Positions 1 to 64,000 of a stretch of DNA of 64,000 nt are shown here, piece by piece (the stretch's first letter is position 1; every line of letters begins with the position of its first letter). Under the pieces are notes generated by a model. That model was not told where the DNA came from and made no database searches. It saw only the letters and a list, made by a program, of their open reading frames with translations. The stretch is taken from NCBI GenBank assembly GCA_965140415.1, contig OZ223209.1, positions 3,648,001 through 3,712,000 on the forward strand. The letters run 5' to 3'. This DNA is from Myxococcota bacterium. GTDB lineage: Bacteria; Myxococcota_A; SURF-8. Position numbers and translations under genes: made by a program.

Positions 1-1066
1 CTTCTTTATGGCGATCGGATTGATGGGTGGCGCATTCAAGCTTCTCGGCAGAGATGTCGCCGAATCGCTGATTTCCGTGACCAGTAACCCCTTTACCGGA
101 CTGATGATCGGTATCCTTTCCACCGCACTGGTGCAAAGTTCCTCTGTTACGACGTCCACCGTGGTGGGTCTGGTCAGTGGCGGAGCATTGACAATCGGTG
201 GGGCGGTTCCCATCGTCATGGGAGCCAACATCGGCACTTCGGTCACTAACGCCATTGTTTCACTGGGTCATATCCGCCAAAAGCAAGAATTCGAGCGAGC
301 CTTCGCCGGGGCGGTAATGCACGATTTCTTCAATTGGATGGGAGTGTTTATTCTGCTTCCATTTGAACTACTTACGGGATATTTAGAAAAATCGGGCGTT
401 TTCCTGGCACACCTCTTTTCAGGATCCGATTCACTTTCCTTTACCAGCCCCTTAAAAGCGATTGTCAAGCCGGCGGTAAAGGCCACTGAGCATCTGCTGA
501 TCGACACAATGCAGATCAGCGAACATGCCACCGGCATCATCATGATCGTTCTTTCCTTTATCCTCTTGTTCACTGCCTTGGTTCTGATCGTCAAGAACAT
601 GAAGGCGATGATGATCGAGCGGCTGGAAGTGGCAATCGATAAATTATTCGGGGCCAATCCGATTTTCGCCATTATCGTCGGTATGATTCTAACCGCTCTT
701 GTACAATCCAGTTCCATCACTACTTCGCTGTTGGTTCCGCTGATCGGTGCAGGAGCAATGAGCTTGAACGCGGCCTTCCCAATCACACTGGGAGCAAACG
801 TCGGCACGACCATCACCGCTCTGCTGGCCGCTCTTGCCGGTAATGTCAACGGACTGGCGATTGCCTTCGTTCACCTTGTATTCAACCTTACAGGAATCGC
901 ACTGGTCTATATTTTCAAGCCGCTTCGAGTCGGCATCATGTCTTCCGCCCAGTGGCTTGCCCAAAAGGCGACTAAAGACAAGAAAGTGGCGCTTTACTTC
1001 CTTGTTGGAGTCTTCTACGTGCTTCCACTCGGCATCTTCGGCATTTCACATCTTTTCGAGTGGTAA
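1..1066 (+). CDS. Na+/Pi cotransporter (NptA/SLC34 family), probably 5'-truncated by the window edge
   Basis: Two QSSS signature repeats (LVQSSSVTTS, LVQSSSITTS), each followed by GANIGT/GANVGT; highly hydrophobic. The frame is open to the window start. Confidence 0.92.
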   Translation, partial: FFMAIGLMGGAFKLLGRDVAESLISVTSNPFTGLMIGILSTALVQSSSVTTSTVVGLVSGGALTIGGAVPIVMGANIGTSVTNAIVSLGHIRQKQEFERAFAGAVMHDFFNWMGVFILLPFELLTGYLEKSGVFLAHLFSGSDSLSFTSPLKAIVKPAVKATEHLLIDTMQISEHATGIIMIVLSFILLFTALVLIVKNMKAMMIERLEVAIDKLFGANPIFAIIVGMILTALVQSSSITTSLLVPLIGAGAMSLNAAFPITLGANVGTTITALLAALAGNVNGLAIAFVHLVFNLTGIALVYIFKPLRVGIMSSAQWLAQKATKDKKVALYFLVGVFYVLPLGIFGISHLFEW

Positions 1067-1078
1067 AAGGAGACAGAC

Positions 1079-1789
1079 ATGAAAGTGGACAAAACGATTT
1101 TTGGGAAGAAATTCTGGAGTAAGATCGCGGGTATCTTTACGGAAAAGCCCCTGCCCGACCAGATGTACCAGAACTTCCAGGAAATGATGACGCTCGCGCA
1201 AAGCATGTACATTTCGGTAACCTCGGTGCTGTTAGACCCCGATGTACAGACGCTGGAGCATATCCGCGAGAGCTTCTATTTAACCGACCGTAAAATCAAC
1301 CTGTTGGAAACCATGATTCGTCGCGAAATCCTGGTGCATCTCTCCGTCAGCGGCGGCACCGCGCCCAATACCGCTACCTACCTTACCTTGCTGAACCTGG
1401 TGAAGAACGGCGAGCGCATCGGCGATTACAACAAGAATCTTTTCGAAGTGTTCGAGCACTCGGCCAATGCCATCAGCGGGCAATACCTGGAGAAATTCCG
1501 CATGGTGCGCGATGAGACCGTGCTGCTCTTCAGCGAAGTGCATACCGCCATTTCGACCCTGGACCCGAAAATGGGCATCCGCAGTTGTCAGAGCATTCGT
1601 CCCCTGATCAAGGAATGCGGCATGGTGGTCGATGAAATGCTGATCAAGCCGGAATCCAGCCCGAATCCGGTGGCGGTGGCCCTGCTCTTCCGCTACCAGA
1701 AGCGCATCCTGAATCATCTGGCCAAGGTCGCCATGGCCCAGTTCGCCCCCTTCGACAAGTACGGCGAATGCACCAAAGGTACGGATTAG
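1079..1789 (+). CDS. PhoU-like domain protein
   Basis: Helical protein with D-x-x-I-N...E...R and ERIGDY motifs; AAGGAG RBS; 12 bp downstream of the Na/Pi transporter. Confidence 0.8.
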   Translation: MKVDKTIFGKKFWSKIAGIFTEKPLPDQMYQNFQEMMTLAQSMYISVTSVLLDPDVQTLEHIRESFYLTDRKINLLETMIRREILVHLSVSGGTAPNTATYLTLLNLVKNGERIGDYNKNLFEVFEHSANAISGQYLEKFRMVRDETVLLFSEVHTAISTLDPKMGIRSCQSIRPLIKECGMVVDEMLIKPESSPNPVAVALLFRYQKRILNHLAKVAMAQFAPFDKYGECTKGTD

Positions 1790-1831
1790 TCTTCTGAATC
1801 CTCCGCCCGCGCGGATAACCTCAGCAACGTT

Positions 1832-2548
1832 TTACAGGCGCTTCCGTTCCACCCTTTTCCGCCGCCACAACAGCGGCAGTAAAAACGCAAGGTAAATCAA
1901 GTTGGAAGCTCCGGCGCTGCGGCAGGAATCGTCGTCGCTTTCGCTATCGTCATCATCATTCTGTTCGCCGTTCGTATCGCCGTCAGTTGTTGTGGTGGTA
2001 TCGCCGTCGGTGACACCAACAAACTGACACTGATACACTTCGCAAATAACATCTTCGGTATCCGGTTTTAAATGACAATCTGCATCCGTTCGGCAATCGA
2101 AACAATGGTGGTTGATACATACTCCGGTAACGGCATCACTGCGATTACAATCTTCATCCGTATCACATATGTGGCACATTCCATCCACACATGCAACACC
2201 TTCACTATCGCAAGAATGTTCATGTGGATGTGGGCATGAACGCAAGCACACCCCTTCAATGCAGAACATTCCATAAAGCGTGTCATCCCCATCCATTGCC
2301 ACAGGCTCACCCATGTCTTCCCAGCAATCCTCGTGTTGTTTACACAGCACACATTTTTCATAATAATCGCCACAAAAATCAGCATCCTGGCAACAGTATA
2401 CATTGGGAATAGTCAGATCACTTCGTTGTGGACAATCATTATCCGTTGTACAGGGGTCACCGATCGGGTCGGCGGTTGAGGCAAAGGATAGACAAGGAAA
2501 AACAAACAGAACGAATAAAGCCAATGCAAAACAGGCTTTCGTTTTCAT
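1832..2548 (-). CDS. Secreted Cys-rich protein with a MYXO-CTERM-like C-terminal sorting signal
   Basis: Signal peptide, repeated C-x-x-D-x-D-C units, TDGD/Asp-rich linker, then SCRSAG + hydrophobic helix + RRKR tail; AGGAGG RBS. Confidence 0.75.
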   Translation of the reverse strand: MKTKACFALALFVLFVFPCLSFASTADPIGDPCTTDNDCPQRSDLTIPNVYCCQDADFCGDYYEKCVLCKQHEDCWEDMGEPVAMDGDDTLYGMFCIEGVCLRSCPHPHEHSCDSEGVACVDGMCHICDTDEDCNRSDAVTGVCINHHCFDCRTDADCHLKPDTEDVICEVYQCQFVGVTDGDTTTTTDGDTNGEQNDDDDSESDDDSCRSAGASNLIYLAFLLPLLWRRKRVERKRL

Positions 2549-2599
2549 GAGAACCTCCTGGAAAAACCGAATCGGCTCAAAACCATCCGATACCAGTTA

Positions 2600-4117
2600 T
2601 TAATCGTCACCGCACTCTCCCCATAGGCAACCCGTGACATAAGAAATAAACACCTTTAAATGTGCAGAATTGTCAGGATCGAGCCATGCCTTTTGGATTT
2701 CCGCCGTACAACACTCCGTGGAAAACGTAGGAAAATTATTTTCCAGGGCGATAACATCACCAGAATTGAAATCGGCACGAAAAACGGTCGTGCTGGAGAT
2801 AAAATAAAGAACGTCTTCCGAGAAAAGGACATCATCAATTTTATAAACAAAAGCACCAGGGTATTTGTATACTTCTCCAGATTCATAATTTTCTACGAAT
2901 ACGGCATAATCTATCGTGTTGGCGAGTGCTAACAGTGGGAAACGGTCGGACAAGAAGACCGCAATAACTCCTTGGGACACCCAGTCACTCATGTAATCCG
3001 GTTCGTATTTGGACCAAACCATCGTATCGTAAGGAGCTTTTACCAGACCGGAAAAAATCAAAGAGTTCGAGTCGCCTTTGCATTGTAAATTAGCAACCAT
3101 AAGGGTTGAGTTGGCATCCCAACGATGTCCATTAATTTCTATCTTTTTACAGCCACCAAATTCCCCGGTTCCATAAACGAAACCGTTGGCAGTTCTACGT
3201 GACGGAAACCAGCTTTCACCTGCATCCTCGCTCTTTAGTAAGCCCAATGTGGAGTGTTTTCCAACAATCCGGCTCCCAGTACCGTCAATAGTCGCTAGGG
3301 GATAGATCGCTTCAAGCTCATTACTATCAACAATTACTGTTGGCAGTTCTTCCCAGGACTCTCCTAAATTTGTTGATCGATAGTATCCATGCTCACTTTC
3401 GTTGTTTCGCCAATACGTGAAAAGTACAGAATCTTCTTCTCCTACATAACTGGCACCAATCGTTCTTACGTTTTGCTTGGGATAAGTAAGTGGTATAAAT
3501 TGCTGATCAATTCCATTGGCAGGTGGCATAATGAATGCCTCCTTGTTGATCGTTCCATCGTTAATATACTTTGTACAAAACAGCCTGTAATTCTCAAATC
3601 CGAGAAGTTCAAGACTTTCACAGTCCATTGTTTCCATCCAGGCAGCGACCCTATTCCAACTGCATCCTCCATCAAAACTTTCAAAAACGAAACTCTGTGG
3701 TTCACTTTCCTGGCTGGGCATACATATATGATCATGACATTCAAGATCGACTCCCAGATCGCTAGGACAATCTCCTACACAACCCGTTTGACATTCACCG
3801 GCCCAATCGGATTTGGCCATACATAATTTGTAATCCTCATTAAATATCCAGCCATCACGGCATTGGTGAGCACATTGAATTATTTCTGAATTTTCTACGG
3901 ACTCATCTCTATCTCTTTCCAGATCATTATCAGAATCCGAATCGCCATCCACACTTATATCACGGTCAGCATCTGTAAAAGTGTACACATCAACATCCCC
4001 TGCGTCAGCAAGGTTCGACTGTTCCTCGCCTGTTGAACAGTTGCACAGGGCAAGCGCCAATACGAAAAATAATAGAATTTTCGGATCCAGCCTAAACAAC
4101 ACCATCCCCAACTCCAT
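2600..4117 (-). CDS. Putative lipoprotein with Asp-box (BNR) beta-propeller
   Basis: Lipobox-like LALCNC, acidic DGD linker, Cys-rich segment, Asp-boxes RSTNLGESW and KSEDAGESW. Start uncertain. Confidence 0.65.
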   Translation of the reverse strand: MELGMVLFRLDPKILLFFVLALALCNCSTGEEQSNLADAGDVDVYTFTDADRDISVDGDSDSDNDLERDRDESVENSEIIQCAHQCRDGWIFNEDYKLCMAKSDWAGECQTGCVGDCPSDLGVDLECHDHICMPSQESEPQSFVFESFDGGCSWNRVAAWMETMDCESLELLGFENYRLFCTKYINDGTINKEAFIMPPANGIDQQFIPLTYPKQNVRTIGASYVGEEDSVLFTYWRNNESEHGYYRSTNLGESWEELPTVIVDSNELEAIYPLATIDGTGSRIVGKHSTLGLLKSEDAGESWFPSRRTANGFVYGTGEFGGCKKIEINGHRWDANSTLMVANLQCKGDSNSLIFSGLVKAPYDTMVWSKYEPDYMSDWVSQGVIAVFLSDRFPLLALANTIDYAVFVENYESGEVYKYPGAFVYKIDDVLFSEDVLYFISSTTVFRADFNSGDVIALENNFPTFSTECCTAEIQKAWLDPDNSAHLKVFISYVTGCLWGECGDD

Positions 4118-4287
4118 CTTTTTGGAATTCGATTACCTTGGCGAGACCCGTATCGCGAGATAGGCATTTGCCATATCAGCAAATGTAACGATGCTTTATC
4201 ATGCACACAATGTGTTTACATTGTCAATCACTTTATAATCAATTTTATCCCCAGGACATATTCTGTCACACCGAGAAGTCATCGGTT

Positions 4288-6420
4288 TCACGGCACTGAC
4301 AAACCGGGATAATAGAGATCGTCGATCACGAAATTGGGGTCGTTGTGAGTTTCGATCAGAATCATGTGCATCGGCTGATCCGGCGAAACATCCACCCAGC
4401 CGGTATCGTTTATCCAGGCATCGTACACTTTGTTCAGATTCAGATCGCTCCAAACCACACCGTTGAGATCGTAGGCGCGCACGCGCAAGCCCTGGTTGTC
4501 GTGCGTTTCACCGGAGTAAAACCCGGCGTACCAGGTTACAGCAGGAACCGTGGAGCTAATTGAAGCATCTTGAGGCGTTATGAAGCTTACCAGAATATCG
4601 CCGGTCCAGCGTTGCCCGTTGCTCGTAAGCGTACTGCACGCATTGTTGCCGCTCCAACTTTCAAGCTCCCAACTCGCATCGGTCGCCACAATGGCATTAG
4701 CCATGGGGGTATCGAAACGAACGCCATAGGGAGAATACAACGCTTCCACATTGACGGCATTTCCCAAACTCTGCCCAGCGGGACCGTGATCGAAATCGAT
4801 GACCGCCTCACAATAGAACGGCTCGGAGTAGGAATCGATACAAGCCTGCCCCATCGGACAATCGGCCTTTTCACAGCAATATACCGGCGGATCGACCACG
4901 CGGCAAGCACCATCCACACAATCCATTCCCTGGTTGCAATCGCAGGTAATCGTACAACTATCACCTTCATGCCCTTCACAGGCCAGCGAGTCAATGCCAT
5001 CCATATCGCCATAGCTGATTTGGGGACCACCCGAATCATTCAGAATCGCACTGACCTCACCGTTCTCATAACGGATGCAGGCGATGTTCCAATAGGAGTT
5101 GCGGTCGTCCAAGCCGGCATTGAATGTCTGCATGACTTGACCGTTAAAGATCACCCGTACTTCCACATCCGTTCCATATGGCCAGTAATCTTTTCGGGCA
5201 TAATGGATCAGCACACGATAGTAGCTTTCCGTAGGATAGCCAATGTGGACGGTTTCAGGCGTACTGTTGCGCCAGTTCAAGCCACCGCCGCTGTCACGGT
5301 CGTCGCCAAACTGTGGATCGTCTGCGCCTTCACCGATAACTCCCCAGTCGGGATTTGCATTGTTGTAGTAGCAATCATTGGGATCGACAGTTTGCCCTCC
5401 CAGAACACCACCTTCGCGCAGTACGTGCAGATCCAGATCCGCCCACAATAGCGACCAGCGCAACTCGACACGCAACCCGGTATCCGCATCATCACAGACG
5501 CCCCCCTCATCTGTATTGCCGTCGCAATTGTCATCCATCATGTTGCAAACTTCTGAAACATTACAAGAGCCGGGATCACAGACGCACTCTCCGTTTTGCG
5601 GGTCGCAACTGTAGCATTCCGAGCAAACAACCGGCTCTCCCGGTTCACACTGACCCTGACTACAAAGCTCTTCTCCGTTGCACAGATCGCCATCATTACA
5701 ATTGCCACCATCATCGTTGACTGCTACGCAAGCCAAGCTTGCCGAATCGCATTGGTGATGGGTGCAGGGATTATCGTCCTGGCTGCACACACCTGCGGGT
5801 TCGAACTCGTTGTAGCAACGACCATCATCCGGATTACAGCGGGCAAAGGTACATGGATTGTCGTCTTGAGCGCAATCAACATTCTCACAAAGGTTCGTCT
5901 CCTGATCTCCATCTATCGGCAGATCCCCATCAACGGGCCAATCTCCGTCGATGGGCAGGTCGCCATCACCGTTCAAATCACCATCAATCGGCAGATCGCC
6001 GTCTGAAGGAAGATCGCCGTCAATCGGTAATTCGCTGTCCACCAAGTCGCCATTGGCGGGAACATCTCCGTCTATCGGCAGGTCTCCATCTCCTTGAACG
6101 AACTGATCTCCATCCATTTTCTCGTCATCACCATCGGGAAGGATCGGATGGTCCTTATCTCCATCCGGCAGAATCACAGGAGCATCACCGTCAGTCAACG
6201 GCAGATCGCCGTCCGTCAGTTTTCCATCGATATCGACATCGCCATCCACATCAGCCGTCCCCACCACACAAATCCCTTGTTCGCAAACGAAGCCATTACT
6301 ACAGTCGGCATCTGTATTACAGCTATCGAAAAACGAAGTTACCGATGATTCACAACCCAACAGCCCCATGCTGATTGCAATTGAAATGAAAACAACAATA
6401 CGACAGGAATTGGATAGCAT
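4288..6420 (-). CDS. Large Cys-rich lipoprotein: DGD-repeat linker, MopE-like metal-binding motif, YfaP/DUF2135-like domain
   Basis: Lipobox LLGC; LPIDGD-type repeats; EVCNMMDDNCDGNTDEG motif; LRVELRW...ADLDLHV...PE domain; AAGGAG RBS. Confidence 0.75.
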   Translation of the reverse strand: MLSNSCRIVVFISIAISMGLLGCESSVTSFFDSCNTDADCSNGFVCEQGICVVGTADVDGDVDIDGKLTDGDLPLTDGDAPVILPDGDKDHPILPDGDDEKMDGDQFVQGDGDLPIDGDVPANGDLVDSELPIDGDLPSDGDLPIDGDLNGDGDLPIDGDWPVDGDLPIDGDQETNLCENVDCAQDDNPCTFARCNPDDGRCYNEFEPAGVCSQDDNPCTHHQCDSASLACVAVNDDGGNCNDGDLCNGEELCSQGQCEPGEPVVCSECYSCDPQNGECVCDPGSCNVSEVCNMMDDNCDGNTDEGGVCDDADTGLRVELRWSLLWADLDLHVLREGGVLGGQTVDPNDCYYNNANPDWGVIGEGADDPQFGDDRDSGGGLNWRNSTPETVHIGYPTESYYRVLIHYARKDYWPYGTDVEVRVIFNGQVMQTFNAGLDDRNSYWNIACIRYENGEVSAILNDSGGPQISYGDMDGIDSLACEGHEGDSCTITCDCNQGMDCVDGACRVVDPPVYCCEKADCPMGQACIDSYSEPFYCEAVIDFDHGPAGQSLGNAVNVEALYSPYGVRFDTPMANAIVATDASWELESWSGNNACSTLTSNGQRWTGDILVSFITPQDASISSTVPAVTWYAGFYSGETHDNQGLRVRAYDLNGVVWSDLNLNKVYDAWINDTGWVDVSPDQPMHMILIETHNDPNFVIDDLYYPGLSVP
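5900..6255 (-). repeat. Degenerate 18-nt tandem repeat encoding (L/V)P(I/S/V)DGD hexapeptides
   Basis: Translation reads ...LPIDGDLPSDGDLPIDGDLNGDGDLPIDGDWPVDGDLPIDGD. Boundaries approximate. Confidence 0.85.
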
Positions 6421-6690
6421 GTTTTACTCCTTAACGTGACGTGGCGAGAGAACAGAATAATTGTACCACTGAACATGAGAAACGCCAGCGTTTCCTATAA
6501 TTTCCAACGATCATTTGTTCCAGAAATCGTTTTACAAGAATAAGCGCACACCTCATCCCCCGCTAAAAAAACTATAAAGAAGATTTCTCATTGATATCAT
6601 TCAAATTATCGGACATAATTTTGTCCATGAAACACTCCAAAAGTCTGTATGTTTTATGGAGATTCGATTGAATTGTTGAAAGGATCGAAG

Positions 6691-8070
6691 ATGCAACGTC
6701 CATCTCTTCTGCTTGCAATACTCATTTTGACCCTGGTTTGTTTTGCCTGCGAAAGTTCCAATACCAGCCTTATTACAGCACCAGATGGAGATTCCTTTCC
6801 TTCGGATCAGGATGAAACGGGCGATTTAGACCAAGAATCAACCACACCACCGGATGGAGATTCGCTTCCGGATGGAGACATGATTGAAGGGGATGTTCAC
6901 ATTGACGGTGACTCATCACCAGATGGAGATATGCTGATTGACGGAGATCTGCCTATCGATGGCGATATTCCCGGTGATGGAGATTCCCTATCCGATGGCG
7001 ACATCATACCAGATGGGGATTGGACTTCTGATGGAGACATCCTACCGGATGGAGATTGGGTTGCAGATGGTGATGACGAGTTGGAAATCGAGCAAGATCT
7101 GACCGATGGTGACATCCCGGAGAACACGGAGCAAGAATCGGACAGCGACATATTCCTGCTCACCGATCCAGGTATGACGGGAACGTCAGAGTGGTCAACA
7201 GGTTCCTACGACCTGGAATTAAGCGGAGGCCTATTTGGTACGACAATACCGTTATATCTGTATGTTCCAGATGAAAACGGTCCATTGCCGGTTATCGTTT
7301 TCACGCATGGTTTCCAGTTGACTCCAAGCCATTACACTCAGTACGCCGAACACCTTGCATCCTGGGGCTTCATCGTCGTTATGCCGCAAATGCCGGGAAG
7401 CCTGGTCGCTCCGAAAACTCACCGTGAATTGAAAGAATATCTACAGGCAATCCTAGATTGGATCGAACAGGACAACATGAGTCCAACCGGTAAATTGGCA
7501 GGTAAAGCCGACCTAACGCGCATTGGACTGAGTGGTCATTCTATGGGAGGGAAAATTTCGTTATTGACCAGCGCGGAAGATCCACGCCCGGCAGCTTCTT
7601 TCGTAATTGATCCGGTCGATGCAGCCGGTTCGCCATTCGCGTCGAATCCAGTGGACTATCCTTCAGTTACCCCGGAACTGATGCCACAGATTTCCATTCC
7701 TTTAGGACTATTGGGAGAAACCTTAAACGGCACATGCACCGGCTTCGGTTGCCAGCCCTGCGCCCCGGCTGAAGACAATTTCCAGCAGTATTATCAATAC
7801 GCGGTTTCCCCTGCCATCGAAATCGAGGTATTGGGTGCAAGCCACATGTCCTTTTTGGATAATCCCAACTGTGGCTTCGTCTGCTCTGTCTGTCCGGCAG
7901 GCACGGACAATACCGACACCACACACTACCTGACGCGCAAATACATGACCGCCTTCTACCTGGTTGAATTAAGGCAACAACAAGCTTATTCCGTGTACTT
8001 GACCGGCGATTATATGGCTATCGACGAAACAGCCCAGTTGGTTGCAAGCCAAACGAAGAATGGCTTCTAA
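6691..8070 (+). CDS. Lipoprotein with DGD linker and chlorophyllase/cutinase-like alpha/beta hydrolase
   Basis: Lipobox CFAC; HGF oxyanion motif; nucleophile elbow GHSMGG; IDPVD; ASHMSFLD. Start set at ATG 6691 after AAGGA. Confidence 0.85.
   Translation: MQRPSLLLAILILTLVCFACESSNTSLITAPDGDSFPSDQDETGDLDQESTTPPDGDSLPDGDMIEGDVHIDGDSSPDGDMLIDGDLPIDGDIPGDGDSLSDGDIIPDGDWTSDGDILPDGDWVADGDDELEIEQDLTDGDIPENTEQESDSDIFLLTDPGMTGTSEWSTGSYDLELSGGLFGTTIPLYLYVPDENGPLPVIVFTHGFQLTPSHYTQYAEHLASWGFIVVMPQMPGSLVAPKTHRELKEYLQAILDWIEQDNMSPTGKLAGKADLTRIGLSGHSMGGKISLLTSAEDPRPAASFVIDPVDAAGSPFASNPVDYPSVTPELMPQISIPLGLLGETLNGTCTGFGCQPCAPAEDNFQQYYQYAVSPAIEIEVLGASHMSFLDNPNCGFVCSVCPAGTDNTDTTHYLTRKYMTAFYLVELRQQQAYSVYLTGDYMAIDETAQLVASQTKNGF
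6780..7120 (+). repeat. Degenerate 18-nt tandem repeat encoding x-x-x-DGD hexapeptides
   Basis: PDGDSLPDGDMIEGDVHIDGDSSPDGDMLIDGDLPIDGDIPGDGDSLSDGDIIPDGD... Boundaries approximate. Confidence 0.85.
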
Positions 8071-8246
8071 TGCTTTCCTATTTTTATGATAGGTTTACTT
8101 GCCACCCATTCTAAGATGGGATATTCATTTAAGATCTTGAGCTAGGAAAGCATCCGAGTCAAACGGATCTTTCTTGCTAGTATGTCATTCCGATCAGAAC
8201 GTCAGTAACTCCTAAAGATGGCAAGGAGTAGATTAAGGAACAACAC

Positions 8247-8783
8247 ATGTCGATAATCAGTTTCGGTGAATACAACGAAGAATTAGGCTACAAAGTACTT
8301 GATGAGCGGGTGATGCGTGGCAGCGCCGGAATCATGTTGTTACTAGGCGCTATTGCTTCCATCAATGGGTTCATTTTAAAGAATTACTTTGTCATTCCAT
8401 ACTTCACAGGCTTTCTTGCATTGAATTTCCTTGTTGGAATCTTTATCAATCCTAAGTTTTCACCAACAGTGGTAATCGCAAAGTTGTTGGTCAGAAAGCA
8501 AAGTCCTTTACCTATCGGTGCGGTTCAAAAAAGGTTCGCCTGGAGCCTTGGACTGGGGCTGTCACTAGCGATTTTTTCCATGTCCTTCCCATTGTTAACC
8601 GATTCAACCTGGTTCGAACCGGTTTGCATGTTATGCCTGATTTGTCTCCTCTTTCTTTATCTTGAAAGCGCTTTCGGCATCTGCGTTGGTTGTCAGTTGT
8701 ATTTTCTGGCTATACGTTTAAAGCTGATTCAAGCGCCCACAGTCACTCCGAATTGCATGGGCAATTCCTGTGAAGTGGATTGA
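8247..8783 (+). CDS. DUF4395-family membrane protein
   Basis: DERVMR at the N-terminus, QKRFAW, LESAFGICVGC motif, four TM helices. Confidence 0.8.
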   Translation: MSIISFGEYNEELGYKVLDERVMRGSAGIMLLLGAIASINGFILKNYFVIPYFTGFLALNFLVGIFINPKFSPTVVIAKLLVRKQSPLPIGAVQKRFAWSLGLGLSLAIFSMSFPLLTDSTWFEPVCMLCLICLLFLYLESAFGICVGCQLYFLAIRLKLIQAPTVTPNCMGNSCEVD

Positions 8784-8984
8784 ACAAAAAGTGCTGTTCT
8801 TTCTAAATCAATGGAAGCGACTCGACGAAAAAACAACGCCGATTAATAGCAACCTATGCGATGGAATTTTGTATAGGAAAATCAAGCCACACACAAAGTA
8901 ACTCGCGACAAGACAGACCAATCCCAATCTGCGCGCAGAAACCAGAATAATTCTATTGATCAAGGAATTCTAAAATATCTGTCT

Positions 8985-9590
8985 TTACGTGCGGCGTCGC
9001 CGAATGGATAGCCAGATCAGAAGCAAGCCACCAATGATAATGGCCCCCAGTTGCTCCCAGGAACTCTGCAACGCGATTCCCGAGCAACCAGAGCCACCTT
9101 CGATGTAAGCGGTAGGATCCGCCTGGCAACACCCTTTCATACAAAGTTGGGTATCTGTGCAGTCATTGTCTAGCAGACAGGCGATGCAGCACTCGTTGCC
9201 AACACAAGCTTCTTCCGGCTTGCAATCGATATCCAGGACGCACATTTCGCGGATGCACTCGCTCGCGGAACTGCAAATGAAATCGGCGTACTGGCAATCT
9301 GCATTGTTGTTGCAGCTTTCCGGAACACAAAAGTCTTCCCCACCGACACCGCTTTCCTTGCGACAAAACTGCCCCTGTTCGCAATCCTCAAAGGATTGAC
9401 ACAAGGTTCTTGTTATTGTGCCGGCTTCTGCCTCATTATCATCACCGTCAACCGAAACCGCATCCATTTCAGCATCCAACACATCTTCAGCATCCAACAC
9501 ATCTGCGTCTTGAGCCAGTGCCATATTCGGTAACGTGAGTATCATCCAACAACTGATCACCGTGAAAAAGGCTACTTCAACTTGCCTCAT
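8985..9590 (-). CDS. Secreted Cys-rich protein with MYXO-CTERM-like tail
   Basis: Signal peptide ending ALA-Q; DVLDAE tandem duplication; four C-x-x-x-x-D-C modules; GGSGCSG + TM helix + RRRR. Confidence 0.75.
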   Translation of the reverse strand: MRQVEVAFFTVISCWMILTLPNMALAQDADVLDAEDVLDAEMDAVSVDGDDNEAEAGTITRTLCQSFEDCEQGQFCRKESGVGGEDFCVPESCNNNADCQYADFICSSASECIREMCVLDIDCKPEEACVGNECCIACLLDNDCTDTQLCMKGCCQADPTAYIEGGSGCSGIALQSSWEQLGAIIIGGLLLIWLSIRRRRT

Positions 9591-9888
9591 TCTGAATTAC
9601 TCCTGAAATTTACGTAAGGGACAAAACGATGGCCAACCATACCCGAGGTTCAAGCAGGATGTCAAGCGCTTTAGTGACAACGGTTTGGCATGACTAACAT
9701 TCAGCAACATTATACATCAAGGCAATAACAATATCTCACCATTTTTGCTTTGATGGCAAGTTGCATCTGTTCTCACAAGGTCTCATCGCTATCCCCGTAC
9801 AAGTCCGTGGTATTCTTCAAGGACCGTATAAATGCAGCAGCAATAGCCCAGCCACTGAATCCCTGCATGCGTTCTGTCACGGCCTTCA

Positions 9889-10581
9889 TCAGGCTTCTTC
9901 CTGTACAACAGGTGAGTCTTTATGCCATATCACAGACCAGGAGCGGGACTCCGCAACACGCTGGAGAATCGGAGTCGGCTCTACCGCCACGGGATGCCCG
10001 ACCCGTTCCAAAATCGACAGATCGGAATGATGATCACCATACGCATAACTTGCAGACAAATCCAAACCCTCTTGCTTCGCGAGCTCAAGGGCGTAATCTC
10101 CTTTGTGGACACCGATGCAGGGAGGCCCCTGACTGCGCCCCGTTAACAGACCGTCTGAACCCATTTCCAATTCCGTGCATAACAGGTGATCAAACGCTAG
10201 ATCATTCATGACGGGAAGAAGGATATATCGCGGCGAAGCAGACAGAATCACCAGTCGATGTCCCTGCTCTCTGTGCCACTCTACCTTTTGCATGACCGGT
10301 GGAGAAAGCATCGGCTGAATAAGCAATTTGTAATAAGAATCGATGTTAGCTTCGAATTCGGACAACGGGCGATTGCGGTAAACCTGTAGCACAACCTCCG
10401 CCATACGGTCGGAAGAAATCAAGTTGTGCTTAAAGAGCTTGTTCAACAAACCTGTTTTCAATAGGAAAGGAACAGAGATCTCACCACGAGCCCACAAAAA
10501 TTTCAGGCCAACCTCTGCACCGTCCTTTATCAATAATGTATTATCGAAATCGAAAAAGGCGGCGATGTTGCTTGCCCCCAT
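9889..10581 (-). CDS. HAD-superfamily subfamily IB hydrolase
   Basis: Motif I FFDFDNTL, motif II ILSAS, conserved Lys, motif IV YGDHHSD. Confidence 0.9.
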   Translation of the reverse strand: MGASNIAAFFDFDNTLLIKDGAEVGLKFLWARGEISVPFLLKTGLLNKLFKHNLISSDRMAEVVLQVYRNRPLSEFEANIDSYYKLLIQPMLSPPVMQKVEWHREQGHRLVILSASPRYILLPVMNDLAFDHLLCTELEMGSDGLLTGRSQGPPCIGVHKGDYALELAKQEGLDLSASYAYGDHHSDLSILERVGHPVAVEPTPILQRVAESRSWSVIWHKDSPVVQEEA

Positions 10582-10616
10582 AAATACCTCCGATTGGCTG
10601 TCGGGATTCTGTCAAA

Positions 10617-11402
10617 TCAGGCTTGCTTGCTGACCTGTTTATTCAAACTTGCAAGCCGTTCGGAAAGATTCTTGGCGATATCCACCAATGCAGTGGGATT
10701 GCTTCTCGCCAAGCCCTGGAAATCCTCTCCGGCAAATGCCATGACTTCACACACCGTCTGGGCTCGCACTGTTGCTGTACGCGACTGGCCGGTCAGACGA
10801 CTCATTTCACCGAAAATCTCGCTCTCACCGATCTCACCCACTTTCCGACCTGCGACAATCACATCCGCACGACCGGAGATCATCGAATAAACGTCCGTAT
10901 CCGTATCTCCTTCACGAATGATATCGGCACCTTCTGTGTAGGTCATCACCTGGAAATTAGGTCTGTGCAAGCTAGCCATGCTGGCTTCGATCACCAGTTG
11001 ATACAAAGCATTTTGTACCGCGAAATATTCCATCAGTAGAAGGAATCGATTACTGTCTTTTCGAATTTTCTTAAAGCTTTTGTCCCGATCGAAAATATCC
11101 GCTCTCACTGCAAATTCTAACGGACAGGAAATAATACTGGCATTCACACAGTTTTCCAGGCCAATCAATTCCTCTGGTTCATAGTAGAAAAGCGGATGAT
11201 CTCCCAGCTGCGCGGTAACGTTTCCGTCGGTCAGCCGGTAGAAACGGTTATCTGCGGCTTCCGGTCCTGCCAACAGCACATCTTTTTCAATCAATGCATT
11301 CTCATCAAGAGGCTTCAATCCATCCACAAGATCACTTACCAGATCTTTCAGTCGCTTGTTCAACGAATCGAAGCGCTCATCAACATTGACATTGGTATAC
11401 AT
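10617..11402 (-). CDS. Cyclic-nucleotide-binding protein (degenerate plus canonical cNMP domains, no HTH)
   Basis: C-terminal IIREGD...FGEMS...RTATV cassette; N-terminal half resembles a decayed cNMP barrel (FYRLTDG...ELIGLE). Start at ATG 11402 after GAGGAGG. Confidence 0.85.
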   Translation of the reverse strand: MYTNVNVDERFDSLNKRLKDLVSDLVDGLKPLDENALIEKDVLLAGPEAADNRFYRLTDGNVTAQLGDHPLFYYEPEELIGLENCVNASIISCPLEFAVRADIFDRDKSFKKIRKDSNRFLLLMEYFAVQNALYQLVIEASMASLHRPNFQVMTYTEGADIIREGDTDTDVYSMISGRADVIVAGRKVGEIGESEIFGEMSRLTGQSRTATVRAQTVCEVMAFAGEDFQGLARSNPTALVDIAKNLSERLASLNKQVSKQA

Positions 11403-11532
11403 CCGGCCCCTCCTCTTGTGCAGACTCATATCAATCCGCACAGCCCCAATTTAACCGTTCGGCCACTATGGCATCATACCGCACCACATCAATGCCGTCA
11501 AAAAGAGAGAAACAATTAAATTGCTGTTTTGT

Positions 11533-12723
11533 CTATTTGTGGATTACTGGGCGAGTTGCACCCTTTTCGAATAACCAGGGGAAAACCCGTTCACGCACCG
11601 AGGTCAACTGAGCTCGCTTGTATTCGGTATGGCTGGCACGACCTCGTCGGCTTTCGATGTAAGAGTTTTTATCAAGAATCTGGATTTCGTAAGGGAAGTA
11701 GAATTTGAACTCCATTACGCCTTTGTCTTCCATCAATTTTGTAATCGGAAGATTCTGCCCCCCTCGAATACGCACTAATTGACGACAAGTCACCTGAATC
11801 GAACTGTATTCGGTGGAAGAATACACATTCCGCTCGTGCAAAGCTTCCGGGTTGATTTTTGGCCGGCAATTCTCTGATTCGATCAATTCGACAACCTGTT
11901 TCTCCAACTGGCGCGCATCGATTTCCTCATCCCCCAGTTTCGCTCTCATGGCATCCAGACCGGCATGATACTGTCCGATATCCAACAATGTATTACGCGA
12001 GCGAGAGGCTTTGATATTCGGGAAAGCGAACACATTCTGAGATAAATAATTCAATACGGCGAGCGCCTCGAACTTGGTAAAGGTTACAAAGCGAAATCCG
12101 ATGCGATCGAAGATATCAGCTCCGGTGTTCTCTGCCTTATGCAGCAGCTTCAGGACCAGGCTCTCATAGCTTTTTTGCGTTTTGATATCCAGCATATACA
12201 ATCGGATGCCCGTCTCATCCTGTCCAAGATAAACGTCCCCAGCCGGATCCGTGTAAACATGATTGAGCACGGTATCCAAAATCTGTTTCTGAATGGCAGG
12301 AAAGAAATGAACGGACAGATCGTTATTGACGTGCGTCAGGGTGTGCATGACTCGTAGTAATGAACAGGCCCAGCGCCCTGTCATACTCTCGTCAGTCGCA
12401 GCCCAAACCATCAGGTTGCGGATATCTTCCTCGTATTTGACCGTTTCGGAAATTTCCAGCCGTTTGCGCGGATCATAAGGATCGGCCAGCAGTTGATGCT
12501 CCATAAAGTGCAGCGCATCCTGCCTCAACTTCTGTAGCTCCGCCCATTGCGTTTCATTGTTGGGATCATAACCATAATTTACAATGAATTCATGGGCTTT
12601 CTGAACAGTGGTTGTTCTCAGAATCGGCATATCAATGGCGGAATCCATGCCTAAAACGACATTGGCGGTTTCCCAATCCACGTAATATCCGTTGAAAACG
12701 TTGCGTAAGCTCATAATCACCAT
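11533..12723 (-). CDS. TIGR04552/TIGR04562-like protein; diverged RelA/SpoT-type nucleotidyltransferase fold
   Basis: About 400 aa with ordered motifs KSYESLVLKLLHK, DIFDRIGFRFV, YSSIQ, PYEIQI, GRASHTEYK. Confidence 0.75.
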   Translation of the reverse strand: MVIMSLRNVFNGYYVDWETANVVLGMDSAIDMPILRTTTVQKAHEFIVNYGYDPNNETQWAELQKLRQDALHFMEHQLLADPYDPRKRLEISETVKYEEDIRNLMVWAATDESMTGRWACSLLRVMHTLTHVNNDLSVHFFPAIQKQILDTVLNHVYTDPAGDVYLGQDETGIRLYMLDIKTQKSYESLVLKLLHKAENTGADIFDRIGFRFVTFTKFEALAVLNYLSQNVFAFPNIKASRSRNTLLDIGQYHAGLDAMRAKLGDEEIDARQLEKQVVELIESENCRPKINPEALHERNVYSSTEYSSIQVTCRQLVRIRGGQNLPITKLMEDKGVMEFKFYFPYEIQILDKNSYIESRRGRASHTEYKRAQLTSVRERVFPWLFEKGATRPVIHK

Positions 12724-13158
12724 TCTACGTGCTGGTCATGACGGGGGGTTTTGTGCCATACAGAACCTGTTTTTGCAAGTCCTTTTTTCCTGCCGCTTTT
12801 GTTCCTATCAGATCGTGCTTCCTCAGACTCCCAACAAACTCATTTCCATGTACTCCAACCAAACTCGAAACTGTTCGATGAAAAGGCTATTCTATACCTT
12901 GCCTGTATGTTAGACTTATGTTTGAGAACATCAAGTTGATCTTCAATGATACTCTTCACGCTCGCTTTCATTCTTCCTCCACAGTGCAACGCGATAGGCA
13001 ACTCGTTTTTTACACTTCAGTAAACAAAAACTTGCCCTGGAGATATAGGAGTGCGACTATTACAAACGTTATAGGACATCTAAACTGATGGGCGTTTTTC
13101 GAGATAAATCTCGGGAGAAAGTTGTTCGATAAATACTAGGGAAAGGATTCGGGGTCGG

Positions 13159-16100
13159 ATGGTTCGAAAAGTCAGTATTTCAAGCAGTTTTTTTATTGGG
13201 GGATCTTCCATCGTCTTCCTCTCGCTGCTCGTCTTCGGTGCAAGTTGGATCTGGAAGGAATACAGCGTTTTCAGTGAAGAATCCGTCCAGATGCGTGAAC
13301 AGTATCTGGAATCAAACAAACAATTGGTAAAAAACGAAACCCAACAAATTATCGATCTGATCGACCGCTTACGTTCAAAAGTTGAACAGCGTCTTAAATA
13401 TACAATAAAATCTAGAGTCTACGAAGCAGATGCTATTGCCAACCAACTCTATACTGTCCACGGGAAAAACCACTCTCGCAAAGAAATCGAAAGGTTGATT
13501 ATCGACGCATTGCGTCCCATTCGATACAACGGAGGTAGAGGGTACTATTTCATTACAGCTTTAGACGGTACGGAAAAACTATTCCCAATTCGACCTGAGT
13601 TGGAAGGCACTTCCATGTTGACGACCCAGGATACACAAGGCCGCTACGTCGTACCGGACATGATAGAAATCGCAACTGCTGTAGGCGAAGGATTTTACCG
13701 ATACACTTGGACCAAGCCGGGGCACAAATCCAATTTCTTTCCAAAAATTGCCTTTGTTAAACGTTTCAGCCCACTAAACTGGTTGATCGGAACTGGAGAG
13801 TATCTAGATGATGTCGATCAGGACATTCAGCGAGAGACCCTGGAACATATCCAAGCCACCACCTTTGGTTCAAAAGGTCGGCTTTTCGTTTGCCAATTCG
13901 ACGGTCCCTGCTTGAGCGGTTCACTCAAGGATGAATATGTAAAGCAATACAAGGATGCCAAAGGAGAATTCTTTTTAAATGAATTACAAACGGTTGCGAC
14001 TTCCGGCGGCGGTTTTCTACTACACACACCACTTAAAAATGAAACGACCTCCCTTCACTCCGAGCTTTTCTACGCGGCTGCAGTCGATGATTGGAAATGG
14101 ATTGTGGGGGCTGAAATCCCCATCGATCAGATAGAAACCATTATCGCAGATCGAAAAGCAGCGATGTCAAATCGCCTGCGATGGCAAATGGCTCAGATTC
14201 TCCTCCTGTTTCTGCTGATTCTGACACTTGCCCTGATTGGCGGTGCCATTCTGGCCAGAATGATGCGGAACGAATTTGCTCTCATCGGTAATTTTTTCCA
14301 ACATGCAGCCCATGCCGATACTCCCACACAAATCGCCACTGATCGATTACACGTGCAGGAGTTGGAGATGATTGCCCAGTCGGCCAACAGCATGATCCAG
14401 CAACGAGAAGCTGCCACAATGGAGCGCAATCGCCTATCGTCCATTTTGGAAGCTACCAGCGATTATATCTCCATGTCCTCCCTGGACCAGGAAATCACAT
14501 ATATGAACTCAGCATTTCGAACCTTTACCGGTCTATCGGAAACGAATGAGTTGTCCAGAATCCTGATTCAAAACCTTCATCCGCCAGAGGCATTTAAAAC
14601 GATTCGTGATGTTGGTATCCCACATGCAATCCAAAACTCAACCTTCAAACATGAAACCTATTTACTTGCACCTGATCATTCTATGGTACCGGTTTCTCAG
14701 GTCATCATTGCACACCGAAAATCAGATGGTTCCCCGGATTATTTATCCACGATCATTCGTGACATTTCCGAAAAGAAAGAAACAGAAGAGGCTCTTCGAG
14801 CCAGCGAGGAACGCTATCGCACGATTTTCATGAAGTCCGCAGATGCAACAGTCATTATGGACGAACAATTTTTCTTGGATTGCAATGACGCATGTATAGA
14901 ATTGTTCGGGTACCAAACCAAAGAACAAATTATCAATCTCCCCCCCTCCCACCATTCACCGGAATTTCAAGCGAGTGGCGTTTCCTCAGAAGTCGAAGCA
15001 AAGCATCGAATCGAAGAAGCAATTGAAAACGGTAAGAATCTGTTTGACTGGATCCATCGAAAAGCGAACGGCAATAACTTCTATGCCCAGGTCACTCTTA
15101 CACCATTCCGTTTTCGTGACAAGCAAATGCTGCAAGCCGTCATTCGAGATGTAACAGCATTGAAAAAAGCTCAAGAAGAAATTCTACGTGAGCAAGATAT
15201 AAACAAGTTATTGATTCAAGCATCTCCTGCATTCATCGTGTCCATAGACCAGCAAGGACGCACCATCTCCATGAATGATGCCATGCTTTCTGCATTGGGA
15301 TATGAAGCGGAAGAAGTAATTGGAAAAGATTATCTGACCACATTCGTGCCACCGGAAGATCGAAAGATGCTCGGAAATTTATTTCAAAGCTTACTTACAA
15401 ATAGCACTTCCTCCTTGAATGAGAATGAAGTTGTGTCCAAATCAGGAGAACGACTTTTGGTAGAGTGGCATGGTAAAACCATCCGCGACATTGATAAAAA
15501 AGTTGAGTTTTTCTTCGGCTTTGGAATCGATATAACTGAACGAAAAAAAGTCGAACTCGAGCTGCAAAACAGCCGGAAATGGTTGGCGACAACTCTTTCC
15601 AGTGTTGGAGAAGCCATTATCACCACAGACGTTCATGGAAAAATAACTTTCATCAATCCGATAGCAGAAAAGTTGTTTGACTATGCTTCTGAACATGGAA
15701 ACGAGTATTTGTTGAATGATATTTTCCAGCTTATAGACGAACAAACTCGAACACCGATTCAAAATCCACTAGAAGAGATCCTTACTACCCAAACCATAGT
15801 GTCTTCCTCCAACCAAACCCTGTTATTCTGCGATAATGGCAAAGAATATCCCGTTACTTACAGTGCAGCTCCAATCGTTGACTCGGACGATGTTATTCTT
15901 GGAATGGTGTTGGTTATGCACGACATGACTGAGCATCGGGAAAACGAAGCCAAGCTTCGGCAAAGCCAGAAGTTGGAATCACTTGGAACCCTATCAAGCG
16001 GAATCGCACACGAAATAAACAACCCAATCGGCATTATTCGCAATTTCGCCGAATTGATAAAAGACGAGAACTGCCCAGGGGAGGAACGCCTTGAATTCAG

Positions 16101-16665
16101 CGAGATGATCATCACTGAGTGTGATCGAATCGCCACCATTGTAAAGAATCTGCTCTCCTTCAGCCGACAGCAAAAAGAAGCGTTCGCTCCGGCGAAAGTG
16201 AGCGATATCATCATGACAACATTCTCCTTAATTAATAAGGTCCTAGGAAAAGACAGAATCCTGTTGTCAGTTGATGTCGAACAAGATTTACCGCCTTTGC
16301 TTTGCCGCTTTCAACAAATTCAGCAGGTGTTGATGAATCTTGTTACCAATGCTCGAGATGCATTAAACCTGCGCTTCCCAGACGCTAACGAAGAAAAGAA
16401 AATGATTGTGTCCGCACGTACCTTTGAGAATCAGGATACTACTTGGATCCGCATAACCGTTGAAGACTATGGAAATGGAATTCCACCAGAAATCGCTTCA
16501 CGAATTTTCGATCCCTTTTATACTTCTAAACCTAGAAATCAGGGAACCGGATTAGGGCTTTCAATCAGCCATGGAATCATTCAAGACCATCAGGGTGAAC
16601 TGTGGTTTGAGAGCGAGGCAGGACTCTTTACACGATTCCATGTCGATTTACCCAGTAGTAGATAA
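13159..16665 (+). CDS. Membrane sensor histidine kinase (Cache domains, HAMP-like linker, 4 PAS, HisKA, HATPase)
   Basis: Two TMs flank Cache_2-like domains (GYYF, GEGFYRYTW); four PAS ends (DISE, DVT, DITE, DMTE); IAHEINNP, NARDA, D-x-G-x-G, GTGLGL. Confidence 0.95.
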   Translation: MVRKVSISSSFFIGGSSIVFLSLLVFGASWIWKEYSVFSEESVQMREQYLESNKQLVKNETQQIIDLIDRLRSKVEQRLKYTIKSRVYEADAIANQLYTVHGKNHSRKEIERLIIDALRPIRYNGGRGYYFITALDGTEKLFPIRPELEGTSMLTTQDTQGRYVVPDMIEIATAVGEGFYRYTWTKPGHKSNFFPKIAFVKRFSPLNWLIGTGEYLDDVDQDIQRETLEHIQATTFGSKGRLFVCQFDGPCLSGSLKDEYVKQYKDAKGEFFLNELQTVATSGGGFLLHTPLKNETTSLHSELFYAAAVDDWKWIVGAEIPIDQIETIIADRKAAMSNRLRWQMAQILLLFLLILTLALIGGAILARMMRNEFALIGNFFQHAAHADTPTQIATDRLHVQELEMIAQSANSMIQQREAATMERNRLSSILEATSDYISMSSLDQEITYMNSAFRTFTGLSETNELSRILIQNLHPPEAFKTIRDVGIPHAIQNSTFKHETYLLAPDHSMVPVSQVIIAHRKSDGSPDYLSTIIRDISEKKETEEALRASEERYRTIFMKSADATVIMDEQFFLDCNDACIELFGYQTKEQIINLPPSHHSPEFQASGVSSEVEAKHRIEEAIENGKNLFDWIHRKANGNNFYAQVTLTPFRFRDKQMLQAVIRDVTALKKAQEEILREQDINKLLIQASPAFIVSIDQQGRTISMNDAMLSALGYEAEEVIGKDYLTTFVPPEDRKMLGNLFQSLLTNSTSSLNENEVVSKSGERLLVEWHGKTIRDIDKKVEFFFGFGIDITERKKVELELQNSRKWLATTLSSVGEAIITTDVHGKITFINPIAEKLFDYASEHGNEYLLNDIFQLIDEQTRTPIQNPLEEILTTQTIVSSSNQTLLFCDNGKEYPVTYSAAPIVDSDDVILGMVLVMHDMTEHRENEAKLRQSQKLESLGTLSSGIAHEINNPIGIIRNFAELIKDENCPGEERLEFSEMIITECDRIATIVKNLLSFSRQQKEAFAPAKVSDIIMTTFSLINKVLGKDRILLSVDVEQDLPPLLCRFQQIQQVLMNLVTNARDALNLRFPDANEEKKMIVSARTFENQDTTWIRITVEDYGNGIPPEIASRIFDPFYTSKPRNQGTGLGLSISHGIIQDHQGELWFESEAGLFTRFHVDLPSSR

Positions 16666-16709
16666 ACAATGAATGCTCCTTCCGCTGAGAAGCAGGAGAG
16701 TTCCGAAGC

Positions 16710-19190
16710 ATGACTCAGATTTTGATTATCGACGATGAAGCGGGATATCGGAAAACGATTTCCCTATTTCTAAAAATAGAGGGGTATGATGTCGTTTCAT
16801 GCGCCGACGGCAAAGAGGCGCTTGAAATCATTCATACAACGCCTTTAGACCTTGTCATAAGCGACATTCTGTTACCAGGAATATCCGGTGTCGAGTTGCT
16901 CAGCGAGATCAATCAAATCCTCCCTACAGTACCTGTTATTCTCATCACTGGAGAACCGACGATAACCTCGGCAGTGAAAGCGGTACAAGGAGGAGCATTC
17001 GACTATCTGACTAAACCATTTACGAAAGAAGCGCTCATCCGTGTTGTAAATAGCGCTCTTCGTGTAAAGCAGTTGGAAGATGAAAACCGCCACCATCAAG
17101 AACAGCTTGAAGAGCTTGTGCAACAACGAACTCGCCAAATCGCCAATACAAGCGATCTGTTAAAACATATCGCTCAGCAGGCTCTTCAGTTTTCTCGGTG
17201 CTTGACAGAAGAAGAACTGAATCAGGCGATTTTGAAGTTACTTTGCGAAGTGGTGAACGCTAAATCAGGCATCATCCTGAACATCTCAGAGCAACAAATC
17301 TCTTCGAGCGTAACTTACGGACCATCCTTTTTATCGATCGATTCAATTAATCAACCGAAACATGAAAAACGTGGAGTGGAATTCTCGGATACAGAAACCT
17401 GCTTGCTTAAAAGCGACACCAAGCTTCCAACATGGTTAATTCCAATACAACAAGAAATGCCACCAGACTCTATACTACTCCAAATGCTGGTCCGAGACGA
17501 CAGCAATCAGTCGATTGCACTACTGCTATCCCAACCAGAAGTAACCTTCGACAATCAAGCTCTTGAATTATGCGGTCTGGCTGCCATGCATGGTCGAGAT
17601 GCGATAAAAAATCTGCGACTAAGCCAGTCGCTACAAGAATCGGAAAACAAATATCGAACCCTTAGTGAAAACTCCAATACCGGTATTTTCGTCCACCAAA
17701 ACGGAATCCTGGTGTATGTCAATGAACATCTTTCGGAAATGCTGGGATACACCCCACAAGAAACAAGCAGTTTTATAGGTCAACCAATCTTTCGTTTCTT
17801 TCACCCGGAGAGTCTTCCTCAGGCACTACAAGAAGTCCAGAAACATCGCCATACAGAATCAGGCAACGCCAGGGAAGAATATCGCCTTGTAACTAAAAAC
17901 GGAGATACCGTCTGGGTGGATGCCGCTCTTTCCTGGATAGAATTGCAAGGGCACCCGTCAACGATGGGAAACTTGATTGACATTACGGCCCGTAAACAAG
18001 CTGAAGAAGAAAACATCACTCTACAAAATCAACTGATGCAAGCCCAGAAAATGGAAGCCATCGGCACACTGGCAGGCGGCATCGCCCACGATTTCAACAA
18101 TATTCTTAGTATTATACTGGGCAATACTCAAATGGTTCTCATGGAGGATATCGACCCAGAGAGTCGCAGCTACCAGGATCTCCTGATGGTTCTCGAAGCT
18201 GCTGATCGAGCAAAATCCCTCGTTAAGCAAATCCTTACATTCAGTCGTCGAACCAAACAAGTGCGCAATCCGATCCAAATTCAGCCCATCCTCAAAGAAG
18301 TGCTTAGAATGTTGCGCGCATCATTACCTTCAACTATCGAAATCAAGCAAAACCTGGCGGTGAACGACTGGTCCCTTCTTGCCGATCCAACGGAAATCCA
18401 TCAGATACTGATGAATCTTTGCACCAATGCCGCTCACGCTATGGAAAACAGGGGTGGCAAACTGGAAGTCAAATTACAGGCCTTGGATCACACCCAAGCC
18501 AATCTCGAAGAACTCCCTCATCCATCTTTGTCACAAAATAAATTTTTCAAATTGGAAGTTTCGGATACAGGCTGCGGAATGAAATCTGAAATTGTAGCTC
18601 GGATATTCGAACCATTTTTTACAACGAAAGGAAAAGGCCAAGGAACGGGGTTAGGATTGTCCGTTGTTCACGGAACGGTAAAAAGTCTCGGAGGAAACAT
18701 CTTCGTCGATAGCGTGGAGGATAAAGGCACAACGTTCAATGTATATCTGCCTATCACAGACGATCTACCAACATCCGAACCGAAAGAGAAAAACCAGTCA
18801 TTACCAACAGGCCATGAAACGCTATTGATAGTTGACGATGAAGATGCCATGATCATGCTGATCGACAATCTGCTAAGTCGGCTCGGATACACTGTATTAC
18901 ACACAACAAGCAGTGAAAAAGCATGGGAGATGTTTACTGCAAACCCAAGTTCATTTTCCCTCCTTTTAACAGATTTGACCATGCCCAAAATGACAGGGTT
19001 AGAGCTATCGCAGAAAATACTAGAAGTTTCACCTCAGTTTCCCATTATGATGATGTCCGGAAATATTACGGAAAACAACCGACGACTGGCGGAAGACATC
19101 GGTATTCGCCGCCTAATTCTGAAACCATTCGATGCCTATGACTTCGCTCGAATGATTCGTACGGTCATTGATGAAAATAAAATTGGTTAA
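16710..19190 (+). CDS. Hybrid sensor kinase/response regulator (REC-GAF-like-PAS-HisKA-HATPase-REC)
   Basis: N-terminal IIDDE...DILLP receiver; GGIAHDFNN; GTGLGL; C-terminal VDDE...DLTMP receiver. Confidence 0.95.
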   Translation: MTQILIIDDEAGYRKTISLFLKIEGYDVVSCADGKEALEIIHTTPLDLVISDILLPGISGVELLSEINQILPTVPVILITGEPTITSAVKAVQGGAFDYLTKPFTKEALIRVVNSALRVKQLEDENRHHQEQLEELVQQRTRQIANTSDLLKHIAQQALQFSRCLTEEELNQAILKLLCEVVNAKSGIILNISEQQISSSVTYGPSFLSIDSINQPKHEKRGVEFSDTETCLLKSDTKLPTWLIPIQQEMPPDSILLQMLVRDDSNQSIALLLSQPEVTFDNQALELCGLAAMHGRDAIKNLRLSQSLQESENKYRTLSENSNTGIFVHQNGILVYVNEHLSEMLGYTPQETSSFIGQPIFRFFHPESLPQALQEVQKHRHTESGNAREEYRLVTKNGDTVWVDAALSWIELQGHPSTMGNLIDITARKQAEEENITLQNQLMQAQKMEAIGTLAGGIAHDFNNILSIILGNTQMVLMEDIDPESRSYQDLLMVLEAADRAKSLVKQILTFSRRTKQVRNPIQIQPILKEVLRMLRASLPSTIEIKQNLAVNDWSLLADPTEIHQILMNLCTNAAHAMENRGGKLEVKLQALDHTQANLEELPHPSLSQNKFFKLEVSDTGCGMKSEIVARIFEPFFTTKGKGQGTGLGLSVVHGTVKSLGGNIFVDSVEDKGTTFNVYLPITDDLPTSEPKEKNQSLPTGHETLLIVDDEDAMIMLIDNLLSRLGYTVLHTTSSEKAWEMFTANPSSFSLLLTDLTMPKMTGLELSQKILEVSPQFPIMMMSGNITENNRRLAEDIGIRRLILKPFDAYDFARMIRTVIDENKIG

Positions 19191-19209
19191 GTCCACAGAA
19201 AGACAGACT

Positions 19210-20616
19210 ATGTCCGGTGTATTGATTATTGATGATGACCCCTTATTCTGCCAATCCCTTGTCAGTATGACCGAACGTATGGGTTACTCCACCGATTTCA
19301 CGCATACGGCATCAACAGGGCTGCAAACTGCCAGGCAAGGACACTATTCCGTAATACTGCTGGATGTTGGATTGCCGGACTGTTCTGGCCTCGACATTCT
19401 TGGCGAACTAAAGGAAGTACCATCAAAACCGGAAGTAATCATTATTACGGGAATTGGGGACACCAGCGGAGCTGAATTAGCTATCCGAAATGGAGCCTGG
19501 GATTATATCGTCAAGGGTTTCAATTATGCCGATTTGCGTCTTCCTCTGGCGCGTGCTCACCAATACCATAATGAAAAACGTATAAGTGCTCCCTCCCGTG
19601 TTATCAACCGAGATGGTATTCTTGGCACCAGTCAAGCGATTGTTAACTGCCTGGATATCATTTCCGTTGCTGCGCAACAAAACGCCAGCGTGTTGATCAC
19701 TGGTGAAACCGGCACAGGAAAAGAACTGTTCGCACGAGCAATCCACAATAACAGCCACCGCAATCAGCAGAAATTTGTGGTACTGGACTGCGCTTCTTTA
19801 CCGGAAACGCTATTGGAGAGTATGTTGTTCGGTTATACCAAAGGTGCGTTTACTGGGGCAGATAGGGATCACGCCGGATTGATCAAACATGCCGATGGAG
19901 GCACTCTGTTTCTCGATGAAATTGGCGAGTTGCCTTTAAATTTTCAAAAAGCCTTCTTACGCGTTTTGCAGGAAAAACGCTTTCGCCCTGTTGGCAGTGC
20001 AGTTGAAACTACAAGTAATTTCAGACTTGTCGCAGCAACAAACCGTAATCTGGACCAAATGGTTAAGGAAGGCAGTTTTCGCAAAGATCTTCTTTTCCGT
20101 TTACGAACTATCACGCTGGAATTACCTCCTTTGCGAGAAAGAAAGAAGGATATCAAAGACATCGTCATCCATTACCTCAGCCAGGCTTCCGAGCAATTCG
20201 GCATGGCAATGAAGGGGTTCAGTACCGATTTCTTGGAAGCTCTTCACAATTACGATTGGCCGGGCAATGTCAGGGAACTTCTTCACACAATGGAAAGTGC
20301 GGTAACACTGGCCCAAGACGAACCAACGCTATTCCCGACGCATTTGCCGATGCAAATGCGAATCAGCATGCTTAAAGCCAATATTGTAGAACAACAAAAG
20401 ACTCCTTCACCCAATCCAGAAGAAGAGCACATCATTACTGCTTTTACTTCCTTTACTGAAACTCGTAGAAATGTGCTTGAAAAAATGGAACGCTCCTATC
20501 TGGTCGAGTTGATCAAACGTTCATCCGGTGATTTGAAGACAGCACTCAAGATAAGCGGACTAAAACAAACGCGCCTATACGACCTGATGAAAAAACACAA
20601 TCTCTCTTTACGATAA
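19210..20616 (+). CDS. Sigma-54-dependent response regulator (NtrC family bEBP)
   Basis: Receiver domain, GETGTGKE Walker A, GAFTGA, LFLDEIG, WPGNVREL, C-terminal Fis-type HTH. Confidence 0.95.
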   Translation: MSGVLIIDDDPLFCQSLVSMTERMGYSTDFTHTASTGLQTARQGHYSVILLDVGLPDCSGLDILGELKEVPSKPEVIIITGIGDTSGAELAIRNGAWDYIVKGFNYADLRLPLARAHQYHNEKRISAPSRVINRDGILGTSQAIVNCLDIISVAAQQNASVLITGETGTGKELFARAIHNNSHRNQQKFVVLDCASLPETLLESMLFGYTKGAFTGADRDHAGLIKHADGGTLFLDEIGELPLNFQKAFLRVLQEKRFRPVGSAVETTSNFRLVAATNRNLDQMVKEGSFRKDLLFRLRTITLELPPLRERKKDIKDIVIHYLSQASEQFGMAMKGFSTDFLEALHNYDWPGNVRELLHTMESAVTLAQDEPTLFPTHLPMQMRISMLKANIVEQQKTPSPNPEEEHIITAFTSFTETRRNVLEKMERSYLVELIKRSSGDLKTALKISGLKQTRLYDLMKKHNLSLR

Positions 20617-20641
20617 GAACCAACATCGCAGGTAGAAAATC

Positions 20642-20680
20642 TTCCGCTTTTTACGGAAATCCCCTCCGCAATTCACGGAA
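20642..20680. promoter_or_regulatory. Tandem palindromic upstream activator sites (TCCG-N7-CGGA)
   Basis: TTCCG-CTTTTTA-CGGAA (20642-20658) and CTCCG-CAATTCA-CGGAA (20664-20680), 22-bp period, about 85-120 bp upstream of a -24 box. Confidence 0.7.
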
Positions 20681-20720
20681 ATCCTGCTTCTCATTTCAGA
20701 CGATCCAAATTGATATAGAC

Positions 20721-20738
20721 GTAAATTACTGAATTTAC
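20721..20738. promoter_or_regulatory. IHF-like site / AT-rich palindrome between enhancer and promoter
   Basis: GTAAATT-ACTG-AATTTAC; the minus strand contains ATTCAGTAATTTA, one mismatch from WATCARNNNNTTR. Confidence 0.45.
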
Positions 20739-20762
20739 ACATCTGTCAGTACGGAAAAATTC

Positions 20763-20778
20763 TGGCATGTCCCTTGCT
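20763..20778 (+). promoter_or_regulatory. Sigma-54 (-24/-12) promoter
   Basis: TGGCATG-TCCC-TTGCT with GG and GC exactly 12 bp apart; directly downstream of a bEBP gene. Confidence 0.85.
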
Positions 20779-20823
20779 TTACTGCTTTCCGTGTGCAAGA
20801 GCAAGACTTGAGAGAAAAGTGAG

Positions 20824-21246
20824 ATGCAGCTATTCGCCCTTCTACCGAAGAACGATCCGTACAGCAAGAGAATTGAAGAAAAGATTCTCGCCCTGAGTAC
20901 GACTTTGCCTGTCACGGTTCTCCGGGAACCTTCTGAACTAAGTGAGCAACTCAGGAAACCAGGGACCGATTCCTCGCTTTACATCCTACTCGCAACAAAA
21001 CATCTGCCACAACTAATCAAATTGAAGGACGTTCTCAATCGTCAAACCCTGTTTATTTTGCATCCAAAATTGGAGTCGGAAATATTACAGGAAATGTATC
21101 GTCTCAATCCGAAATTTATTTTCGGCCTTACCGATTATGAGATTCATTCATTCACCGAAACGCTACGCCATGTCGTCCAATCCAATGAACCGACAAGGCG
21201 CGCAACAAAGCTGCCACAAAAAGCGAAACAACAAACAGAGAAATGA
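20824..21246 (+). CDS. Hypothetical protein, possibly a degenerate receiver-like domain
   Basis: First ORF after the sigma-54 promoter; alternating beta/alpha pattern (QLFALL, LYILLA, LFILHP, PKFIF) without the acidic pocket. Confidence 0.6.
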   Translation: MQLFALLPKNDPYSKRIEEKILALSTTLPVTVLREPSELSEQLRKPGTDSSLYILLATKHLPQLIKLKDVLNRQTLFILHPKLESEILQEMYRLNPKFIFGLTDYEIHSFTETLRHVVQSNEPTRRATKLPQKAKQQTEK

Positions 21247-21259
21247 GAGGAATACGAAA

Positions 21260-23946
21260 ATGAAATGGACAATTTTAAAGAAATTCTTAGCGGCACTGGT
21301 ACCGGTCATTCTGATTGCCGTATTTATGATGTCATACTTTGCCTATAGTGGTTCGGCAGAACACCTGCTCAAACTTGAAGAAGAACGCACTCTCCTTCTG
21401 ATAGATAAAACGGTCGAAGATATCAACAATTGGCTAGACGAGCGTATGGCACAAGTCAAGCTATTCTCACAAACAGAGTTGTTTGTTCTTGCCTCGCAGG
21501 ATCAGGAAGTTGACAGCGCGAGAAAACTGTTGGAGCGCTATCATAAGACGTACCCTTATTATGAAAACATCTTCGTAGCCAGTCCATCCGGTGTGATTTT
21601 GGTCGATTCCATCCAAGGCAAGTCTGTAGGGATTGATATTTCAAAAATGCCGAATTACACCATCAACGTGCAAAAAGCGGCTAGCGGCACGGCTTGGCAA
21701 GGGGAAGTATTCAAATCTCCGGCCACCGGTCGTCCGGTTGCATTACTAACAGCACCAATAATGTCCAACGGCAAACTGATAGGTATTCTAGGCACACCAT
21801 TGGAAATCCAGCTTCTTTCCAAGCAACTGGTAAGTAACATTAAAATTGGAAAAACCGGGTATATTTATATCACAGATGCCAACGGCACCTTCCTGGCACA
21901 TCCGGTCGAAAAAAACATTCTTAATACCAGTCTGCAGAAGCTGGAATTCGGCCCACGCATGATGGCTCAAAAAGAAGGAACTCTCGCCTATGTATTCCAA
22001 GGCAGCAATCGAGTGGCCCACTTCCGAACAAATCCGAAGAATGGATGGATCGTTGCCACCAGCATCAGCGAAGAGGAACTGCTTCAACCAATTAACAACG
22101 TAACCCTGACATTGACCATCGTTGGTATCTTGGCAATTGCTTTCCTCATTATCACCATCACACTGATCAGTCGTCGGTTGATTTCCAATCCGATCCAGGG
22201 AATGGTTCAAACTCTTTCAGATGTCGCCAATGGTAATCTTTCCACCAGCATTGAAATAAAGGGGAATGATGAAATTTCGGAATTAGGGGCTGCCATGGAA
22301 CGCATGGTGGAAGCCGAGAAAGAACTAGCACGCGCAGCGACTGTGATCTCTCAAGGTGATTTATCGGTCACAATTACACCTCGGTCTGAACACGATACAC
22401 TTTCTCAAAGCTTGCTCGGAGTCGTGACATCTCTCAAAGCGCTTCAGGATGACATTGGGAGCATGATCGCAGCTCAGAAAACCGGCGATATCGAAGCACA
22501 TTGCAATGCCGACAAATTCAGTGGCGCATATGCCGAACTCTCTAAGGGGATCAATGAAGCGCTGGACGTAATTTCAGCTCCAGTAGTAGAAGCGATCGGG
22601 ATTATGAACGAGTACGCAAATGGAGAATTCAAGCGAGCCATGCGCGATCTACCCGGCAAGCAAATCATTCTGACCAAGGGAATGAATGGAATTCGGTCCA
22701 ACCTATTATCACTGATCGATGAAATCCAGATGCTGATTGATGCCGCAATCAAAGGCGATCTACATGTACGCGGCAAATACCAGCAATTTAACGCCTCTTA
22801 TTCGGAGGTCATTCAGGGTATCAACGACATTTTGAACGCCGTAATTACTCCAATAAACGAAGCTTCCGATGTGCTGCAGCAGTTGTCTGACCGCAACTTG
22901 ACAGCCCGCATGAACGGTAATTACCGAGGGGATTACGACAAGATCAAGAGCTACATGAACCAAACGGCGGATGTATTGGAAAACGCCATTGCACAAACAG
23001 CCCGCGCATCGGAACAGGTCGCCAGTGCCAGTAACGAGATCGCCAGCAGTAGCCAGCAAGTAGCCGAAGGCGCTTCCGAACAAGCCAGCAGCCTGGAAGA
23101 AACATCAAGCAGCCTGGAAGAAATGTCGGCATGACGAAACAGAATGCAGAAAATGCGACCCAGGCTAAAGCCATGACCGAAACCGTAAACAATTTGGCAA
23201 TGGACGCCGGTTCGTACATGAAAGAGATGGTCGATGCGATGGGCAATATCAGCGAGGCTTCCAAAGGAACCTCGGCTATCATCAAAGACATCAATGAAAT
23301 CGCTTTCCAAACGAACCTTCTCGCCTTAAACGCAGCCGTCGAAGCTGCACGAGCTGGAGAAGCAGGACGTGGATTTGCCGTTGTTGCGGAAGAAGTTCGC
23401 AACTTGGCGTTGCGCTCCAAAGAAGCTGCTCTAAAAACGGAAGAATTGATCAGAGAATCGGTTTCCCTTAGTGAAAACGGACAAACGATCTCCTCTCAGG
23501 TAGCTGGCAAACTTGATGATATTGTAAAATCTATCGATAAAACCACCGCCATTGTGGCAGAAATCGCCAGCGCTAGTGACGAGCAGGCACGCGGTATCGA
23601 TCAAGTCAACCGCGCAGTAGCTCAAATGGACAAAGTCACACAACAAAATGCAGCAAATTCTGAAGAATCCGCCAGTTCCGCCGAGGAATTGGCCAGTCAG
23701 TCCCAAGAACTGACCGCTCTTGTCCGACAATTCCAAATCAGTGAAACGCTATTGGGACAAAAAAAGAGCAACTTTTCTCCCAGCGATAAGCGTGCTCTAA
23801 CGACGGACACTTCTCCCAAACAATCTAATAAGCCGAAGCGGCAAGACAAACAAGAATTGACGAGAAACTCCGGAAACAGCGGAATCCACGTTTCTCCAGA
23901 GGAACTGATCCCGCTGGATGATGACCCGGATTACGCAGATTTTTAA
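21260..23946 (+). pseudogene. Methyl-accepting chemotaxis protein (dCache, poly-HAMP, MCP signal) split by a 1-nt frameshift at about 23129
   Basis: ORF1 (21260-23134) ends ...[11 protein letters not shown]2 (23131-23946) starts MTKQNAENA and carries [31 protein letters not shown] and a C-terminal DYADF pentapeptide. DNA reads GAA ATG TCG GC ATG ACG. Could be a sequencing error. Confidence 0.85.
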
Positions 23947-24019
23947 TTGCCATGCCAAGTCGTCTTGATTAACTGGAACGAAAATAGCGAATCGTTCCCC
24001 AATAAAAAAGGATAAGATC

Positions 24020-24412
24020 ATGTACCAAATCGAACTGAAATCATCAATTTACAAATTGACCTTCTCAGGTGTTCTTTCACCTGACGATATGAAAAACTGG
24101 CTTAACGAAAGCAAACAACAGCTTGCTTCTGCTCCCACCAAATTCGGCGTCTTCGTGGATATGCGTGACATGAAACCCCTTTCCGAAGATTCCCAGCAGT
24201 ACATGAAAGAAGGACAAGCCGCTTTCAAATCAAAAGGCATGGTGCGCTCGGTCGTCATTCTGAATGATACTGTCACCACAATGCAGTTCAAACGCATCGC
24301 CCGTGAAACCGGAATCGATAGCTGGGAACGCTACATCGATGCTTCCCGCAATCCGGAATGGAAAAAAGCCGGTTTGGATTGGCTGGTCAACGGTCTGGAT
24401 CCCGATGCCTGA
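24020..24412 (+). CDS. Hypothetical protein, STAS/SEC14 (SpoIIAA-like) type
   Basis: 130 aa alpha/beta protein with FGVFVDMRDMKPL motif; AAGGA RBS; follows the MCP. Confidence 0.65.
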   Translation: MYQIELKSSIYKLTFSGVLSPDDMKNWLNESKQQLASAPTKFGVFVDMRDMKPLSEDSQQYMKEGQAAFKSKGMVRSVVILNDTVTTMQFKRIARETGIDSWERYIDASRNPEWKKAGLDWLVNGLDPDA

Positions 24413-24437
24413 TTGATATACATCAACGCACGACATT

Positions 24438-24480
24438 CCCGGCAGGCGATTCCGTTCGGTTTCGTTTGCCGGGCTTGTCT
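24438..24480 (+). terminator. Probable terminator hairpin after the MCP operon
   Basis: CCCGGCAGGCGA...TCGTTTGCCGGG stem with G-U pairs; weak U tail. Confidence 0.5.
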
Positions 24481-24715
24481 CACGAATTGTATCGAGAAAC
24501 CAATCATCGCCGATGCTAAGAACGATGGTTCCCCCTCTTCTGATTCACTCCAGTTTCAAGAACAACGACAGGTCACATCCTGAAACTTAAACAAGTTTAT
24601 TTTCCGACAATCTTCCTCGGATTAAATTAATCTGCTATTCTATCTACTGTACACGGCAGTATTCGAAATCACTCCTTTACAGGAGATTCTCAAACCGTAA
24701 CGGTGGGATGTCATT

Positions 24716-26545
24716 TTGGTCGGACAACCTTTCGTACAAGGAATACTGAGTTTACTCCTATTCGCCTTAGCTGGCCGAATTGCAAGGAGGCTTCGCAATC
24801 TCGGAACGGGAAATCGCTGGAATGCGGTAACGATACTGCTGACACTTCTACTTATTTACCAAGTATTCTCTCTTGCTGTTCTGTCGTTCATTTCAACAAT
24901 TACATTACCACCCATCCCTATCGAGGCCGCAGCCACGGCTCTTGCATTGCTGATGATTGTCGGATTTGGGCAGCTTCAAGATATGGTTACATCCAGATTA
25001 CAAGGCAATCAGGAACGTGATGAAATCCAACAAAACGTGGAAAAAGAAGTTCAGAAACGAACACAGGAAATTCTACAATCAGGAGAAGAACACTTTAAGC
25101 TGGTGATGGAACAGTCCCCCTTGCCTTTCGAACTCTATGACACCAGTGGAATAATGGTATTTGCAAACGAAGCTTGGGCACAGTTGTGGGGGATACACAG
25201 CCCGAAATCCATGATGGGAGAATACAACGTTCTTGAAGATGAACAGGCACAAAACCTGGGATACAGTGATGGATTTAAAAAGGCCTTGCAAGGACAGTTC
25301 GTGGATATTCCCGAAGCCTGTTACAACCCAAAAGAACACCACAATCCGAGTCGCAAGCGCTATTTGCACTCCAGAATCTATCCACTGCAAGGTCGCTCCG
25401 GCAAAATAAAGTACGTGTCCATTACTCATTTCGACATTACAGAGCAAAAACATTCGGAACTTCAGTTACTTAAAAACGAACAGCAATTAAAAGCTACTAA
25501 CGAACGCCTGCGCCGCTCCATCAATGAATTGGAAAAGCGCAATCGAGAAATTGCACTGCTGAATCAAATGATTGAACTATTACAAGCCTGCCGCTATGCG
25601 GAAGAAACTTATGCCATTTTGAACATGACCCTGGAAAAAATCTTCCCTGAAGACTCCGGTGTTATTCACCTATATGATCAAACACATCAGAGAGCGGAAA
25701 TCGTTAGCAATTGGGGAAATAATTCCAATTACCTTCGTGGTTTTTCCAAACTGGATTGCTGGGCGCTACGTCGAAGTAAACCTCACATGGTGGATAAGGT
25801 GGAAATTGCACCGGTATGTGCACACCTGAACCCTCCACCAACCTATGGCTATGTCAGCCTGCCGCTGCAAGTGGAAAATAACACGATCGGAGTGCTGCAT
25901 ATGTTCTTCAGCGGAGGGGATGGACGATCGGAACAATCTCACTTACGCGACATTCATTCCAAACAAAATCTGCTAACCACCATAACAGAACAGTTCTCTC
26001 TGGTCTTTTCCAACTTAAAAATGCGGGAACGCTTACGCAGCCAATCGATACGTGACCCGCTGACCAATCTCTACAACCGGCGCTACCTGGAAGAAACCCT
26101 GGATCGAGAAGAACGCCGAGCCTCGCGTCAACAAGGCTCGCTAGCGATATTGATGATTGATATCGATCACTTTAAAGATTTCAATGATCGCTTTGGTCAT
26201 AAAGCCGGTGACGATATTCTGGTCGGTCTGTCAGAGCGGCTACAGATGAATATCCGTGGAGAGGACATTGCCTGTCGCTACGGGGGCGAAGAATTCGTGT
26301 TGATACTCCCTGGGGCAAGCCAGGAAAATGCCATACACCGCGCAGAGCAAATCCGGCGCGATGTTTCCGACAACCTCAATATCTCCACTGATGGTCACTC
26401 CCTTCATACCATTACCGTTTCGCTGGGTGTTGCAATCTATCCGGATCATGCCCAAAACATTCAAGATGTTCTTAAAGAGGCAGACAAAGCCCTGTATGTA
26501 TCGAAAAATCAGGGCAGAAATGCCATTACGGTAGCTACCTGTTGA
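24716..26545 (+). CDS. Membrane diguanylate cyclase (TM-PAS-GAF-GGDEF)
   Basis: DPLTNLYNRRY, DIDHFKDFND, RGED I-site, RYGGEEF, ADKALY. Start codon uncertain. Confidence 0.93.
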   Translation: MVGQPFVQGILSLLLFALAGRIARRLRNLGTGNRWNAVTILLTLLLIYQVFSLAVLSFISTITLPPIPIEAAATALALLMIVGFGQLQDMVTSRLQGNQERDEIQQNVEKEVQKRTQEILQSGEEHFKLVMEQSPLPFELYDTSGIMVFANEAWAQLWGIHSPKSMMGEYNVLEDEQAQNLGYSDGFKKALQGQFVDIPEACYNPKEHHNPSRKRYLHSRIYPLQGRSGKIKYVSITHFDITEQKHSELQLLKNEQQLKATNERLRRSINELEKRNREIALLNQMIELLQACRYAEETYAILNMTLEKIFPEDSGVIHLYDQTHQRAEIVSNWGNNSNYLRGFSKLDCWALRRSKPHMVDKVEIAPVCAHLNPPPTYGYVSLPLQVENNTIGVLHMFFSGGDGRSEQSHLRDIHSKQNLLTTITEQFSLVFSNLKMRERLRSQSIRDPLTNLYNRRYLEETLDREERRASRQQGSLAILMIDIDHFKDFNDRFGHKAGDDILVGLSERLQMNIRGEDIACRYGGEEFVLILPGASQENAIHRAEQIRRDVSDNLNISTDGHSLHTITVSLGVAIYPDHAQNIQDVLKEADKALYVSKNQGRNAITVATC

Positions 26546-26647
26546 AATCTTTCCAACATACGGAATTCAGATCGATTTTGGATATTGATTGCATTTTAAA
26601 AGCTTACAATATGTTCGAAAGCAGTGCATCAAGCGGATGGAGGGAGC

Positions 26648-27949
26648 ATGTCATCCAGAAAGACCGGACCTGATGTAAACTTGAATCTGAATGTTCGTGG
26701 ACTGGCGATCTCCGCCACACTGGCAATTCAAGAAAGATCCAATCAGTTAAGAGCGGAAGGTCGGCACATCTATCGCCTTGGATTAGGACAATCCCCATTT
26801 CCCGTACCCCATGTCGTTACGGAAGCTCTCAAAAATAATGCACATCAAAAAGACTATTTACCTGTTCGCGGTCTTCGAGCACTACGAGATGCCGTAGCGG
26901 ATTATCACAGTTCACGATGTCGAATCGGAGTTTCCGGGGCAGACGTGATGATCGGACCTGGAAGCAAGGAATTGATGTTCATTCTGCAACTGGTTTACTA
27001 TGGGGATCTGATTATTCCTTCTCCAAGCTGGGTATCACACGCTCCACAGGCCCAGATCATCGGTCGCAAAGTACGCTGGATCCCAACATTCCAGACAAAC
27101 CAATGGAAACTAACTGCAAAAGAATTGGAAAACATCTGCCTGGAGGATCCCGACCGGCCACGCATCGTCATACTTAACTATCCCAATAATCCAACCGGCA
27201 TCACCTATTCCGCTAATGAACTGAAGAAAATTGCACGTATCGCACGTCGGTATCGAATAATCGTATTATCAGACGAAATTTACGGAGAACTGCACCATAC
27301 AGGCCAACACACTTCGATTGCCAGTTTTTACCCGGAAGGCACCATCATCAGCAGTGGGTTAAGTAAATGGTGCGGCGCTGGGGGTTGGCGACTAGGAACC
27401 TTCACTTTTCCCAGACAGCTTCGCTGGCTGCTAGACGCCATGGCCGCTGTCGCAAGTGAAACCTACACATCCACCAGCACTCCCATTCAACATGCCGCCG
27501 TTCGCGCCTTCAAAGGTGGCATGGAAATCGAGCGCTACCTGGTAGATTCCAGGCGAATTCTGTATGCCCTTTCCTCCCGCATCGTGGCAATGCTACACAC
27601 TTCTGGTATTAAACTTTGTAAGCCGGAAGGTGGCTTTTACATGTTCCCTGATTTCAGTCCATTAGCGGAAAAACTTGCCAGACAAGGAATTTCCACCAGC
27701 CAGCAACTTTGCACAAAACTGCTAGAAGATACCGGTGTTGCGACTCTTCCAGGGGCAGCATTCGGGAGACCACCAAATGAATTGACAGTCCGAGTCGCTT
27801 ATGTAGATTTCGATGGAGCTCAGGCACTAGCCCAAGCGGAACAGGTATCGAAAGATTCACCCCTTAACGAAAATATGCTGAATACTTGCTGCACCAACAC
27901 ACTTGAGGCCTTTGAGAAAATTCTGGAATGGTTGAATTGTTTGTTTTAA
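26648..27949 (+). CDS. PLP-dependent aminotransferase class I/II
   Basis: NYPNNPTG, SDEIY, SGLSKWCGAGGWRLG; GGAGGG RBS before ATG 26648. Confidence 0.93.
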   Translation: MSSRKTGPDVNLNLNVRGLAISATLAIQERSNQLRAEGRHIYRLGLGQSPFPVPHVVTEALKNNAHQKDYLPVRGLRALRDAVADYHSSRCRIGVSGADVMIGPGSKELMFILQLVYYGDLIIPSPSWVSHAPQAQIIGRKVRWIPTFQTNQWKLTAKELENICLEDPDRPRIVILNYPNNPTGITYSANELKKIARIARRYRIIVLSDEIYGELHHTGQHTSIASFYPEGTIISSGLSKWCGAGGWRLGTFTFPRQLRWLLDAMAAVASETYTSTSTPIQHAAVRAFKGGMEIERYLVDSRRILYALSSRIVAMLHTSGIKLCKPEGGFYMFPDFSPLAEKLARQGISTSQQLCTKLLEDTGVATLPGAAFGRPPNELTVRVAYVDFDGAQALAQAEQVSKDSPLNENMLNTCCTNTLEAFEKILEWLNCLF

Positions 27950-28218
27950 GATGATCCCAGGATTTCACAATACGGATGGTTAATTGTAGGAAATATCTTA
28001 CAGTGCTATTTTTCCACGACTTTTTCATGGTTTTTATTGACGAGACATAGGTTGTTCGATACGATGCTCCCTGTTCAGACACACAACCCATTTCGGATTT
28101 GGAAGCACCGTTTGGAAGTGTGGTTTGTACTTGGGCCGAGGATTGATTCCGCTCTTTATTTGGCGCGTGAAGACGGAATTATGGATAATATCACTATTTT
28201 TACGAAAAATAATACAGA

Positions 28219-29160
28219 ATGAATTCTGCAAGTGTTCGAATAGAAGCGACAACCTTCTATGGTTGGAAAGGGTATCGACTCTGGTTGGATGACATCAGTG
28301 TCGGAGTGATTCCGGAGATCGGTGGTCGCATCATTTCGTTGAAACAGTTGGATGAAGAATTACTGTTTGTACAGGACGATCATCTTGGAGAAACCTTTTC
28401 TTTCGATCAGATCAGCGATCTACGCGAGGAAAAACGGCGCTTAGGATTTCGCTTGTGGGGTGGAGATAAAACCTGGATTTCTCCCCAAGAACAATGGTGG
28501 GAAGCCATTCCACCGCTTGAATTGGACGCCGGTGCCTACCGATGCGAACGGGTCTCCGATGGTGTTGTCATGGTCAGTCCTGTATGCCGCGAGACAGGAC
28601 TTTCCATAACGCGGAAAGTACGACTCCTTGCAGACGGACAAATCGAACTTACACAAACGCTGTGCAACCATGGTAAATCGATAGCCACTCGTGGCATCTG
28701 GGATGTTACGCAATGTCTCCGTCCTTTCGATGTCTATTTAAGAGCGAAAGCAGAACAGATCCGAGCGTATCCTAACGAGGGCGATTCCGAACGCCTATTC
28801 GAAACATTGGTCAGCTCTGTTGGAGAATGGACTTGCATTCCCTGTAGGGAAGCCGCTCATTTCAAGTTTGGCGGCAACCTCAATAAAGGTGAATTAATCG
28901 CGCTACGCCATGGCAACAATGAAACCTTGTCGTTCAGCCGTGGATTTGCCATCTCTCCAGATGAACCATACGCACATCAATCCATGGCGGAAATCTACAA
29001 TTCCCCCAGCTATAACTACCTGGAAATCGAAGTCCACGCTCCCTTGCAACCTTTGGCTCATGGCGAAACAATCGAACACAAACAAACGTGGCGGCTTGAA
29101 CGATACAGCGGAAATCTTGAAATCGATGATGTAGTAGCCCTTCAAAACGAGTTCGATTGA
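28219..29160 (+). CDS. DUF4380-like / galactose-mutarotase-fold protein
   Basis: PEIGGRIISL, WGGDKTWISPQ, YLEIEVHAP motifs. Confidence 0.7.
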   Translation: MNSASVRIEATTFYGWKGYRLWLDDISVGVIPEIGGRIISLKQLDEELLFVQDDHLGETFSFDQISDLREEKRRLGFRLWGGDKTWISPQEQWWEAIPPLELDAGAYRCERVSDGVVMVSPVCRETGLSITRKVRLLADGQIELTQTLCNHGKSIATRGIWDVTQCLRPFDVYLRAKAEQIRAYPNEGDSERLFETLVSSVGEWTCIPCREAAHFKFGGNLNKGELIALRHGNNETLSFSRGFAISPDEPYAHQSMAEIYNSPSYNYLEIEVHAPLQPLAHGETIEHKQTWRLERYSGNLEIDDVVALQNEFD

Positions 29161-29326
29161 TTCTTATTTTCAGCCTCCCTTCTTCTTCACCAATACACAA
29201 ATCTGCTGGAAATTTGTTTTCCATTATGGTATATTCTATATACTTTACTTACATTACAGGGAATTTCCCTTTAGAAGTTGAAAATTTATTAACACCTTGC
29301 CGATACCCTGATAAAAGGAGCCGGCC

Positions 29327-30835
29327 ATGAATGAAGAGTTTGCGGAACTTATTAACCGATTGCGTGAAGTATCCGATATCCGAATGGCAGAAGGTCTGTT
29401 AGGATGGGACCAGCAAACCTACATTCCCGCAAAAGGACACACAGCCAGAGCACGACAAATTGGAGTATTGTCTTCACTTGCCCATGAACGCCTCTGCTCA
29501 AAGGAACTGAATGACCTGCTGCAATCGTTATCCAAAGACTCCAGTTTGAGTGAAGAGCAACAGGCACTACTTCGTGAGGCAAAACGAGATCGCGAGAAAG
29601 CTGTCAAGGTTCCACATGATTTGGTAAGAGACATCAGTCAAACCGCCGCACAAGCACACAGTATCTGGGTTCAGGCGCGCAAAGAAAACAACTTCTCCAC
29701 TTTCGAACCGATTCTAGCCAAACTAGTGGAGTTAAAACAAAAAGAAGCGGAAGCTCTTGGTTATGACGAAGATGGTTGTAGCTATGACGCTTTACTGGAC
29801 GCTTTCGAGCCACGAGCAACGGTAAAGAAACTCAATCCAATCATCGAAACCGTGCGGGATGTATCCGTTGCCGCAGTCAAAGCGATCAGCCAATCCAAAC
29901 GCAAACCCAAATCGGAAATTTTAAGACGCTTCTTCTCCAGGCAGGGACAGCAACGCATTGGAAACGAAGTCACCGCAGCGATCGGATTCGATTTCGAAGC
30001 GGGACGTATTGATGAAGCCGTGCATCCTTTTACATCCAGCTTCGATCCTCAGGATGTGCGTCTGACGACACGCTACGACGAAGACTGGCTGCCAACCAGC
30101 CTTTTCGGGTTAATCCATGAAGCCGGGCACGGCATGTACGAACAGGGATTGCCGGTGGAACATGTGGGAACGCCGCTTGGAGAAGCGGTTTCGCTCGGCA
30201 TTCATGAATCGCAATCCAGATTCTGGGAAAACCAGATCGGGCGCAGTTTGTCTTTCTGGAAATACGTTTATCCCGGTCTCAAAGAGGTTTTCCCGACTGC
30301 ACTGGGAGATGTAAACCTGGAGCAATTCCATTTTGCAATCAACACCGTTGCTCCTTCACTCATCCGGGTGGAAGCAGACGAAGTCACCTATAACCTGCAT
30401 ATCATCATTCGCTACGAAATCGAGCAGGATCTATTTTCCGGAAAGATTTCCGTATCCGAATTGCCGAAGATCTGGAACGAAAAAATGGAAGCCTATCTAG
30501 GCATCCGTTCGGAGAGCGATACCAAAGGCGTGTTGCAGGACATTCACTGGTCTTTCGGAGGCTTCGGCTATTTCCCCACATATCTGCTTGGCAATCTGTA
30601 TGCGGCACAATGGATGGCAGCGTTAAGAAAAGACTATCCAAATCTGGACGAGATGATCGCCAACGGCGAGTTTTCAACGATTCGGGACTGGATGCGTGAA
30701 AAGATCCACAAACATGGCCGCCGCTATACGGTATCGGACCTGGCTCGCCTGGCCAGTGGAGAAGATTTAAATCCCGATCATTTCGCCAATTACCTGAAAG
30801 ATCGTTTCGCACCGTTGTACGACGTAAGCTGGTAA
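29327..30835 (+). CDS. M32 metallocarboxypeptidase (carboxypeptidase Taq family)
   Basis: LGWDQ, HPF, HEAGH zinc motif, HESQSRFWEN, IRVEADE, QDIHW, GYFPTY. Confidence 0.97.
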   Translation: MNEEFAELINRLREVSDIRMAEGLLGWDQQTYIPAKGHTARARQIGVLSSLAHERLCSKELNDLLQSLSKDSSLSEEQQALLREAKRDREKAVKVPHDLVRDISQTAAQAHSIWVQARKENNFSTFEPILAKLVELKQKEAEALGYDEDGCSYDALLDAFEPRATVKKLNPIIETVRDVSVAAVKAISQSKRKPKSEILRRFFSRQGQQRIGNEVTAAIGFDFEAGRIDEAVHPFTSSFDPQDVRLTTRYDEDWLPTSLFGLIHEAGHGMYEQGLPVEHVGTPLGEAVSLGIHESQSRFWENQIGRSLSFWKYVYPGLKEVFPTALGDVNLEQFHFAINTVAPSLIRVEADEVTYNLHIIIRYEIEQDLFSGKISVSELPKIWNEKMEAYLGIRSESDTKGVLQDIHWSFGGFGYFPTYLLGNLYAAQWMAALRKDYPNLDEMIANGEFSTIRDWMREKIHKHGRRYTVSDLARLASGEDLNPDHFANYLKDRFAPLYDVSW

Positions 30836-31015
30836 ATCGCGGGTTTCTTCCAGAGTCAGACCTTGACCTTTCAATAGCGCTCAACGAATCCTTGAAAGTA
30901 CCGGCTGTGAATAGCAACAGACCGATTGGATAAAAACAAAACAGCCGCTTTCGGTTCAACCGATTGTGGCTTTCTTATATTTTAGAAACAAACAGTAAGA
31001 ATTATTTTGGAACAG

Positions 31016-31492
31016 CTACAGCAAACGACGGTACACTACCGTATGCTCATAATACGGATGTGGCGGCGGATCGTTCAAATCGCTACGTTCGAACCCATTG
31101 ATTTGATAGAACTTCACGGCGTTGCTTGAAATCGCATCCGGGCTGATTCCAACCCTTAGCTCACTAGCACCCATGCTTTGAATATCTTTGATAACCCGGT
31201 GAAGAAGCGCCGTCCCGAGCTTGTGACCTCGGAAATATGGATCGACAAACAGAAATCCCACCCAGTAACTCGCAGACTGGCTAGTAGAAATATAGCCGCC
31301 GATTGCAACCAGATCCCCCTCCCATTCCAACACATAATGCTGTCCGTTTAAGGGATCGATCTCATCTTGCTCGAAATACAGGCGGAAAAACTCACGCGCT
31401 ACATCTTCATCGTTTTCATCATGTCGAGAAATAATTCCAAGAGCGCGTTCCAGATCCTTTGGTTCAATGGGACGTATAAAATAGTCGTCCAT
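31016..31492 (-). CDS. GNAT N-acetyltransferase
   Basis: FVDPYFRGHKLGTALL acetyl-CoA motif and NAVKFYQINGF. Confidence 0.88.
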   Translation of the reverse strand: MDDYFIRPIEPKDLERALGIISRHDENDEDVAREFFRLYFEQDEIDPLNGQHYVLEWEGDLVAIGGYISTSQSASYWVGFLFVDPYFRGHKLGTALLHRVIKDIQSMGASELRVGISPDAISSNAVKFYQINGFERSDLNDPPPHPYYEHTVVYRRLL

Positions 31493-31606
31493 TCATCACT
31501 CCATTGCTAAACCGAAATATACCGACTATACATATTGTATTGATAGCCACAAGTTTTGTAAAGCTTCGAACGAAAAAAAAGAATTTGGGTGTTTCCCCAA
31601 GATGAA

Positions 31607-34600
31607 CTACTCCAATACGACAGACTGCCTGCCCAGAATCAATTCTACCTGATCGAACATCTCTCCGCAGGGATCGACACGCCATTTATTGGGCAAGGTA
31701 ATCACGACTTCATACTCCTCCTTGTCCAGATGGCAAATCACCGGAGTATCCCCTTTGTGCCGCTCGCACACCATGGCCAGCCGTTGCAGGTTTTCCTTGT
31801 CGATTGTTTCCGGCAAATGCATGTGCAAGCGCTTGCTCTTCGACTTCATCACTTCCAGCAAGGATTCCACTTTTAACACCCGCAGCATCGTGACGGCATC
31901 CGCCCCTTCTCCATCCATCATGACGGCACCACTGACCAGCACCGGCTCGTCCTTTTTCAACTGCTCTTCACATTGTTCGTAGGCGCGATTGAACACCCTG
32001 CACTCGATATAACCGTAACTGTCCTGCAACGAAAAAAACGCCCAGCGACCACGGCGTCCCATGCGCTCGCCATAACCTTTCACCACACCGGCGACAGTAA
32101 CCTCTGCCCGATCTTCCATGCCGTTGATCCCGGCGACATCCGTCCTGCAATAGCGCTTCACTTCACTCATGTACCGGTCCATCGGATGAGCCGAGAGATA
32201 GACACTCAATACTTTCTCTTCATAGCAAAGCAGTTCTTTCTCCATCCACTCATCGATTTCGGGATATTCTTCCTGAAACGCCGGGGCAGAATCAGCATTG
32301 CCCCCACCACCACCGAACAGATCCATCAGACTGGTCTGCCCACTCTCTCGCTCTTTTCGACGTGCCTGGCCGTTCTCGACCGCTTTTTCCAATACGGCCA
32401 TGTTCTTCGCGCGCGAAATCCCGGCAAAATCAAATGCTCCAGCCTTGATCAACGATTCGACGACCTTCTTGTTGACCTTTGACAAATCCACCCGCTCGCA
32501 AAAGTCATAAATGGAGGTATACGGTTTTTCCTCTCTTGTCTCTCTGATTGTGTCTACGGCCGCCTTGCCGACTCCTTTAACACCACCCAATCCATAGCGA
32601 ATCGAGCCCTCTTCCACCGTAAATACCCAATCGGATTTCAACACGGAAGGCGGCAGAATTTTGATATTCATCGCACGCGCTTCCTGGATGAACTTGACGA
32701 TAGTGTCCGTCTTGTCCATATCGCAGGTCAAAGTTGCTGCGATAAACTCGATTGGGTGGTAGGTTTTCATGTAGGCGGTGTAATACGAAATCAGCGCGTA
32801 AGCCGCCGCATGAGACTTGTTAAAACCATATTTGGCAAATTCGACCATGTTATGGCAGACTTTTTCGATGTCCGCTTCGTCGATGTCCTTTTTGCGCGCG
32901 CCCTCGCGGAAGAGCGTCAGCATTTCGTCCATCAACTTGGCCTTCTTTTTCCCCATCGCCTTACGCAGCGTATCACCCTGCGCCATGGTCATGCCGCCCA
33001 TTTCAGCGGCGATCTGCATGACCTGCTCCTGATAGACAATCAGTCCGTAGGTCTCGTTTAGAATGCCTTCCAGCAATGGGTGATCGTAGGCGATCTGCTC
33101 TCGGCCATGCTTTCTAGCTACGCAGCTCGGAATGTTATCCATCGGGCCGGGCCGGTACATCGCCACGGCAAGAATGAGATCTTCAAACCGGTCAGGCTTG
33201 AGACTCTTCAGCATCGCCTGAAAACCAGTCGATTCCATTTGGAATACGCCGTTGGTTTCACCAGCCGCAATCAACTTGAAAACCTTGGGATCATCCGGTG
33301 TCAATTCCGTAATCACCAGTTGTTCGTCCGGTTTGCGATCCCGGTTGACGAGCTTGACGGCCTCATCGATGACCGTCAGCGTTTTCAGGCCGAGAAAGTC
33401 GAATTTGACCAGACCGACCAGTTCCACTTCCTCTTTGGCATATTGGCTTACCAGGGCATCCTCACCGCGCGTCACCGGCACCATTTCCCACAATGGTTTT
33501 TCCGAGATGACGATGCCTGCCGCATGCAAACCGGTGTGACGCTGCAACCCTTCCAGTTGCATGGCGGTATCATACATCCGGCGGTATTCGGGAGTCGATT
33601 CAAGCAGTTCCTTCAAACGAGGCTCATCGCTAAGCGCGGACTCCAGCGTAACTTTCGGTCCTTCCGGCACCAGTTTTGCGATACGATCCGCCTCCGGAAT
33701 AGGAATGTCCAGCACACGGCAGACATCACGCACGACGCCACGCGCTTTCAACGACCCGAAGGTGGCGATCTGACCGACGTTATCCTTGCCGTATTTTTCC
33801 GACACGTATCGAATCACTTCATCCCGACGGTTCATGCAGAAATCAACGTCGAAATCCGGCATGGAAATACGGTCCGGATTCAAGAAGCGCTCGAAGATCA
33901 AACTGTAAAACAGCGGATCGAGATCTGTAATTTTCAAGGAATACGCGACCAGCGACCCCACACCGGAGCCTCGTCCCGGACCAACCGGAATTCCTTGAGA
34001 TTTGGCATAATTTATGAAGTCCTGCACGATCAGAAAGTATCCCGCGAAATCCATGCGGATGATAATCCCCATCTCATAATCCAGGCGCTTGTCGTAAACT
34101 TCCCGGTCGATGTCATAAGGCAATTTGCTCAAGCGTTCTTCATAACCTTGCATAACCAGTTTCTTGAAATAGCTGACCTGGTCATGCCCTTCCGGTACCT
34201 GGAAGACCGGAAGTTTCGGAGTGCCTAATTCCAATTCGACATTACAGCGTTCTGCAATGCGATATGCGTTCTCAACGGCTTCCGGATACTCCGGGAAGAG
34301 ATCCAGCATGTCCTGCCCAGAACGGAAAAAGAGCGAATCAGTATCGTACCGATGTCGGCTCGGATCCTGCTTCAACTTACCTCTTCCAATGCAGAGCAGA
34401 GTATCGTGGTTGTCGTAATCGGTGGAATTCAGATAATGAACATCGTTTGTCGCCACCAATGGCAGGTTCAACTCCTGAGAAAGTTTCACCAGACCTTCGT
34501 TAACGATTTCCTGTCGATCGATACCGTTGCGCTGGATTTCCAGGTAGAAATTTCCTGGTCCCATTATCTCGGAATACTCAGAGGCCAACGCCCGAGCATC

Positions 34601-35110
34601 GTCCATGCGCCCCTGAGCAATCGCCACCGGAATCTCTCCTGAAAGGCAGGCAGTCAAAGCGATCAAGCCTTCGTGGCGCTCTTTCAATAGTTCATGGTCT
34701 ATGCGAGGTTTTCTGTAGAAGCCCTCGATATTAGCCATAGAAACCAGATAGCACAAATTTTCGTAACCCCGAATATTTTCGGCCAATAGTACCAAATGGA
34801 AGTTGCGGCTCTCCTGTCGTTGATGACGACTTTTCTCGGCAACATACACCTCACAACCGATAATCGGTTTGATCTCGGCCTTTTTCATCTGGGTGTAAAA
34901 ATCGATCGCACCATACATATTGCCGTGGTCGGTAATCGCCACCGCAGACATATTCATCTCTTTGGCGCGCTTGACAAGATCCTTAATCCGCACCGCTCCG
35001 TCGAGAAGACTGTAGCCGGTATGCAGGTGCAAATGTGTAAATCCCGCGTTATTCCGCGTTTGGGTGGTTGCATTTTCGTTGTTGCCAATATCGGAGACAG
35101 CTTCTGACAT
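31607..35110 (-). CDS. dnaE: DNA polymerase III alpha subunit
   Basis: PHP domain HLHLHTGYSLLDG, GPGRGSG, PDFDVDF, KFDFLGL, YGFNKSHA, OB fold; normal length. Confidence 0.99.
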   Translation of the reverse strand: MSEAVSDIGNNENATTQTRNNAGFTHLHLHTGYSLLDGAVRIKDLVKRAKEMNMSAVAITDHGNMYGAIDFYTQMKKAEIKPIIGCEVYVAEKSRHQRQESRNFHLVLLAENIRGYENLCYLVSMANIEGFYRKPRIDHELLKERHEGLIALTACLSGEIPVAIAQGRMDDARALASEYSEIMGPGNFYLEIQRNGIDRQEIVNEGLVKLSQELNLPLVATNDVHYLNSTDYDNHDTLLCIGRGKLKQDPSRHRYDTDSLFFRSGQDMLDLFPEYPEAVENAYRIAERCNVELELGTPKLPVFQVPEGHDQVSYFKKLVMQGYEERLSKLPYDIDREVYDKRLDYEMGIIIRMDFAGYFLIVQDFINYAKSQGIPVGPGRGSGVGSLVAYSLKITDLDPLFYSLIFERFLNPDRISMPDFDVDFCMNRRDEVIRYVSEKYGKDNVGQIATFGSLKARGVVRDVCRVLDIPIPEADRIAKLVPEGPKVTLESALSDEPRLKELLESTPEYRRMYDTAMQLEGLQRHTGLHAAGIVISEKPLWEMVPVTRGEDALVSQYAKEEVELVGLVKFDFLGLKTLTVIDEAVKLVNRDRKPDEQLVITELTPDDPKVFKLIAAGETNGVFQMESTGFQAMLKSLKPDRFEDLILAVAMYRPGPMDNIPSCVARKHGREQIAYDHPLLEGILNETYGLIVYQEQVMQIAAEMGGMTMAQGDTLRKAMGKKKAKLMDEMLTLFREGARKKDIDEADIEKVCHNMVEFAKYGFNKSHAAAYALISYYTAYMKTYHPIEFIAATLTCDMDKTDTIVKFIQEARAMNIKILPPSVLKSDWVFTVEEGSIRYGLGGVKGVGKAAVDTIRETREEKPYTSIYDFCERVDLSKVNKKVVESLIKAGAFDFAGISRAKNMAVLEKAVENGQARRKERESGQTSLMDLFGGGGGNADSAPAFQEEYPEIDEWMEKELLCYEEKVLSVYLSAHPMDRYMSEVKRYCRTDVAGINGMEDRAEVTVAGVVKGYGERMGRRGRWAFFSLQDSYGYIECRVFNRAYEQCEEQLKKDEPVLVSGAVMMDGEGADAVTMLRVLKVESLLEVMKSKSKRLHMHLPETIDKENLQRLAMVCERHKGDTPVICHLDKEEYEVVITLPNKWRVDPCGEMFDQVELILGRQSVVLE

Positions 35111-35294
35111 CGATTACCTCAATAGAAAGTCCATTTAATAGATTCGAACGACACTACAGTTTTATCAGACGGTCCGTAGCGGATCAAGCCGTTTCGAATT
35201 TATAGTAAACGGAAAGGATGGTCAATCGTAGAACATGTCCGAAAAAATCAGATACCGCTCTGTCCGGTTGTTCATACCTGAAACATCTAGCAGG

Positions 35295-36389
35295 CTAATG
35301 GCGTCGTCCACGGATATTTTGCACTAATTTCTCGATGTTCATGCGTCCGCGCACGCGCACTTTCCTGATATTATTGAAGATCTGGTTTAAATGACCTAGA
35401 TCCGGCGAAACGACACGCTCGCCTCTCGTATTGTTCAGATCGAATACACCTAGATCTTTGTAATAAACCGGAGCCATTTTCAACAACTCATCCGTGGATA
35501 GCTCATCGAAGCTGGTCACGAAACGGCTCTCCGGTTCCCATTCAAGGATGTAAAGAGACTCCAGCGTTCCAAAAAGTTGCGTGGAATGTTCGCCGTAAAT
35601 GCGATCCACATCGACCTGCACGCTTTCATCCAGCGCCCATAACTCACTTGGTCCCAATTGCCGATAGCGCGTCTGCTTGCCGATACTCAACGAGGACATA
35701 ATCCGATCGTGATGCAGCACGCTGCCTGGATGTACTCTGGGATGCAACGGGTACCCGATCGCCTGCACCAGATCGTCGCGAGAGCGAACCATCAACCGGT
35801 CGAAAGCCGTGAGTTTGAACTTTCGTTCGATCAGATCGAACAAGATCGTCCCCGAAGTTCCTGTGTTGGGCATGGATGCCAGCGAAATGACGTTGTCACC
35901 ATCGCTGATCGCCGCCACATTCAGCAGCAGATAGCCACGACCCGCCAGATACATGCGGGCGAATACAACGTTTAAAAACAATGCAACCTGGTGAATATTC
36001 TCGCGAATATCGCCCACCATAATATGGTTTACACCATCGATATACGCTTCGATACCGTATTTCTTCTTGCGAACCAAACGCCCTTCGAACAGGTCGATGA
36101 ATTCTTCTTTTATCTTCCGCCCGCTTTTACTGCGTACGAAATCCCGCATCTCGTACGAACTTCTGAATCCCGGGATATGGAGCAGATGTACCACCTGAAA
36201 CGCCTCTCCCGAAGCGTCGTCCTCTTCGACATAGCAACGGTGATACTCCCTTACCCGGTCAATCAACAAACGGTCATTGCTGCGGATTTCCAGAATCACG
36301 TTACGAAAGCGCAAGCGCAGGCGAGCGGCTTCATCATCGAAAACCGATTCCGGCAAATTCAGTAGTGATCTGATATGTTCGACAGTCAC
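35295..36389 (-). CDS. HprK-related kinase B-like protein with degenerate P-loop
   Basis: Family-like segments (KIKEEFIDL...RLVRK, PRVHPGSVLH, ELWAL); Walker A region reads SMPNTGTSG. Confidence 0.6.
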   Translation of the reverse strand: MTVEHIRSLLNLPESVFDDEAARLRLRFRNVILEIRSNDRLLIDRVREYHRCYVEEDDASGEAFQVVHLLHIPGFRSSYEMRDFVRSKSGRKIKEEFIDLFEGRLVRKKKYGIEAYIDGVNHIMVGDIRENIHQVALFLNVVFARMYLAGRGYLLLNVAAISDGDNVISLASMPNTGTSGTILFDLIERKFKLTAFDRLMVRSRDDLVQAIGYPLHPRVHPGSVLHHDRIMSSLSIGKQTRYRQLGPSELWALDESVQVDVDRIYGEHSTQLFGTLESLYILEWEPESRFVTSFDELSTDELLKMAPVYYKDLGVFDLNNTRGERVVSPDLGHLNQIFNNIRKVRVRGRMNIEKLVQNIRGRRH

Positions 36390-36498
36390 GAGATGAAAAC
36401 TTCCCCTTACCCCTCAAGGTAGCAGATTCAACAACGAACGGCCCTTTTAAAATACTATAGAGAAAGCGAAGGATCGCTGTCAATATGGAATGCGACCA

Positions 36499-37149
36499 TC
36501 AATTAAGAATTCCTAGCCAATCCCCCATAATGAAGGTCATACGTCCCACCAGCAAGGAAACACGAGCCATAACGGTATATCCAAATGCCGCACCGAAAGA
36601 GATCATTAAAAACCAGATTCCAACTCGCGCCACCTTTCCTGTTGCACCCTTATGCTCCTTGGAAAAGAAGAAATATACCAGCGCGGAAAGCATCCCCAGC
36701 ACCATGACGCTGTTATTGATCGACTGGCTCCAGTCTAGGTGACGTGCGCCCTCTTCCGTGGAAAACACAAGCAAAGGCAAGATGGTTGCAGCAATCTGAT
36801 TGAGCAGGTTTTCCTTCAAGAAGTTTATGAAGAATATACCGGAATACGTTCCTATTACAAAGGAAATTGAGTATCGACTCACCCAGCCTACCTTGGGGAA
36901 CAATCGCAGCAGCATGAACAAACCAAGCACGGCGGGAATGAGATAAATCGTTTGACCGGCTTGTAAATTGTTTACCAGTTTCGGAACGATGACGTTCCAG
37001 ATCTGCATACAGAACAGATATCCCGCCGAAACGCCGACGAACAGGGATTCGCTGAATTTATAAAAAGGATTGTCCTTATACAAGAACGACCAGATACCCA
37101 GCGTCAATAGCGCCCCGATCCAGATACTGAGATCCGTGCTTATCGCCAT
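36499..37149 (-). CDS. Conserved hypothetical polytopic membrane protein (GlmL-linked operon)
   Basis: About 6-7 TM helices; SFLYKDNPFY and FGAAFGYTVMAR motifs; start overlaps the upstream stop. Confidence 0.85.
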   Translation of the reverse strand: MAISTDLSIWIGALLTLGIWSFLYKDNPFYKFSESLFVGVSAGYLFCMQIWNVIVPKLVNNLQAGQTIYLIPAVLGLFMLLRLFPKVGWVSRYSISFVIGTYSGIFFINFLKENLLNQIAATILPLLVFSTEEGARHLDWSQSINNSVMVLGMLSALVYFFFSKEHKGATGKVARVGIWFLMISFGAAFGYTVMARVSLLVGRMTFIMGDWLGILN

Positions 37150-38033
37150 GACGTTCCTCCTTTCCCGGAACGCCGTCGACTGACGAAATAAGCAACATTG
37201 CCGATGATGATAAACAACATAATCACCACATGCGCCGCCGCCTGGGCCGGCATGAATTCCAAAGCCTGACCCGTCGTCAAATCCAATCCAAGTAGCGCCT
37301 CGTAATCGGCAGCACCTTTCAATCCTCCCAAAAAGCCGACGATCTGCCCAGCCCCTAAATAGGGATAGGCTTCCGCCGCCATTACGGCGGTGCTGGCCGC
37401 TAAAACCCGGTAGTCAGGATTCACCGGCTTGGCGAACATCACCCAGGCCGAGGCAATGGGCGAACCACTCAAGCCACCAGAGGCAAACTCAACGGAAATG
37501 GCGACATCTTCGAAATTGTGAACCCGTTGCATCAAAGCCAACTCACCCAGCGGTGTTCCATACATATCATTTGGAAAGGTCTCGTGAATATCCCGATTCA
37601 TTCCCCGAACCACAAGCATGAACCCGGACATATACCCCAAATGCACGTAATCCTTACCATATGTCAGCTTCATTTCCGCAAATTCAGGTTCGTTCAACAC
37701 ATCTCGCATCGCGCGATCCAATAACGCCGGAGCCTGCGGCCACAGCGCTAAGGTCACGACTTTCGCTTTGCGCCGGAAGGCATGGCGAATCGTCGCCTTG
37801 ACCATCGGCTGAATCTCCGGCGAGGTAGACGGGTCATAAACTCCAGCCAGTGTAACCACTTGGCCGGCCTCCAGTTTTTCCATCTCATCGAAATAAGAGC
37901 GGGAAAAATGACCCGGCTTGATCGGCAGTGGGAACTTGAAAAGCAGAGTCAGCGCCACCGTCAGCCCCATAATCAAGAAGATCACGCGCCGATCGATCGA
38001 CAAAACACGCCTGGCGAAGAGTTGAAGTTTCAT
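37140..38033 (-). CDS. Conserved hypothetical membrane protein (TM, soluble alpha/beta domain, TM)
   Basis: ATG at 38033 shares TGATG with the upstream stop; IDRRVIF, YGKDYVHLGY, GGLKGAADYE. Confidence 0.85.
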   Translation of the reverse strand: MKLQLFARRVLSIDRRVIFLIMGLTVALTLLFKFPLPIKPGHFSRSYFDEMEKLEAGQVVTLAGVYDPSTSPEIQPMVKATIRHAFRRKAKVVTLALWPQAPALLDRAMRDVLNEPEFAEMKLTYGKDYVHLGYMSGFMLVVRGMNRDIHETFPNDMYGTPLGELALMQRVHNFEDVAISVEFASGGLSGSPIASAWVMFAKPVNPDYRVLAASTAVMAAEAYPYLGAGQIVGFLGGLKGAADYEALLGLDLTTGQALEFMPAQAAAHVVIMLFIIIGNVAYFVSRRRSGKGGTSWR

Positions 38034-39532
38034 CAATCTCCTCCTCCCAGGTAGCCGCGTTCCATTCCGAGAATGATTTTCAGCGCCGTGGATACCACAC
38101 CAAAAGCCACACCGATCATAATCGCTCGCTGGCTTGCCATATTGGGATACATCATGATCCAATCTGCCAAATCGGACATCTGCCAGGCTTCCGGTAGCCA
38201 GGAAGTCAAGTAATTTCCAACAGGTACCTGACCAAGCATGACGATGAATCCCGCCGCCAATAATAATGCCGCTTCTTTGGAACGCGCTCGAAAAGCTCGA
38301 AAAGCCGCCGAGGCGATAAAGAAGGCCAATAAAGCAAACATAGTTGAAGATAATGGTGCGTAAATATTATGGAATATCCACTGAAACCCGCTTCCGGAAT
38401 CCAATGGCTTTACGTCCAGCAATACGGCTTTGGAACCCGCTCCGAAAATTGCTTCCAATGCTGCGGTCTTCGTACGCGCGTGAAAAGCATCTTTTGCACC
38501 GTAACTGGCTGCCAATCGTGCCACTTCTTGGCCGATCGAACTGATTTTGCCGCTTTCCGGAGAAAAGATCGATTCCGAGTAGGAATGATTCGAGAAAACC
38601 TTTTGAATTTCATCTTCTTTCGCTGCGTTTCCTGTTTGCATTTTACGGCTATACAACTCGCGAACGCTACGCTGCAAGATCGAAAGCAAAATCAATTCGC
38701 TAACAGAATCCAGTGTAATTATCTGGTCATTATATGGCACGCTGCCGGGCAGCAAAGGAGAAACTGCAACCCGGGCGGATGACTTCAACGACTCCGAAAC
38801 TTCCAGCAAATTCATCGTTTCCAGTTCACTCTTAACCTGTTTCACAAACAGAGTGTTGCCCACCAGAACATCCTGCAATTGTCTTGCATATTCAACGACT
38901 TCACGTCCTAAAGGGGTAGCACTGTCGATCAGTTCCCCAGCTTCTCGTTTCGTTTGATCCAGCAATTTTTCAAAGCGTTCCCGTGTTAGGGGCACCTCCG
39001 AGAAAATTGCAGAAAAGCGCTCCGGTACAATTCGATTGTACCGAATCAGTCCATCGATATCCGCACGACGCACCGTATTTCGTCCCAAAACCTCCTCATC
39101 CGGCACCATGCCCGGATTTTGGATTTTGGTGAAAACCATGGCCGTCAATTCTATTTGCGAAGCAGGCAACGTCGTTTCCCGCTGAAGTACATCCTGCCCG
39201 GCGATTCGAATTAACTGTTCGTTATTACCAAGTATTTTTGTTCGCAAAGCCACTTGTTCACCGGGATTGAGCAGACCGAAAGTGATGGTCACAAGGAAAC
39301 CAAGCACCGTGATTGCAGAATATCCCCAGCCTGCGGTTTGCCGGGAAATCTTTTTTACATTCATGTAAAACAAGTTCAGAATTCCAAGAATCATTGTAAA
39401 GACGAAGACGATCAAGGCAAAATCGTTCAAGGTCCGATCCAGTTCATTGAACGGCGGATGCGGAATAAACGCCTGTAGAATCAAGAAGATTCCCATCACG
39501 GCGGTAATAATAAGCGGAATTTCCTTACGCAT
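38033..39532 (-). CDS. Conserved hypothetical membrane protein with a large soluble insertion
   Basis: 3 N-terminal TMs, about 290 aa soluble helical region, then TMFALLAFFIASAAFRAFRARS and 3 more TMs; CAGGAG RBS. Confidence 0.85.
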   Translation of the reverse strand: MRKEIPLIITAVMGIFLILQAFIPHPPFNELDRTLNDFALIVFVFTMILGILNLFYMNVKKISRQTAGWGYSAITVLGFLVTITFGLLNPGEQVALRTKILGNNEQLIRIAGQDVLQRETTLPASQIELTAMVFTKIQNPGMVPDEEVLGRNTVRRADIDGLIRYNRIVPERFSAIFSEVPLTRERFEKLLDQTKREAGELIDSATPLGREVVEYARQLQDVLVGNTLFVKQVKSELETMNLLEVSESLKSSARVAVSPLLPGSVPYNDQIITLDSVSELILLSILQRSVRELYSRKMQTGNAAKEDEIQKVFSNHSYSESIFSPESGKISSIGQEVARLAASYGAKDAFHARTKTAALEAIFGAGSKAVLLDVKPLDSGSGFQWIFHNIYAPLSSTMFALLAFFIASAAFRAFRARSKEAALLLAAGFIVMLGQVPVGNYLTSWLPEAWQMSDLADWIMMYPNMASQRAIMIGVAFGVVSTALKIILGMERGYLGGGD

Positions 39533-39553
39533 CGAATCTCCTGAAACCGAAAT

Positions 39554-40825
39554 TTAATTGGCGACGTGAAAAATCTGGCGCAATGTTTCTGTTAAAAGCG
39601 GCCACTCGCCAATTTCAGCAACCGTCGCCAAAATCACGGCAACGGAAACAGATAAAATCACCAGCAACTTGCCGTAATCCTGCCCCTTCAAACTTCCCAA
39701 CATCTTGGGTTCTTTAGATAAATACGCCGAAGCGGCGAACAATTCCTCGCCGATCAGGGTGTAGTCGCAGGCAGTAATGAAAAACGGCAATTGCGTTACC
39801 ATGGCAGTTCCGGCAATTTGAATCGCCCCGACGGAATGCCCCGTTTCTGCAAGAATCAACGATTCCGCATAAAACGAGCCCTGGTAAAAGATCGTTGCCG
39901 GGCGTTCGCGAATGATGATGCCATCCACCGCCGCCGCAAATCCGAACTGATCGTCGGTAATGTAATGAACCATTTCATCGCGAAAATCCAAGGAATGTCC
40001 GGTGGCCAAATAGGCTTCGCGCACGATCTCCCGCCCAGCCACCATTGCCATGGAACGCGCCACAGGCACATCGATTTCTGTTTGGTAGCGCGACGTATAG
40101 CGCCCTACCCGCCCTAAAATCGTTAGCCCGGCGATGGTTTGCGGATCATCGACATCCATGATACCAGGAATGAACATGACCTTGCGCCCCGTCTCGGCAG
40201 CACGCCCGACCGCTTCGTCGATGACTTCCAGTCCGTTGATACGCCGGATAAACAAGTCCCGGCCTTTGGAAGCCAGACGAATAAAGAACAAGATCAATGC
40301 CGTTACGATAATGGCGGCAATCAACAGGTTCAAACGCTGAAAATTGAACCAGCTTGCAGTTGCGGTAACCGGACCAATCCAGTCGGAATCTCGGTAACGG
40401 CTTCCGGAGTAAGAACGCACCAGGTATACGGCGGACCGCTCGCCGATGGAGTCGATAAACTGGCTTTCCGGCAGATAGGAAACACTTTGGAGAAGCCGAA
40501 AATCCGCTAAAGTGATTGATTTTGCCTGTGTTTTAAATGCCCGCCAAATTTCGACCTTATCGACGATCTCATTCAGCCGTTCCAACTCTTCCGCTCGATA
40601 AAACCGCCCGCCGAGCATCCATTTCATCGAGACCAGCACGTCACCACCGGAATCGTTCGGTTGATCCGTCACGCTTAAAACAGGAATTGGAAGCCCCTGA
40701 TCCACAACCGGAGTTCGTACTGGCGGTAATTCATCCGAAGCGTTAACAAGCCCAGGAAATCCCAACAGGCAAAGCAGAAACGCCATCCAAATCGGGGTTA
40801 ATATGTAAAACCGTTTTACCATCAC
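39554..40825 (-). CDS. DUF6754-type membrane protein with an extracytoplasmic beta-sandwich N-domain
   Basis: Signal peptide, DQPNDSG motif, TM, IRRINGLEVIDEAVGRAAETGR, YTLIGEELFAASAYL, C-terminal TM. Confidence 0.75.
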   Translation of the reverse strand: MMVKRFYILTPIWMAFLLCLLGFPGLVNASDELPPVRTPVVDQGLPIPVLSVTDQPNDSGGDVLVSMKWMLGGRFYRAEELERLNEIVDKVEIWRAFKTQAKSITLADFRLLQSVSYLPESQFIDSIGERSAVYLVRSYSGSRYRDSDWIGPVTATASWFNFQRLNLLIAAIIVTALILFFIRLASKGRDLFIRRINGLEVIDEAVGRAAETGRKVMFIPGIMDVDDPQTIAGLTILGRVGRYTSRYQTEIDVPVARSMAMVAGREIVREAYLATGHSLDFRDEMVHYITDDQFGFAAAVDGIIIRERPATIFYQGSFYAESLILAETGHSVGAIQIAGTAMVTQLPFFITACDYTLIGEELFAASAYLSKEPKMLGSLKGQDYGKLLVILSVSVAVILATVAEIGEWPLLTETLRQIFHVAN

Positions 40826-40829
40826 GCGT

Positions 40830-41966
40830 TTATAGGCTTTCTATAACTTCCACGTTCGCACGTGGCACCATCACCAGGTTTCCGTCTGCAAATTCGACTT
40901 GCAACACACGCACCATCGTTCCACTCTGCTGTTGCATCAGCACCTGAGGCAAAGCGCACACCGTTCCGATCTGGCCGAAATACGGGCTTCGAATGCAACG
41001 CACCATGGAACCGACATCCAATCCCAATTGCGTTTGCACTTTGTCGGCTGGATGTAAAGCTGTATCCAAACTTTCCCCCAGCGGGATAATGACTTCAGGC
41101 CGCAGAACTCCCGCTCGAATTTGGGTGGTCCCGTTGATTGAAGCCCGCTCGGTTTCGTGCTCTTTTAATAATCGGAAGGTCTTCGAGGCCATCTCGATCT
41201 GGCCGAACCCTTCCGTCACGATGACCGTCAGACCGATGTCCTCGTTCCCTGTAATCGCCACACCGAGATCGTAGCCGAGATAATCCCGTAAGTCGCGATC
41301 ATCGATGCCGCCCACCACAATGCCGGAAACACCGACTTCCTCAGCACGCCGGATCGCTTGCGCGGTCACTAGGGAGCCTCCGACGATGATACAGCCTTTA
41401 TGCTCCTCTTTAATCAGCGACGCCTCCAGCACATCGCCGGGAGAAGAAGCCAGCACGCACAGCGCGCCATACGCTTCACCGCCGATACCGAAAATTCCTT
41501 GAATAAAAGCCACTTCGCAACGAACCGTCACGCCATGTTCCGAAATGATTTCCGTGACAAGACCCGGTAGATAGGCTTTTACTTCAACCGGCAAAGGTTT
41601 ACCGCGCAAGATCACCTGCCCTGTCACCGTACTGATATTTTCAATCGTTGCAGTTTTCGGAGAATCGATCTTGGATTTGAACAAACCGAAAAAGGAAGAT
41701 GCCTGGGCCAGTCGCTCACCTTTTTGGACTAAATCGCCTGGTTTGTGCAGCATTGCTCCAGTAACTTCTCCCGGACCAATCCCCAATGCAGTGGCAATAT
41801 TCACCGGGTAAACGTCTCCCGGCAATTCCGTTTTCGCCACAACCTGCTCGGCGCCAACCCGATCCCCTTCTTGAACCAGCACCTCTCCCGCAATAGGAAG
41901 GATGCGCTTTTTGGTTAGTGGCATTCGCCCCGCCACTTTCAATCCCGGTGTATACGAACGACTCAT
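40830..41966 (-). CDS. Conserved hypothetical soluble protein with barrel-sandwich-hybrid repeats and a KOW-like C-terminus
   Basis: YTPGL; GEVLVQEGDRV and KPGDLVQKGERLA; IQGIFGIGGE; VTEGFG; TQIRAGVLRPEVIIP; VRCIRSPYFGQIG. Confidence 0.8.
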   Translation of the reverse strand: MSRSYTPGLKVAGRMPLTKKRILPIAGEVLVQEGDRVGAEQVVAKTELPGDVYPVNIATALGIGPGEVTGAMLHKPGDLVQKGERLAQASSFFGLFKSKIDSPKTATIENISTVTGQVILRGKPLPVEVKAYLPGLVTEIISEHGVTVRCEVAFIQGIFGIGGEAYGALCVLASSPGDVLEASLIKEEHKGCIIVGGSLVTAQAIRRAEEVGVSGIVVGGIDDRDLRDYLGYDLGVAITGNEDIGLTVIVTEGFGQIEMASKTFRLLKEHETERASINGTTQIRAGVLRPEVIIPLGESLDTALHPADKVQTQLGLDVGSMVRCIRSPYFGQIGTVCALPQVLMQQQSGTMVRVLQVEFADGNLVMVPRANVEVIESL

Positions 41967-43825
41967 ACTACCTCCCGGGAATGTTGCATGGAACGAGACA
42001 CTGCCTCATCACGCTTCGGATAGACTCCTAAAGCATCATTCCACTTCTCCAGGCACTGAACCCATTCCGCACCGGGTTCAGCCGGGACAAAGGGTCTGCC
42101 TCGTCCGTCCAGGATCAAACCGACTTCACCACCTCGCACCTGCTGCCGACTCTTCTTTCCTGCACCAGCCCCAACATCGAATCCGCGCGCCGGTTCAATC
42201 TCCACGACAGCCGTTTCCTCCACTCCCAAAGGAATGACTTTCAGATCCCCAGCGTAAAGTTCCAGCGTGTGGTTTTCTTCCTTTGACGTCTGGACCTGAA
42301 CCCGCATGATCGATTTACCCGGCTTTGCCACTCCTACCGGAGCAATGCAGGTTCCCAGGTAAATCATGCAATCCTTTTCGAAAACTTCCGTCGCCGCACG
42401 CGGATGCAGCACGGACAGCACTCCCAAATGCGGCATCATGAAAATGGAATCGACTGCCAAGGTGGTCACGCCTTCCGGCTGGTAGGCATCCAGCAGCATC
42501 ATCGCAGTTTGCTGACGACGTGGGGCGTGTGACAAAACCCCGCCGGAACCAACGATTAAATCCAGGGCCATCATATCGACAATGGATTCTTCGCTATCGG
42601 TGTCGAAGGCATCGGCAATAGTGCGCTGTTGCTGCACACCTTTAAGCTTGGTGGCAAATTGACGGTGCTGCACGAAAGCCAATCGAAGCGCCTCTTTTGC
42701 GACAGCCTGCTCCAAAATCAAATCGTCCAGAAGTTGTGGGATGGTTGTTGGGCGGATCATCTTGTTTTTAATGGCGTTTCTGAGCTCCCGCTCATCGATG
42801 GCAAAGGGAACCCAGCGCAACACATGATCCAGACCGGCTTCCTTAAACACATTGGCAATGGAATAGCTCATTCCCAGATTAGCGGAAACCGTCCGGTTGA
42901 ATTCTCCCGAAAACACGGAAAATACATCCGTCGTCGCGCCTCCGATATCCACTCCCACCACATTGATGGCTTTCTCTTTGGCAATTGCCTGAACGATCAA
43001 CCCGACCGCGGCAGGTGTGGGCATAATGGGAGAATCCGTCCAGGTCATAAGCTTTTTATACCCCGGAGCCTGCTGCATGACGTGTTCCATGAACAAGTCA
43101 TGAATTTTTTCCCGAGTGGGCGAAAGATTTTCCTGCTCCAGACTGGGACGCAGATTCTCCACCACATCCAGATCGGCCTTTTCAGCAAGCAATTCAGACA
43201 CTTCAGTTCTGGCTTGTTTGGTTCCGGCATAGATTACCGGCAATTGATAGGTCGAGCCCAGACGCGGTTTCGGATCGGCAGCGGAAATCAACTCCGCCAA
43301 GGAAACCACATGTTCGATGCGTTCGGCATCATCGGTCATTCCCGCCAGAACGATCATATCCGGTCTCAAACGACGAATTCTTTCGATCTGCTGATAAGGC
43401 AAACGGTTGTCGTTACAGGAAATGGTGTCCATCACGATGGCACCGGCTCCCAATGCAGCACGTTCGGCGGATTCCGCCGTCATGCTCCGCACAACTCCCG
43501 CCACCATCATCTGTAGCCCCCCACCCGCTGAACTGGTGGAAATATACACATCGCAGCCAATTGGAGCCCCATCCTTTTCAGCCGGTCGAATGATGTTTCC
43601 CTGTTCGTCGAGTAACCGGCGACCGGATAATTCTTCCAACTCCTGAAAAGCGTTAATCACGCCACGCGTAACATCCTCTATCGGAGCTTCGACGGTCGTA
43701 GGCGCTTCACCTCGAAACGTTTGACGATATTCGTTTCCTATTCTTTCAAACAGGATCGCTTTGGTGGTTGTACTGCCACAATCGGTGGCGACAATCACCC
43801 GGATATCCTCGGGATTAATCGCCAT
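41963..43825 (-). CDS. GlmL/MutL (glutamate mutase L)-family ASKHA ATPase
   Basis: Phosphate-1 TDCGSTTTK, SSAGGGL, phosphate-2 VDIGGATTDVFS, GSGGVLSHAP. Start set at ATG 43825. Confidence 0.88.
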   Translation of the reverse strand: MAINPEDIRVIVATDCGSTTTKAILFERIGNEYRQTFRGEAPTTVEAPIEDVTRGVINAFQELEELSGRRLLDEQGNIIRPAEKDGAPIGCDVYISTSSAGGGLQMMVAGVVRSMTAESAERAALGAGAIVMDTISCNDNRLPYQQIERIRRLRPDMIVLAGMTDDAERIEHVVSLAELISAADPKPRLGSTYQLPVIYAGTKQARTEVSELLAEKADLDVVENLRPSLEQENLSPTREKIHDLFMEHVMQQAPGYKKLMTWTDSPIMPTPAAVGLIVQAIAKEKAINVVGVDIGGATTDVFSVFSGEFNRTVSANLGMSYSIANVFKEAGLDHVLRWVPFAIDERELRNAIKNKMIRPTTIPQLLDDLILEQAVAKEALRLAFVQHRQFATKLKGVQQQRTIADAFDTDSEESIVDMMALDLIVGSGGVLSHAPRRQQTAMMLLDAYQPEGVTTLAVDSIFMMPHLGVLSVLHPRAATEVFEKDCMIYLGTCIAPVGVAKPGKSIMRVQVQTSKEENHTLELYAGDLKVIPLGVEETAVVEIEPARGFDVGAGAGKKSRQQVRGGEVGLILDGRGRPFVPAEPGAEWVQCLEKWNDALGVYPKRDEAVSRSMQHSREVV

Positions 43826-44195
43826 ATTGCATTGCCTTTTCCGATTCACCCTGTTCCAAACATTCTATCTCGTGAATAAGCTGCTCCAGATTCCGACGAT
43901 CACTTAATAATTCCGATAGGTTATCGAACGATTCGCTTTCGAAAACAGATTTGTACAAAGGCGCGATGACATGCATAACTTGATTGCCGATCGGACTGAC
44001 AGGTCGCACGCTTTCAAGCAGCAGAACGGCTGGGGCGCTCATTTGACGAGCGACGATCTCCTTTGCCAGCCGTCGCAGGAACTCATCCGTTTTCCGTTCT
44101 ATTGCAAGATCTTGCTCCGGCTCCACTTGAAAAGCATGCCTGAACCAGGCAAGCAGCGATCTCCCACTCTTCTTATGCTGCCCAAACTGACGCAC
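43815..44195 (-). CDS. Conserved small hypothetical protein, first gene of the GlmL-linked operon
   Basis: GGAGG RBS + GTG; PAVLLLESVRP motif; stop overlaps the GlmL-like start. Confidence 0.75.
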   Translation of the reverse strand: MRQFGQHKKSGRSLLAWFRHAFQVEPEQDLAIERKTDEFLRRLAKEIVARQMSAPAVLLLESVRPVSPIGNQVMHVIAPLYKSVFESESFDNLSELLSDRRNLEQLIHEIECLEQGESEKAMQYGD

Positions 44196-44305
44196 CGTCT
44201 GTTTCCCTCCCGAATCACCTGTTTACAAGACGAAGAACTGGTTTCAACCTTGTTGAATAAGCCAACAGTGTACTCAAGATCAGGCAATAAATCCAACCTT
44301 ATCCA

Positions 44306-44345
44306 ATAAAAACGCCCGGTCCATCGTTTGATGGTAACCGGGCGT
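44306..44345 (-). terminator. Rho-independent terminator after the wHTH gene
   Basis: Minus strand ACGCCCGGT-TACCATCAAACGATGG-ACCGGGCGT followed by TTTTATT. Confidence 0.75.
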
Positions 44346-44388
44346 GATTTCCAACCATTCGTTGCGAAACAGTTGTTAATCTATTTCT

Positions 44389-45033
44389 TTATCCTTTTTT
44401 GGACTTGCGAGTCGCTTTCTTTTCCGGTCCCAGAATATCCGCTAACGCCAAGCCTTTGATTTTAGCGTAACTACGCTCGAAACGCTTGCGCGCCGCAACA
44501 CTGGAGAAATACTTTCCTTTCAAATCGGCTTCGGCAACAACTTCACCACTGCTCGGATATCCAAAGCGTGTTTCCAGCGAAGAGCTGATTTGCTCCAGAA
44601 CTTCTTTCTCCGGGAAGGATTTTTTCTGATCTGCAACAATCACGAACTTCACGGATTCGCCGGTGCGCTTGTATTCCAAATTCCAGAATACGGAAATGAC
44701 ATGGGAGCTGTGCGCCTTCAAAGGCTTGGTAATCAACTGAGCAGCTTCCTTGGCCAATCCTCGTTCGGTTTCAAACACGGGTTCCAGAAGCTCCCAAATC
44801 ACGCGATGATCCCGGTTAATGGTATAGGAGTATGCACGTCCTACAGCCTTGCGGAACAGGGCCTTGTTTTTCACCAGGCTATCCAGCGAAAGCTGGCAGG
44901 AACGCGGTGAAATATTAGCTAATGAGGCGATGCGGCGACCTGTCATGGCATCGTCCGATTCGTACAATACTCTCAAGATTTCAACTTTAGAAGTTGTTCC
45001 CAACAAGTAATTTAACATTTTGCTTTGAGTCAT
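44389..45033 (-). CDS. Winged-helix DNA-binding protein fused to a degenerate minimal nucleotidyltransferase-like domain
   Basis: KVEILRVL...TGRRIASLANIS...LDSL...VGRAYSY wHTH; C-domain has MNT-like strand order but no GS/DxD; AAGGAG RBS. Confidence 0.7.
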   Translation of the reverse strand: MTQSKMLNYLLGTTSKVEILRVLYESDDAMTGRRIASLANISPRSCQLSLDSLVKNKALFRKAVGRAYSYTINRDHRVIWELLEPVFETERGLAKEAAQLITKPLKAHSSHVISVFWNLEYKRTGESVKFVIVADQKKSFPEKEVLEQISSSLETRFGYPSSGEVVAEADLKGKYFSSVAARKRFERSYAKIKGLALADILGPEKKATRKSKKG

Positions 45034-45830
45034 TTCCTGTCTCCTTTTTTCAATTGATTCCTGTTTGCTTTACTTCTGAAAACAAAGTCTGTGTTACATA
45101 ACTAAAAACACACGTAACTCTTACAAATCGATCACACAAAAAATCCTACTTGTGACCTTCCCGCCAAAATCGGCCACAACATTTGAACTACAACGGCAAT
45201 CCTATCCAATATCTAACCAGTGCAAATTGAATCCTATTCCGAACGACACTTAAAATATCTACTATTTAACAAAATACCACCGATTAGCGTCATGAAATGA
45301 ACGCTTAATAGACATATCTTGCTTTTGACAACCAGATGAAAGATTCGGCAATCCAATAGATCAAATTCGGGCAAACTAAAGCCACACAATACAATGACTA
45401 ATTTACCACCGCAACAAAAGGATCACCTATTTGCCACACTTATTCCCGATTTTCCAGCATTTCGGTGCAAAAACAATCCATTATCAAACAACAACCAACT
45501 ATATTACACCAACGCCCTTGCCGAACGGAACACTTTCAATGTCAGGAAATCACTACCCAAAGCATTATGTCAGTACGACACGGTCTTTACACTGGAGTAA
45601 ATCATGTATTTTATATACAGCACGAGACCACATGTGTCAACAAAAAAAAGGAAAACTTGCCTTAAATATAATTCTCTACTGCTTCGGTGTACAAGCGATA
45701 TATAGGAAGAATCCAGGAGCATATCGAATACGATTCCACCCTGCACCTGCAAAACGGATCTGCTTGTATTCGACAGGATGATACCTGGCTAATCCAGGTA
45801 AAAGGATGAATCAATCTTTTCCATGTATGA

Positions 45831-45865
45831 GAAAACCCATCGCCGGTATGACGATGGGTTTTTTC
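45831..45865. terminator. Terminator hairpin (potentially bidirectional) after the large lipoprotein gene
   Basis: AAAACCCATCG-N9-CGATGGGTTTT with U-runs on both strands. Confidence 0.8.
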
Positions 45866-45894
45866 ATTAACCAAGTTTATTTATATAGCTGTTG

Positions 45895-48522
45895 CTATTC
45901 AATCTCCTGAGATTCAGCGGCATCGACATCAAGTTCGATCTCGACATCTCCGTCTACGTCACCATCAACGTCACCGTCAACATCCCCATCCACGACCGGA
46001 GTTTCACAGGTTGTGGCTTCCCACTCTCCAAATGCCTCGACAGCCTGTAGAACGGTACCCTTTTCTCCTGCAAAATAAACCTGATCGGGGCTGCGTCCCC
46101 AGATTTCGTTCAGACGCAAGGAGACTCCTGTATCTACTTTCTCGAAACAGAGGCCATCGCCGGACCAATACAGATTCCCTTGATCCGAAACGATGAAGAT
46201 GTGATTTTCGTCTGTACCCCAGACCTTCAAGAAGCTCTCCTCGGCAACGGCTCCAGCCACGGACAGTTTCAGGAAGTGATTCCCATCGTAGAGCCATGCA
46301 CCGGCGTGATCCCCGACGAAATAGACAGCATCGTTATCTTCGCCCCATACCGCATTGAGCGCCCCGACATCGGCACCGGAGGAGAAATCATCGAAATCGA
46401 TGAATTCCCAGCTATAGGTATCGGCATCGCCTCCACCCGGCGGCAATCGATGAGCGGCAATCCCTTCATTGCCGACAACCCAAACATTGCTGAAACTCGA
46501 CGCCCACACGCCATTCCAGGTGTTCATGTCATTCTGTACAAGTTCTGGGAAATTGACTTTGTCATTGCCGGGCGAGAAGTAGAAAGCCATCTCTTCACCT
46601 ACGGCAAACATCGTATCGTCGTTGAGACCGTATGCATCCCGAATGATACCGGTAAACAATGAGCTTTCAAAAGCGGTCAGGATCGGTCCGGCTCCACCCC
46701 AAACCCGAACTTCATGACTGAAGAAATAGACCTGGCCGGTGCTGACGATCCAGATGTCACCAATTGGATAAACACCCAAATTTTCATCATCCAAGTTGTC
46801 CAGATATTGCCAGGTGCTGTTAGCGGAATTGTCAGTATCCAAATAGTAAACGTCGCCATTAACGCTGGTTTTGTACAGAACCGGACCACGTCCCCATAGA
46901 GCTTCGACGTCACTTGGAGCGCCGGAAGCATCTTTACGAGAAGCCTGCTTATTGATTTGCGTCCAGGTTCCAAGATGCGGATTGAATCCCCACACCACAC
47001 CATAATCTCCTACCGCCACGGCGATACCATCTTCAGTAACATCCACCCCGTACAACGTGTCCTGAGCAGGCGCATCCGGCAAACGCTTCCAAATATGATT
47101 TTCCAGGAATTCTGGGGCATTTTCCACGACGCCACCTATATAGACCGGGTTCTCACCCTCTACCAGGCGATATGCAGCGCCTCCTTCTCCAACCGCGAAA
47201 ATCATGTCACCACGCCCGGCAACGGCATAGAAGGTTGGTGAAGAAGTATCATCCTGCGGGTCTCCCATGAATTGAGAAAAATCCCACCAGGAAACATTGT
47301 CGTAATAACTGATGGTTTTGCTCGATCCAACTGCGATCACGTGTTCTTCATCCAGTCCCCACACACCATACAGGTTTTCATTGTTCTGACAGGCCGGATC
47401 GAGAATGTTAAACGTATACTGATCGGTCGATTTCAGCGCCTTACAGTTGTCACCGACAACCATGTAAGTCGTATCGGCGATACCCCACATTGCGTTCAAT
47501 GTTTCAGCAGTTCCGGTACGACGCTTGTTCCAATCGATCAGGTACTGATACAAAACGCCTAATTCACCTACCGCATAGAAATTCGCACCATCGGAATAGG
47601 CTCCGAAGAAATCCAACCCTGCCGTGCCAGCCGCTCCAAAGTTCGCCTTATCGACCGCACTCCATTCGTCATTTTCAAGCTTCAGCACCGTCGCATCGTT
47701 TCCTGCCGCATACACCAGGCTGTCATCCACACCGTGAATGCCATTCATACGCGGCAATGTCGAAGACATCTGCCCCTCCGAAAACGACTCAAGATCGAAC
47801 ATGGTTCGTAGTCCATTGTCTCCTGAAATCCATAAACTGGAATCCGGGCTCCACCATGCCCCGGTCAATCGATGGCCGGTCGGCCAAGGGCTGTTCCAGC
47901 AAATGGAATCCGAAGAACAGATATTCCCCAGGAAACTGTCACCGAAAATGAAAGGCGGAACGGCGTCTTCCTCTATCTCCGCTTCCATTTCCTGATCCGG
48001 TTCGATTTCGGCATCCATATCGCCGTCGATGACGATGTCTCCCTCAAGATCGCCATCCACATCACCATCCATATCGCCGCCATCGCCATCCTCATCGCCG
48101 TCGACTTCCACCTCGCTCACTTCTCCGTCGAGATCTCCATCTTCCACATCACCGTCGATGATCGTATCTCCATCCGGCTCCTCAACACACTTGCCTTCGG
48201 CAACACAGATCGGAGAATCAAACAGCTCGCAGCATACCAGGTCATCGCTGTCACAAGTCTTTCCGGCATTGCAAGGCTCGTTTTCACCACCGGTTGGACC
48301 ATAGCATTCCGTTTCGGTGATGCACGTGAGTGTATCCGGGCAACAAATGATATGACGGTCAGGATCATCCTGGAACAGGCCGGAATCCTGGCAGAGGTAG
48401 TTTTTATTACAGGATTGTCCTTCTTTACCCACACCGTCATTCATGCAAGCTGTCATGGGAAGCAGCAATGTAAAAGCAGCAGTCAGGCCAAGCAACCATT
48501 TTATCATCAGGGAAGTCCGCAC
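45895..48522 (-). CDS. Large lipoprotein with Cys-rich N-domain, DGD linkers and VWG-type beta-propeller repeats
   Basis: Lipobox MTAC; more than 10 L-x-(G/A)-(V/I)-W-G...(A/F)VG-x-x-G repeats; DGD tracts at both ends; GTG start at 48522 after AAGGAA. Confidence 0.8.
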   Translation of the reverse strand: MRTSLMIKWLLGLTAAFTLLLPMTACMNDGVGKEGQSCNKNYLCQDSGLFQDDPDRHIICCPDTLTCITETECYGPTGGENEPCNAGKTCDSDDLVCCELFDSPICVAEGKCVEEPDGDTIIDGDVEDGDLDGEVSEVEVDGDEDGDGGDMDGDVDGDLEGDIVIDGDMDAEIEPDQEMEAEIEEDAVPPFIFGDSFLGNICSSDSICWNSPWPTGHRLTGAWWSPDSSLWISGDNGLRTMFDLESFSEGQMSSTLPRMNGIHGVDDSLVYAAGNDATVLKLENDEWSAVDKANFGAAGTAGLDFFGAYSDGANFYAVGELGVLYQYLIDWNKRRTGTAETLNAMWGIADTTYMVVGDNCKALKSTDQYTFNILDPACQNNENLYGVWGLDEEHVIAVGSSKTISYYDNVSWWDFSQFMGDPQDDTSSPTFYAVAGRGDMIFAVGEGGAAYRLVEGENPVYIGGVVENAPEFLENHIWKRLPDAPAQDTLYGVDVTEDGIAVAVGDYGVVWGFNPHLGTWTQINKQASRKDASGAPSDVEALWGRGPVLYKTSVNGDVYYLDTDNSANSTWQYLDNLDDENLGVYPIGDIWIVSTGQVYFFSHEVRVWGGAGPILTAFESSLFTGIIRDAYGLNDDTMFAVGEEMAFYFSPGNDKVNFPELVQNDMNTWNGVWASSFSNVWVVGNEGIAAHRLPPGGGDADTYSWEFIDFDDFSSGADVGALNAVWGEDNDAVYFVGDHAGAWLYDGNHFLKLSVAGAVAEESFLKVWGTDENHIFIVSDQGNLYWSGDGLCFEKVDTGVSLRLNEIWGRSPDQVYFAGEKGTVLQAVEAFGEWEATTCETPVVDGDVDGDVDGDVDGDVEIELDVDAAESQEIE

Positions 48523-48565
48523 GGTCCGTTCCTTTCGTTCTTCCTTGGATTTTCTCGTAGGAAAG

Positions 48566-49699
48566 TTAAAACTCCACATCAGCTTTTAGCAGGACACCAT
48601 CATCGGTAATACCGATACCACCGCCCGCGCCGATATTCTTCGCATTCTGCCAGTCCACGATAAACAGGATTACAGAGGTCAGCAATAACGCCCCTCCGGT
48701 TCCGTACATGGCATTGGAGGTAATCATGTACGTTCTGCTTTTATCGTTGTAATCTTTTAGCTCTGGGATGGAAGCAGCCTTATCCGCATTGGATTGTTCC
48801 TTGTTCGATAAATACCCGAACACCAGCCCCAAACCCTCCGCGACGACCCCGGTTGCCAACGTAGTCCAGGCGGCAATACCAACACCGGGATTCCGTTCCA
48901 GCTGCGGTTGTGGCAAGTCTTCGTACAGCAGAGCCATATCATCCGAGTTCGAAGGCGACGTCATCAATACGGGAACTTCGGTAATCAATCCCAATTCAAT
49001 CAACGACTTATGATACTCTTGCTGCCCGACTTCCGCCAAACGTTCCATACTGGTCTGGGTAACCAGTATCTCCTTTAAAACTCGTCGATTCGGCAAATCG
49101 ATAATTCGGACAAAAAGAGTGAACTCCGCAAACATCTGCTCTTTGGGAGCGGCACCAATCGGATTGGTCCCCATCGATGGAGCCATTCCACCTTCAGTTA
49201 ATGTACTAGGATCAACCGCGCTCATCCGAACTTTTCCCGCGATCAGAATATCCAGACTGGCAGGCTTCAATGCAACCTGCAAACAACCGGGGTCCAACCA
49301 GCAGCGGTTATATAATACCAGTTCTCTGGGTCCCATGGTCTTGACGATTTCTTCATGGGGAATGACCGTATTATTAAAGGCGTTGATTTCCTTCGTTTCT
49401 TCAGTTACTGCGCGCGTAAGCAGTTCCCGTTTGGAGGCTTCGATTTTTTGCTCCACCTCAAACGTGGGACGCATCTCCAACACACCGATACGAAAAACTT
49501 TTTGATCGAGTTGCTCCGCTTTTTCCCGTGTCGGTCCCCGCTGCGCATCGTTTCCGGTTTGAACCGTATCCGCATCGTCAGAAGACATGGGAACGGTATC
49601 ATCATCATCGGATTGGGCGAAGCTGACTCCAGGCCAAGCCAACAAACAAACCGCCGTTAAAACCATGAGAACACTTCGATAATCAATCAGTCTCATCAT
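48566..49699 (-). CDS. Secreted hypothetical protein with a C-terminal hydrophobic hairpin (myxobacterial PEGA-associated type)
   Basis: Signal peptide (SFA-Q); CWLDPGC domain; AWTTLATG...SNAMYGTGGALLLTSVILF hairpin; ends in Phe. Start may be 49765. Confidence 0.65.
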   Translation of the reverse strand: MMRLIDYRSVLMVLTAVCLLAWPGVSFAQSDDDDTVPMSSDDADTVQTGNDAQRGPTREKAEQLDQKVFRIGVLEMRPTFEVEQKIEASKRELLTRAVTEETKEINAFNNTVIPHEEIVKTMGPRELVLYNRCWLDPGCLQVALKPASLDILIAGKVRMSAVDPSTLTEGGMAPSMGTNPIGAAPKEQMFAEFTLFVRIIDLPNRRVLKEILVTQTSMERLAEVGQQEYHKSLIELGLITEVPVLMTSPSNSDDMALLYEDLPQPQLERNPGVGIAAWTTLATGVVAEGLGLVFGYLSNKEQSNADKAASIPELKDYNDKSRTYMITSNAMYGTGGALLLTSVILFIVDWQNAKNIGAGGGIGITDDGVLLKADVEF

Positions 49700-49998
49700 C
49701 CAGCTCACTTTATTGACACTATTGTAATTTCTAATGGATTTTTGCCCCAGATCGAACCGTGCCATCTCTTACTTCTTGAGTTTATTAGATTATCATAGAA
49801 TAGCACAATCCCGCAAGAAATGATTTCCATTCCCAATAACATCCCACAGTCGGCATACAAACTGGATACCCTATGATATTCTGGAGAAATCTCATTCAAA
49901 CTCTTACCAATCCATGTTTGACGGCTTCCCCAAAACACGCTATTCTCCAGATAATGAGAAAGTAATTTTCCATCTCCTAATAAAGGAACGAAAAAAGC

Positions 49999-50328
49999 AT
50001 GCCGTCCATCCGTTTGCCCCAACTAGCACGTATTCTGTTAATCCTTTTGATTTGCACGACCATGGTCGCCTGTGGTGGTCGCACATGCAGGGATGCCTGT
50101 ACCCTGGAATACGACACCTGCAACGCAACCGATGGTGATGCGACGGTAGATGGCGACGCAGCGGAAGAAGCCGCTAAAACTAGAGAAAAAACGATTGATG
50201 AATGTGTGGACACTTGCATGGAAAACAAGTATCCGACAGGCTGTCTGGTATGTGCAGAAGAGCCGACTTGCTCGGAAATTGCAGACTGCTACAGCACCAA
50301 CCCCCGCTGCGAAAGCAGCGGTGGCTGA
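49999..50328 (+). CDS. Small Cys-rich lipoprotein
   Basis: Lipobox MVAC; CxxxC pairs; TDGDATVDGD loop; AAGGA upstream. Confidence 0.75.
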   Translation: MPSIRLPQLARILLILLICTTMVACGGRTCRDACTLEYDTCNATDGDATVDGDAAEEAAKTREKTIDECVDTCMENKYPTGCLVCAEEPTCSEIADCYSTNPRCESSGG

Positions 50329-50367
50329 CAAATTATCGATTTAGGTTTTTGTTGGGTTAGAAGCAGG

Positions 50368-51180
50368 TTATTCGCAGACACACACATCATGACCGCGATC
50401 GTTATCGCGTGAACAAGAAATAAAACTCAATCCCTGTTCCTCGCAAAGCGTAGCGCAATCACGAGTCTCGATCTCACCGCCTTCACATACGGCAAGGCTT
50501 GTGCCTAAACAGGTCGGCTGGGTGCTCTTGCACAGTTCGTCTTCCGGCTTTTGGGAACAATGACAGATTTCCATCGGTGTTTCACCATCCATTTCACAAT
50601 ACCCGAAATACCGATCTTTCTTTTCACACTCTTCACGACAGCTAACCGTCGTCCATGAACCTTCGGGATTGCAGATCGTCACATACCCTTCTTCACATTT
50701 GACGAAATTCGCATCGCAAACACCAGAGGACATCCCCTCGCACATGCAGGCATCCTGTCCGCTTATTGGATCTCGATCGCAACCGGTGCTTTCGGTTGCA
50801 AATGTTGCACAGAATTCGGAACAGGAAATCGGCACCCAGTCACAATCCTGACAGACTTCCAGGTCATCTTCTGCACAACGCTGCTCGCCATCCTCACAGC
50901 AACTGCCGGAGCACAGGCAGAAATCGTGTCCTCGTTCCTCATCATATGTGCAGCCACCGGTTGAGGTCTGCCCCAATCCTTCACAAACCGAATCGCAGCT
51001 TTCATACGCCCACTCACCATTTGCACCGCAGATTTTCAGCCTATCGCCATCACAGGCAAACAATCCCTGAGCTTCACAATACGAATTCGGCACAAATGTG
51101 ATGTCTTTCTCATCGGCACAAGAAGCAACAAGCACCAGACAAATGGTAATAAACAGAAAACGAACGAAACGAGTTCCCAT
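50368..51180 (-). CDS. Lipoprotein made of four tandem ~55-aa 8-Cys modules
   Basis: Lipobox VASC; four repeats each ending in CxC; GAGGA RBS before ATG 51180. Confidence 0.8.
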   Translation of the reverse strand: MGTRFVRFLFITICLVLVASCADEKDITFVPNSYCEAQGLFACDGDRLKICGANGEWAYESCDSVCEGLGQTSTGGCTYDEERGHDFCLCSGSCCEDGEQRCAEDDLEVCQDCDWVPISCSEFCATFATESTGCDRDPISGQDACMCEGMSSGVCDANFVKCEEGYVTICNPEGSWTTVSCREECEKKDRYFGYCEMDGETPMEICHCSQKPEDELCKSTQPTCLGTSLAVCEGGEIETRDCATLCEEQGLSFISCSRDNDRGHDVCVCE

Positions 51181-51449
51181 GATTTCCTCTCGATTCGGAG
51201 TTGTCGTGTAACGAATAGCGGATCCGATCTGCATTAGTATCCATTCCTCGATAAAAGTCAAGTTTGCAATCCACCCGAACTGATACATCTAACAACATCT
51301 CACCTCTGATGAGTAGCACAGCAAAAAGGTCATTGCCAAATTTCTCCATTGATCGATTGACTCTTTGTGCTACGTTTCCTGTACCATATTCCACTTCTCC
51401 AGAGCATTCAGACCTTGGAATAGGTTGCTTCGATTGGTTTGGTTTCTCC

Positions 51450-51477
51450 TTGACATTTCAAGGGCTTCTGCTAACAT
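51450..51477 (+). promoter_or_regulatory. Sigma-70-type promoter of lspA-lgt
   Basis: TTGACA-N16-TAACAT with a TG extended -10. Confidence 0.55.
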
Positions 51478-51566
51478 GGCGCGATCTAATTCGATGCCGT
51501 CAGCGCTATTTGGTTAACGATATTAAATACATGCGGGATGCATGTATTCCAAAGCAAGGAATTCAC

Positions 51567-52112
51567 GTGTTAAATCGAAAACGAAAGTATCTTCTGGCCA
51601 TTGCTATCCCTGCTGTCATTCTGGATCAGTTGACGAAGTGGTGGGCGATGTCGCTAGAGTTTCGTCCTCCGGTCGAAATTATCGAGAACTTTTTCCACTT
51701 CATCTACGTGGAAAACAAGGGAGCCGCATGGTCCATGTTCGCGGATCTGCCGGACAACATTCGAATTCCGTTCTTTGCTGTCATCTCATTTATTTCCGTT
51801 GGCTTTGTCCTGTATTTCTTCACTAAAATCGAAAACCACCACACCGGTCTGATCGTCGGTCTTTCCAGTATTTTAGGCGGTGCTCTTGGCAATGTAATCG
51901 ATCGTTTCACGCGCGACGGTGTCATCGACTTCATCGACTGGCATTACTACAATCATCACTGGCCAACATTCAATGTTGCCGACATTTACATCACGGTGGG
52001 CGTCGGGCTGCTGTTAATCGAAATGTTTTTCGGAAAAAGCGATCTTTCGCTATTCCACCGACCGGAGGAATCTGAACAAAAAACCGATTCCTCAAGCCCT
52101 TCCAATAACTGA
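51567..52112 (+). CDS. lspA: Lipoprotein signal peptidase II
   Basis: DQLTK, NKGAAW, GGALGNVIDR, VIDFI, FNVAD; GTG start after AAGGA. Confidence 0.97.
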   Translation: MLNRKRKYLLAIAIPAVILDQLTKWWAMSLEFRPPVEIIENFFHFIYVENKGAAWSMFADLPDNIRIPFFAVISFISVGFVLYFFTKIENHHTGLIVGLSSILGGALGNVIDRFTRDGVIDFIDWHYYNHHWPTFNVADIYITVGVGLLLIEMFFGKSDLSLFHRPEESEQKTDSSSPSNN

Positions 52113-52118
52113 TCGACC

Positions 52119-53063
52119 ATGTTTCCCACTCTGTTGAAAATAGAGGCGTTTTCATTTCTCGGCAGTGAATGGGGACCTTTCAACGTTCATAGCTACGGCA
52201 TTCTGATTGCGACGGGCTTCGTTTTAAGCACCCTAATCGCCATTCGGCTTGGCAAACAGGATCGCATCAAACCCGATGATCTGCTGGATCTGGCTTTCTG
52301 GCTGCTATTAGCCGGGGTCATCGGAGCCAAACTGCTCTATGCCGTGCTCAATCTTGGCAGCTATTACAATGCCTGTTTCCATCCGGAAATCCCCAATGCA
52401 CTGAATCACAACTTGCCACTCAATCAACCCGAGTGCTGGCGATTGCTTCAGGTTTGGGAAGGGGGCATGGTCTGGTTCGGCGGTTTGCTTGGCGGTTTGC
52501 TGGCAGGTTATCTATTCCTGAAGAAACGAAGACTTTCCTTCCCTGTCGTGGCCGACGCCGCATTGGGAGCGATTCCTTTCGGGCACTTTATCGGAAGGCT
52601 GGGTTGTCTTTCGGCGGGATGTTGTTGGGGTCGTGTTACCAGCGGTCCTTTAGGCGTAACGTTTCCAAAAGACAGCCTGCCTTACACGACCGAACTGGGA
52701 GAAAACATGGCACATACACTTCATTCAGTCGTTGTGCCACTACATCCCACCCAATTATACGAAGCGGCGGGCGAACTGCTGATCTTCTTCATTCTGCTGG
52801 GAGTTCGTTACAAGCGTCGCTTCTATGGCCAGGTTGCATTGACCTTTTTGATTCTTTACTCGGCGCTCCGCTTTACAGTGGAATTTTTCCGGGGCGATCG
52901 CAACCGGGGGTTCCTTATATCCTGGGAGCATGAACAGATTATCGAGAATCTTCGAATCAGCGAACGGATCGGCATCAGCACCTCACAAGTGATCGCCCTG
53001 CTTGTTGTTATTGGTGCAATCCTCTGGATGCGTCGTTTACTTGCTCACAACGATGCAAAGTGA
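52119..53063 (+). CDS. lgt: Prolipoprotein diacylglyceryl transferase
   Basis: SYG, GGMVWFGG, GRLGC...GCCWG, HPTQLYE, RFTVEFFRGD. Confidence 0.96.
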   Translation: MFPTLLKIEAFSFLGSEWGPFNVHSYGILIATGFVLSTLIAIRLGKQDRIKPDDLLDLAFWLLLAGVIGAKLLYAVLNLGSYYNACFHPEIPNALNHNLPLNQPECWRLLQVWEGGMVWFGGLLGGLLAGYLFLKKRRLSFPVVADAALGAIPFGHFIGRLGCLSAGCCWGRVTSGPLGVTFPKDSLPYTTELGENMAHTLHSVVVPLHPTQLYEAAGELLIFFILLGVRYKRRFYGQVALTFLILYSALRFTVEFFRGDRNRGFLISWEHEQIIENLRISERIGISTSQVIALLVVIGAILWMRRLLAHNDAK

Positions 53064-53134
53064 ACCCAACTCAGAATTGTCCCCTGCTTGAAATTCCTAC
53101 AATCACATTTTCATTGCGTAAAAATTTGGGCGAG

Positions 53135-53602
53135 CTACTGAATAGGAAAACCGTCGGAGCCATCTTGACGCCGTTGCGCGTTTAACGACTCGAGAAAAGA
53201 CTTCCAGTCACCGTCTTCGATTGGATGTGAATTGGGGAAATTCTTGCGCAGATATTCCGCTCGAATCTGATAAACCCATACACCGGATATAGAATCATTC
53301 TCCAATAGAACTTCCACACGACGTCGAACGAAATGACTCTTCTCCGGCTTGCCCGGCTGAAATCCGTATAAGTGATCCAGGTTTTTGAAAATCGAATCGT
53401 CCACCCGGTACAAATCTCCCAACACCATCCCTTCATCACAGGGGATCATCGCCGGCGAATGCGCCTCGGGTAGATAAAGAAGCTGTCCTTCAGTGCGAGC
53501 AGAGAGCACTTCACGATATGAACCGGCCATGTGACTCTCGAAAAAGCGCATATCGCGCATCAGGTGCCCGTAGTCGAAATAGTAACAATCCGCCATGATC
53601 AC
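53135..53602 (-). CDS. Gamma-glutamylcyclotransferase (AIG2-like) fold protein, catalytic Glu apparently absent
   Basis: YFDYGHLM, PAMIP, VLGDLYRV, LDHLYG, WVY, IEDGDW. Confidence 0.75.
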   Translation of the reverse strand: MIMADCYYFDYGHLMRDMRFFESHMAGSYREVLSARTEGQLLYLPEAHSPAMIPCDEGMVLGDLYRVDDSIFKNLDHLYGFQPGKPEKSHFVRRRVEVLLENDSISGVWVYQIRAEYLRKNFPNSHPIEDGDWKSFLESLNAQRRQDGSDGFPIQ

Positions 53603-53664
53603 ACCTTTACCTTAAGAGTGACACCTTCTTACAAATCGATAATAGAGGATCTTTGAAGAATCTT

Positions 53665-54159
53665 CTACTCTTCCTCGAAACGGGAACGCAACACGGAAAC
53701 CGCCTTGCTTATCGCATCCGGTCGTTCAAGGTAAAACTGGGTTTTTGCAGCAGTCGCATCCAGTTTCCCGCATTTGGTCAAAGTGGAGGCTTCGGCAAAA
53801 GGCAAACTGGCACGGGTGATTTCGGAAAGCAAATCCTTGCATGGAACGTCTTTGTTGGCAGCATTCCCCAAATGCTTTTTCACATCGCTCTGAAAACTGC
53901 TGTAGTTTTCGTGCAACAATTGCAGCGTGGCATGATAAAGGGCGGCCTCTTCTGCCTTATGCCCACGCTCGCAGGGGTGCGGTGTTTGCGGAATCATTGC
54001 GACCCGGTTATAGGCAACCTTGTAAATGTTGTAAAACTGATCCGCCCGTTTCGCCAGCCATTCACGGCTCTCGATTTGTTGACTGTTATCCTGACATGCA
54101 AGAAAAAACATACAAAAAAGGGTTACCACAACCATTCCAACTGCTGTCAACGTTCTCAT
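53665..54159 (-). CDS. Hypothetical lipoprotein
   Basis: Lipobox FLAC; helical mature part. Confidence 0.7.
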   Translation of the reverse strand: MRTLTAVGMVVVTLFCMFFLACQDNSQQIESREWLAKRADQFYNIYKVAYNRVAMIPQTPHPCERGHKAEEAALYHATLQLLHENYSSFQSDVKKHLGNAANKDVPCKDLLSEITRASLPFAEASTLTKCGKLDATAAKTQFYLERPDAISKAVSVLRSRFEEE

Positions 54160-54207
54160 TCTCGTTCCTTGTGATCTTTTACTTTAATGTCCAATTCATT
54201 TAGACGT

Positions 54208-55635
54208 TCAACGTCCGCCATTTTCCGATATCATTTTTTTCGCCAATTTGACAAATTCTTTTTGATCGGATCGATGTTCTCGCTGAATATACTCCTTCAG
54301 GTTTGCAACACCAGATTCCCGATCTCCGTTACGCAGACTCACCGATCCCAAATTGAAATAGGCATCGATAAAAGCAGGATCATAGTCCAAACAGTCCTGA
54401 TAGTGCGCAATTGCCGACTCGAACTGCTTCATCTGCTCTTCCATACGCGCCAGATTGAACAGACACGCCGCGCATTCAGGAACTTTTTCGCCAAGTATTT
54501 CATATAGTTGAGCCGCCTTTTCCCAATTCTTGGCGGCCTCGTACGCCTCCGCCAGGGGAGCATAGGCGGCAAGCAGTTCCGGGTTACTATCGATGACCTG
54601 CTGTAGTTGTTCTATAGCAGGTTGATATCGTTGCAGTTTCAGATACATCTTGCCGAGATTGATACGGATCTCCGAAGAATCCGGCGCAAGCGTTACTGCT
54701 TTTGTAAACGCTTTGGCAGCTTGTTTGTGCTTGCCTAAACCATCCAGAACCATCCCATACAGAAACTGCCCTCGAACGGAATTCGAGTCCAAGCTGAGAG
54801 CGGCTTCGATCTGCTTTTTCGCCTGTTTGACACGCCCCAACGCAAATAAGCTCTGTCCCCATACAAGCCGAGCCTCCACATCGGAAGCGTCCCGCTTCAC
54901 AGCCTGCTCGGCACATGCAATCGCTTCGTCATACTGCTCTTGTGTAGCCAGCAGTTGCGCTTTACGACGCCAAGGCAACGCCAGTTCTGTAGACATCGTC
55001 GCCGCCTGCTGGAACAAATCCACAGCAGCCTGCAAATCACCGGCAGCGACCTGTTCTTCCGCACTATCGATCAAACGGTCCGCCTCGTTGGACGTCACAG
55101 CCGATGTTTCCACAATCGAAGTGATCCGAGTCGCATTCGCCTGGATTTCCTTTTCGAAAAGCTGCTCCAGCACCGAAGAGATCACGTACTTGATTTCTCC
55201 TGCCCCTCCATGTTCGACGTAACGCGTAGAATACTGTGGTTTTCCACGCCTATCCAGAACAGCAGCTTCAATGATGAATTGGTGGCGCTTGGGTCTCGTA
55301 ATGCTCAATACAACCATTCGCGACACGTTGGCCTGTCGCAAAGCAGGAAGCGCCGCTTTTGGAGTTTTACAGGCAGCCAGTTTGCCTGCTGTCGCCTGCC
55401 CAAGAACCGAAGCCGCGTTATGAGGTCCAATCGGCTTTAACCAAAAAAGGGCCGCCATTTCCTCCTGATACACATCCTGAATCCAGCCCCGTTCCTGCTC
55501 GTTAACATGCTCAGTTTTGATCTGTATCGGAAAGAGATAAATCGGCTCCTGCGAAATCGCCCAGGCATTAGACGCCAGCAGTACGACCCCCAGAAAGATC
55601 ATGAGTTTGAAAAGCCGATGCATTCCCGACCTCAT
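54208..55635 (-). CDS. Secreted tetratricopeptide-repeat protein
   Basis: Signal peptide (AWA-I); about 8 TPR units (e.g. AYFNLG, INLGKMY). Confidence 0.9.
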   Translation of the reverse strand: MRSGMHRLFKLMIFLGVVLLASNAWAISQEPIYLFPIQIKTEHVNEQERGWIQDVYQEEMAALFWLKPIGPHNAASVLGQATAGKLAACKTPKAALPALRQANVSRMVVLSITRPKRHQFIIEAAVLDRRGKPQYSTRYVEHGGAGEIKYVISSVLEQLFEKEIQANATRITSIVETSAVTSNEADRLIDSAEEQVAAGDLQAAVDLFQQAATMSTELALPWRRKAQLLATQEQYDEAIACAEQAVKRDASDVEARLVWGQSLFALGRVKQAKKQIEAALSLDSNSVRGQFLYGMVLDGLGKHKQAAKAFTKAVTLAPDSSEIRINLGKMYLKLQRYQPAIEQLQQVIDSNPELLAAYAPLAEAYEAAKNWEKAAQLYEILGEKVPECAACLFNLARMEEQMKQFESAIAHYQDCLDYDPAFIDAYFNLGSVSLRNGDRESGVANLKEYIQREHRSDQKEFVKLAKKMISENGGR

Positions 55636-56171
55636 GGGGCAAAAACCAGCGGATATTCAACAGATACACGCTGGCGAGAAGGAAGGCGGGGAAAACGAAT
55701 GTGGCGAATGACGCGAATGATACAAGCCTCCGTCTCAACGTGATTCAGGCTTGATTCCACCACTTTCACAGTCGAAACCCGACCGGTCGGGCTGATATTG
55801 AAGCGGACGTCAACTTCACCGGCTGCTTGAGGATTGGCAGACAATGCCTTTTTGTAACATACCTTGAAAGAAGAACGCCGCTTGCTCATAACCCGGCGGA
55901 ACATTTCCGGATCGATGGGCGAACTACTTTTCAGCTTCGCCCCATCCAGCGGCATCAGTCCTTCATGAAAAGGCTGTTTGGCGGAGATGGAATCTGCTTC
56001 GGCGGATGTGATTTTGGCATTATCGGCACTTGTGGTTGCAGAGGCTGGTTCAACACCTTTGGGTGTTTCTTCACAGGCCAGCACCGAAACAACTGTAATG
56101 GCAATTAAAAAAGAGGCAAGCGCCCCTTTTCTATACCGTCTCCGGCTTTGATTTCTGTTCAAGTTCGACAC
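55632..56171 (-). CDS. Lipoprotein with AgmX/PglI-type TonB C-terminal domain
   Basis: Lipobox VLAC; FKVCYKKAL...GEVDVRFNISPTGRV...ACI...FP...YPLVF. Confidence 0.85.
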   Translation of the reverse strand: MSNLNRNQSRRRYRKGALASFLIAITVVSVLACEETPKGVEPASATTSADNAKITSAEADSISAKQPFHEGLMPLDGAKLKSSSPIDPEMFRRVMSKRRSSFKVCYKKALSANPQAAGEVDVRFNISPTGRVSTVKVVESSLNHVETEACIIRVIRHIRFPRLPSRQRVSVEYPLVFAP

Positions 56172-56192
56172 AAACCATGCCTTTTATATAGC

Positions 56193-56232
56193 GCCATCGA
56201 GATTCCTAAACCTTTGGGGGAATCTCGATGGC
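56193..56232 (-). terminator. 14-bp perfect inverted repeat between the two TonB-C genes
   Basis: GCCATCGAGATTCC-N12-GGAATCTCGATGGC; no strong U tail, so it may be a stabilising or processing hairpin. Confidence 0.6.
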
Positions 56233-56241
56233 AAACAGATG

Positions 56242-56745
56242 TTATTTCGCGGCGTGTTGGAAATTGAACGGGTAGTTGATTGTAATAGGATCACCTTTTT
56301 TCCGGGAGGGGAATTTCAGTGATTTCATAATATCCACCACGCAATCCGTCACTTTTTTGTCTGTCAGTTTCGAGGCCTTTTTTACTAGGTTCACATCGCT
56401 GACGCTTCCATCAAGATTGATCGTAAGGTTGATTACGACACGCCCCTTCAGTTTCTGATTGGTTTGCAATTCCTTCTCATAGCAATACAGGATAGACTGG
56501 TTCCTTTTATTGATCACGCCCTTGATCGTTTCTTTATCCAGCACTGTAGCGGTATCTTCTTCGCTATAATCGATACCACCCGCCTGTTCCTGTTCGTAGT
56601 AATCATCTTCCTGCTCGTCGGTTTTCGAATCTTTCGAATCCATAGGGCTTGGAGTTTTCATTTGTGCCAACGCAGGAATTGCGGCCAACGCAAACACAAT
56701 CCCGAACACGATACCCCATACCACTTTTCGGTTTGACTTCAACAT
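56242..56745 (-). CDS. Secreted AgmX/PglI-type TonB C-terminal domain protein
   Basis: Signal peptide (ALA-Q); ILYCYEKEL...GRVVINLTINLDGSV...DCV...FP...YPFNF; GGAGG upstream of ATG 56745. Confidence 0.85.
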   Translation of the reverse strand: MLKSNRKVVWGIVFGIVFALAAIPALAQMKTPSPMDSKDSKTDEQEDDYYEQEQAGGIDYSEEDTATVLDKETIKGVINKRNQSILYCYEKELQTNQKLKGRVVINLTINLDGSVSDVNLVKKASKLTDKKVTDCVVDIMKSLKFPSRKKGDPITINYPFNFQHAAK

Positions 56746-57288
56746 CGGAACTCGTCCTCCATCATAATGTTCTTGCATGTATCCAAGAATTTCCCAAATC
56801 GGAAACCTTGTGGTTCGTCCCATGCTTTCATCCTAGTCCATCCTCAAAAACTGTCAAGCTTTTAATATCACAGGGTAATGAAGCCACATTCTAAAACAGA
56901 ACACCACTCGTGATTCTGGCACTTTCCCCAATCCCTTCGATTCGAGTTCGCAACATAGCCCCCCCTCTCACCTCATAGACACCCATCGGATCTCCACCCT
57001 GAAAACCACTCAACACAGCCGAAAAAAAGCTCGTTTTTTCTTCTTCCTCTCCAATTTTTGTCATTTTTTTATTATTTCCTCCCCCTAATACATCTCACTT
57101 CAATCGTTTTCTAAAGATCGGAAAATAAGGAATTTCAGCAAAGCGAACAACAATCCTTTACATCTCGATTATCGATATGATAAACAATATCCCATGGTTG
57201 CGCATAAAAGCGAAAAAAACGAGTGTGCAGTGAAAGTTGGCTGCAACGACAGCCAAAAAAAACCATGATTATTTTTAAGCGAATTTAC

Positions 57289-57318
57289 TTGACAATTAAT
57301 CGCTCAGATTGCTACCTT
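57289..57318 (+). promoter_or_regulatory. Sigma-70-type promoter of the large Cys-rich lipoprotein
   Basis: TTGACA-N18-TACCTT with TG extended -10; TAAGGAGG RBS downstream. Confidence 0.6.
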
Positions 57319-57388
57319 GGCCGATGCCTCGTTAGGAAACTCTCCTCATTCTGAGGTTGGATCTATTCTGTTTTAAGGAGGAATTTCG

Positions 57389-59053
57389 ATGCAAAAGCGC
57401 TGGTTACTTGTACTCATGCTGCTCGTGCTCGGCTCAATGCTTCTCGCCACCGGTTGTGATGACGACAGCGATGAGACGGACGGCGACACGACGATGGACG
57501 GAGACACCAACACGGGAGATGGAGATGTGGTCCTTCCCGATGGCGATGTCAACACCGATTGCTTCGGTCTCTGCATGGCCAAAGATGGTTACGTCTGCGA
57601 TGTAGACACCCAAACCTGTGTGCGTCCTTCCTGCACACCCTGTGATCCGGAAAACGCATTGTTCTACTGCGGCGAAGGCGGCGAATGCAAAGAATTCACC
57701 GTGACCTTCTCCGACGAAGAATACAACTACACGGCCTCCTTCTGCACGAAGGACTGCACCGGCGATAGCGATTGCGATCAGGGCTTTGCCTGCACCGAAG
57801 GCAAATGCGCTCCCACATTCGTGTGTGAAGTTACCCTGCCGCCTTCCGCTCCGGGTGGCCCCTGCGAATTCGGTCCGGTCTGGCCGGGTCGTACCTGTGC
57901 GCTGGGTGGCAGCTGCGTCGGCAACGATACCACCTCGCTTAGTTGCACCGACAATGACGATTGCGCCGGTAGCATGGACAACGGCTATTGCAACAACGGA
58001 ATTTGCGGCTTCAGCCTCTGCGTGCTACCCTGCAACTTCGACGGCTCCTGCCCGCAAATCGACGGATTGCCCGAAATGAACTCGGACATCATCTCCGGTA
58101 GCTGCTACTGCGGTTCCTGCCCCAGCTTCACTCCTAAGGGCGATGGCCAACTGGGCGATGTCTGCAATCCCAACTGCACCGATCCGATCGACACCTATTG
58201 TGCCGAAGGCAACTATTGCTTGGGTCTGACCTACAATGGCTCTTGCACCACCGACGCCGACTGCTCCGAAGCCAACGGCTTCGATCCAGGCGCCTACTGC
58301 AATAGCGATAATGGCTGTGCCCTGTCGATCTGCACCTATGTCGCCAATTCTCCGGAAGAATGCCCGGCAGGCAGCAACCCCTTCTTCAGCCAGGACGGAA
58401 CCTACTACTGCTCCACGCCGCCTTACGCGGACGCCTCCGGTAGCGCCACCATCGGCGAGGCCTGCACTCCCGGAACCGAAACAGAGAAGTGGGGAACCGC
58501 TGATTATTGCAAACCGGGTCTGCTGTGCATCGAAAACAACTCGATGAGCGTTGCTTGCACCACCACCGCGGACTGCTCCGAAGCTGTCTTCGGTCCGAAC
58601 CGCTACTGCAACGAAGGCTCCTGCACGGCGACGGTTTGTGGCCAGCGCTGTAGCCAGGAATTCGATGAAAACGGTCGTCCGTTGACCGCTCCTTACTGCG
58701 CAACCGATGGCACCTTGAAAGTCGGCTTCGCTCCGATCGGCTACTGCTACTGCACGTATCCGCCCTATGGCGAACCGGAAACCATCGCCGACTGCACCGG
58801 CACCTGCGATTCTTCGGTAACCTTCCCGATCTGCTTCGGCGACAAGATCTGCGCCTGTGAAGGCGGCAATTACACCGCGAAGGACTGCGTCTACGAATGT
58901 GCGCAGCAGGGTAAAAACTACGTGGAATGCGACCGTGACAGCTTCGGCTTCAACACCTGCATCTGCGAAGAACCTGTCGTCCCAACCGATGGCGATGAGC
59001 CTGCTGATGGTGATAAACCTGCCGATGGTGACAATGTAATCATCTGGCCCTAA
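57389..59053 (+). CDS. Very Cys-rich repeat lipoprotein with DGD tracts at both ends
   Basis: Lipobox ATGC; three ~100-aa Cys repeats plus one 8-Cys module; perfect RBS; strong C-ending codon bias. Confidence 0.88.
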   Translation: MQKRWLLVLMLLVLGSMLLATGCDDDSDETDGDTTMDGDTNTGDGDVVLPDGDVNTDCFGLCMAKDGYVCDVDTQTCVRPSCTPCDPENALFYCGEGGECKEFTVTFSDEEYNYTASFCTKDCTGDSDCDQGFACTEGKCAPTFVCEVTLPPSAPGGPCEFGPVWPGRTCALGGSCVGNDTTSLSCTDNDDCAGSMDNGYCNNGICGFSLCVLPCNFDGSCPQIDGLPEMNSDIISGSCYCGSCPSFTPKGDGQLGDVCNPNCTDPIDTYCAEGNYCLGLTYNGSCTTDADCSEANGFDPGAYCNSDNGCALSICTYVANSPEECPAGSNPFFSQDGTYYCSTPPYADASGSATIGEACTPGTETEKWGTADYCKPGLLCIENNSMSVACTTTADCSEAVFGPNRYCNEGSCTATVCGQRCSQEFDENGRPLTAPYCATDGTLKVGFAPIGYCYCTYPPYGEPETIADCTGTCDSSVTFPICFGDKICACEGGNYTAKDCVYECAQQGKNYVECDRDSFGFNTCICEEPVVPTDGDEPADGDKPADGDNVIIWP

Positions 59054-59075
59054 GTTCCCATCCTTTCGTTAGAAT

Positions 59076-59109
59076 ACCCCCCTCCGATATCCGGAGGGGG
59101 GTTCTTTTT
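59076..59109 (+). terminator. Rho-independent terminator
   Basis: ACCCCCCTCCG-ATATC-CGGAGGGGGGT followed by TCTTTTT. Confidence 0.9.
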
Positions 59110-59166
59110 GCGCTCCATGGCAACCGCTCAATGGTTGCACGGCTTGAAAATCGGGAGTCACGATTC

Positions 59167-59997
59167 ATGAAAACCAGCCTTATTACGCTCAGCGTCTGCC
59201 TGCTCGCCCTCACCTGCTTTTCCCTTTCCTCTTACGCACAAATGCAACCGGTTCCCCGTCGCCAACCCGCTCCAGACGATGGTTCGGCTTCAGCGCCTAC
59301 ACAGCCGATGTATTACTACAAAGACGGTCATCGAACCGATTTAACGCAAGACTATACTTTTGTTGCAATATCCTTTAAAAACCCAATGGTCGATAAAGCA
59401 CAACGACATGCCTATTACTCCAAGATCCGCCTGGTTGTCTCAGAGCTAAAAGAAAAATCCTTGTTGGAAAAGGGATACTACGTGCTTCGGCTCTATCCTG
59501 GCGCCAACGGAGAGAAGTGGGTTTTATTTACCAATTTCATGAAGAAAGATAAAGAGTTGCAGTTTGTTGGACGTGTTTTCAAGCAATATACAAACGATAA
59601 ACTCGTCAACCTTCTTGTAGCATCTTCCGAAATTCAGGTTCATTTCAAACCGAATCCCACCAAAGAGGAAATCAATCAACTCGAAGCAGCTTACCCATTA
59701 CTTATCACCGACCGTGACATGACCGATGAACTCATTACCTGCCGTGTCACAGATAACACCTTGGATCCTGTCGATTTGGCGAACCGCCTGTTTGAAACGG
59801 GCCGGTACCGTTCCGTGGAACCCGTTTTCATCCAGGTGGAAGGGAAACCCGTTGATTTTGAGACCATGACCCGCCTGCAACAAGAAATCATGGAAAGCGC
59901 CCCTGCCGATGTAAAAGAGAAGATGCGGCAGAAGATCCTGGACGAACAGAAAAAGGCGGTACAGGAGCAGCAGAAAACGGAGAAAAACAAGAAATAG
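59167..59997 (+). CDS. Secreted hypothetical protein resembling S8-peptidase pro-domains, no catalytic domain
   Basis: Signal peptide; YYYKDGHRTDL, SEIQVHFK, DLANRLFETG...VEP segments; charged coiled-coil tail. Confidence 0.6.
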   Translation: MKTSLITLSVCLLALTCFSLSSYAQMQPVPRRQPAPDDGSASAPTQPMYYYKDGHRTDLTQDYTFVAISFKNPMVDKAQRHAYYSKIRLVVSELKEKSLLEKGYYVLRLYPGANGEKWVLFTNFMKKDKELQFVGRVFKQYTNDKLVNLLVASSEIQVHFKPNPTKEEINQLEAAYPLLITDRDMTDELITCRVTDNTLDPVDLANRLFETGRYRSVEPVFIQVEGKPVDFETMTRLQQEIMESAPADVKEKMRQKILDEQKKAVQEQQKTEKNKK

Positions 59998-60178
59998 AAC
60001 CGTCAACGGTCTAAAACGTTGAATGATCCGTTCCAGCACGACGATTGAGAAGCGGAAGCCATCGGCTAAAACACTGGCTTTTTAGAGTCAAGCTCCGTAA
60101 AAACAATATCTCTCTGAATTGGCAACCTTTTATCGCTCTCCACATGTGGTAATTCCAGACCTCTGTAACAACCACAGC

Positions 60179-60225
60179 ATTATTGACATTCAATAATCTG
60201 TTTTTGCTAATCGATACATTATTGA
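60179..60225. promoter_or_regulatory. Palindromic operator overlapping a -35 TTGACA, plus a third half-site
   Basis: ATTATTGA-CAT-TCAATAAT (60179-60197) and ATTATTGA (60218-60225). Confidence 0.65.
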
Positions 60226-60375
60226 GTTGCTCTTTTTCTGGCTGATATGATATCGTGTTTTAGCTAGGTGTTTTTTCTATCTACAAATGACAGAAGCAGC
60301 ATGTAGCTTCAACTTACAAAGCGATTGGATTCTTGATCGAAGTTAAGCAGTTGAATCCACAAAGGAATTGGTCTC

Positions 60376-60978
60376 ATGACAAACCTGGGCAAGTCAACAT
60401 TTTCGAAACTATTAAACCTCACGTTGAACGTGGTATGGTATTACCTGTTACTCGTAACCGTATTAAGCATCGGCTTGTTTTTCGGAGTGCTCATTTTCGG
60501 AGATTCCGTACGAACCTTCTTGCTCAATTTCCAGCAGTTCCCGGAAAACGCCCTGCTCTTTCACACTTCCGGTGTAGCTTTAATCGTCCAAGATCAACCT
60601 ATCGAGCCGATCCGAAACCAGATCTATCTATTTTCACTCTCCATTGCAACGCTCTACAACATCATGCGCCTGCTGGTGATCTTCGAAATTCGGAAAGTGC
60701 TGAGCACCTCGTTACGCATCGATCCATTCGTAATGGAGAACGTAAAACGAATTCGTATCATCGGCTTGATCTATCTAATTGCACCGCAGATCAACAACTT
60801 GATCATGTATCTAAGCGGACTGATGCTCAAGGACTATGTCCGTGTTGAAAATGGCACCGCTTTTCCCTTCTTCTACGCCGATTACAACAGTTTGTTTATC
60901 GGTTTAGTGATTTTACTGCTGGCGGAAGCCTTCCGAAAGGGAGCGGCGATGAAAGCAGAACAAGACCTGACGATCTGA
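60376..60978 (+). CDS. DUF2975-family membrane protein
   Basis: Four TMs; PF...NVKRIRIIG; C-terminal AEAFRKGAAMKAEQDLTI signature. Confidence 0.9.
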   Translation: MTNLGKSTFSKLLNLTLNVVWYYLLLVTVLSIGLFFGVLIFGDSVRTFLLNFQQFPENALLFHTSGVALIVQDQPIEPIRNQIYLFSLSIATLYNIMRLLVIFEIRKVLSTSLRIDPFVMENVKRIRIIGLIYLIAPQINNLIMYLSGLMLKDYVRVENGTAFPFFYADYNSLFIGLVILLLAEAFRKGAAMKAEQDLTI

Positions 60979-60994
60979 GCGAACGGGAGATGTG

Positions 60995-61222
60995 ATGGCG
61001 ATCAATGTCCGCCTGGCAGTACTGATGGCAGAAAAACGGATTCACCTTTATGATCTTGCCGAACGCGTAGGAATCACACAGGCGAATTTATCCATTCTGA
61101 AAAACAACAAAGCACGAGCGATTCGTTTTTCAACCTTGAACCTGCTCTGCAAAGAGTTGAATTGTCAACCCGGAGATTTAATTGAATTCATCCCGGAAGA
61201 TGATGAAGAAGGTGCAATTTAG
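60995..61222 (+). CDS. XRE-family HTH transcriptional regulator (YozG-like)
   Basis: LAERVGITQANLSILKNNKARAIRFSTL...CQPGDL; canonical partner of DUF2975. Confidence 0.93.
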   Translation: MAINVRLAVLMAEKRIHLYDLAERVGITQANLSILKNNKARAIRFSTLNLLCKELNCQPGDLIEFIPEDDEEGAI

Positions 61223-61347
61223 CACGGATAATCGGTAGTTTAGCGAACAGACACAGCGGATCTGATAAAAAGATTTGAAATGGGAAAATAATAGCAGTAT
61301 CCTGTTAATCTGAGGTTTAGTCCACAAGGACGCAGGAGGACGTTACC

Positions 61348-61875
61348 ATGCCCGGAAAAACAATGCTCATGATCGCAGCGTTGATGCTTCTTTTCTCCCA
61401 GACTCTCTGGGCGAACGAAACACCGGCATCTTCGGATACAATTGAAGATAAAGACCAGGCTGGTTCCAACGAGCAGATTGAGCCACCCACTGCTGATACC
61501 GTTGAAGAGCAAACGGAATCGGTAGCAACCTCGGAAGAAGAAGCCGCCACGGAAGAAAGCGACAAAGCCACCACTGAAGAGGATGAAGTCTCGGAAGAGG
61601 AAGCCAACGCAACCGAAGAAGAACAGGATGAAGAGGAAGTCGCAGAAGAAGAGGAAGAAGAGAGCAGCGAAAGCGACTCTGCCGCCTCTACCGTAAAAAC
61701 GCCTCCACCTCCTCCCACGATCAATAACCATACGAATCAGGCACAGTTCCGGCAACAGATCAATTCAACTTATACACCCGTTCCAACGCCGATTCCGACA
61801 CCGGTCCACAACCCGATCAGCACCCCGGTTCCGACTCCGCTCTTCAGGCCGAACGCACCGCGAGGCGTTAACTAG
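61348..61875 (+). CDS. Secreted low-complexity Glu-rich protein with Pro/Thr-rich tail
   Basis: AGGAGG RBS; signal peptide (LWA-N); poly-Glu tract; PTP repeats. Confidence 0.7.
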   Translation: MPGKTMLMIAALMLLFSQTLWANETPASSDTIEDKDQAGSNEQIEPPTADTVEEQTESVATSEEEAATEESDKATTEEDEVSEEEANATEEEQDEEEVAEEEEEESSESDSAASTVKTPPPPPTINNHTNQAQFRQQINSTYTPVPTPIPTPVHNPISTPVPTPLFRPNAPRGVN

Positions 61876-61997
61876 TCGGACTGGCAGACCAGCACGTTGA
61901 CTGCGAGTCAAATGAAGTCGACAGAAAGCAACTGATCCCACTCCAAACAGTGCGCCTTCAGGCGCCTTGATTCATTTTCATCTTCTATTGAATCCAC

Positions 61998-62025
61998 TTG
62001 ACACACGCCATCATTCGTGTATCAT
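61998..62025 (+). promoter_or_regulatory. Sigma-70-type promoter upstream of the radical SAM gene
   Basis: TTGACA-N16-TATCAT. Confidence 0.5.
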
Positions 62026-62153
62026 CTTTTCATGATGTGAAGAATTAATTTGCATGTCTTCACGCAGACTCGCCCAACCAATACCATCACTAAATCGCCA
62101 TGCGTTTTATACGCCGATATATATTTGCGCATCCTTAAAGAACAGGAAACTGG

Positions 62154-63284
62154 ATGAAACTCGTTCTTCATCTTACAAAAGATTGTAACCTGCGCTGTAT
62201 CTACTGTTATGCGCCTTCAAAAACAGATACGACGATGAGTGTTGAAACCGCAAAAAAAGGCATCGACCTTATCGTAGGACTCAGCCCATCGTCTGCATGT
62301 ATTTCGTATTTCGGCGGAGAACCTCTGTTGAAATTCGACATGATTAAGGAATTGACGGAATATGCATTGGAACTGGGAGAAAAGAAGGACAAACGCATCA
62401 GTTTTCGCATGTCTACCAATGGCCTACTGTTCACAGAGGAAATTCTTTCGTTCTGCCGCGATCACAACATTCTGTTCGCACTTTCCATGGATGGAAATCG
62501 CGACATCCAGGATCGGCAGCGCATCTTTCCAGGTGGAGGCGGAAGCTTTGATGCCTTGAACTCCAAACTGGACATGATCCTGCATTACAACCCGCGAACC
62601 GTGGTCGCCAGTGTAATCACCCCCTGCGCTATTCCTCATTTAGCAGATTCCATGGAATTCCTATGGGAGCGAGGAATACGCTTTATCGCTCATAATCCCG
62701 ATTACACCTACCCAACGTGGATGCCATCTCATTTGAATGAGCTTGAAATCCAATACCGCCGAATGGCCGACTTCTACGTGGAAAAAACTCAGCTTGGCGC
62801 GCATTTTATCATGAGCGTATTCGATGAAAAACTGAAAACGCTGATGCATAAACCTATCGAATTGGGAGGCCAGTGCAATTTCGGAGCACAGAAAGTTTCC
62901 GTCGCGCCGGATGGCCGCCTGTTTCCCTGCGTTCGATTCGTTTCTGACCGAGAAGACGCTAAGCCGTTTTGCATCGGTGATGTCGATACAGGTTTTTCCA
63001 CTCAACGCGAGAAGTTGATCGCTTTAAACAAAAGCGGTCGAACGAACTGCGGCGACTGTGAACACCTAGGGCGTTGCGGCAGTCATTGCGGGTGCAGAAA
63101 CTGGGCACAGACTGGCAGCATTACCGAATCCGGCGCATTGTTGTGCGCACACGAGCGCATGCTGATTCCCATTGCGGATGAAATCGGCAATTTCCTATGG
63201 GACAGTAAAAATCAGACATTCATGAGAAAGCATTACAAACTGGATAAACACTTTCAAGGCATACCCGAGTATGACTTCGATTGA
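62154..63284 (+). CDS. Radical SAM/SPASM protein (anSME/peptide-maturase type)
   Basis: CNLRCIYC; FGGEPL; STNG; SMDG; SPASM Cys pattern QC...FPC...CGDC-x5-C-x3-CGC...LC. Confidence 0.95.
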   Translation: MKLVLHLTKDCNLRCIYCYAPSKTDTTMSVETAKKGIDLIVGLSPSSACISYFGGEPLLKFDMIKELTEYALELGEKKDKRISFRMSTNGLLFTEEILSFCRDHNILFALSMDGNRDIQDRQRIFPGGGGSFDALNSKLDMILHYNPRTVVASVITPCAIPHLADSMEFLWERGIRFIAHNPDYTYPTWMPSHLNELEIQYRRMADFYVEKTQLGAHFIMSVFDEKLKTLMHKPIELGGQCNFGAQKVSVAPDGRLFPCVRFVSDREDAKPFCIGDVDTGFSTQREKLIALNKSGRTNCGDCEHLGRCGSHCGCRNWAQTGSITESGALLCAHERMLIPIADEIGNFLWDSKNQTFMRKHYKLDKHFQGIPEYDFD

Positions 63285-63350
63285 AAACAGGTAAAGCAGA
63301 ATAGTAAAAAGGCAACACATCTTCCCTTAAGAACAGAAAGGATACCGAAT

Positions 63351-63953
63351 ATGAAAGCATCCCTCTTCAACGTCGAGCCGGTTCGATGCTACAAAGGCGC
63401 TCGCTACGGCTTAAAGGCGGCCAACCGTTATGTGGGGCTTGCAACCTGGCTGTTTTTCCGTTTTCCAAAAGAGCTGGTGCGCGGGTCTGTTCTTTTGTTG
63501 CTTGCAGGCGCGCTTACCTTTGGAACACAAGGTTGCACCGATAATGATTCAGGCGATAGAGATTACATTACAGATGGAGATTCATACGATCCATATGATG
63601 ACAACCTCTGGGGGGGAGATGCAGGATATACTTCAGAAGATGACTTGGATGGAGATTATAATAATAACATGATAATTGGGGATGCTGATTATGTCCCGGA
63701 TGAAGATCAGATCGAACCCGATTACGACATGATGATGGGCGATGGTGATTACGTCCCGGATGAAGATCTCCTGCCGCCTTCCGATCAAGATCAGGAATAC
63801 GATAGCGACCTTGTTTCAGGCGATCAGGATGGCGAAATCGAACCGGATGCGGAAATTGACATCGATTTCCACGAGAACCTGTTTCTCGGTGACGGAGACG
63901 ATCTCCGAAGCAAGGACATGGTTTCTCCATCCAAAAACGATAAAAAGAACTAA
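63351..63953 (+). CDS. Putative radical-SAM-associated lipoprotein with N-terminal leader and repeated acidic cores
   Basis: About 40-aa extension before a lipoprotein signal (TQGC); repeated hydrophobic-x-G-D-x-D motifs; AAGGA RBS; 66 bp after the rSAM gene. Confidence 0.7.
   Translation: MKASLFNVEPVRCYKGARYGLKAANRYVGLATWLFFRFPKELVRGSVLLLLAGALTFGTQGCTDNDSGDRDYITDGDSYDPYDDNLWGGDAGYTSEDDLDGDYNNNMIIGDADYVPDEDQIEPDYDMMMGDGDYVPDEDLLPPSDQDQEYDSDLVSGDQDGEIEPDAEIDIDFHENLFLGDGDDLRSKDMVSPSKNDKKN
63669..63768 (+). repeat. 60-nt-period direct repeat within the lipoprotein
   Basis: ATGATAATTGGGGATGCTGATTATGTCCCGGATGAAGATC (63669-63708) versus ATGATGATGGGCGATGGTGATTACGTCCCGGATGAAGATC (63729-63768). Confidence 0.85.
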
Positions 63954-64000
63954 AGGGTCCTCATGCGGCAGGTACAGGTAACAAATCCATCTTTTCCCGA

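Follow-up and report, generated by a model that had tools for sequence, protein, structure and literature searches.

Seven co-oriented genes, which we call g1 to g7, fill positions 36499–44195 on the minus strand of the window, that is, of the whole 64,000-nucleotide stretch of DNA that was analysed. By the window's list of open reading frames, g1 (43815–44195, 126 aa) encodes a soluble protein without a known family, g2 (41963–43849, 628 aa) a long-form ASKHA ATPase of the MutL/GlmL family, referred to below as MutL, and g3 (40830–41966, 378 aa) a soluble protein of three domains. They are followed by a DUF6754 membrane protein (g4, 39554–40825, 423 aa), a 3+3-TM membrane protein (g5, 38033–39532, 499 aa), a further membrane protein (g6, 37140–38033, its likely start being M44 of a longest ORF of 340 aa at 37140–38162) and a ~6-TM membrane protein (g7, 36499–37149, 216 aa). 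Four neighbouring pairs overlap (g1/g2; g2/g3 by 4 bp; g5/g6 by 1 bp with the M44 start; g6/g7 by 10 bp), and gaps of 4 and 21 bp separate g3 from g4 and g4 from g5. These coordinates reproduce the layout given in the initial annotation, and its count of four membrane proteins agrees with hydropathy, which places three hydrophobic spans in g4, six in g5, two in g6 and about six in g7.

The same annotation had put a terminator ahead of the operon, and folding found one there: an intrinsic-terminator-like hairpin and U-run at 44304–44345 on the minus strand, between g1 and the upstream gene. This strong hairpin lies 44 nt past the upstream gene's stop. Its centroid structure shows an interrupted stem of 14 bp, after which comes UUUUUAUU; a simple terminator scan did not pick it up. 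The upstream gene (44389–45033, minus strand, 214 aa) had no family match in Pfam or NCBIfam, and its N-terminus, read by eye, looks like a winged helix. Since its homologues also precede the system in two relatives, MutL-g3 in one (L055, 64% identity) and a MutL remnant plus g4 in the other (L043, 55% identity), it is a possible regulator of the system.

The g2 protein matches Pfam MutL (PF13941) over all 450 family positions (E = 1.3e-122, 410 bits). The phosphate-1 (DCGSTTTK) and phosphate-2 (DIGGATTD) motifs noticed at the outset are intact in it and conserved in 23 long-form relatives (alignment A7). It shares both the Pfam family and the ASKHA motifs DxGSTxTK and DxGGATTD with the GlmL/MutL protein of coenzyme-B12-dependent glutamate mutase (NF040745), yet it falls below every NCBIfam GlmL cut-off: 213 bits against 475 for GlmL, 152 against 204 for glmL_fam, and 205 against 600 for Or-4, the GlmL-related protein of the D-ornithine aminomutase cluster (NF040744), which belongs to the same Pfam family. 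Unlike the short forms, it carries two insertions and, at its C-terminus, an extension of ~120 aa (about residues 505–628); it is only 27–32% identical to short MutL proteins of its own phylum, and a quick tree separates long from short forms by one split with an SH-aLRT of 100. Judged by its sequence, g2 is a MutL/GlmL-family member from a distinct long-form clade; the label 'GlmL-type' initially given to it holds for the Pfam family but not for the curated GlmL.

The genome contains 30 matches to B12-binding domains, mostly in frames of 430–760 codons. None of the 30 lies inside the window, and a search of the entire 5.98-Mb genome (one contig, 93.7% complete) for Met_asp_mut_E gave no match, which upholds the early remark that the window holds no mutase subunit or B12-binding protein. 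Among 401 sampled genomes of the window's phylum, DUF6754 occurs in 40, MutL above the cut-off in 41 and both, often unlinked, in 38, counts that overstate the number of independent events because kin are not independent. A long MutL is present in 38 of the 40 DUF6754 genomes, and GlmE is absent from all 38. GlmE exceeded its cut-off in one of the 401 genomes (G068), which has a short MutL only, so the long clade is not tied to GlmE. The genomes with MutL alone (G068, G243 and G358) carry short forms of 446–480 codons; the neighbourhoods of such short forms are of the glmS-glmL-glmE or oraS-oraE kind. In a second phylum, Candidatus Zixiibacteriota (that of G402), DUF6754 was found in 151/151 genomes with 2–10 matches each, mostly five, and MutL in 149/151, mostly one each.

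Gene order was compared in 23 loci, each retrieved with a DUF6754 gene as its anchor. The full order MutL-g3-g4-g5-g6-g7 is present in L036, L041, L045, L047–L051 and L035 (where the contig end cuts MutL), with g1 detected in most, and a 3.4-kb locus (L005) has MutL-g3-g4-g5 up to its end. The order expected from the window therefore recurs in other genomes, which makes the cluster more than chance. It is not universal, however: the system divides into [g1]-MutL-g3, [g1]-g4 and g5-g6-g7, so that the 'seven-gene operon' of the initial annotation is one arrangement besides these three sub-operons. Where MutL lies apart from g4–g7 (12 loci), g3 follows it in 10; the exceptions are L062, where the contig ends, and G244, which has g3 beside g4. 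G054, from the window's own family, lacks g1, g3 and all of MutL except a 68-codon remnant, and no MutL was found elsewhere in this 94%-complete genome. It keeps full-length g4–g7, so the ATPase may be dispensable for the membrane module to function or, at the least, to be retained. The analysis found no substrate, substrate-binding family or consistent metabolic neighbours.

The membrane module can also be multiplied. Five genomes checked in the phylum of G402 each have five g7 and five or six g4 matches, and in G448 three g4-g7 modules stand in tandem, two further ones lie elsewhere and the one MutL-g3 pair is unlinked. One ATPase pair is found against about five complete paralogous membrane modules per genome, in two lineages other than the window's. 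Upstream of one tandem array, at a single locus, lie two response regulators and a GAF histidine kinase.

The smallest protein, g1, had no match in Pfam or NCBIfam; a 17-row alignment (A8) gives it a conserved core, PAVLxLESxRPLxFxGSQ. It is a candidate adaptor because its gene adjoins MutL in some genomes (upstream of it in L060 and L064–L066) and g4 in others (upstream of it in L042, L044 and L054). The AF2 model of g3 (pLDDT 83) consists of a barrel-sandwich hybrid, a swivelling beta/beta/alpha domain and a KOW/SH3-like domain, in line with the soluble barrel-sandwich-hybrid/KOW-like protein first proposed. In VIA-align searches with this model, the N-terminal part resembled RnfC/NqrA (Z 7.2–7.6), residues 315–378 KOW/NdhS/PsaE (Z 7.5–9), and residues 152–296 most closely PTS Enzyme I (2wqd; Z 9.8, rmsd 2.5 A, 105 aligned), with Rifampin phosphotransferase, the pyruvate kinase C-domain, aconitase X and RraA at Z 8.2–8.5. 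Although its fold is like that of the mobile phosphohistidine swivel domain of PEP-utilising enzymes such as PTS Enzyme I, the g3 swivel domain has no sequence relation to it (hhalign probability 0.2), and g3 probably does not carry phosphohistidine because its alignment has no invariant His anywhere. Two of the best 150 g3 representatives (P0142 and P0207) are fusions with PF13941 ahead of g3.

The g4 protein matches DUF6754 (PF20539; E = 2.3e-111 in Pfam) and runs from a signal or anchor through a variable periplasmic N-domain, a TM helix and a conserved, Rossmann-like cytoplasmic domain to a second TM helix. In relatives the N-domains are fn3, a PQQ-like propeller, HEAT or RHS. With residues 150–423 modelled by AF2 (pLDDT 84.5), the best VIA Z scores of the cytoplasmic domain were 9.6 for Sir2, 9.0 for TrkA-N and 8.7 for transhydrogenase dIII. 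Matches to RCK/KTN (TrkA, KtrA) and sirtuin/DHS-like Rossmann domains at Z 8.4–9.6 were, however, tied with many unrelated Rossmann folds, the whole set of matches spanning Z 8–9.6, and the g4 domain, unlike these, lies between two TM helices. It had no Foldseek match at E <= 0.001 and no GxGxxG motif, and B12-binding domains were not among its 50 best structural matches. As modelled, it is a generic Rossmann-like fold. Many charged residues and one Cys are invariant in it, and these fall at or after the C-terminal ends of predicted strands, as judged by eye from the secondary structure of the model.

The remaining trio, g5-g6-g7, had no match in Pfam or by PDB profile search, and g4–g7 as a whole resemble no known transporter, channel or enzyme family in Pfam, NCBIfam, PADLOC or PDB profile searches. 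Between TM3 and TM4 of g5, whose usual length is about 215–300 aa, the loop predicted to be periplasmic holds a ~280-aa insertion that is confined to the window and its two closest relatives (alignment A5). In g6, an N-terminal TM and a C-terminal TM flank a ~230-aa, alpha/beta-looking domain that is predicted to be periplasmic; homologues align from M44 (38033), and an invariant DRR ahead of TM1 and a DFDPxSxPE motif stand out (alignment A3). The g7 gene comes last of the three in every case (alignment A4 and loci). Periplasmic parts vary across the module (the g4 heads, insertions in g5 and g7) and cytoplasmic and TM parts are conserved. The alignments of all seven proteins contain no DxHxxG and no conserved Cys/His clusters.

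A complex of MutL residues 13–628, g1 and the g4 cytoplasmic domain, the last being the scored partner, was predicted with an ipSAE of 0.39 (runs 0.40, 0.39 and 0.38) against 0.00 for the best of three controls, one with MutL replaced, a score in a range that by calibration would more often be wrong than right unless the guess was already likely beforehand. In the calibration, 58 of 80 solved complexes scored high enough to pass the mark, as did 2 of 110 mismatched pairs, and those passing at 0.60 or under were seven of the 80 together with both passing mismatches, in a set-up that lacked the custom alignments and three chains of our run. Between runs at least 56% of contacts agreed, and the partner's pLDDT was at least 66. 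The prediction lends weak support to a MutL-dependent interface with the g4 cytoplasmic domain.

Beyond the observed co-occurrence, gene order, folds and intact ATP motifs, we consider it highly probable that g1–g7 form a system in which ATPase and membrane proteins are functionally coupled and which has no relation to glutamate mutase. The cluster looks like one operon for a widely conserved system present in several bacterial phyla, and our literature search found no paper that describes it. One could instead take g2 for an ordinary GlmL serving a B12-dependent mutase encoded elsewhere, with membrane neighbours that are incidental; its family name, its Pfam match and the genome's 30 B12-binding-domain matches fit this. 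But GlmE is missing from this genome and from the 38 sampled long-MutL genomes, g2 misses all NCBIfam GlmL cut-offs, the long form is a separate split, DUF6754 accompanies it (38/40 in the window's phylum; 149 MutL against 151 DUF6754 of 151 in another) and the order with g3–g7 is conserved. These points bring the reading close to refutation: g2 co-occurs with DUF6754 and g3, never with GlmE in the sampled genomes, and is not an accessory factor of glutamate mutase.

What the coupled system does is a matter of less certain choices. GlmL/DdrA-type ASKHA proteins are thought to load or exchange ligand for B12 enzymes, and the diol dehydratase reactivase DdrAB/PduGH and EutA are ASKHA reactivases of AdoCbl enzymes. 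By analogy, g4–g7 could be a membrane-bound enzyme or cofactor complex and MutL-g3 its ATP-dependent chaperone, loader or 'reactivase', opening the g4 Rossmann-like domain for ligand loading or exchange and not powering each turnover. We hold this to be unlikely. Same-phylum short relatives of g2 adjoin B12-dependent mutases with a Rossmann-like cofactor domain, and the combination of ASKHA ATPase, swivelling domain and Rossmann-like client may be a lead, resembling the make-up of diol dehydratase reactivase; here, in contrast, the swivel domain would be on a separate chain (g3), the candidate client, the g4 cytoplasmic domain, is membrane-bound and has no B12 motif, and g2 has no Pfam match to the reactivase families at E <= 0.01. 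The invariant charged residues and Cys that by eye lie near strand ends of g4 recall ligand-binding Rossmann folds, a ratio of one ATPase pair to about five modules also suits a shared chaperone, and the ATPase-free g4–g7 of G054 is easier to understand if the ATPase is accessory than if it is an obligatory motor. The weakly supported MutL-g4 interface (0.39, best control 0.00) fits equally well. Against this reading, the seven proteins hold no cofactor motif (DxHxxG, Cys/His clusters), B12-binding domains are missing from the 50 best structural matches of g4, and no enzyme family in Pfam or NCBIfam matches g4–g7. More improbable still is a role in envelope sensing or scaffolding, with g4 heads binding envelope structures or external ligands and the ASKHA protein, as a switch or polymer like FtsA, PilM or MreB, arranging a membrane complex that serves signalling, the assembly of surface structures or cell shape. 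The great variety of heads (fn3, PQQ-like propeller, HEAT, RHS) joined to a cytoplasmic domain that is itself conserved would suit it, as would the two response regulators and GAF histidine kinase at a single locus, and the ASKHA superfamily takes in membrane-tethered cytoskeletal and assembly proteins (PMC5597319). However, g2 belongs to the MutL/hydantoinase-like enzyme branch and not to a polymer-forming family, no signalling output domain was found, and the g5-g6-g7 trio with its conserved TM segments is left unexplained.

Our preferred, though tentative, reading is a new type of transporter or translocase powered by ATP, in which a shared ATPase pair energises paralogous membrane modules. 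Rossmann-like domains are the presumed clients of related ASKHA reactivases; we infer that g2, by binding and hydrolysing ATP and jointly with g3, would work on the cytoplasmic domain of this kind in g4 and thereby drive a conformational cycle of the g4–g7 membrane complex. The soluble ATPase pair g2 and g3 would make up one unit, g4, with its variable periplasmic head and a Rossmann-like cytoplasmic domain held by two TM helices, a second, and the polytopic g5-g6-g7 trio a third, g1 going with either of the first two. That the cytoplasmic energiser g2-g3 may serve several specific membrane modules is suggested by the one ATPase pair per about five modules and by variable periplasmic beside conserved cytoplasmic and TM parts. 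The original idea of an ATPase redeployed to a membrane complex is supported by synteny, the GlmE-free profile and the weak interface, none of the three refuting tests proposed with it having gone against it, and its 'drive or gate' would be the inferred part. Group II ECF transporters, PTS general proteins and multitask ABC ATPases likewise combine a shared cytoplasmic energiser with specific membrane modules. The likeness would be one of organisation: g1–g7 have no sequence or fold relation to them and no recognised substrate-binding family, and their ATPase is of the ASKHA and not the ABC type.

The seven genes g1 to g7 lie co-oriented on the minus strand at 36499-44195 of the window and, in the ORF listing, encode proteins of 126 (g1), 628 (g2), 378 (g3), 423 (g4), 499 (g5, at 38033-39532), 340 (g6, as longest ORF) and 216 (g7) amino acids. 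Alignments of g6 homologues begin at M44, and given this start the four overlaps and the gaps of 4 and 21 bp described in the initial annotation were reproduced exactly. The terminator that it had placed before the operon was also recovered, as a strong hairpin with a U-run at 44304-44345 (minus strand), 44 nt past the stop of the upstream gene; a consensus terminator scan overlooked this hairpin, which was found from the sequence and its fold. After g7, a promoter-like site with 11 of 12 matches, serving the next gene, is located at 36483-36454. Because the junctions are tight, a hairpin precedes g1 and a promoter-like site follows g7, the seven genes look like a single transcription unit. 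The gene downstream of g7 (35295-36389, minus strand) matched HprK-related kinase B (TIGR04355) with 139 bits, under the cut-off of 200, and is probably outside the operon, since it has its own promoter-like site. The window also encodes, at 45895-48579 (minus strand), an 894-residue protein that is anchored at its N-terminus, contains a Cys-rich stretch and has a repeat-rich core flanked on both sides by long acidic repeats of the DGDVDGD type.

Judged by profile scores, g2 is a member of the Pfam MutL family (PF13941) and not of curated GlmL. It matched the whole Pfam model (positions 1-450) with 410.3 bits against a gathering cut-off of 27, and stayed under the cut-offs of the GlmL equivalog NF040745 (213.3 bits vs 475), of Or-4 in NCBIfam (205 vs 600) and of the GlmL subfamily TIGR01319 (152 vs 204). 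The only other Pfam match was a weak one to Hydantoinase_A, and a search of solved structures with the g2 sequence alone returned none below E 0.01. We aligned g2 with 22 long relatives and five short MutLs of the window's phylum (alignment A7, 28 rows). The ASKHA phosphate-1 residues G25, S26, T27, T29 and K30 and the phosphate-2 residues D301, G303, G304, A305, T306, T307 and D308 are invariant in 28/28 rows, and g2 has the appearance of an active ASKHA ATPase. In the same alignment, the long form is marked by two insertions, near g2 residues 80-105 and 340-372, and by a C-terminal extension (residues ~505-628); long and short MutLs are separated by one split in a quick tree (SH-aLRT 100).

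The distribution of these proteins was compared in a single sample of 401 genomes of the window's phylum, used identically for DUF6754 (the family of the membrane protein g4), MutL and GlmE. DUF6754 was found in 40 genomes, MutL above cut-off in 41 and GlmE above cut-off in one; 38 genomes carry both DUF6754 and a long MutL. These counts, like those for a second phylum below, ignore kinship and so exaggerate how many independent events there were, although the pattern still recurs across families and phyla. Two genomes have DUF6754 without MutL (G054 and G376, the latter 83% complete). Conversely, the three with MutL and no DUF6754 (G068, G243 and G358) all contain short forms, and short MutLs sit in glmS-glmL-glmE or oraS-oraE clusters. 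These clusters serve as a positive control: the phylum does contain canonical GlmL contexts, and these are distinct. The initial annotation had described a GlmL-type ATPase without its mutase, and this holds well beyond the window, as no PF06368 match was found in the organism's own genome and GlmE was above cut-off in 0/38 long-MutL genomes. Its statement that the window encodes no B12-binding protein likewise stands, with zero B12-binding domain matches there.

The order of the genes is also conserved, as would be expected of the coupled unit proposed initially. We mapped all seven proteins in 20-kb regions surrounding DUF6754 genes, taken from 20 places in the window's phylum, and in three loci of other lineages. 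A complete MutL-g3-g4-g5-g6-g7 run was present in nine loci (L036, L041, L045, L047-L051 and L035, in the last of which MutL is truncated by the contig end), most of them with a detectable g1, and a 3.4-kb contig (L005) carries MutL-g3-g4-g5 up to its end. In seven further loci (L037, L038, L042, L052, L054, L003 and L004) g4-g7 lack an adjoining MutL and g3, and MutL is encoded elsewhere in the genome; the g4-g7 set of L004 is compact, at about 980 residues in total. Where MutL is unlinked, g3 follows it in 10 of 12 loci; of the other two, one contig ends and one genome, G244, keeps g3 with g4, the only such case seen. The long MutL of G244 (L063, contig C14, 8946-10785), 13 kb from g3-g4-g5-g6-g7, is split over two frames near residue 467, through either a frameshift or an assembly error. 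The trio g5-g6-g7 stands alone in L076-L078. Since MutL-g3 and g5-g6-g7 each occur apart from the rest, we distinguish three units: MutL-g3 and g4, each with or without g1, and g5-g6-g7. Clustering of the ORFs in the 23 loci revealed no further conserved partner except a small gene, g0 (six loci), and a LolC/E-like permease (three related loci). The g0 gene, directly upstream of g1 in L036, L042, L045 (14481-14981, minus strand), L048, L049 and L054, encodes about 140-190 residues with two TM helices and a conserved C-terminal domain; two copies tested had no Pfam match, and no copy lies beside g1 in the window. The permease, an FtsX-type protein named from its sequence by eye, follows g7 in L048, L049 and L053 and is duplicated in L049.

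In the genome G054, from the window's own family, the ATPase unit has been deleted naturally. The upstream gene is still there, as are full-length g4-g7 and a MutL remnant of 68 codons, whereas g1, g3 and the rest of MutL are missing; no MutL was found elsewhere in the genome. The remnant (L043, contig C11, 10698-10904), 57% identical to g2 residues 9-60, is directly upstream of the intact g4-g7 (6373-10697).

In a second phylum, labelled Candidatus Zixiibacteriota, DUF6754 was detected in 151/151 genomes with 2-10 matches each, mostly five, and MutL in 149/151, mostly once. Five genomes that were checked had five g7 and five to six g4 matches apiece, and G448 encodes three complete g4-g7 modules in tandem, two more elsewhere and a single unlinked MutL-g3 pair. 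Pfam scans around the five G448 modules and around orphan copies of g4 revealed unrelated housekeeping genes and no consistent neighbour, with one exception. In two families, g4 without g5-g7 adjoins large thioredoxin-like proteins (L044:3471-5738:- and L040:11458-13386:-), of which the first has four PEGA domains and is followed by a radical SAM/SPASM gene; these neighbours may reflect a redox link or coincidence.

The soluble protein g3 belongs to no family, and its AF2 model (pLDDT 83) has three parts. The N-terminal part is a barrel-sandwich hybrid resembling RnfC/NqrA (8ahx_C, Z 7.6; 4u9o, Z 7.2), with Z values that come from a predicted model and are of a common size; the RnfC/NqrA N-terminal family itself (PF13375) scored 20.6 bits, short of the gathering cut-off of 25.6. 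In the same predicted model, the central swivelling beta/beta/alpha domain was closest to the phosphohistidine domain from PTS Enzyme I (2wqd: Z 9.8, 105 residues aligned at an rmsd of 2.5 Å), followed by other swivel folds (5hv1, Z 8.5; 2e28, Z 8.3), and the C-terminal domain is KOW/SH3-like (Z 7.5-9). The predicted fold is shared with PEP-utilizer swivel domains, but the sequence and the histidine are not: g3 has no Pfam match to the PEP-utilizers mobile domain (PF00391), hhalign of its family alignment (A1) against a 14-row PEP-utilizers alignment gave a probability of 0.2, and the invariant and nearly invariant columns of A1 contain no phosphorylatable His. A g3 profile found no sequence of a solved structure below E 0.01, and Foldseek against the PDB gave domain-level matches only (best E 1.6e-5, TM ≤ 0.23). 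MutL and g3 are fused in two of the best 150 g3 cluster representatives (P0142 and P0207). In the second phylum, four genomes (G510:C204, G526:C32, G528:C146 and G420:C15) contain an additional MutL match, in open frames of 933-954 codons, the size expected for such fusions.

The membrane protein g4 matched Pfam DUF6754 (PF20539) with 371.5 bits against a gathering cut-off of 27. It is bitopic and combines a variable head in the periplasm with a Rossmann-like domain in the cytoplasm; the cytoplasmic placement is our reading of the positive-inside pattern. In the model of residues 150-423 (pLDDT 84.5), a TM helix leads into a parallel alpha/beta Rossmann-like domain and then a long TM helix. 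Structural matches of this predicted domain are generic (Sir2, Z 9.6; TrkA-N, Z 9.0; transhydrogenase dIII, Z 8.7), Foldseek of the model against the PDB returned nothing at E ≤ 0.001, and the profile search of solved structures gave none below E 0.01. The ESM Atlas contained only DUF6754 clusters for g4. Long forms of g4 carry extracellular domains, and among the 120 listed of 451 there is no fusion to MutL or g3. A cobalamin-binding domain in g4 was considered and is unsupported, as the 50 best VIA matches include no B12-binding chain and the protein has no DxHxxG.

The remaining proteins are, by the searches made here, without a family. The small g1 has one conserved and rather hydrophobic core; hydropathy gives 3+3 TM spans for g5, a soluble domain between two TM spans for g6 and about six spans for g7. 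No relative of g5, g6 or g7 was found in Pfam, NCBIfam, PADLOC or the PDB (profile searches of solved structures, none below E 0.01), and NCBIfam has no family for any of g4-g7. Besides DUF6754, the sole Pfam hit in g4-g7 was a weak coiled-coil match of the g5 insert to CC149 (16.9 bits vs a cut-off of 30, E 0.004). This insertion of ~280 residues (g5 residues ~93-377), within a predicted periplasmic loop, is confined to the window and the two relatives closest to it, and a different insertion occupies the site in three further genomes. None of g4-g7 matched known transporter or secretion families in sequence (ABC, ECF, PTS, TRAP, Sec, Tat and others), and all seven proteins matched zero anti-phage defence families in PADLOC-DB. 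The ESM Atlas gave one unnamed cluster for g6 at 0.76, below the useful range, and no longer, fused relatives of g6 were found, which is weak evidence by that type of search. Paralogy was rejected both for the soluble domains of g4 and g6 (hhalign probability 1.3) and for g5 and g7 (0.2).

The initial annotation proposed that the ATPase was redeployed to drive or gate a multi-subunit membrane complex. A model of MutL residues 13-628, g1 and, as the scored partner, the cytoplasmic domain of g4 reached an ipSAE of 0.39 (runs of 0.40, 0.39 and 0.38) against a best of 0.00 for three controls, one of them with MutL replaced, in a set-up (own alignments, three chains) that differs from the calibration set-up. 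At least 56% of contacts agreed between runs, with a partner pLDDT of at least 66. In the calibration the ipSAE mark was reached by 58/80 solved complexes and 2/110 mismatched pairs, and scores of 0.60 or under include only seven of the 80 solved complexes plus both passing mismatches. A MutL-dependent interface with g4 is thus predicted, and the model lends weak support to it, a small increment to the case.

Across these genomes, an active-looking ASKHA ATPase, a swivel-domain partner, g4 and a polytopic trio form a conserved, co-inherited set. In the mechanism that we propose, g2 and g3 would act on the g4 domain and, through g4, on g5-g7. We tentatively favour a machine for transport or translocation that is energised by ATP through a shared energiser, because a single ATPase pair goes with about five complete membrane modules and because variation lies in the periplasmic parts and conservation in those within the cytoplasm or membrane. 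No subunit indicates a substrate, and neighbours vary between loci. In the main rival, which we consider rather unlikely, g2-g3 would maintain a membrane enzyme that bears a ligand, much as a reactivase does; the natural loss in G054 agrees better with this model. To the AdoCbl-enzyme reactivases (DdrA/PduG, EutA) g2 had no Pfam match, and there is no B12 enzyme near g1-g7. A sensing or scaffolding role seems quite improbable, and an ordinary GlmL role is nearly excluded.

In its fullest form, the transport reading would make this a primary active membrane machine of a new class, in which an ASKHA ATPase and an Enzyme-I-like-swivel protein dock on the DUF6754 Rossmann-like domain and power several paralogous four-protein modules, each with its own periplasmic head; we regard this version as doubtful. 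It would share with PTS or ECF systems the logic of one energiser and many specific permeases, but with unrelated parts and an actin-fold ATPase. We know of no transporter of such logic that is driven by an actin-fold ATPase. If the proposal is true, an ASKHA ATPase from the B12-reactivase branch was co-opted to act on a membrane complex to which no known transporter, secretion system or respiratory complex is detectably related. No published description of DUF6754, PF13941 or such a GlmL-like operon was found in the main texts of open-access papers; passages in PMC5167688 deal with an ordinary glutamate mutase and with the DNA-repair MutL.

The system is not rare: the g3 family has 1140 cluster representatives at E ≤ 1e-30, and each of the 151 genomes sampled from the second, uncultured phylum carries DUF6754, at about five copies each. 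Homologues bear names such as Eremiobacterota, Armatimonadetes, Vulcanimicrobiota and Edwardsbacteria. Being universal and multi-copy in the second phylum, the system is probably central there, whether for the uptake of nutrients, for envelope biogenesis or for ion homeostasis. Once it is solved, thousands of genes now called ‘hypothetical’ would receive an annotation, and the misleading ‘glutamate mutase accessory protein’ label on the long-form ATPase would be fixed. In the quick tree, the long MutLs of the Ignavibacteria-titled and Zixiibacteriota-titled genomes (L072/L073) nest among those of the window's phylum, where they are sister to G230/G215 (SH-aLRT 96); this placement suggests either transfer between phyla or very slow divergence.
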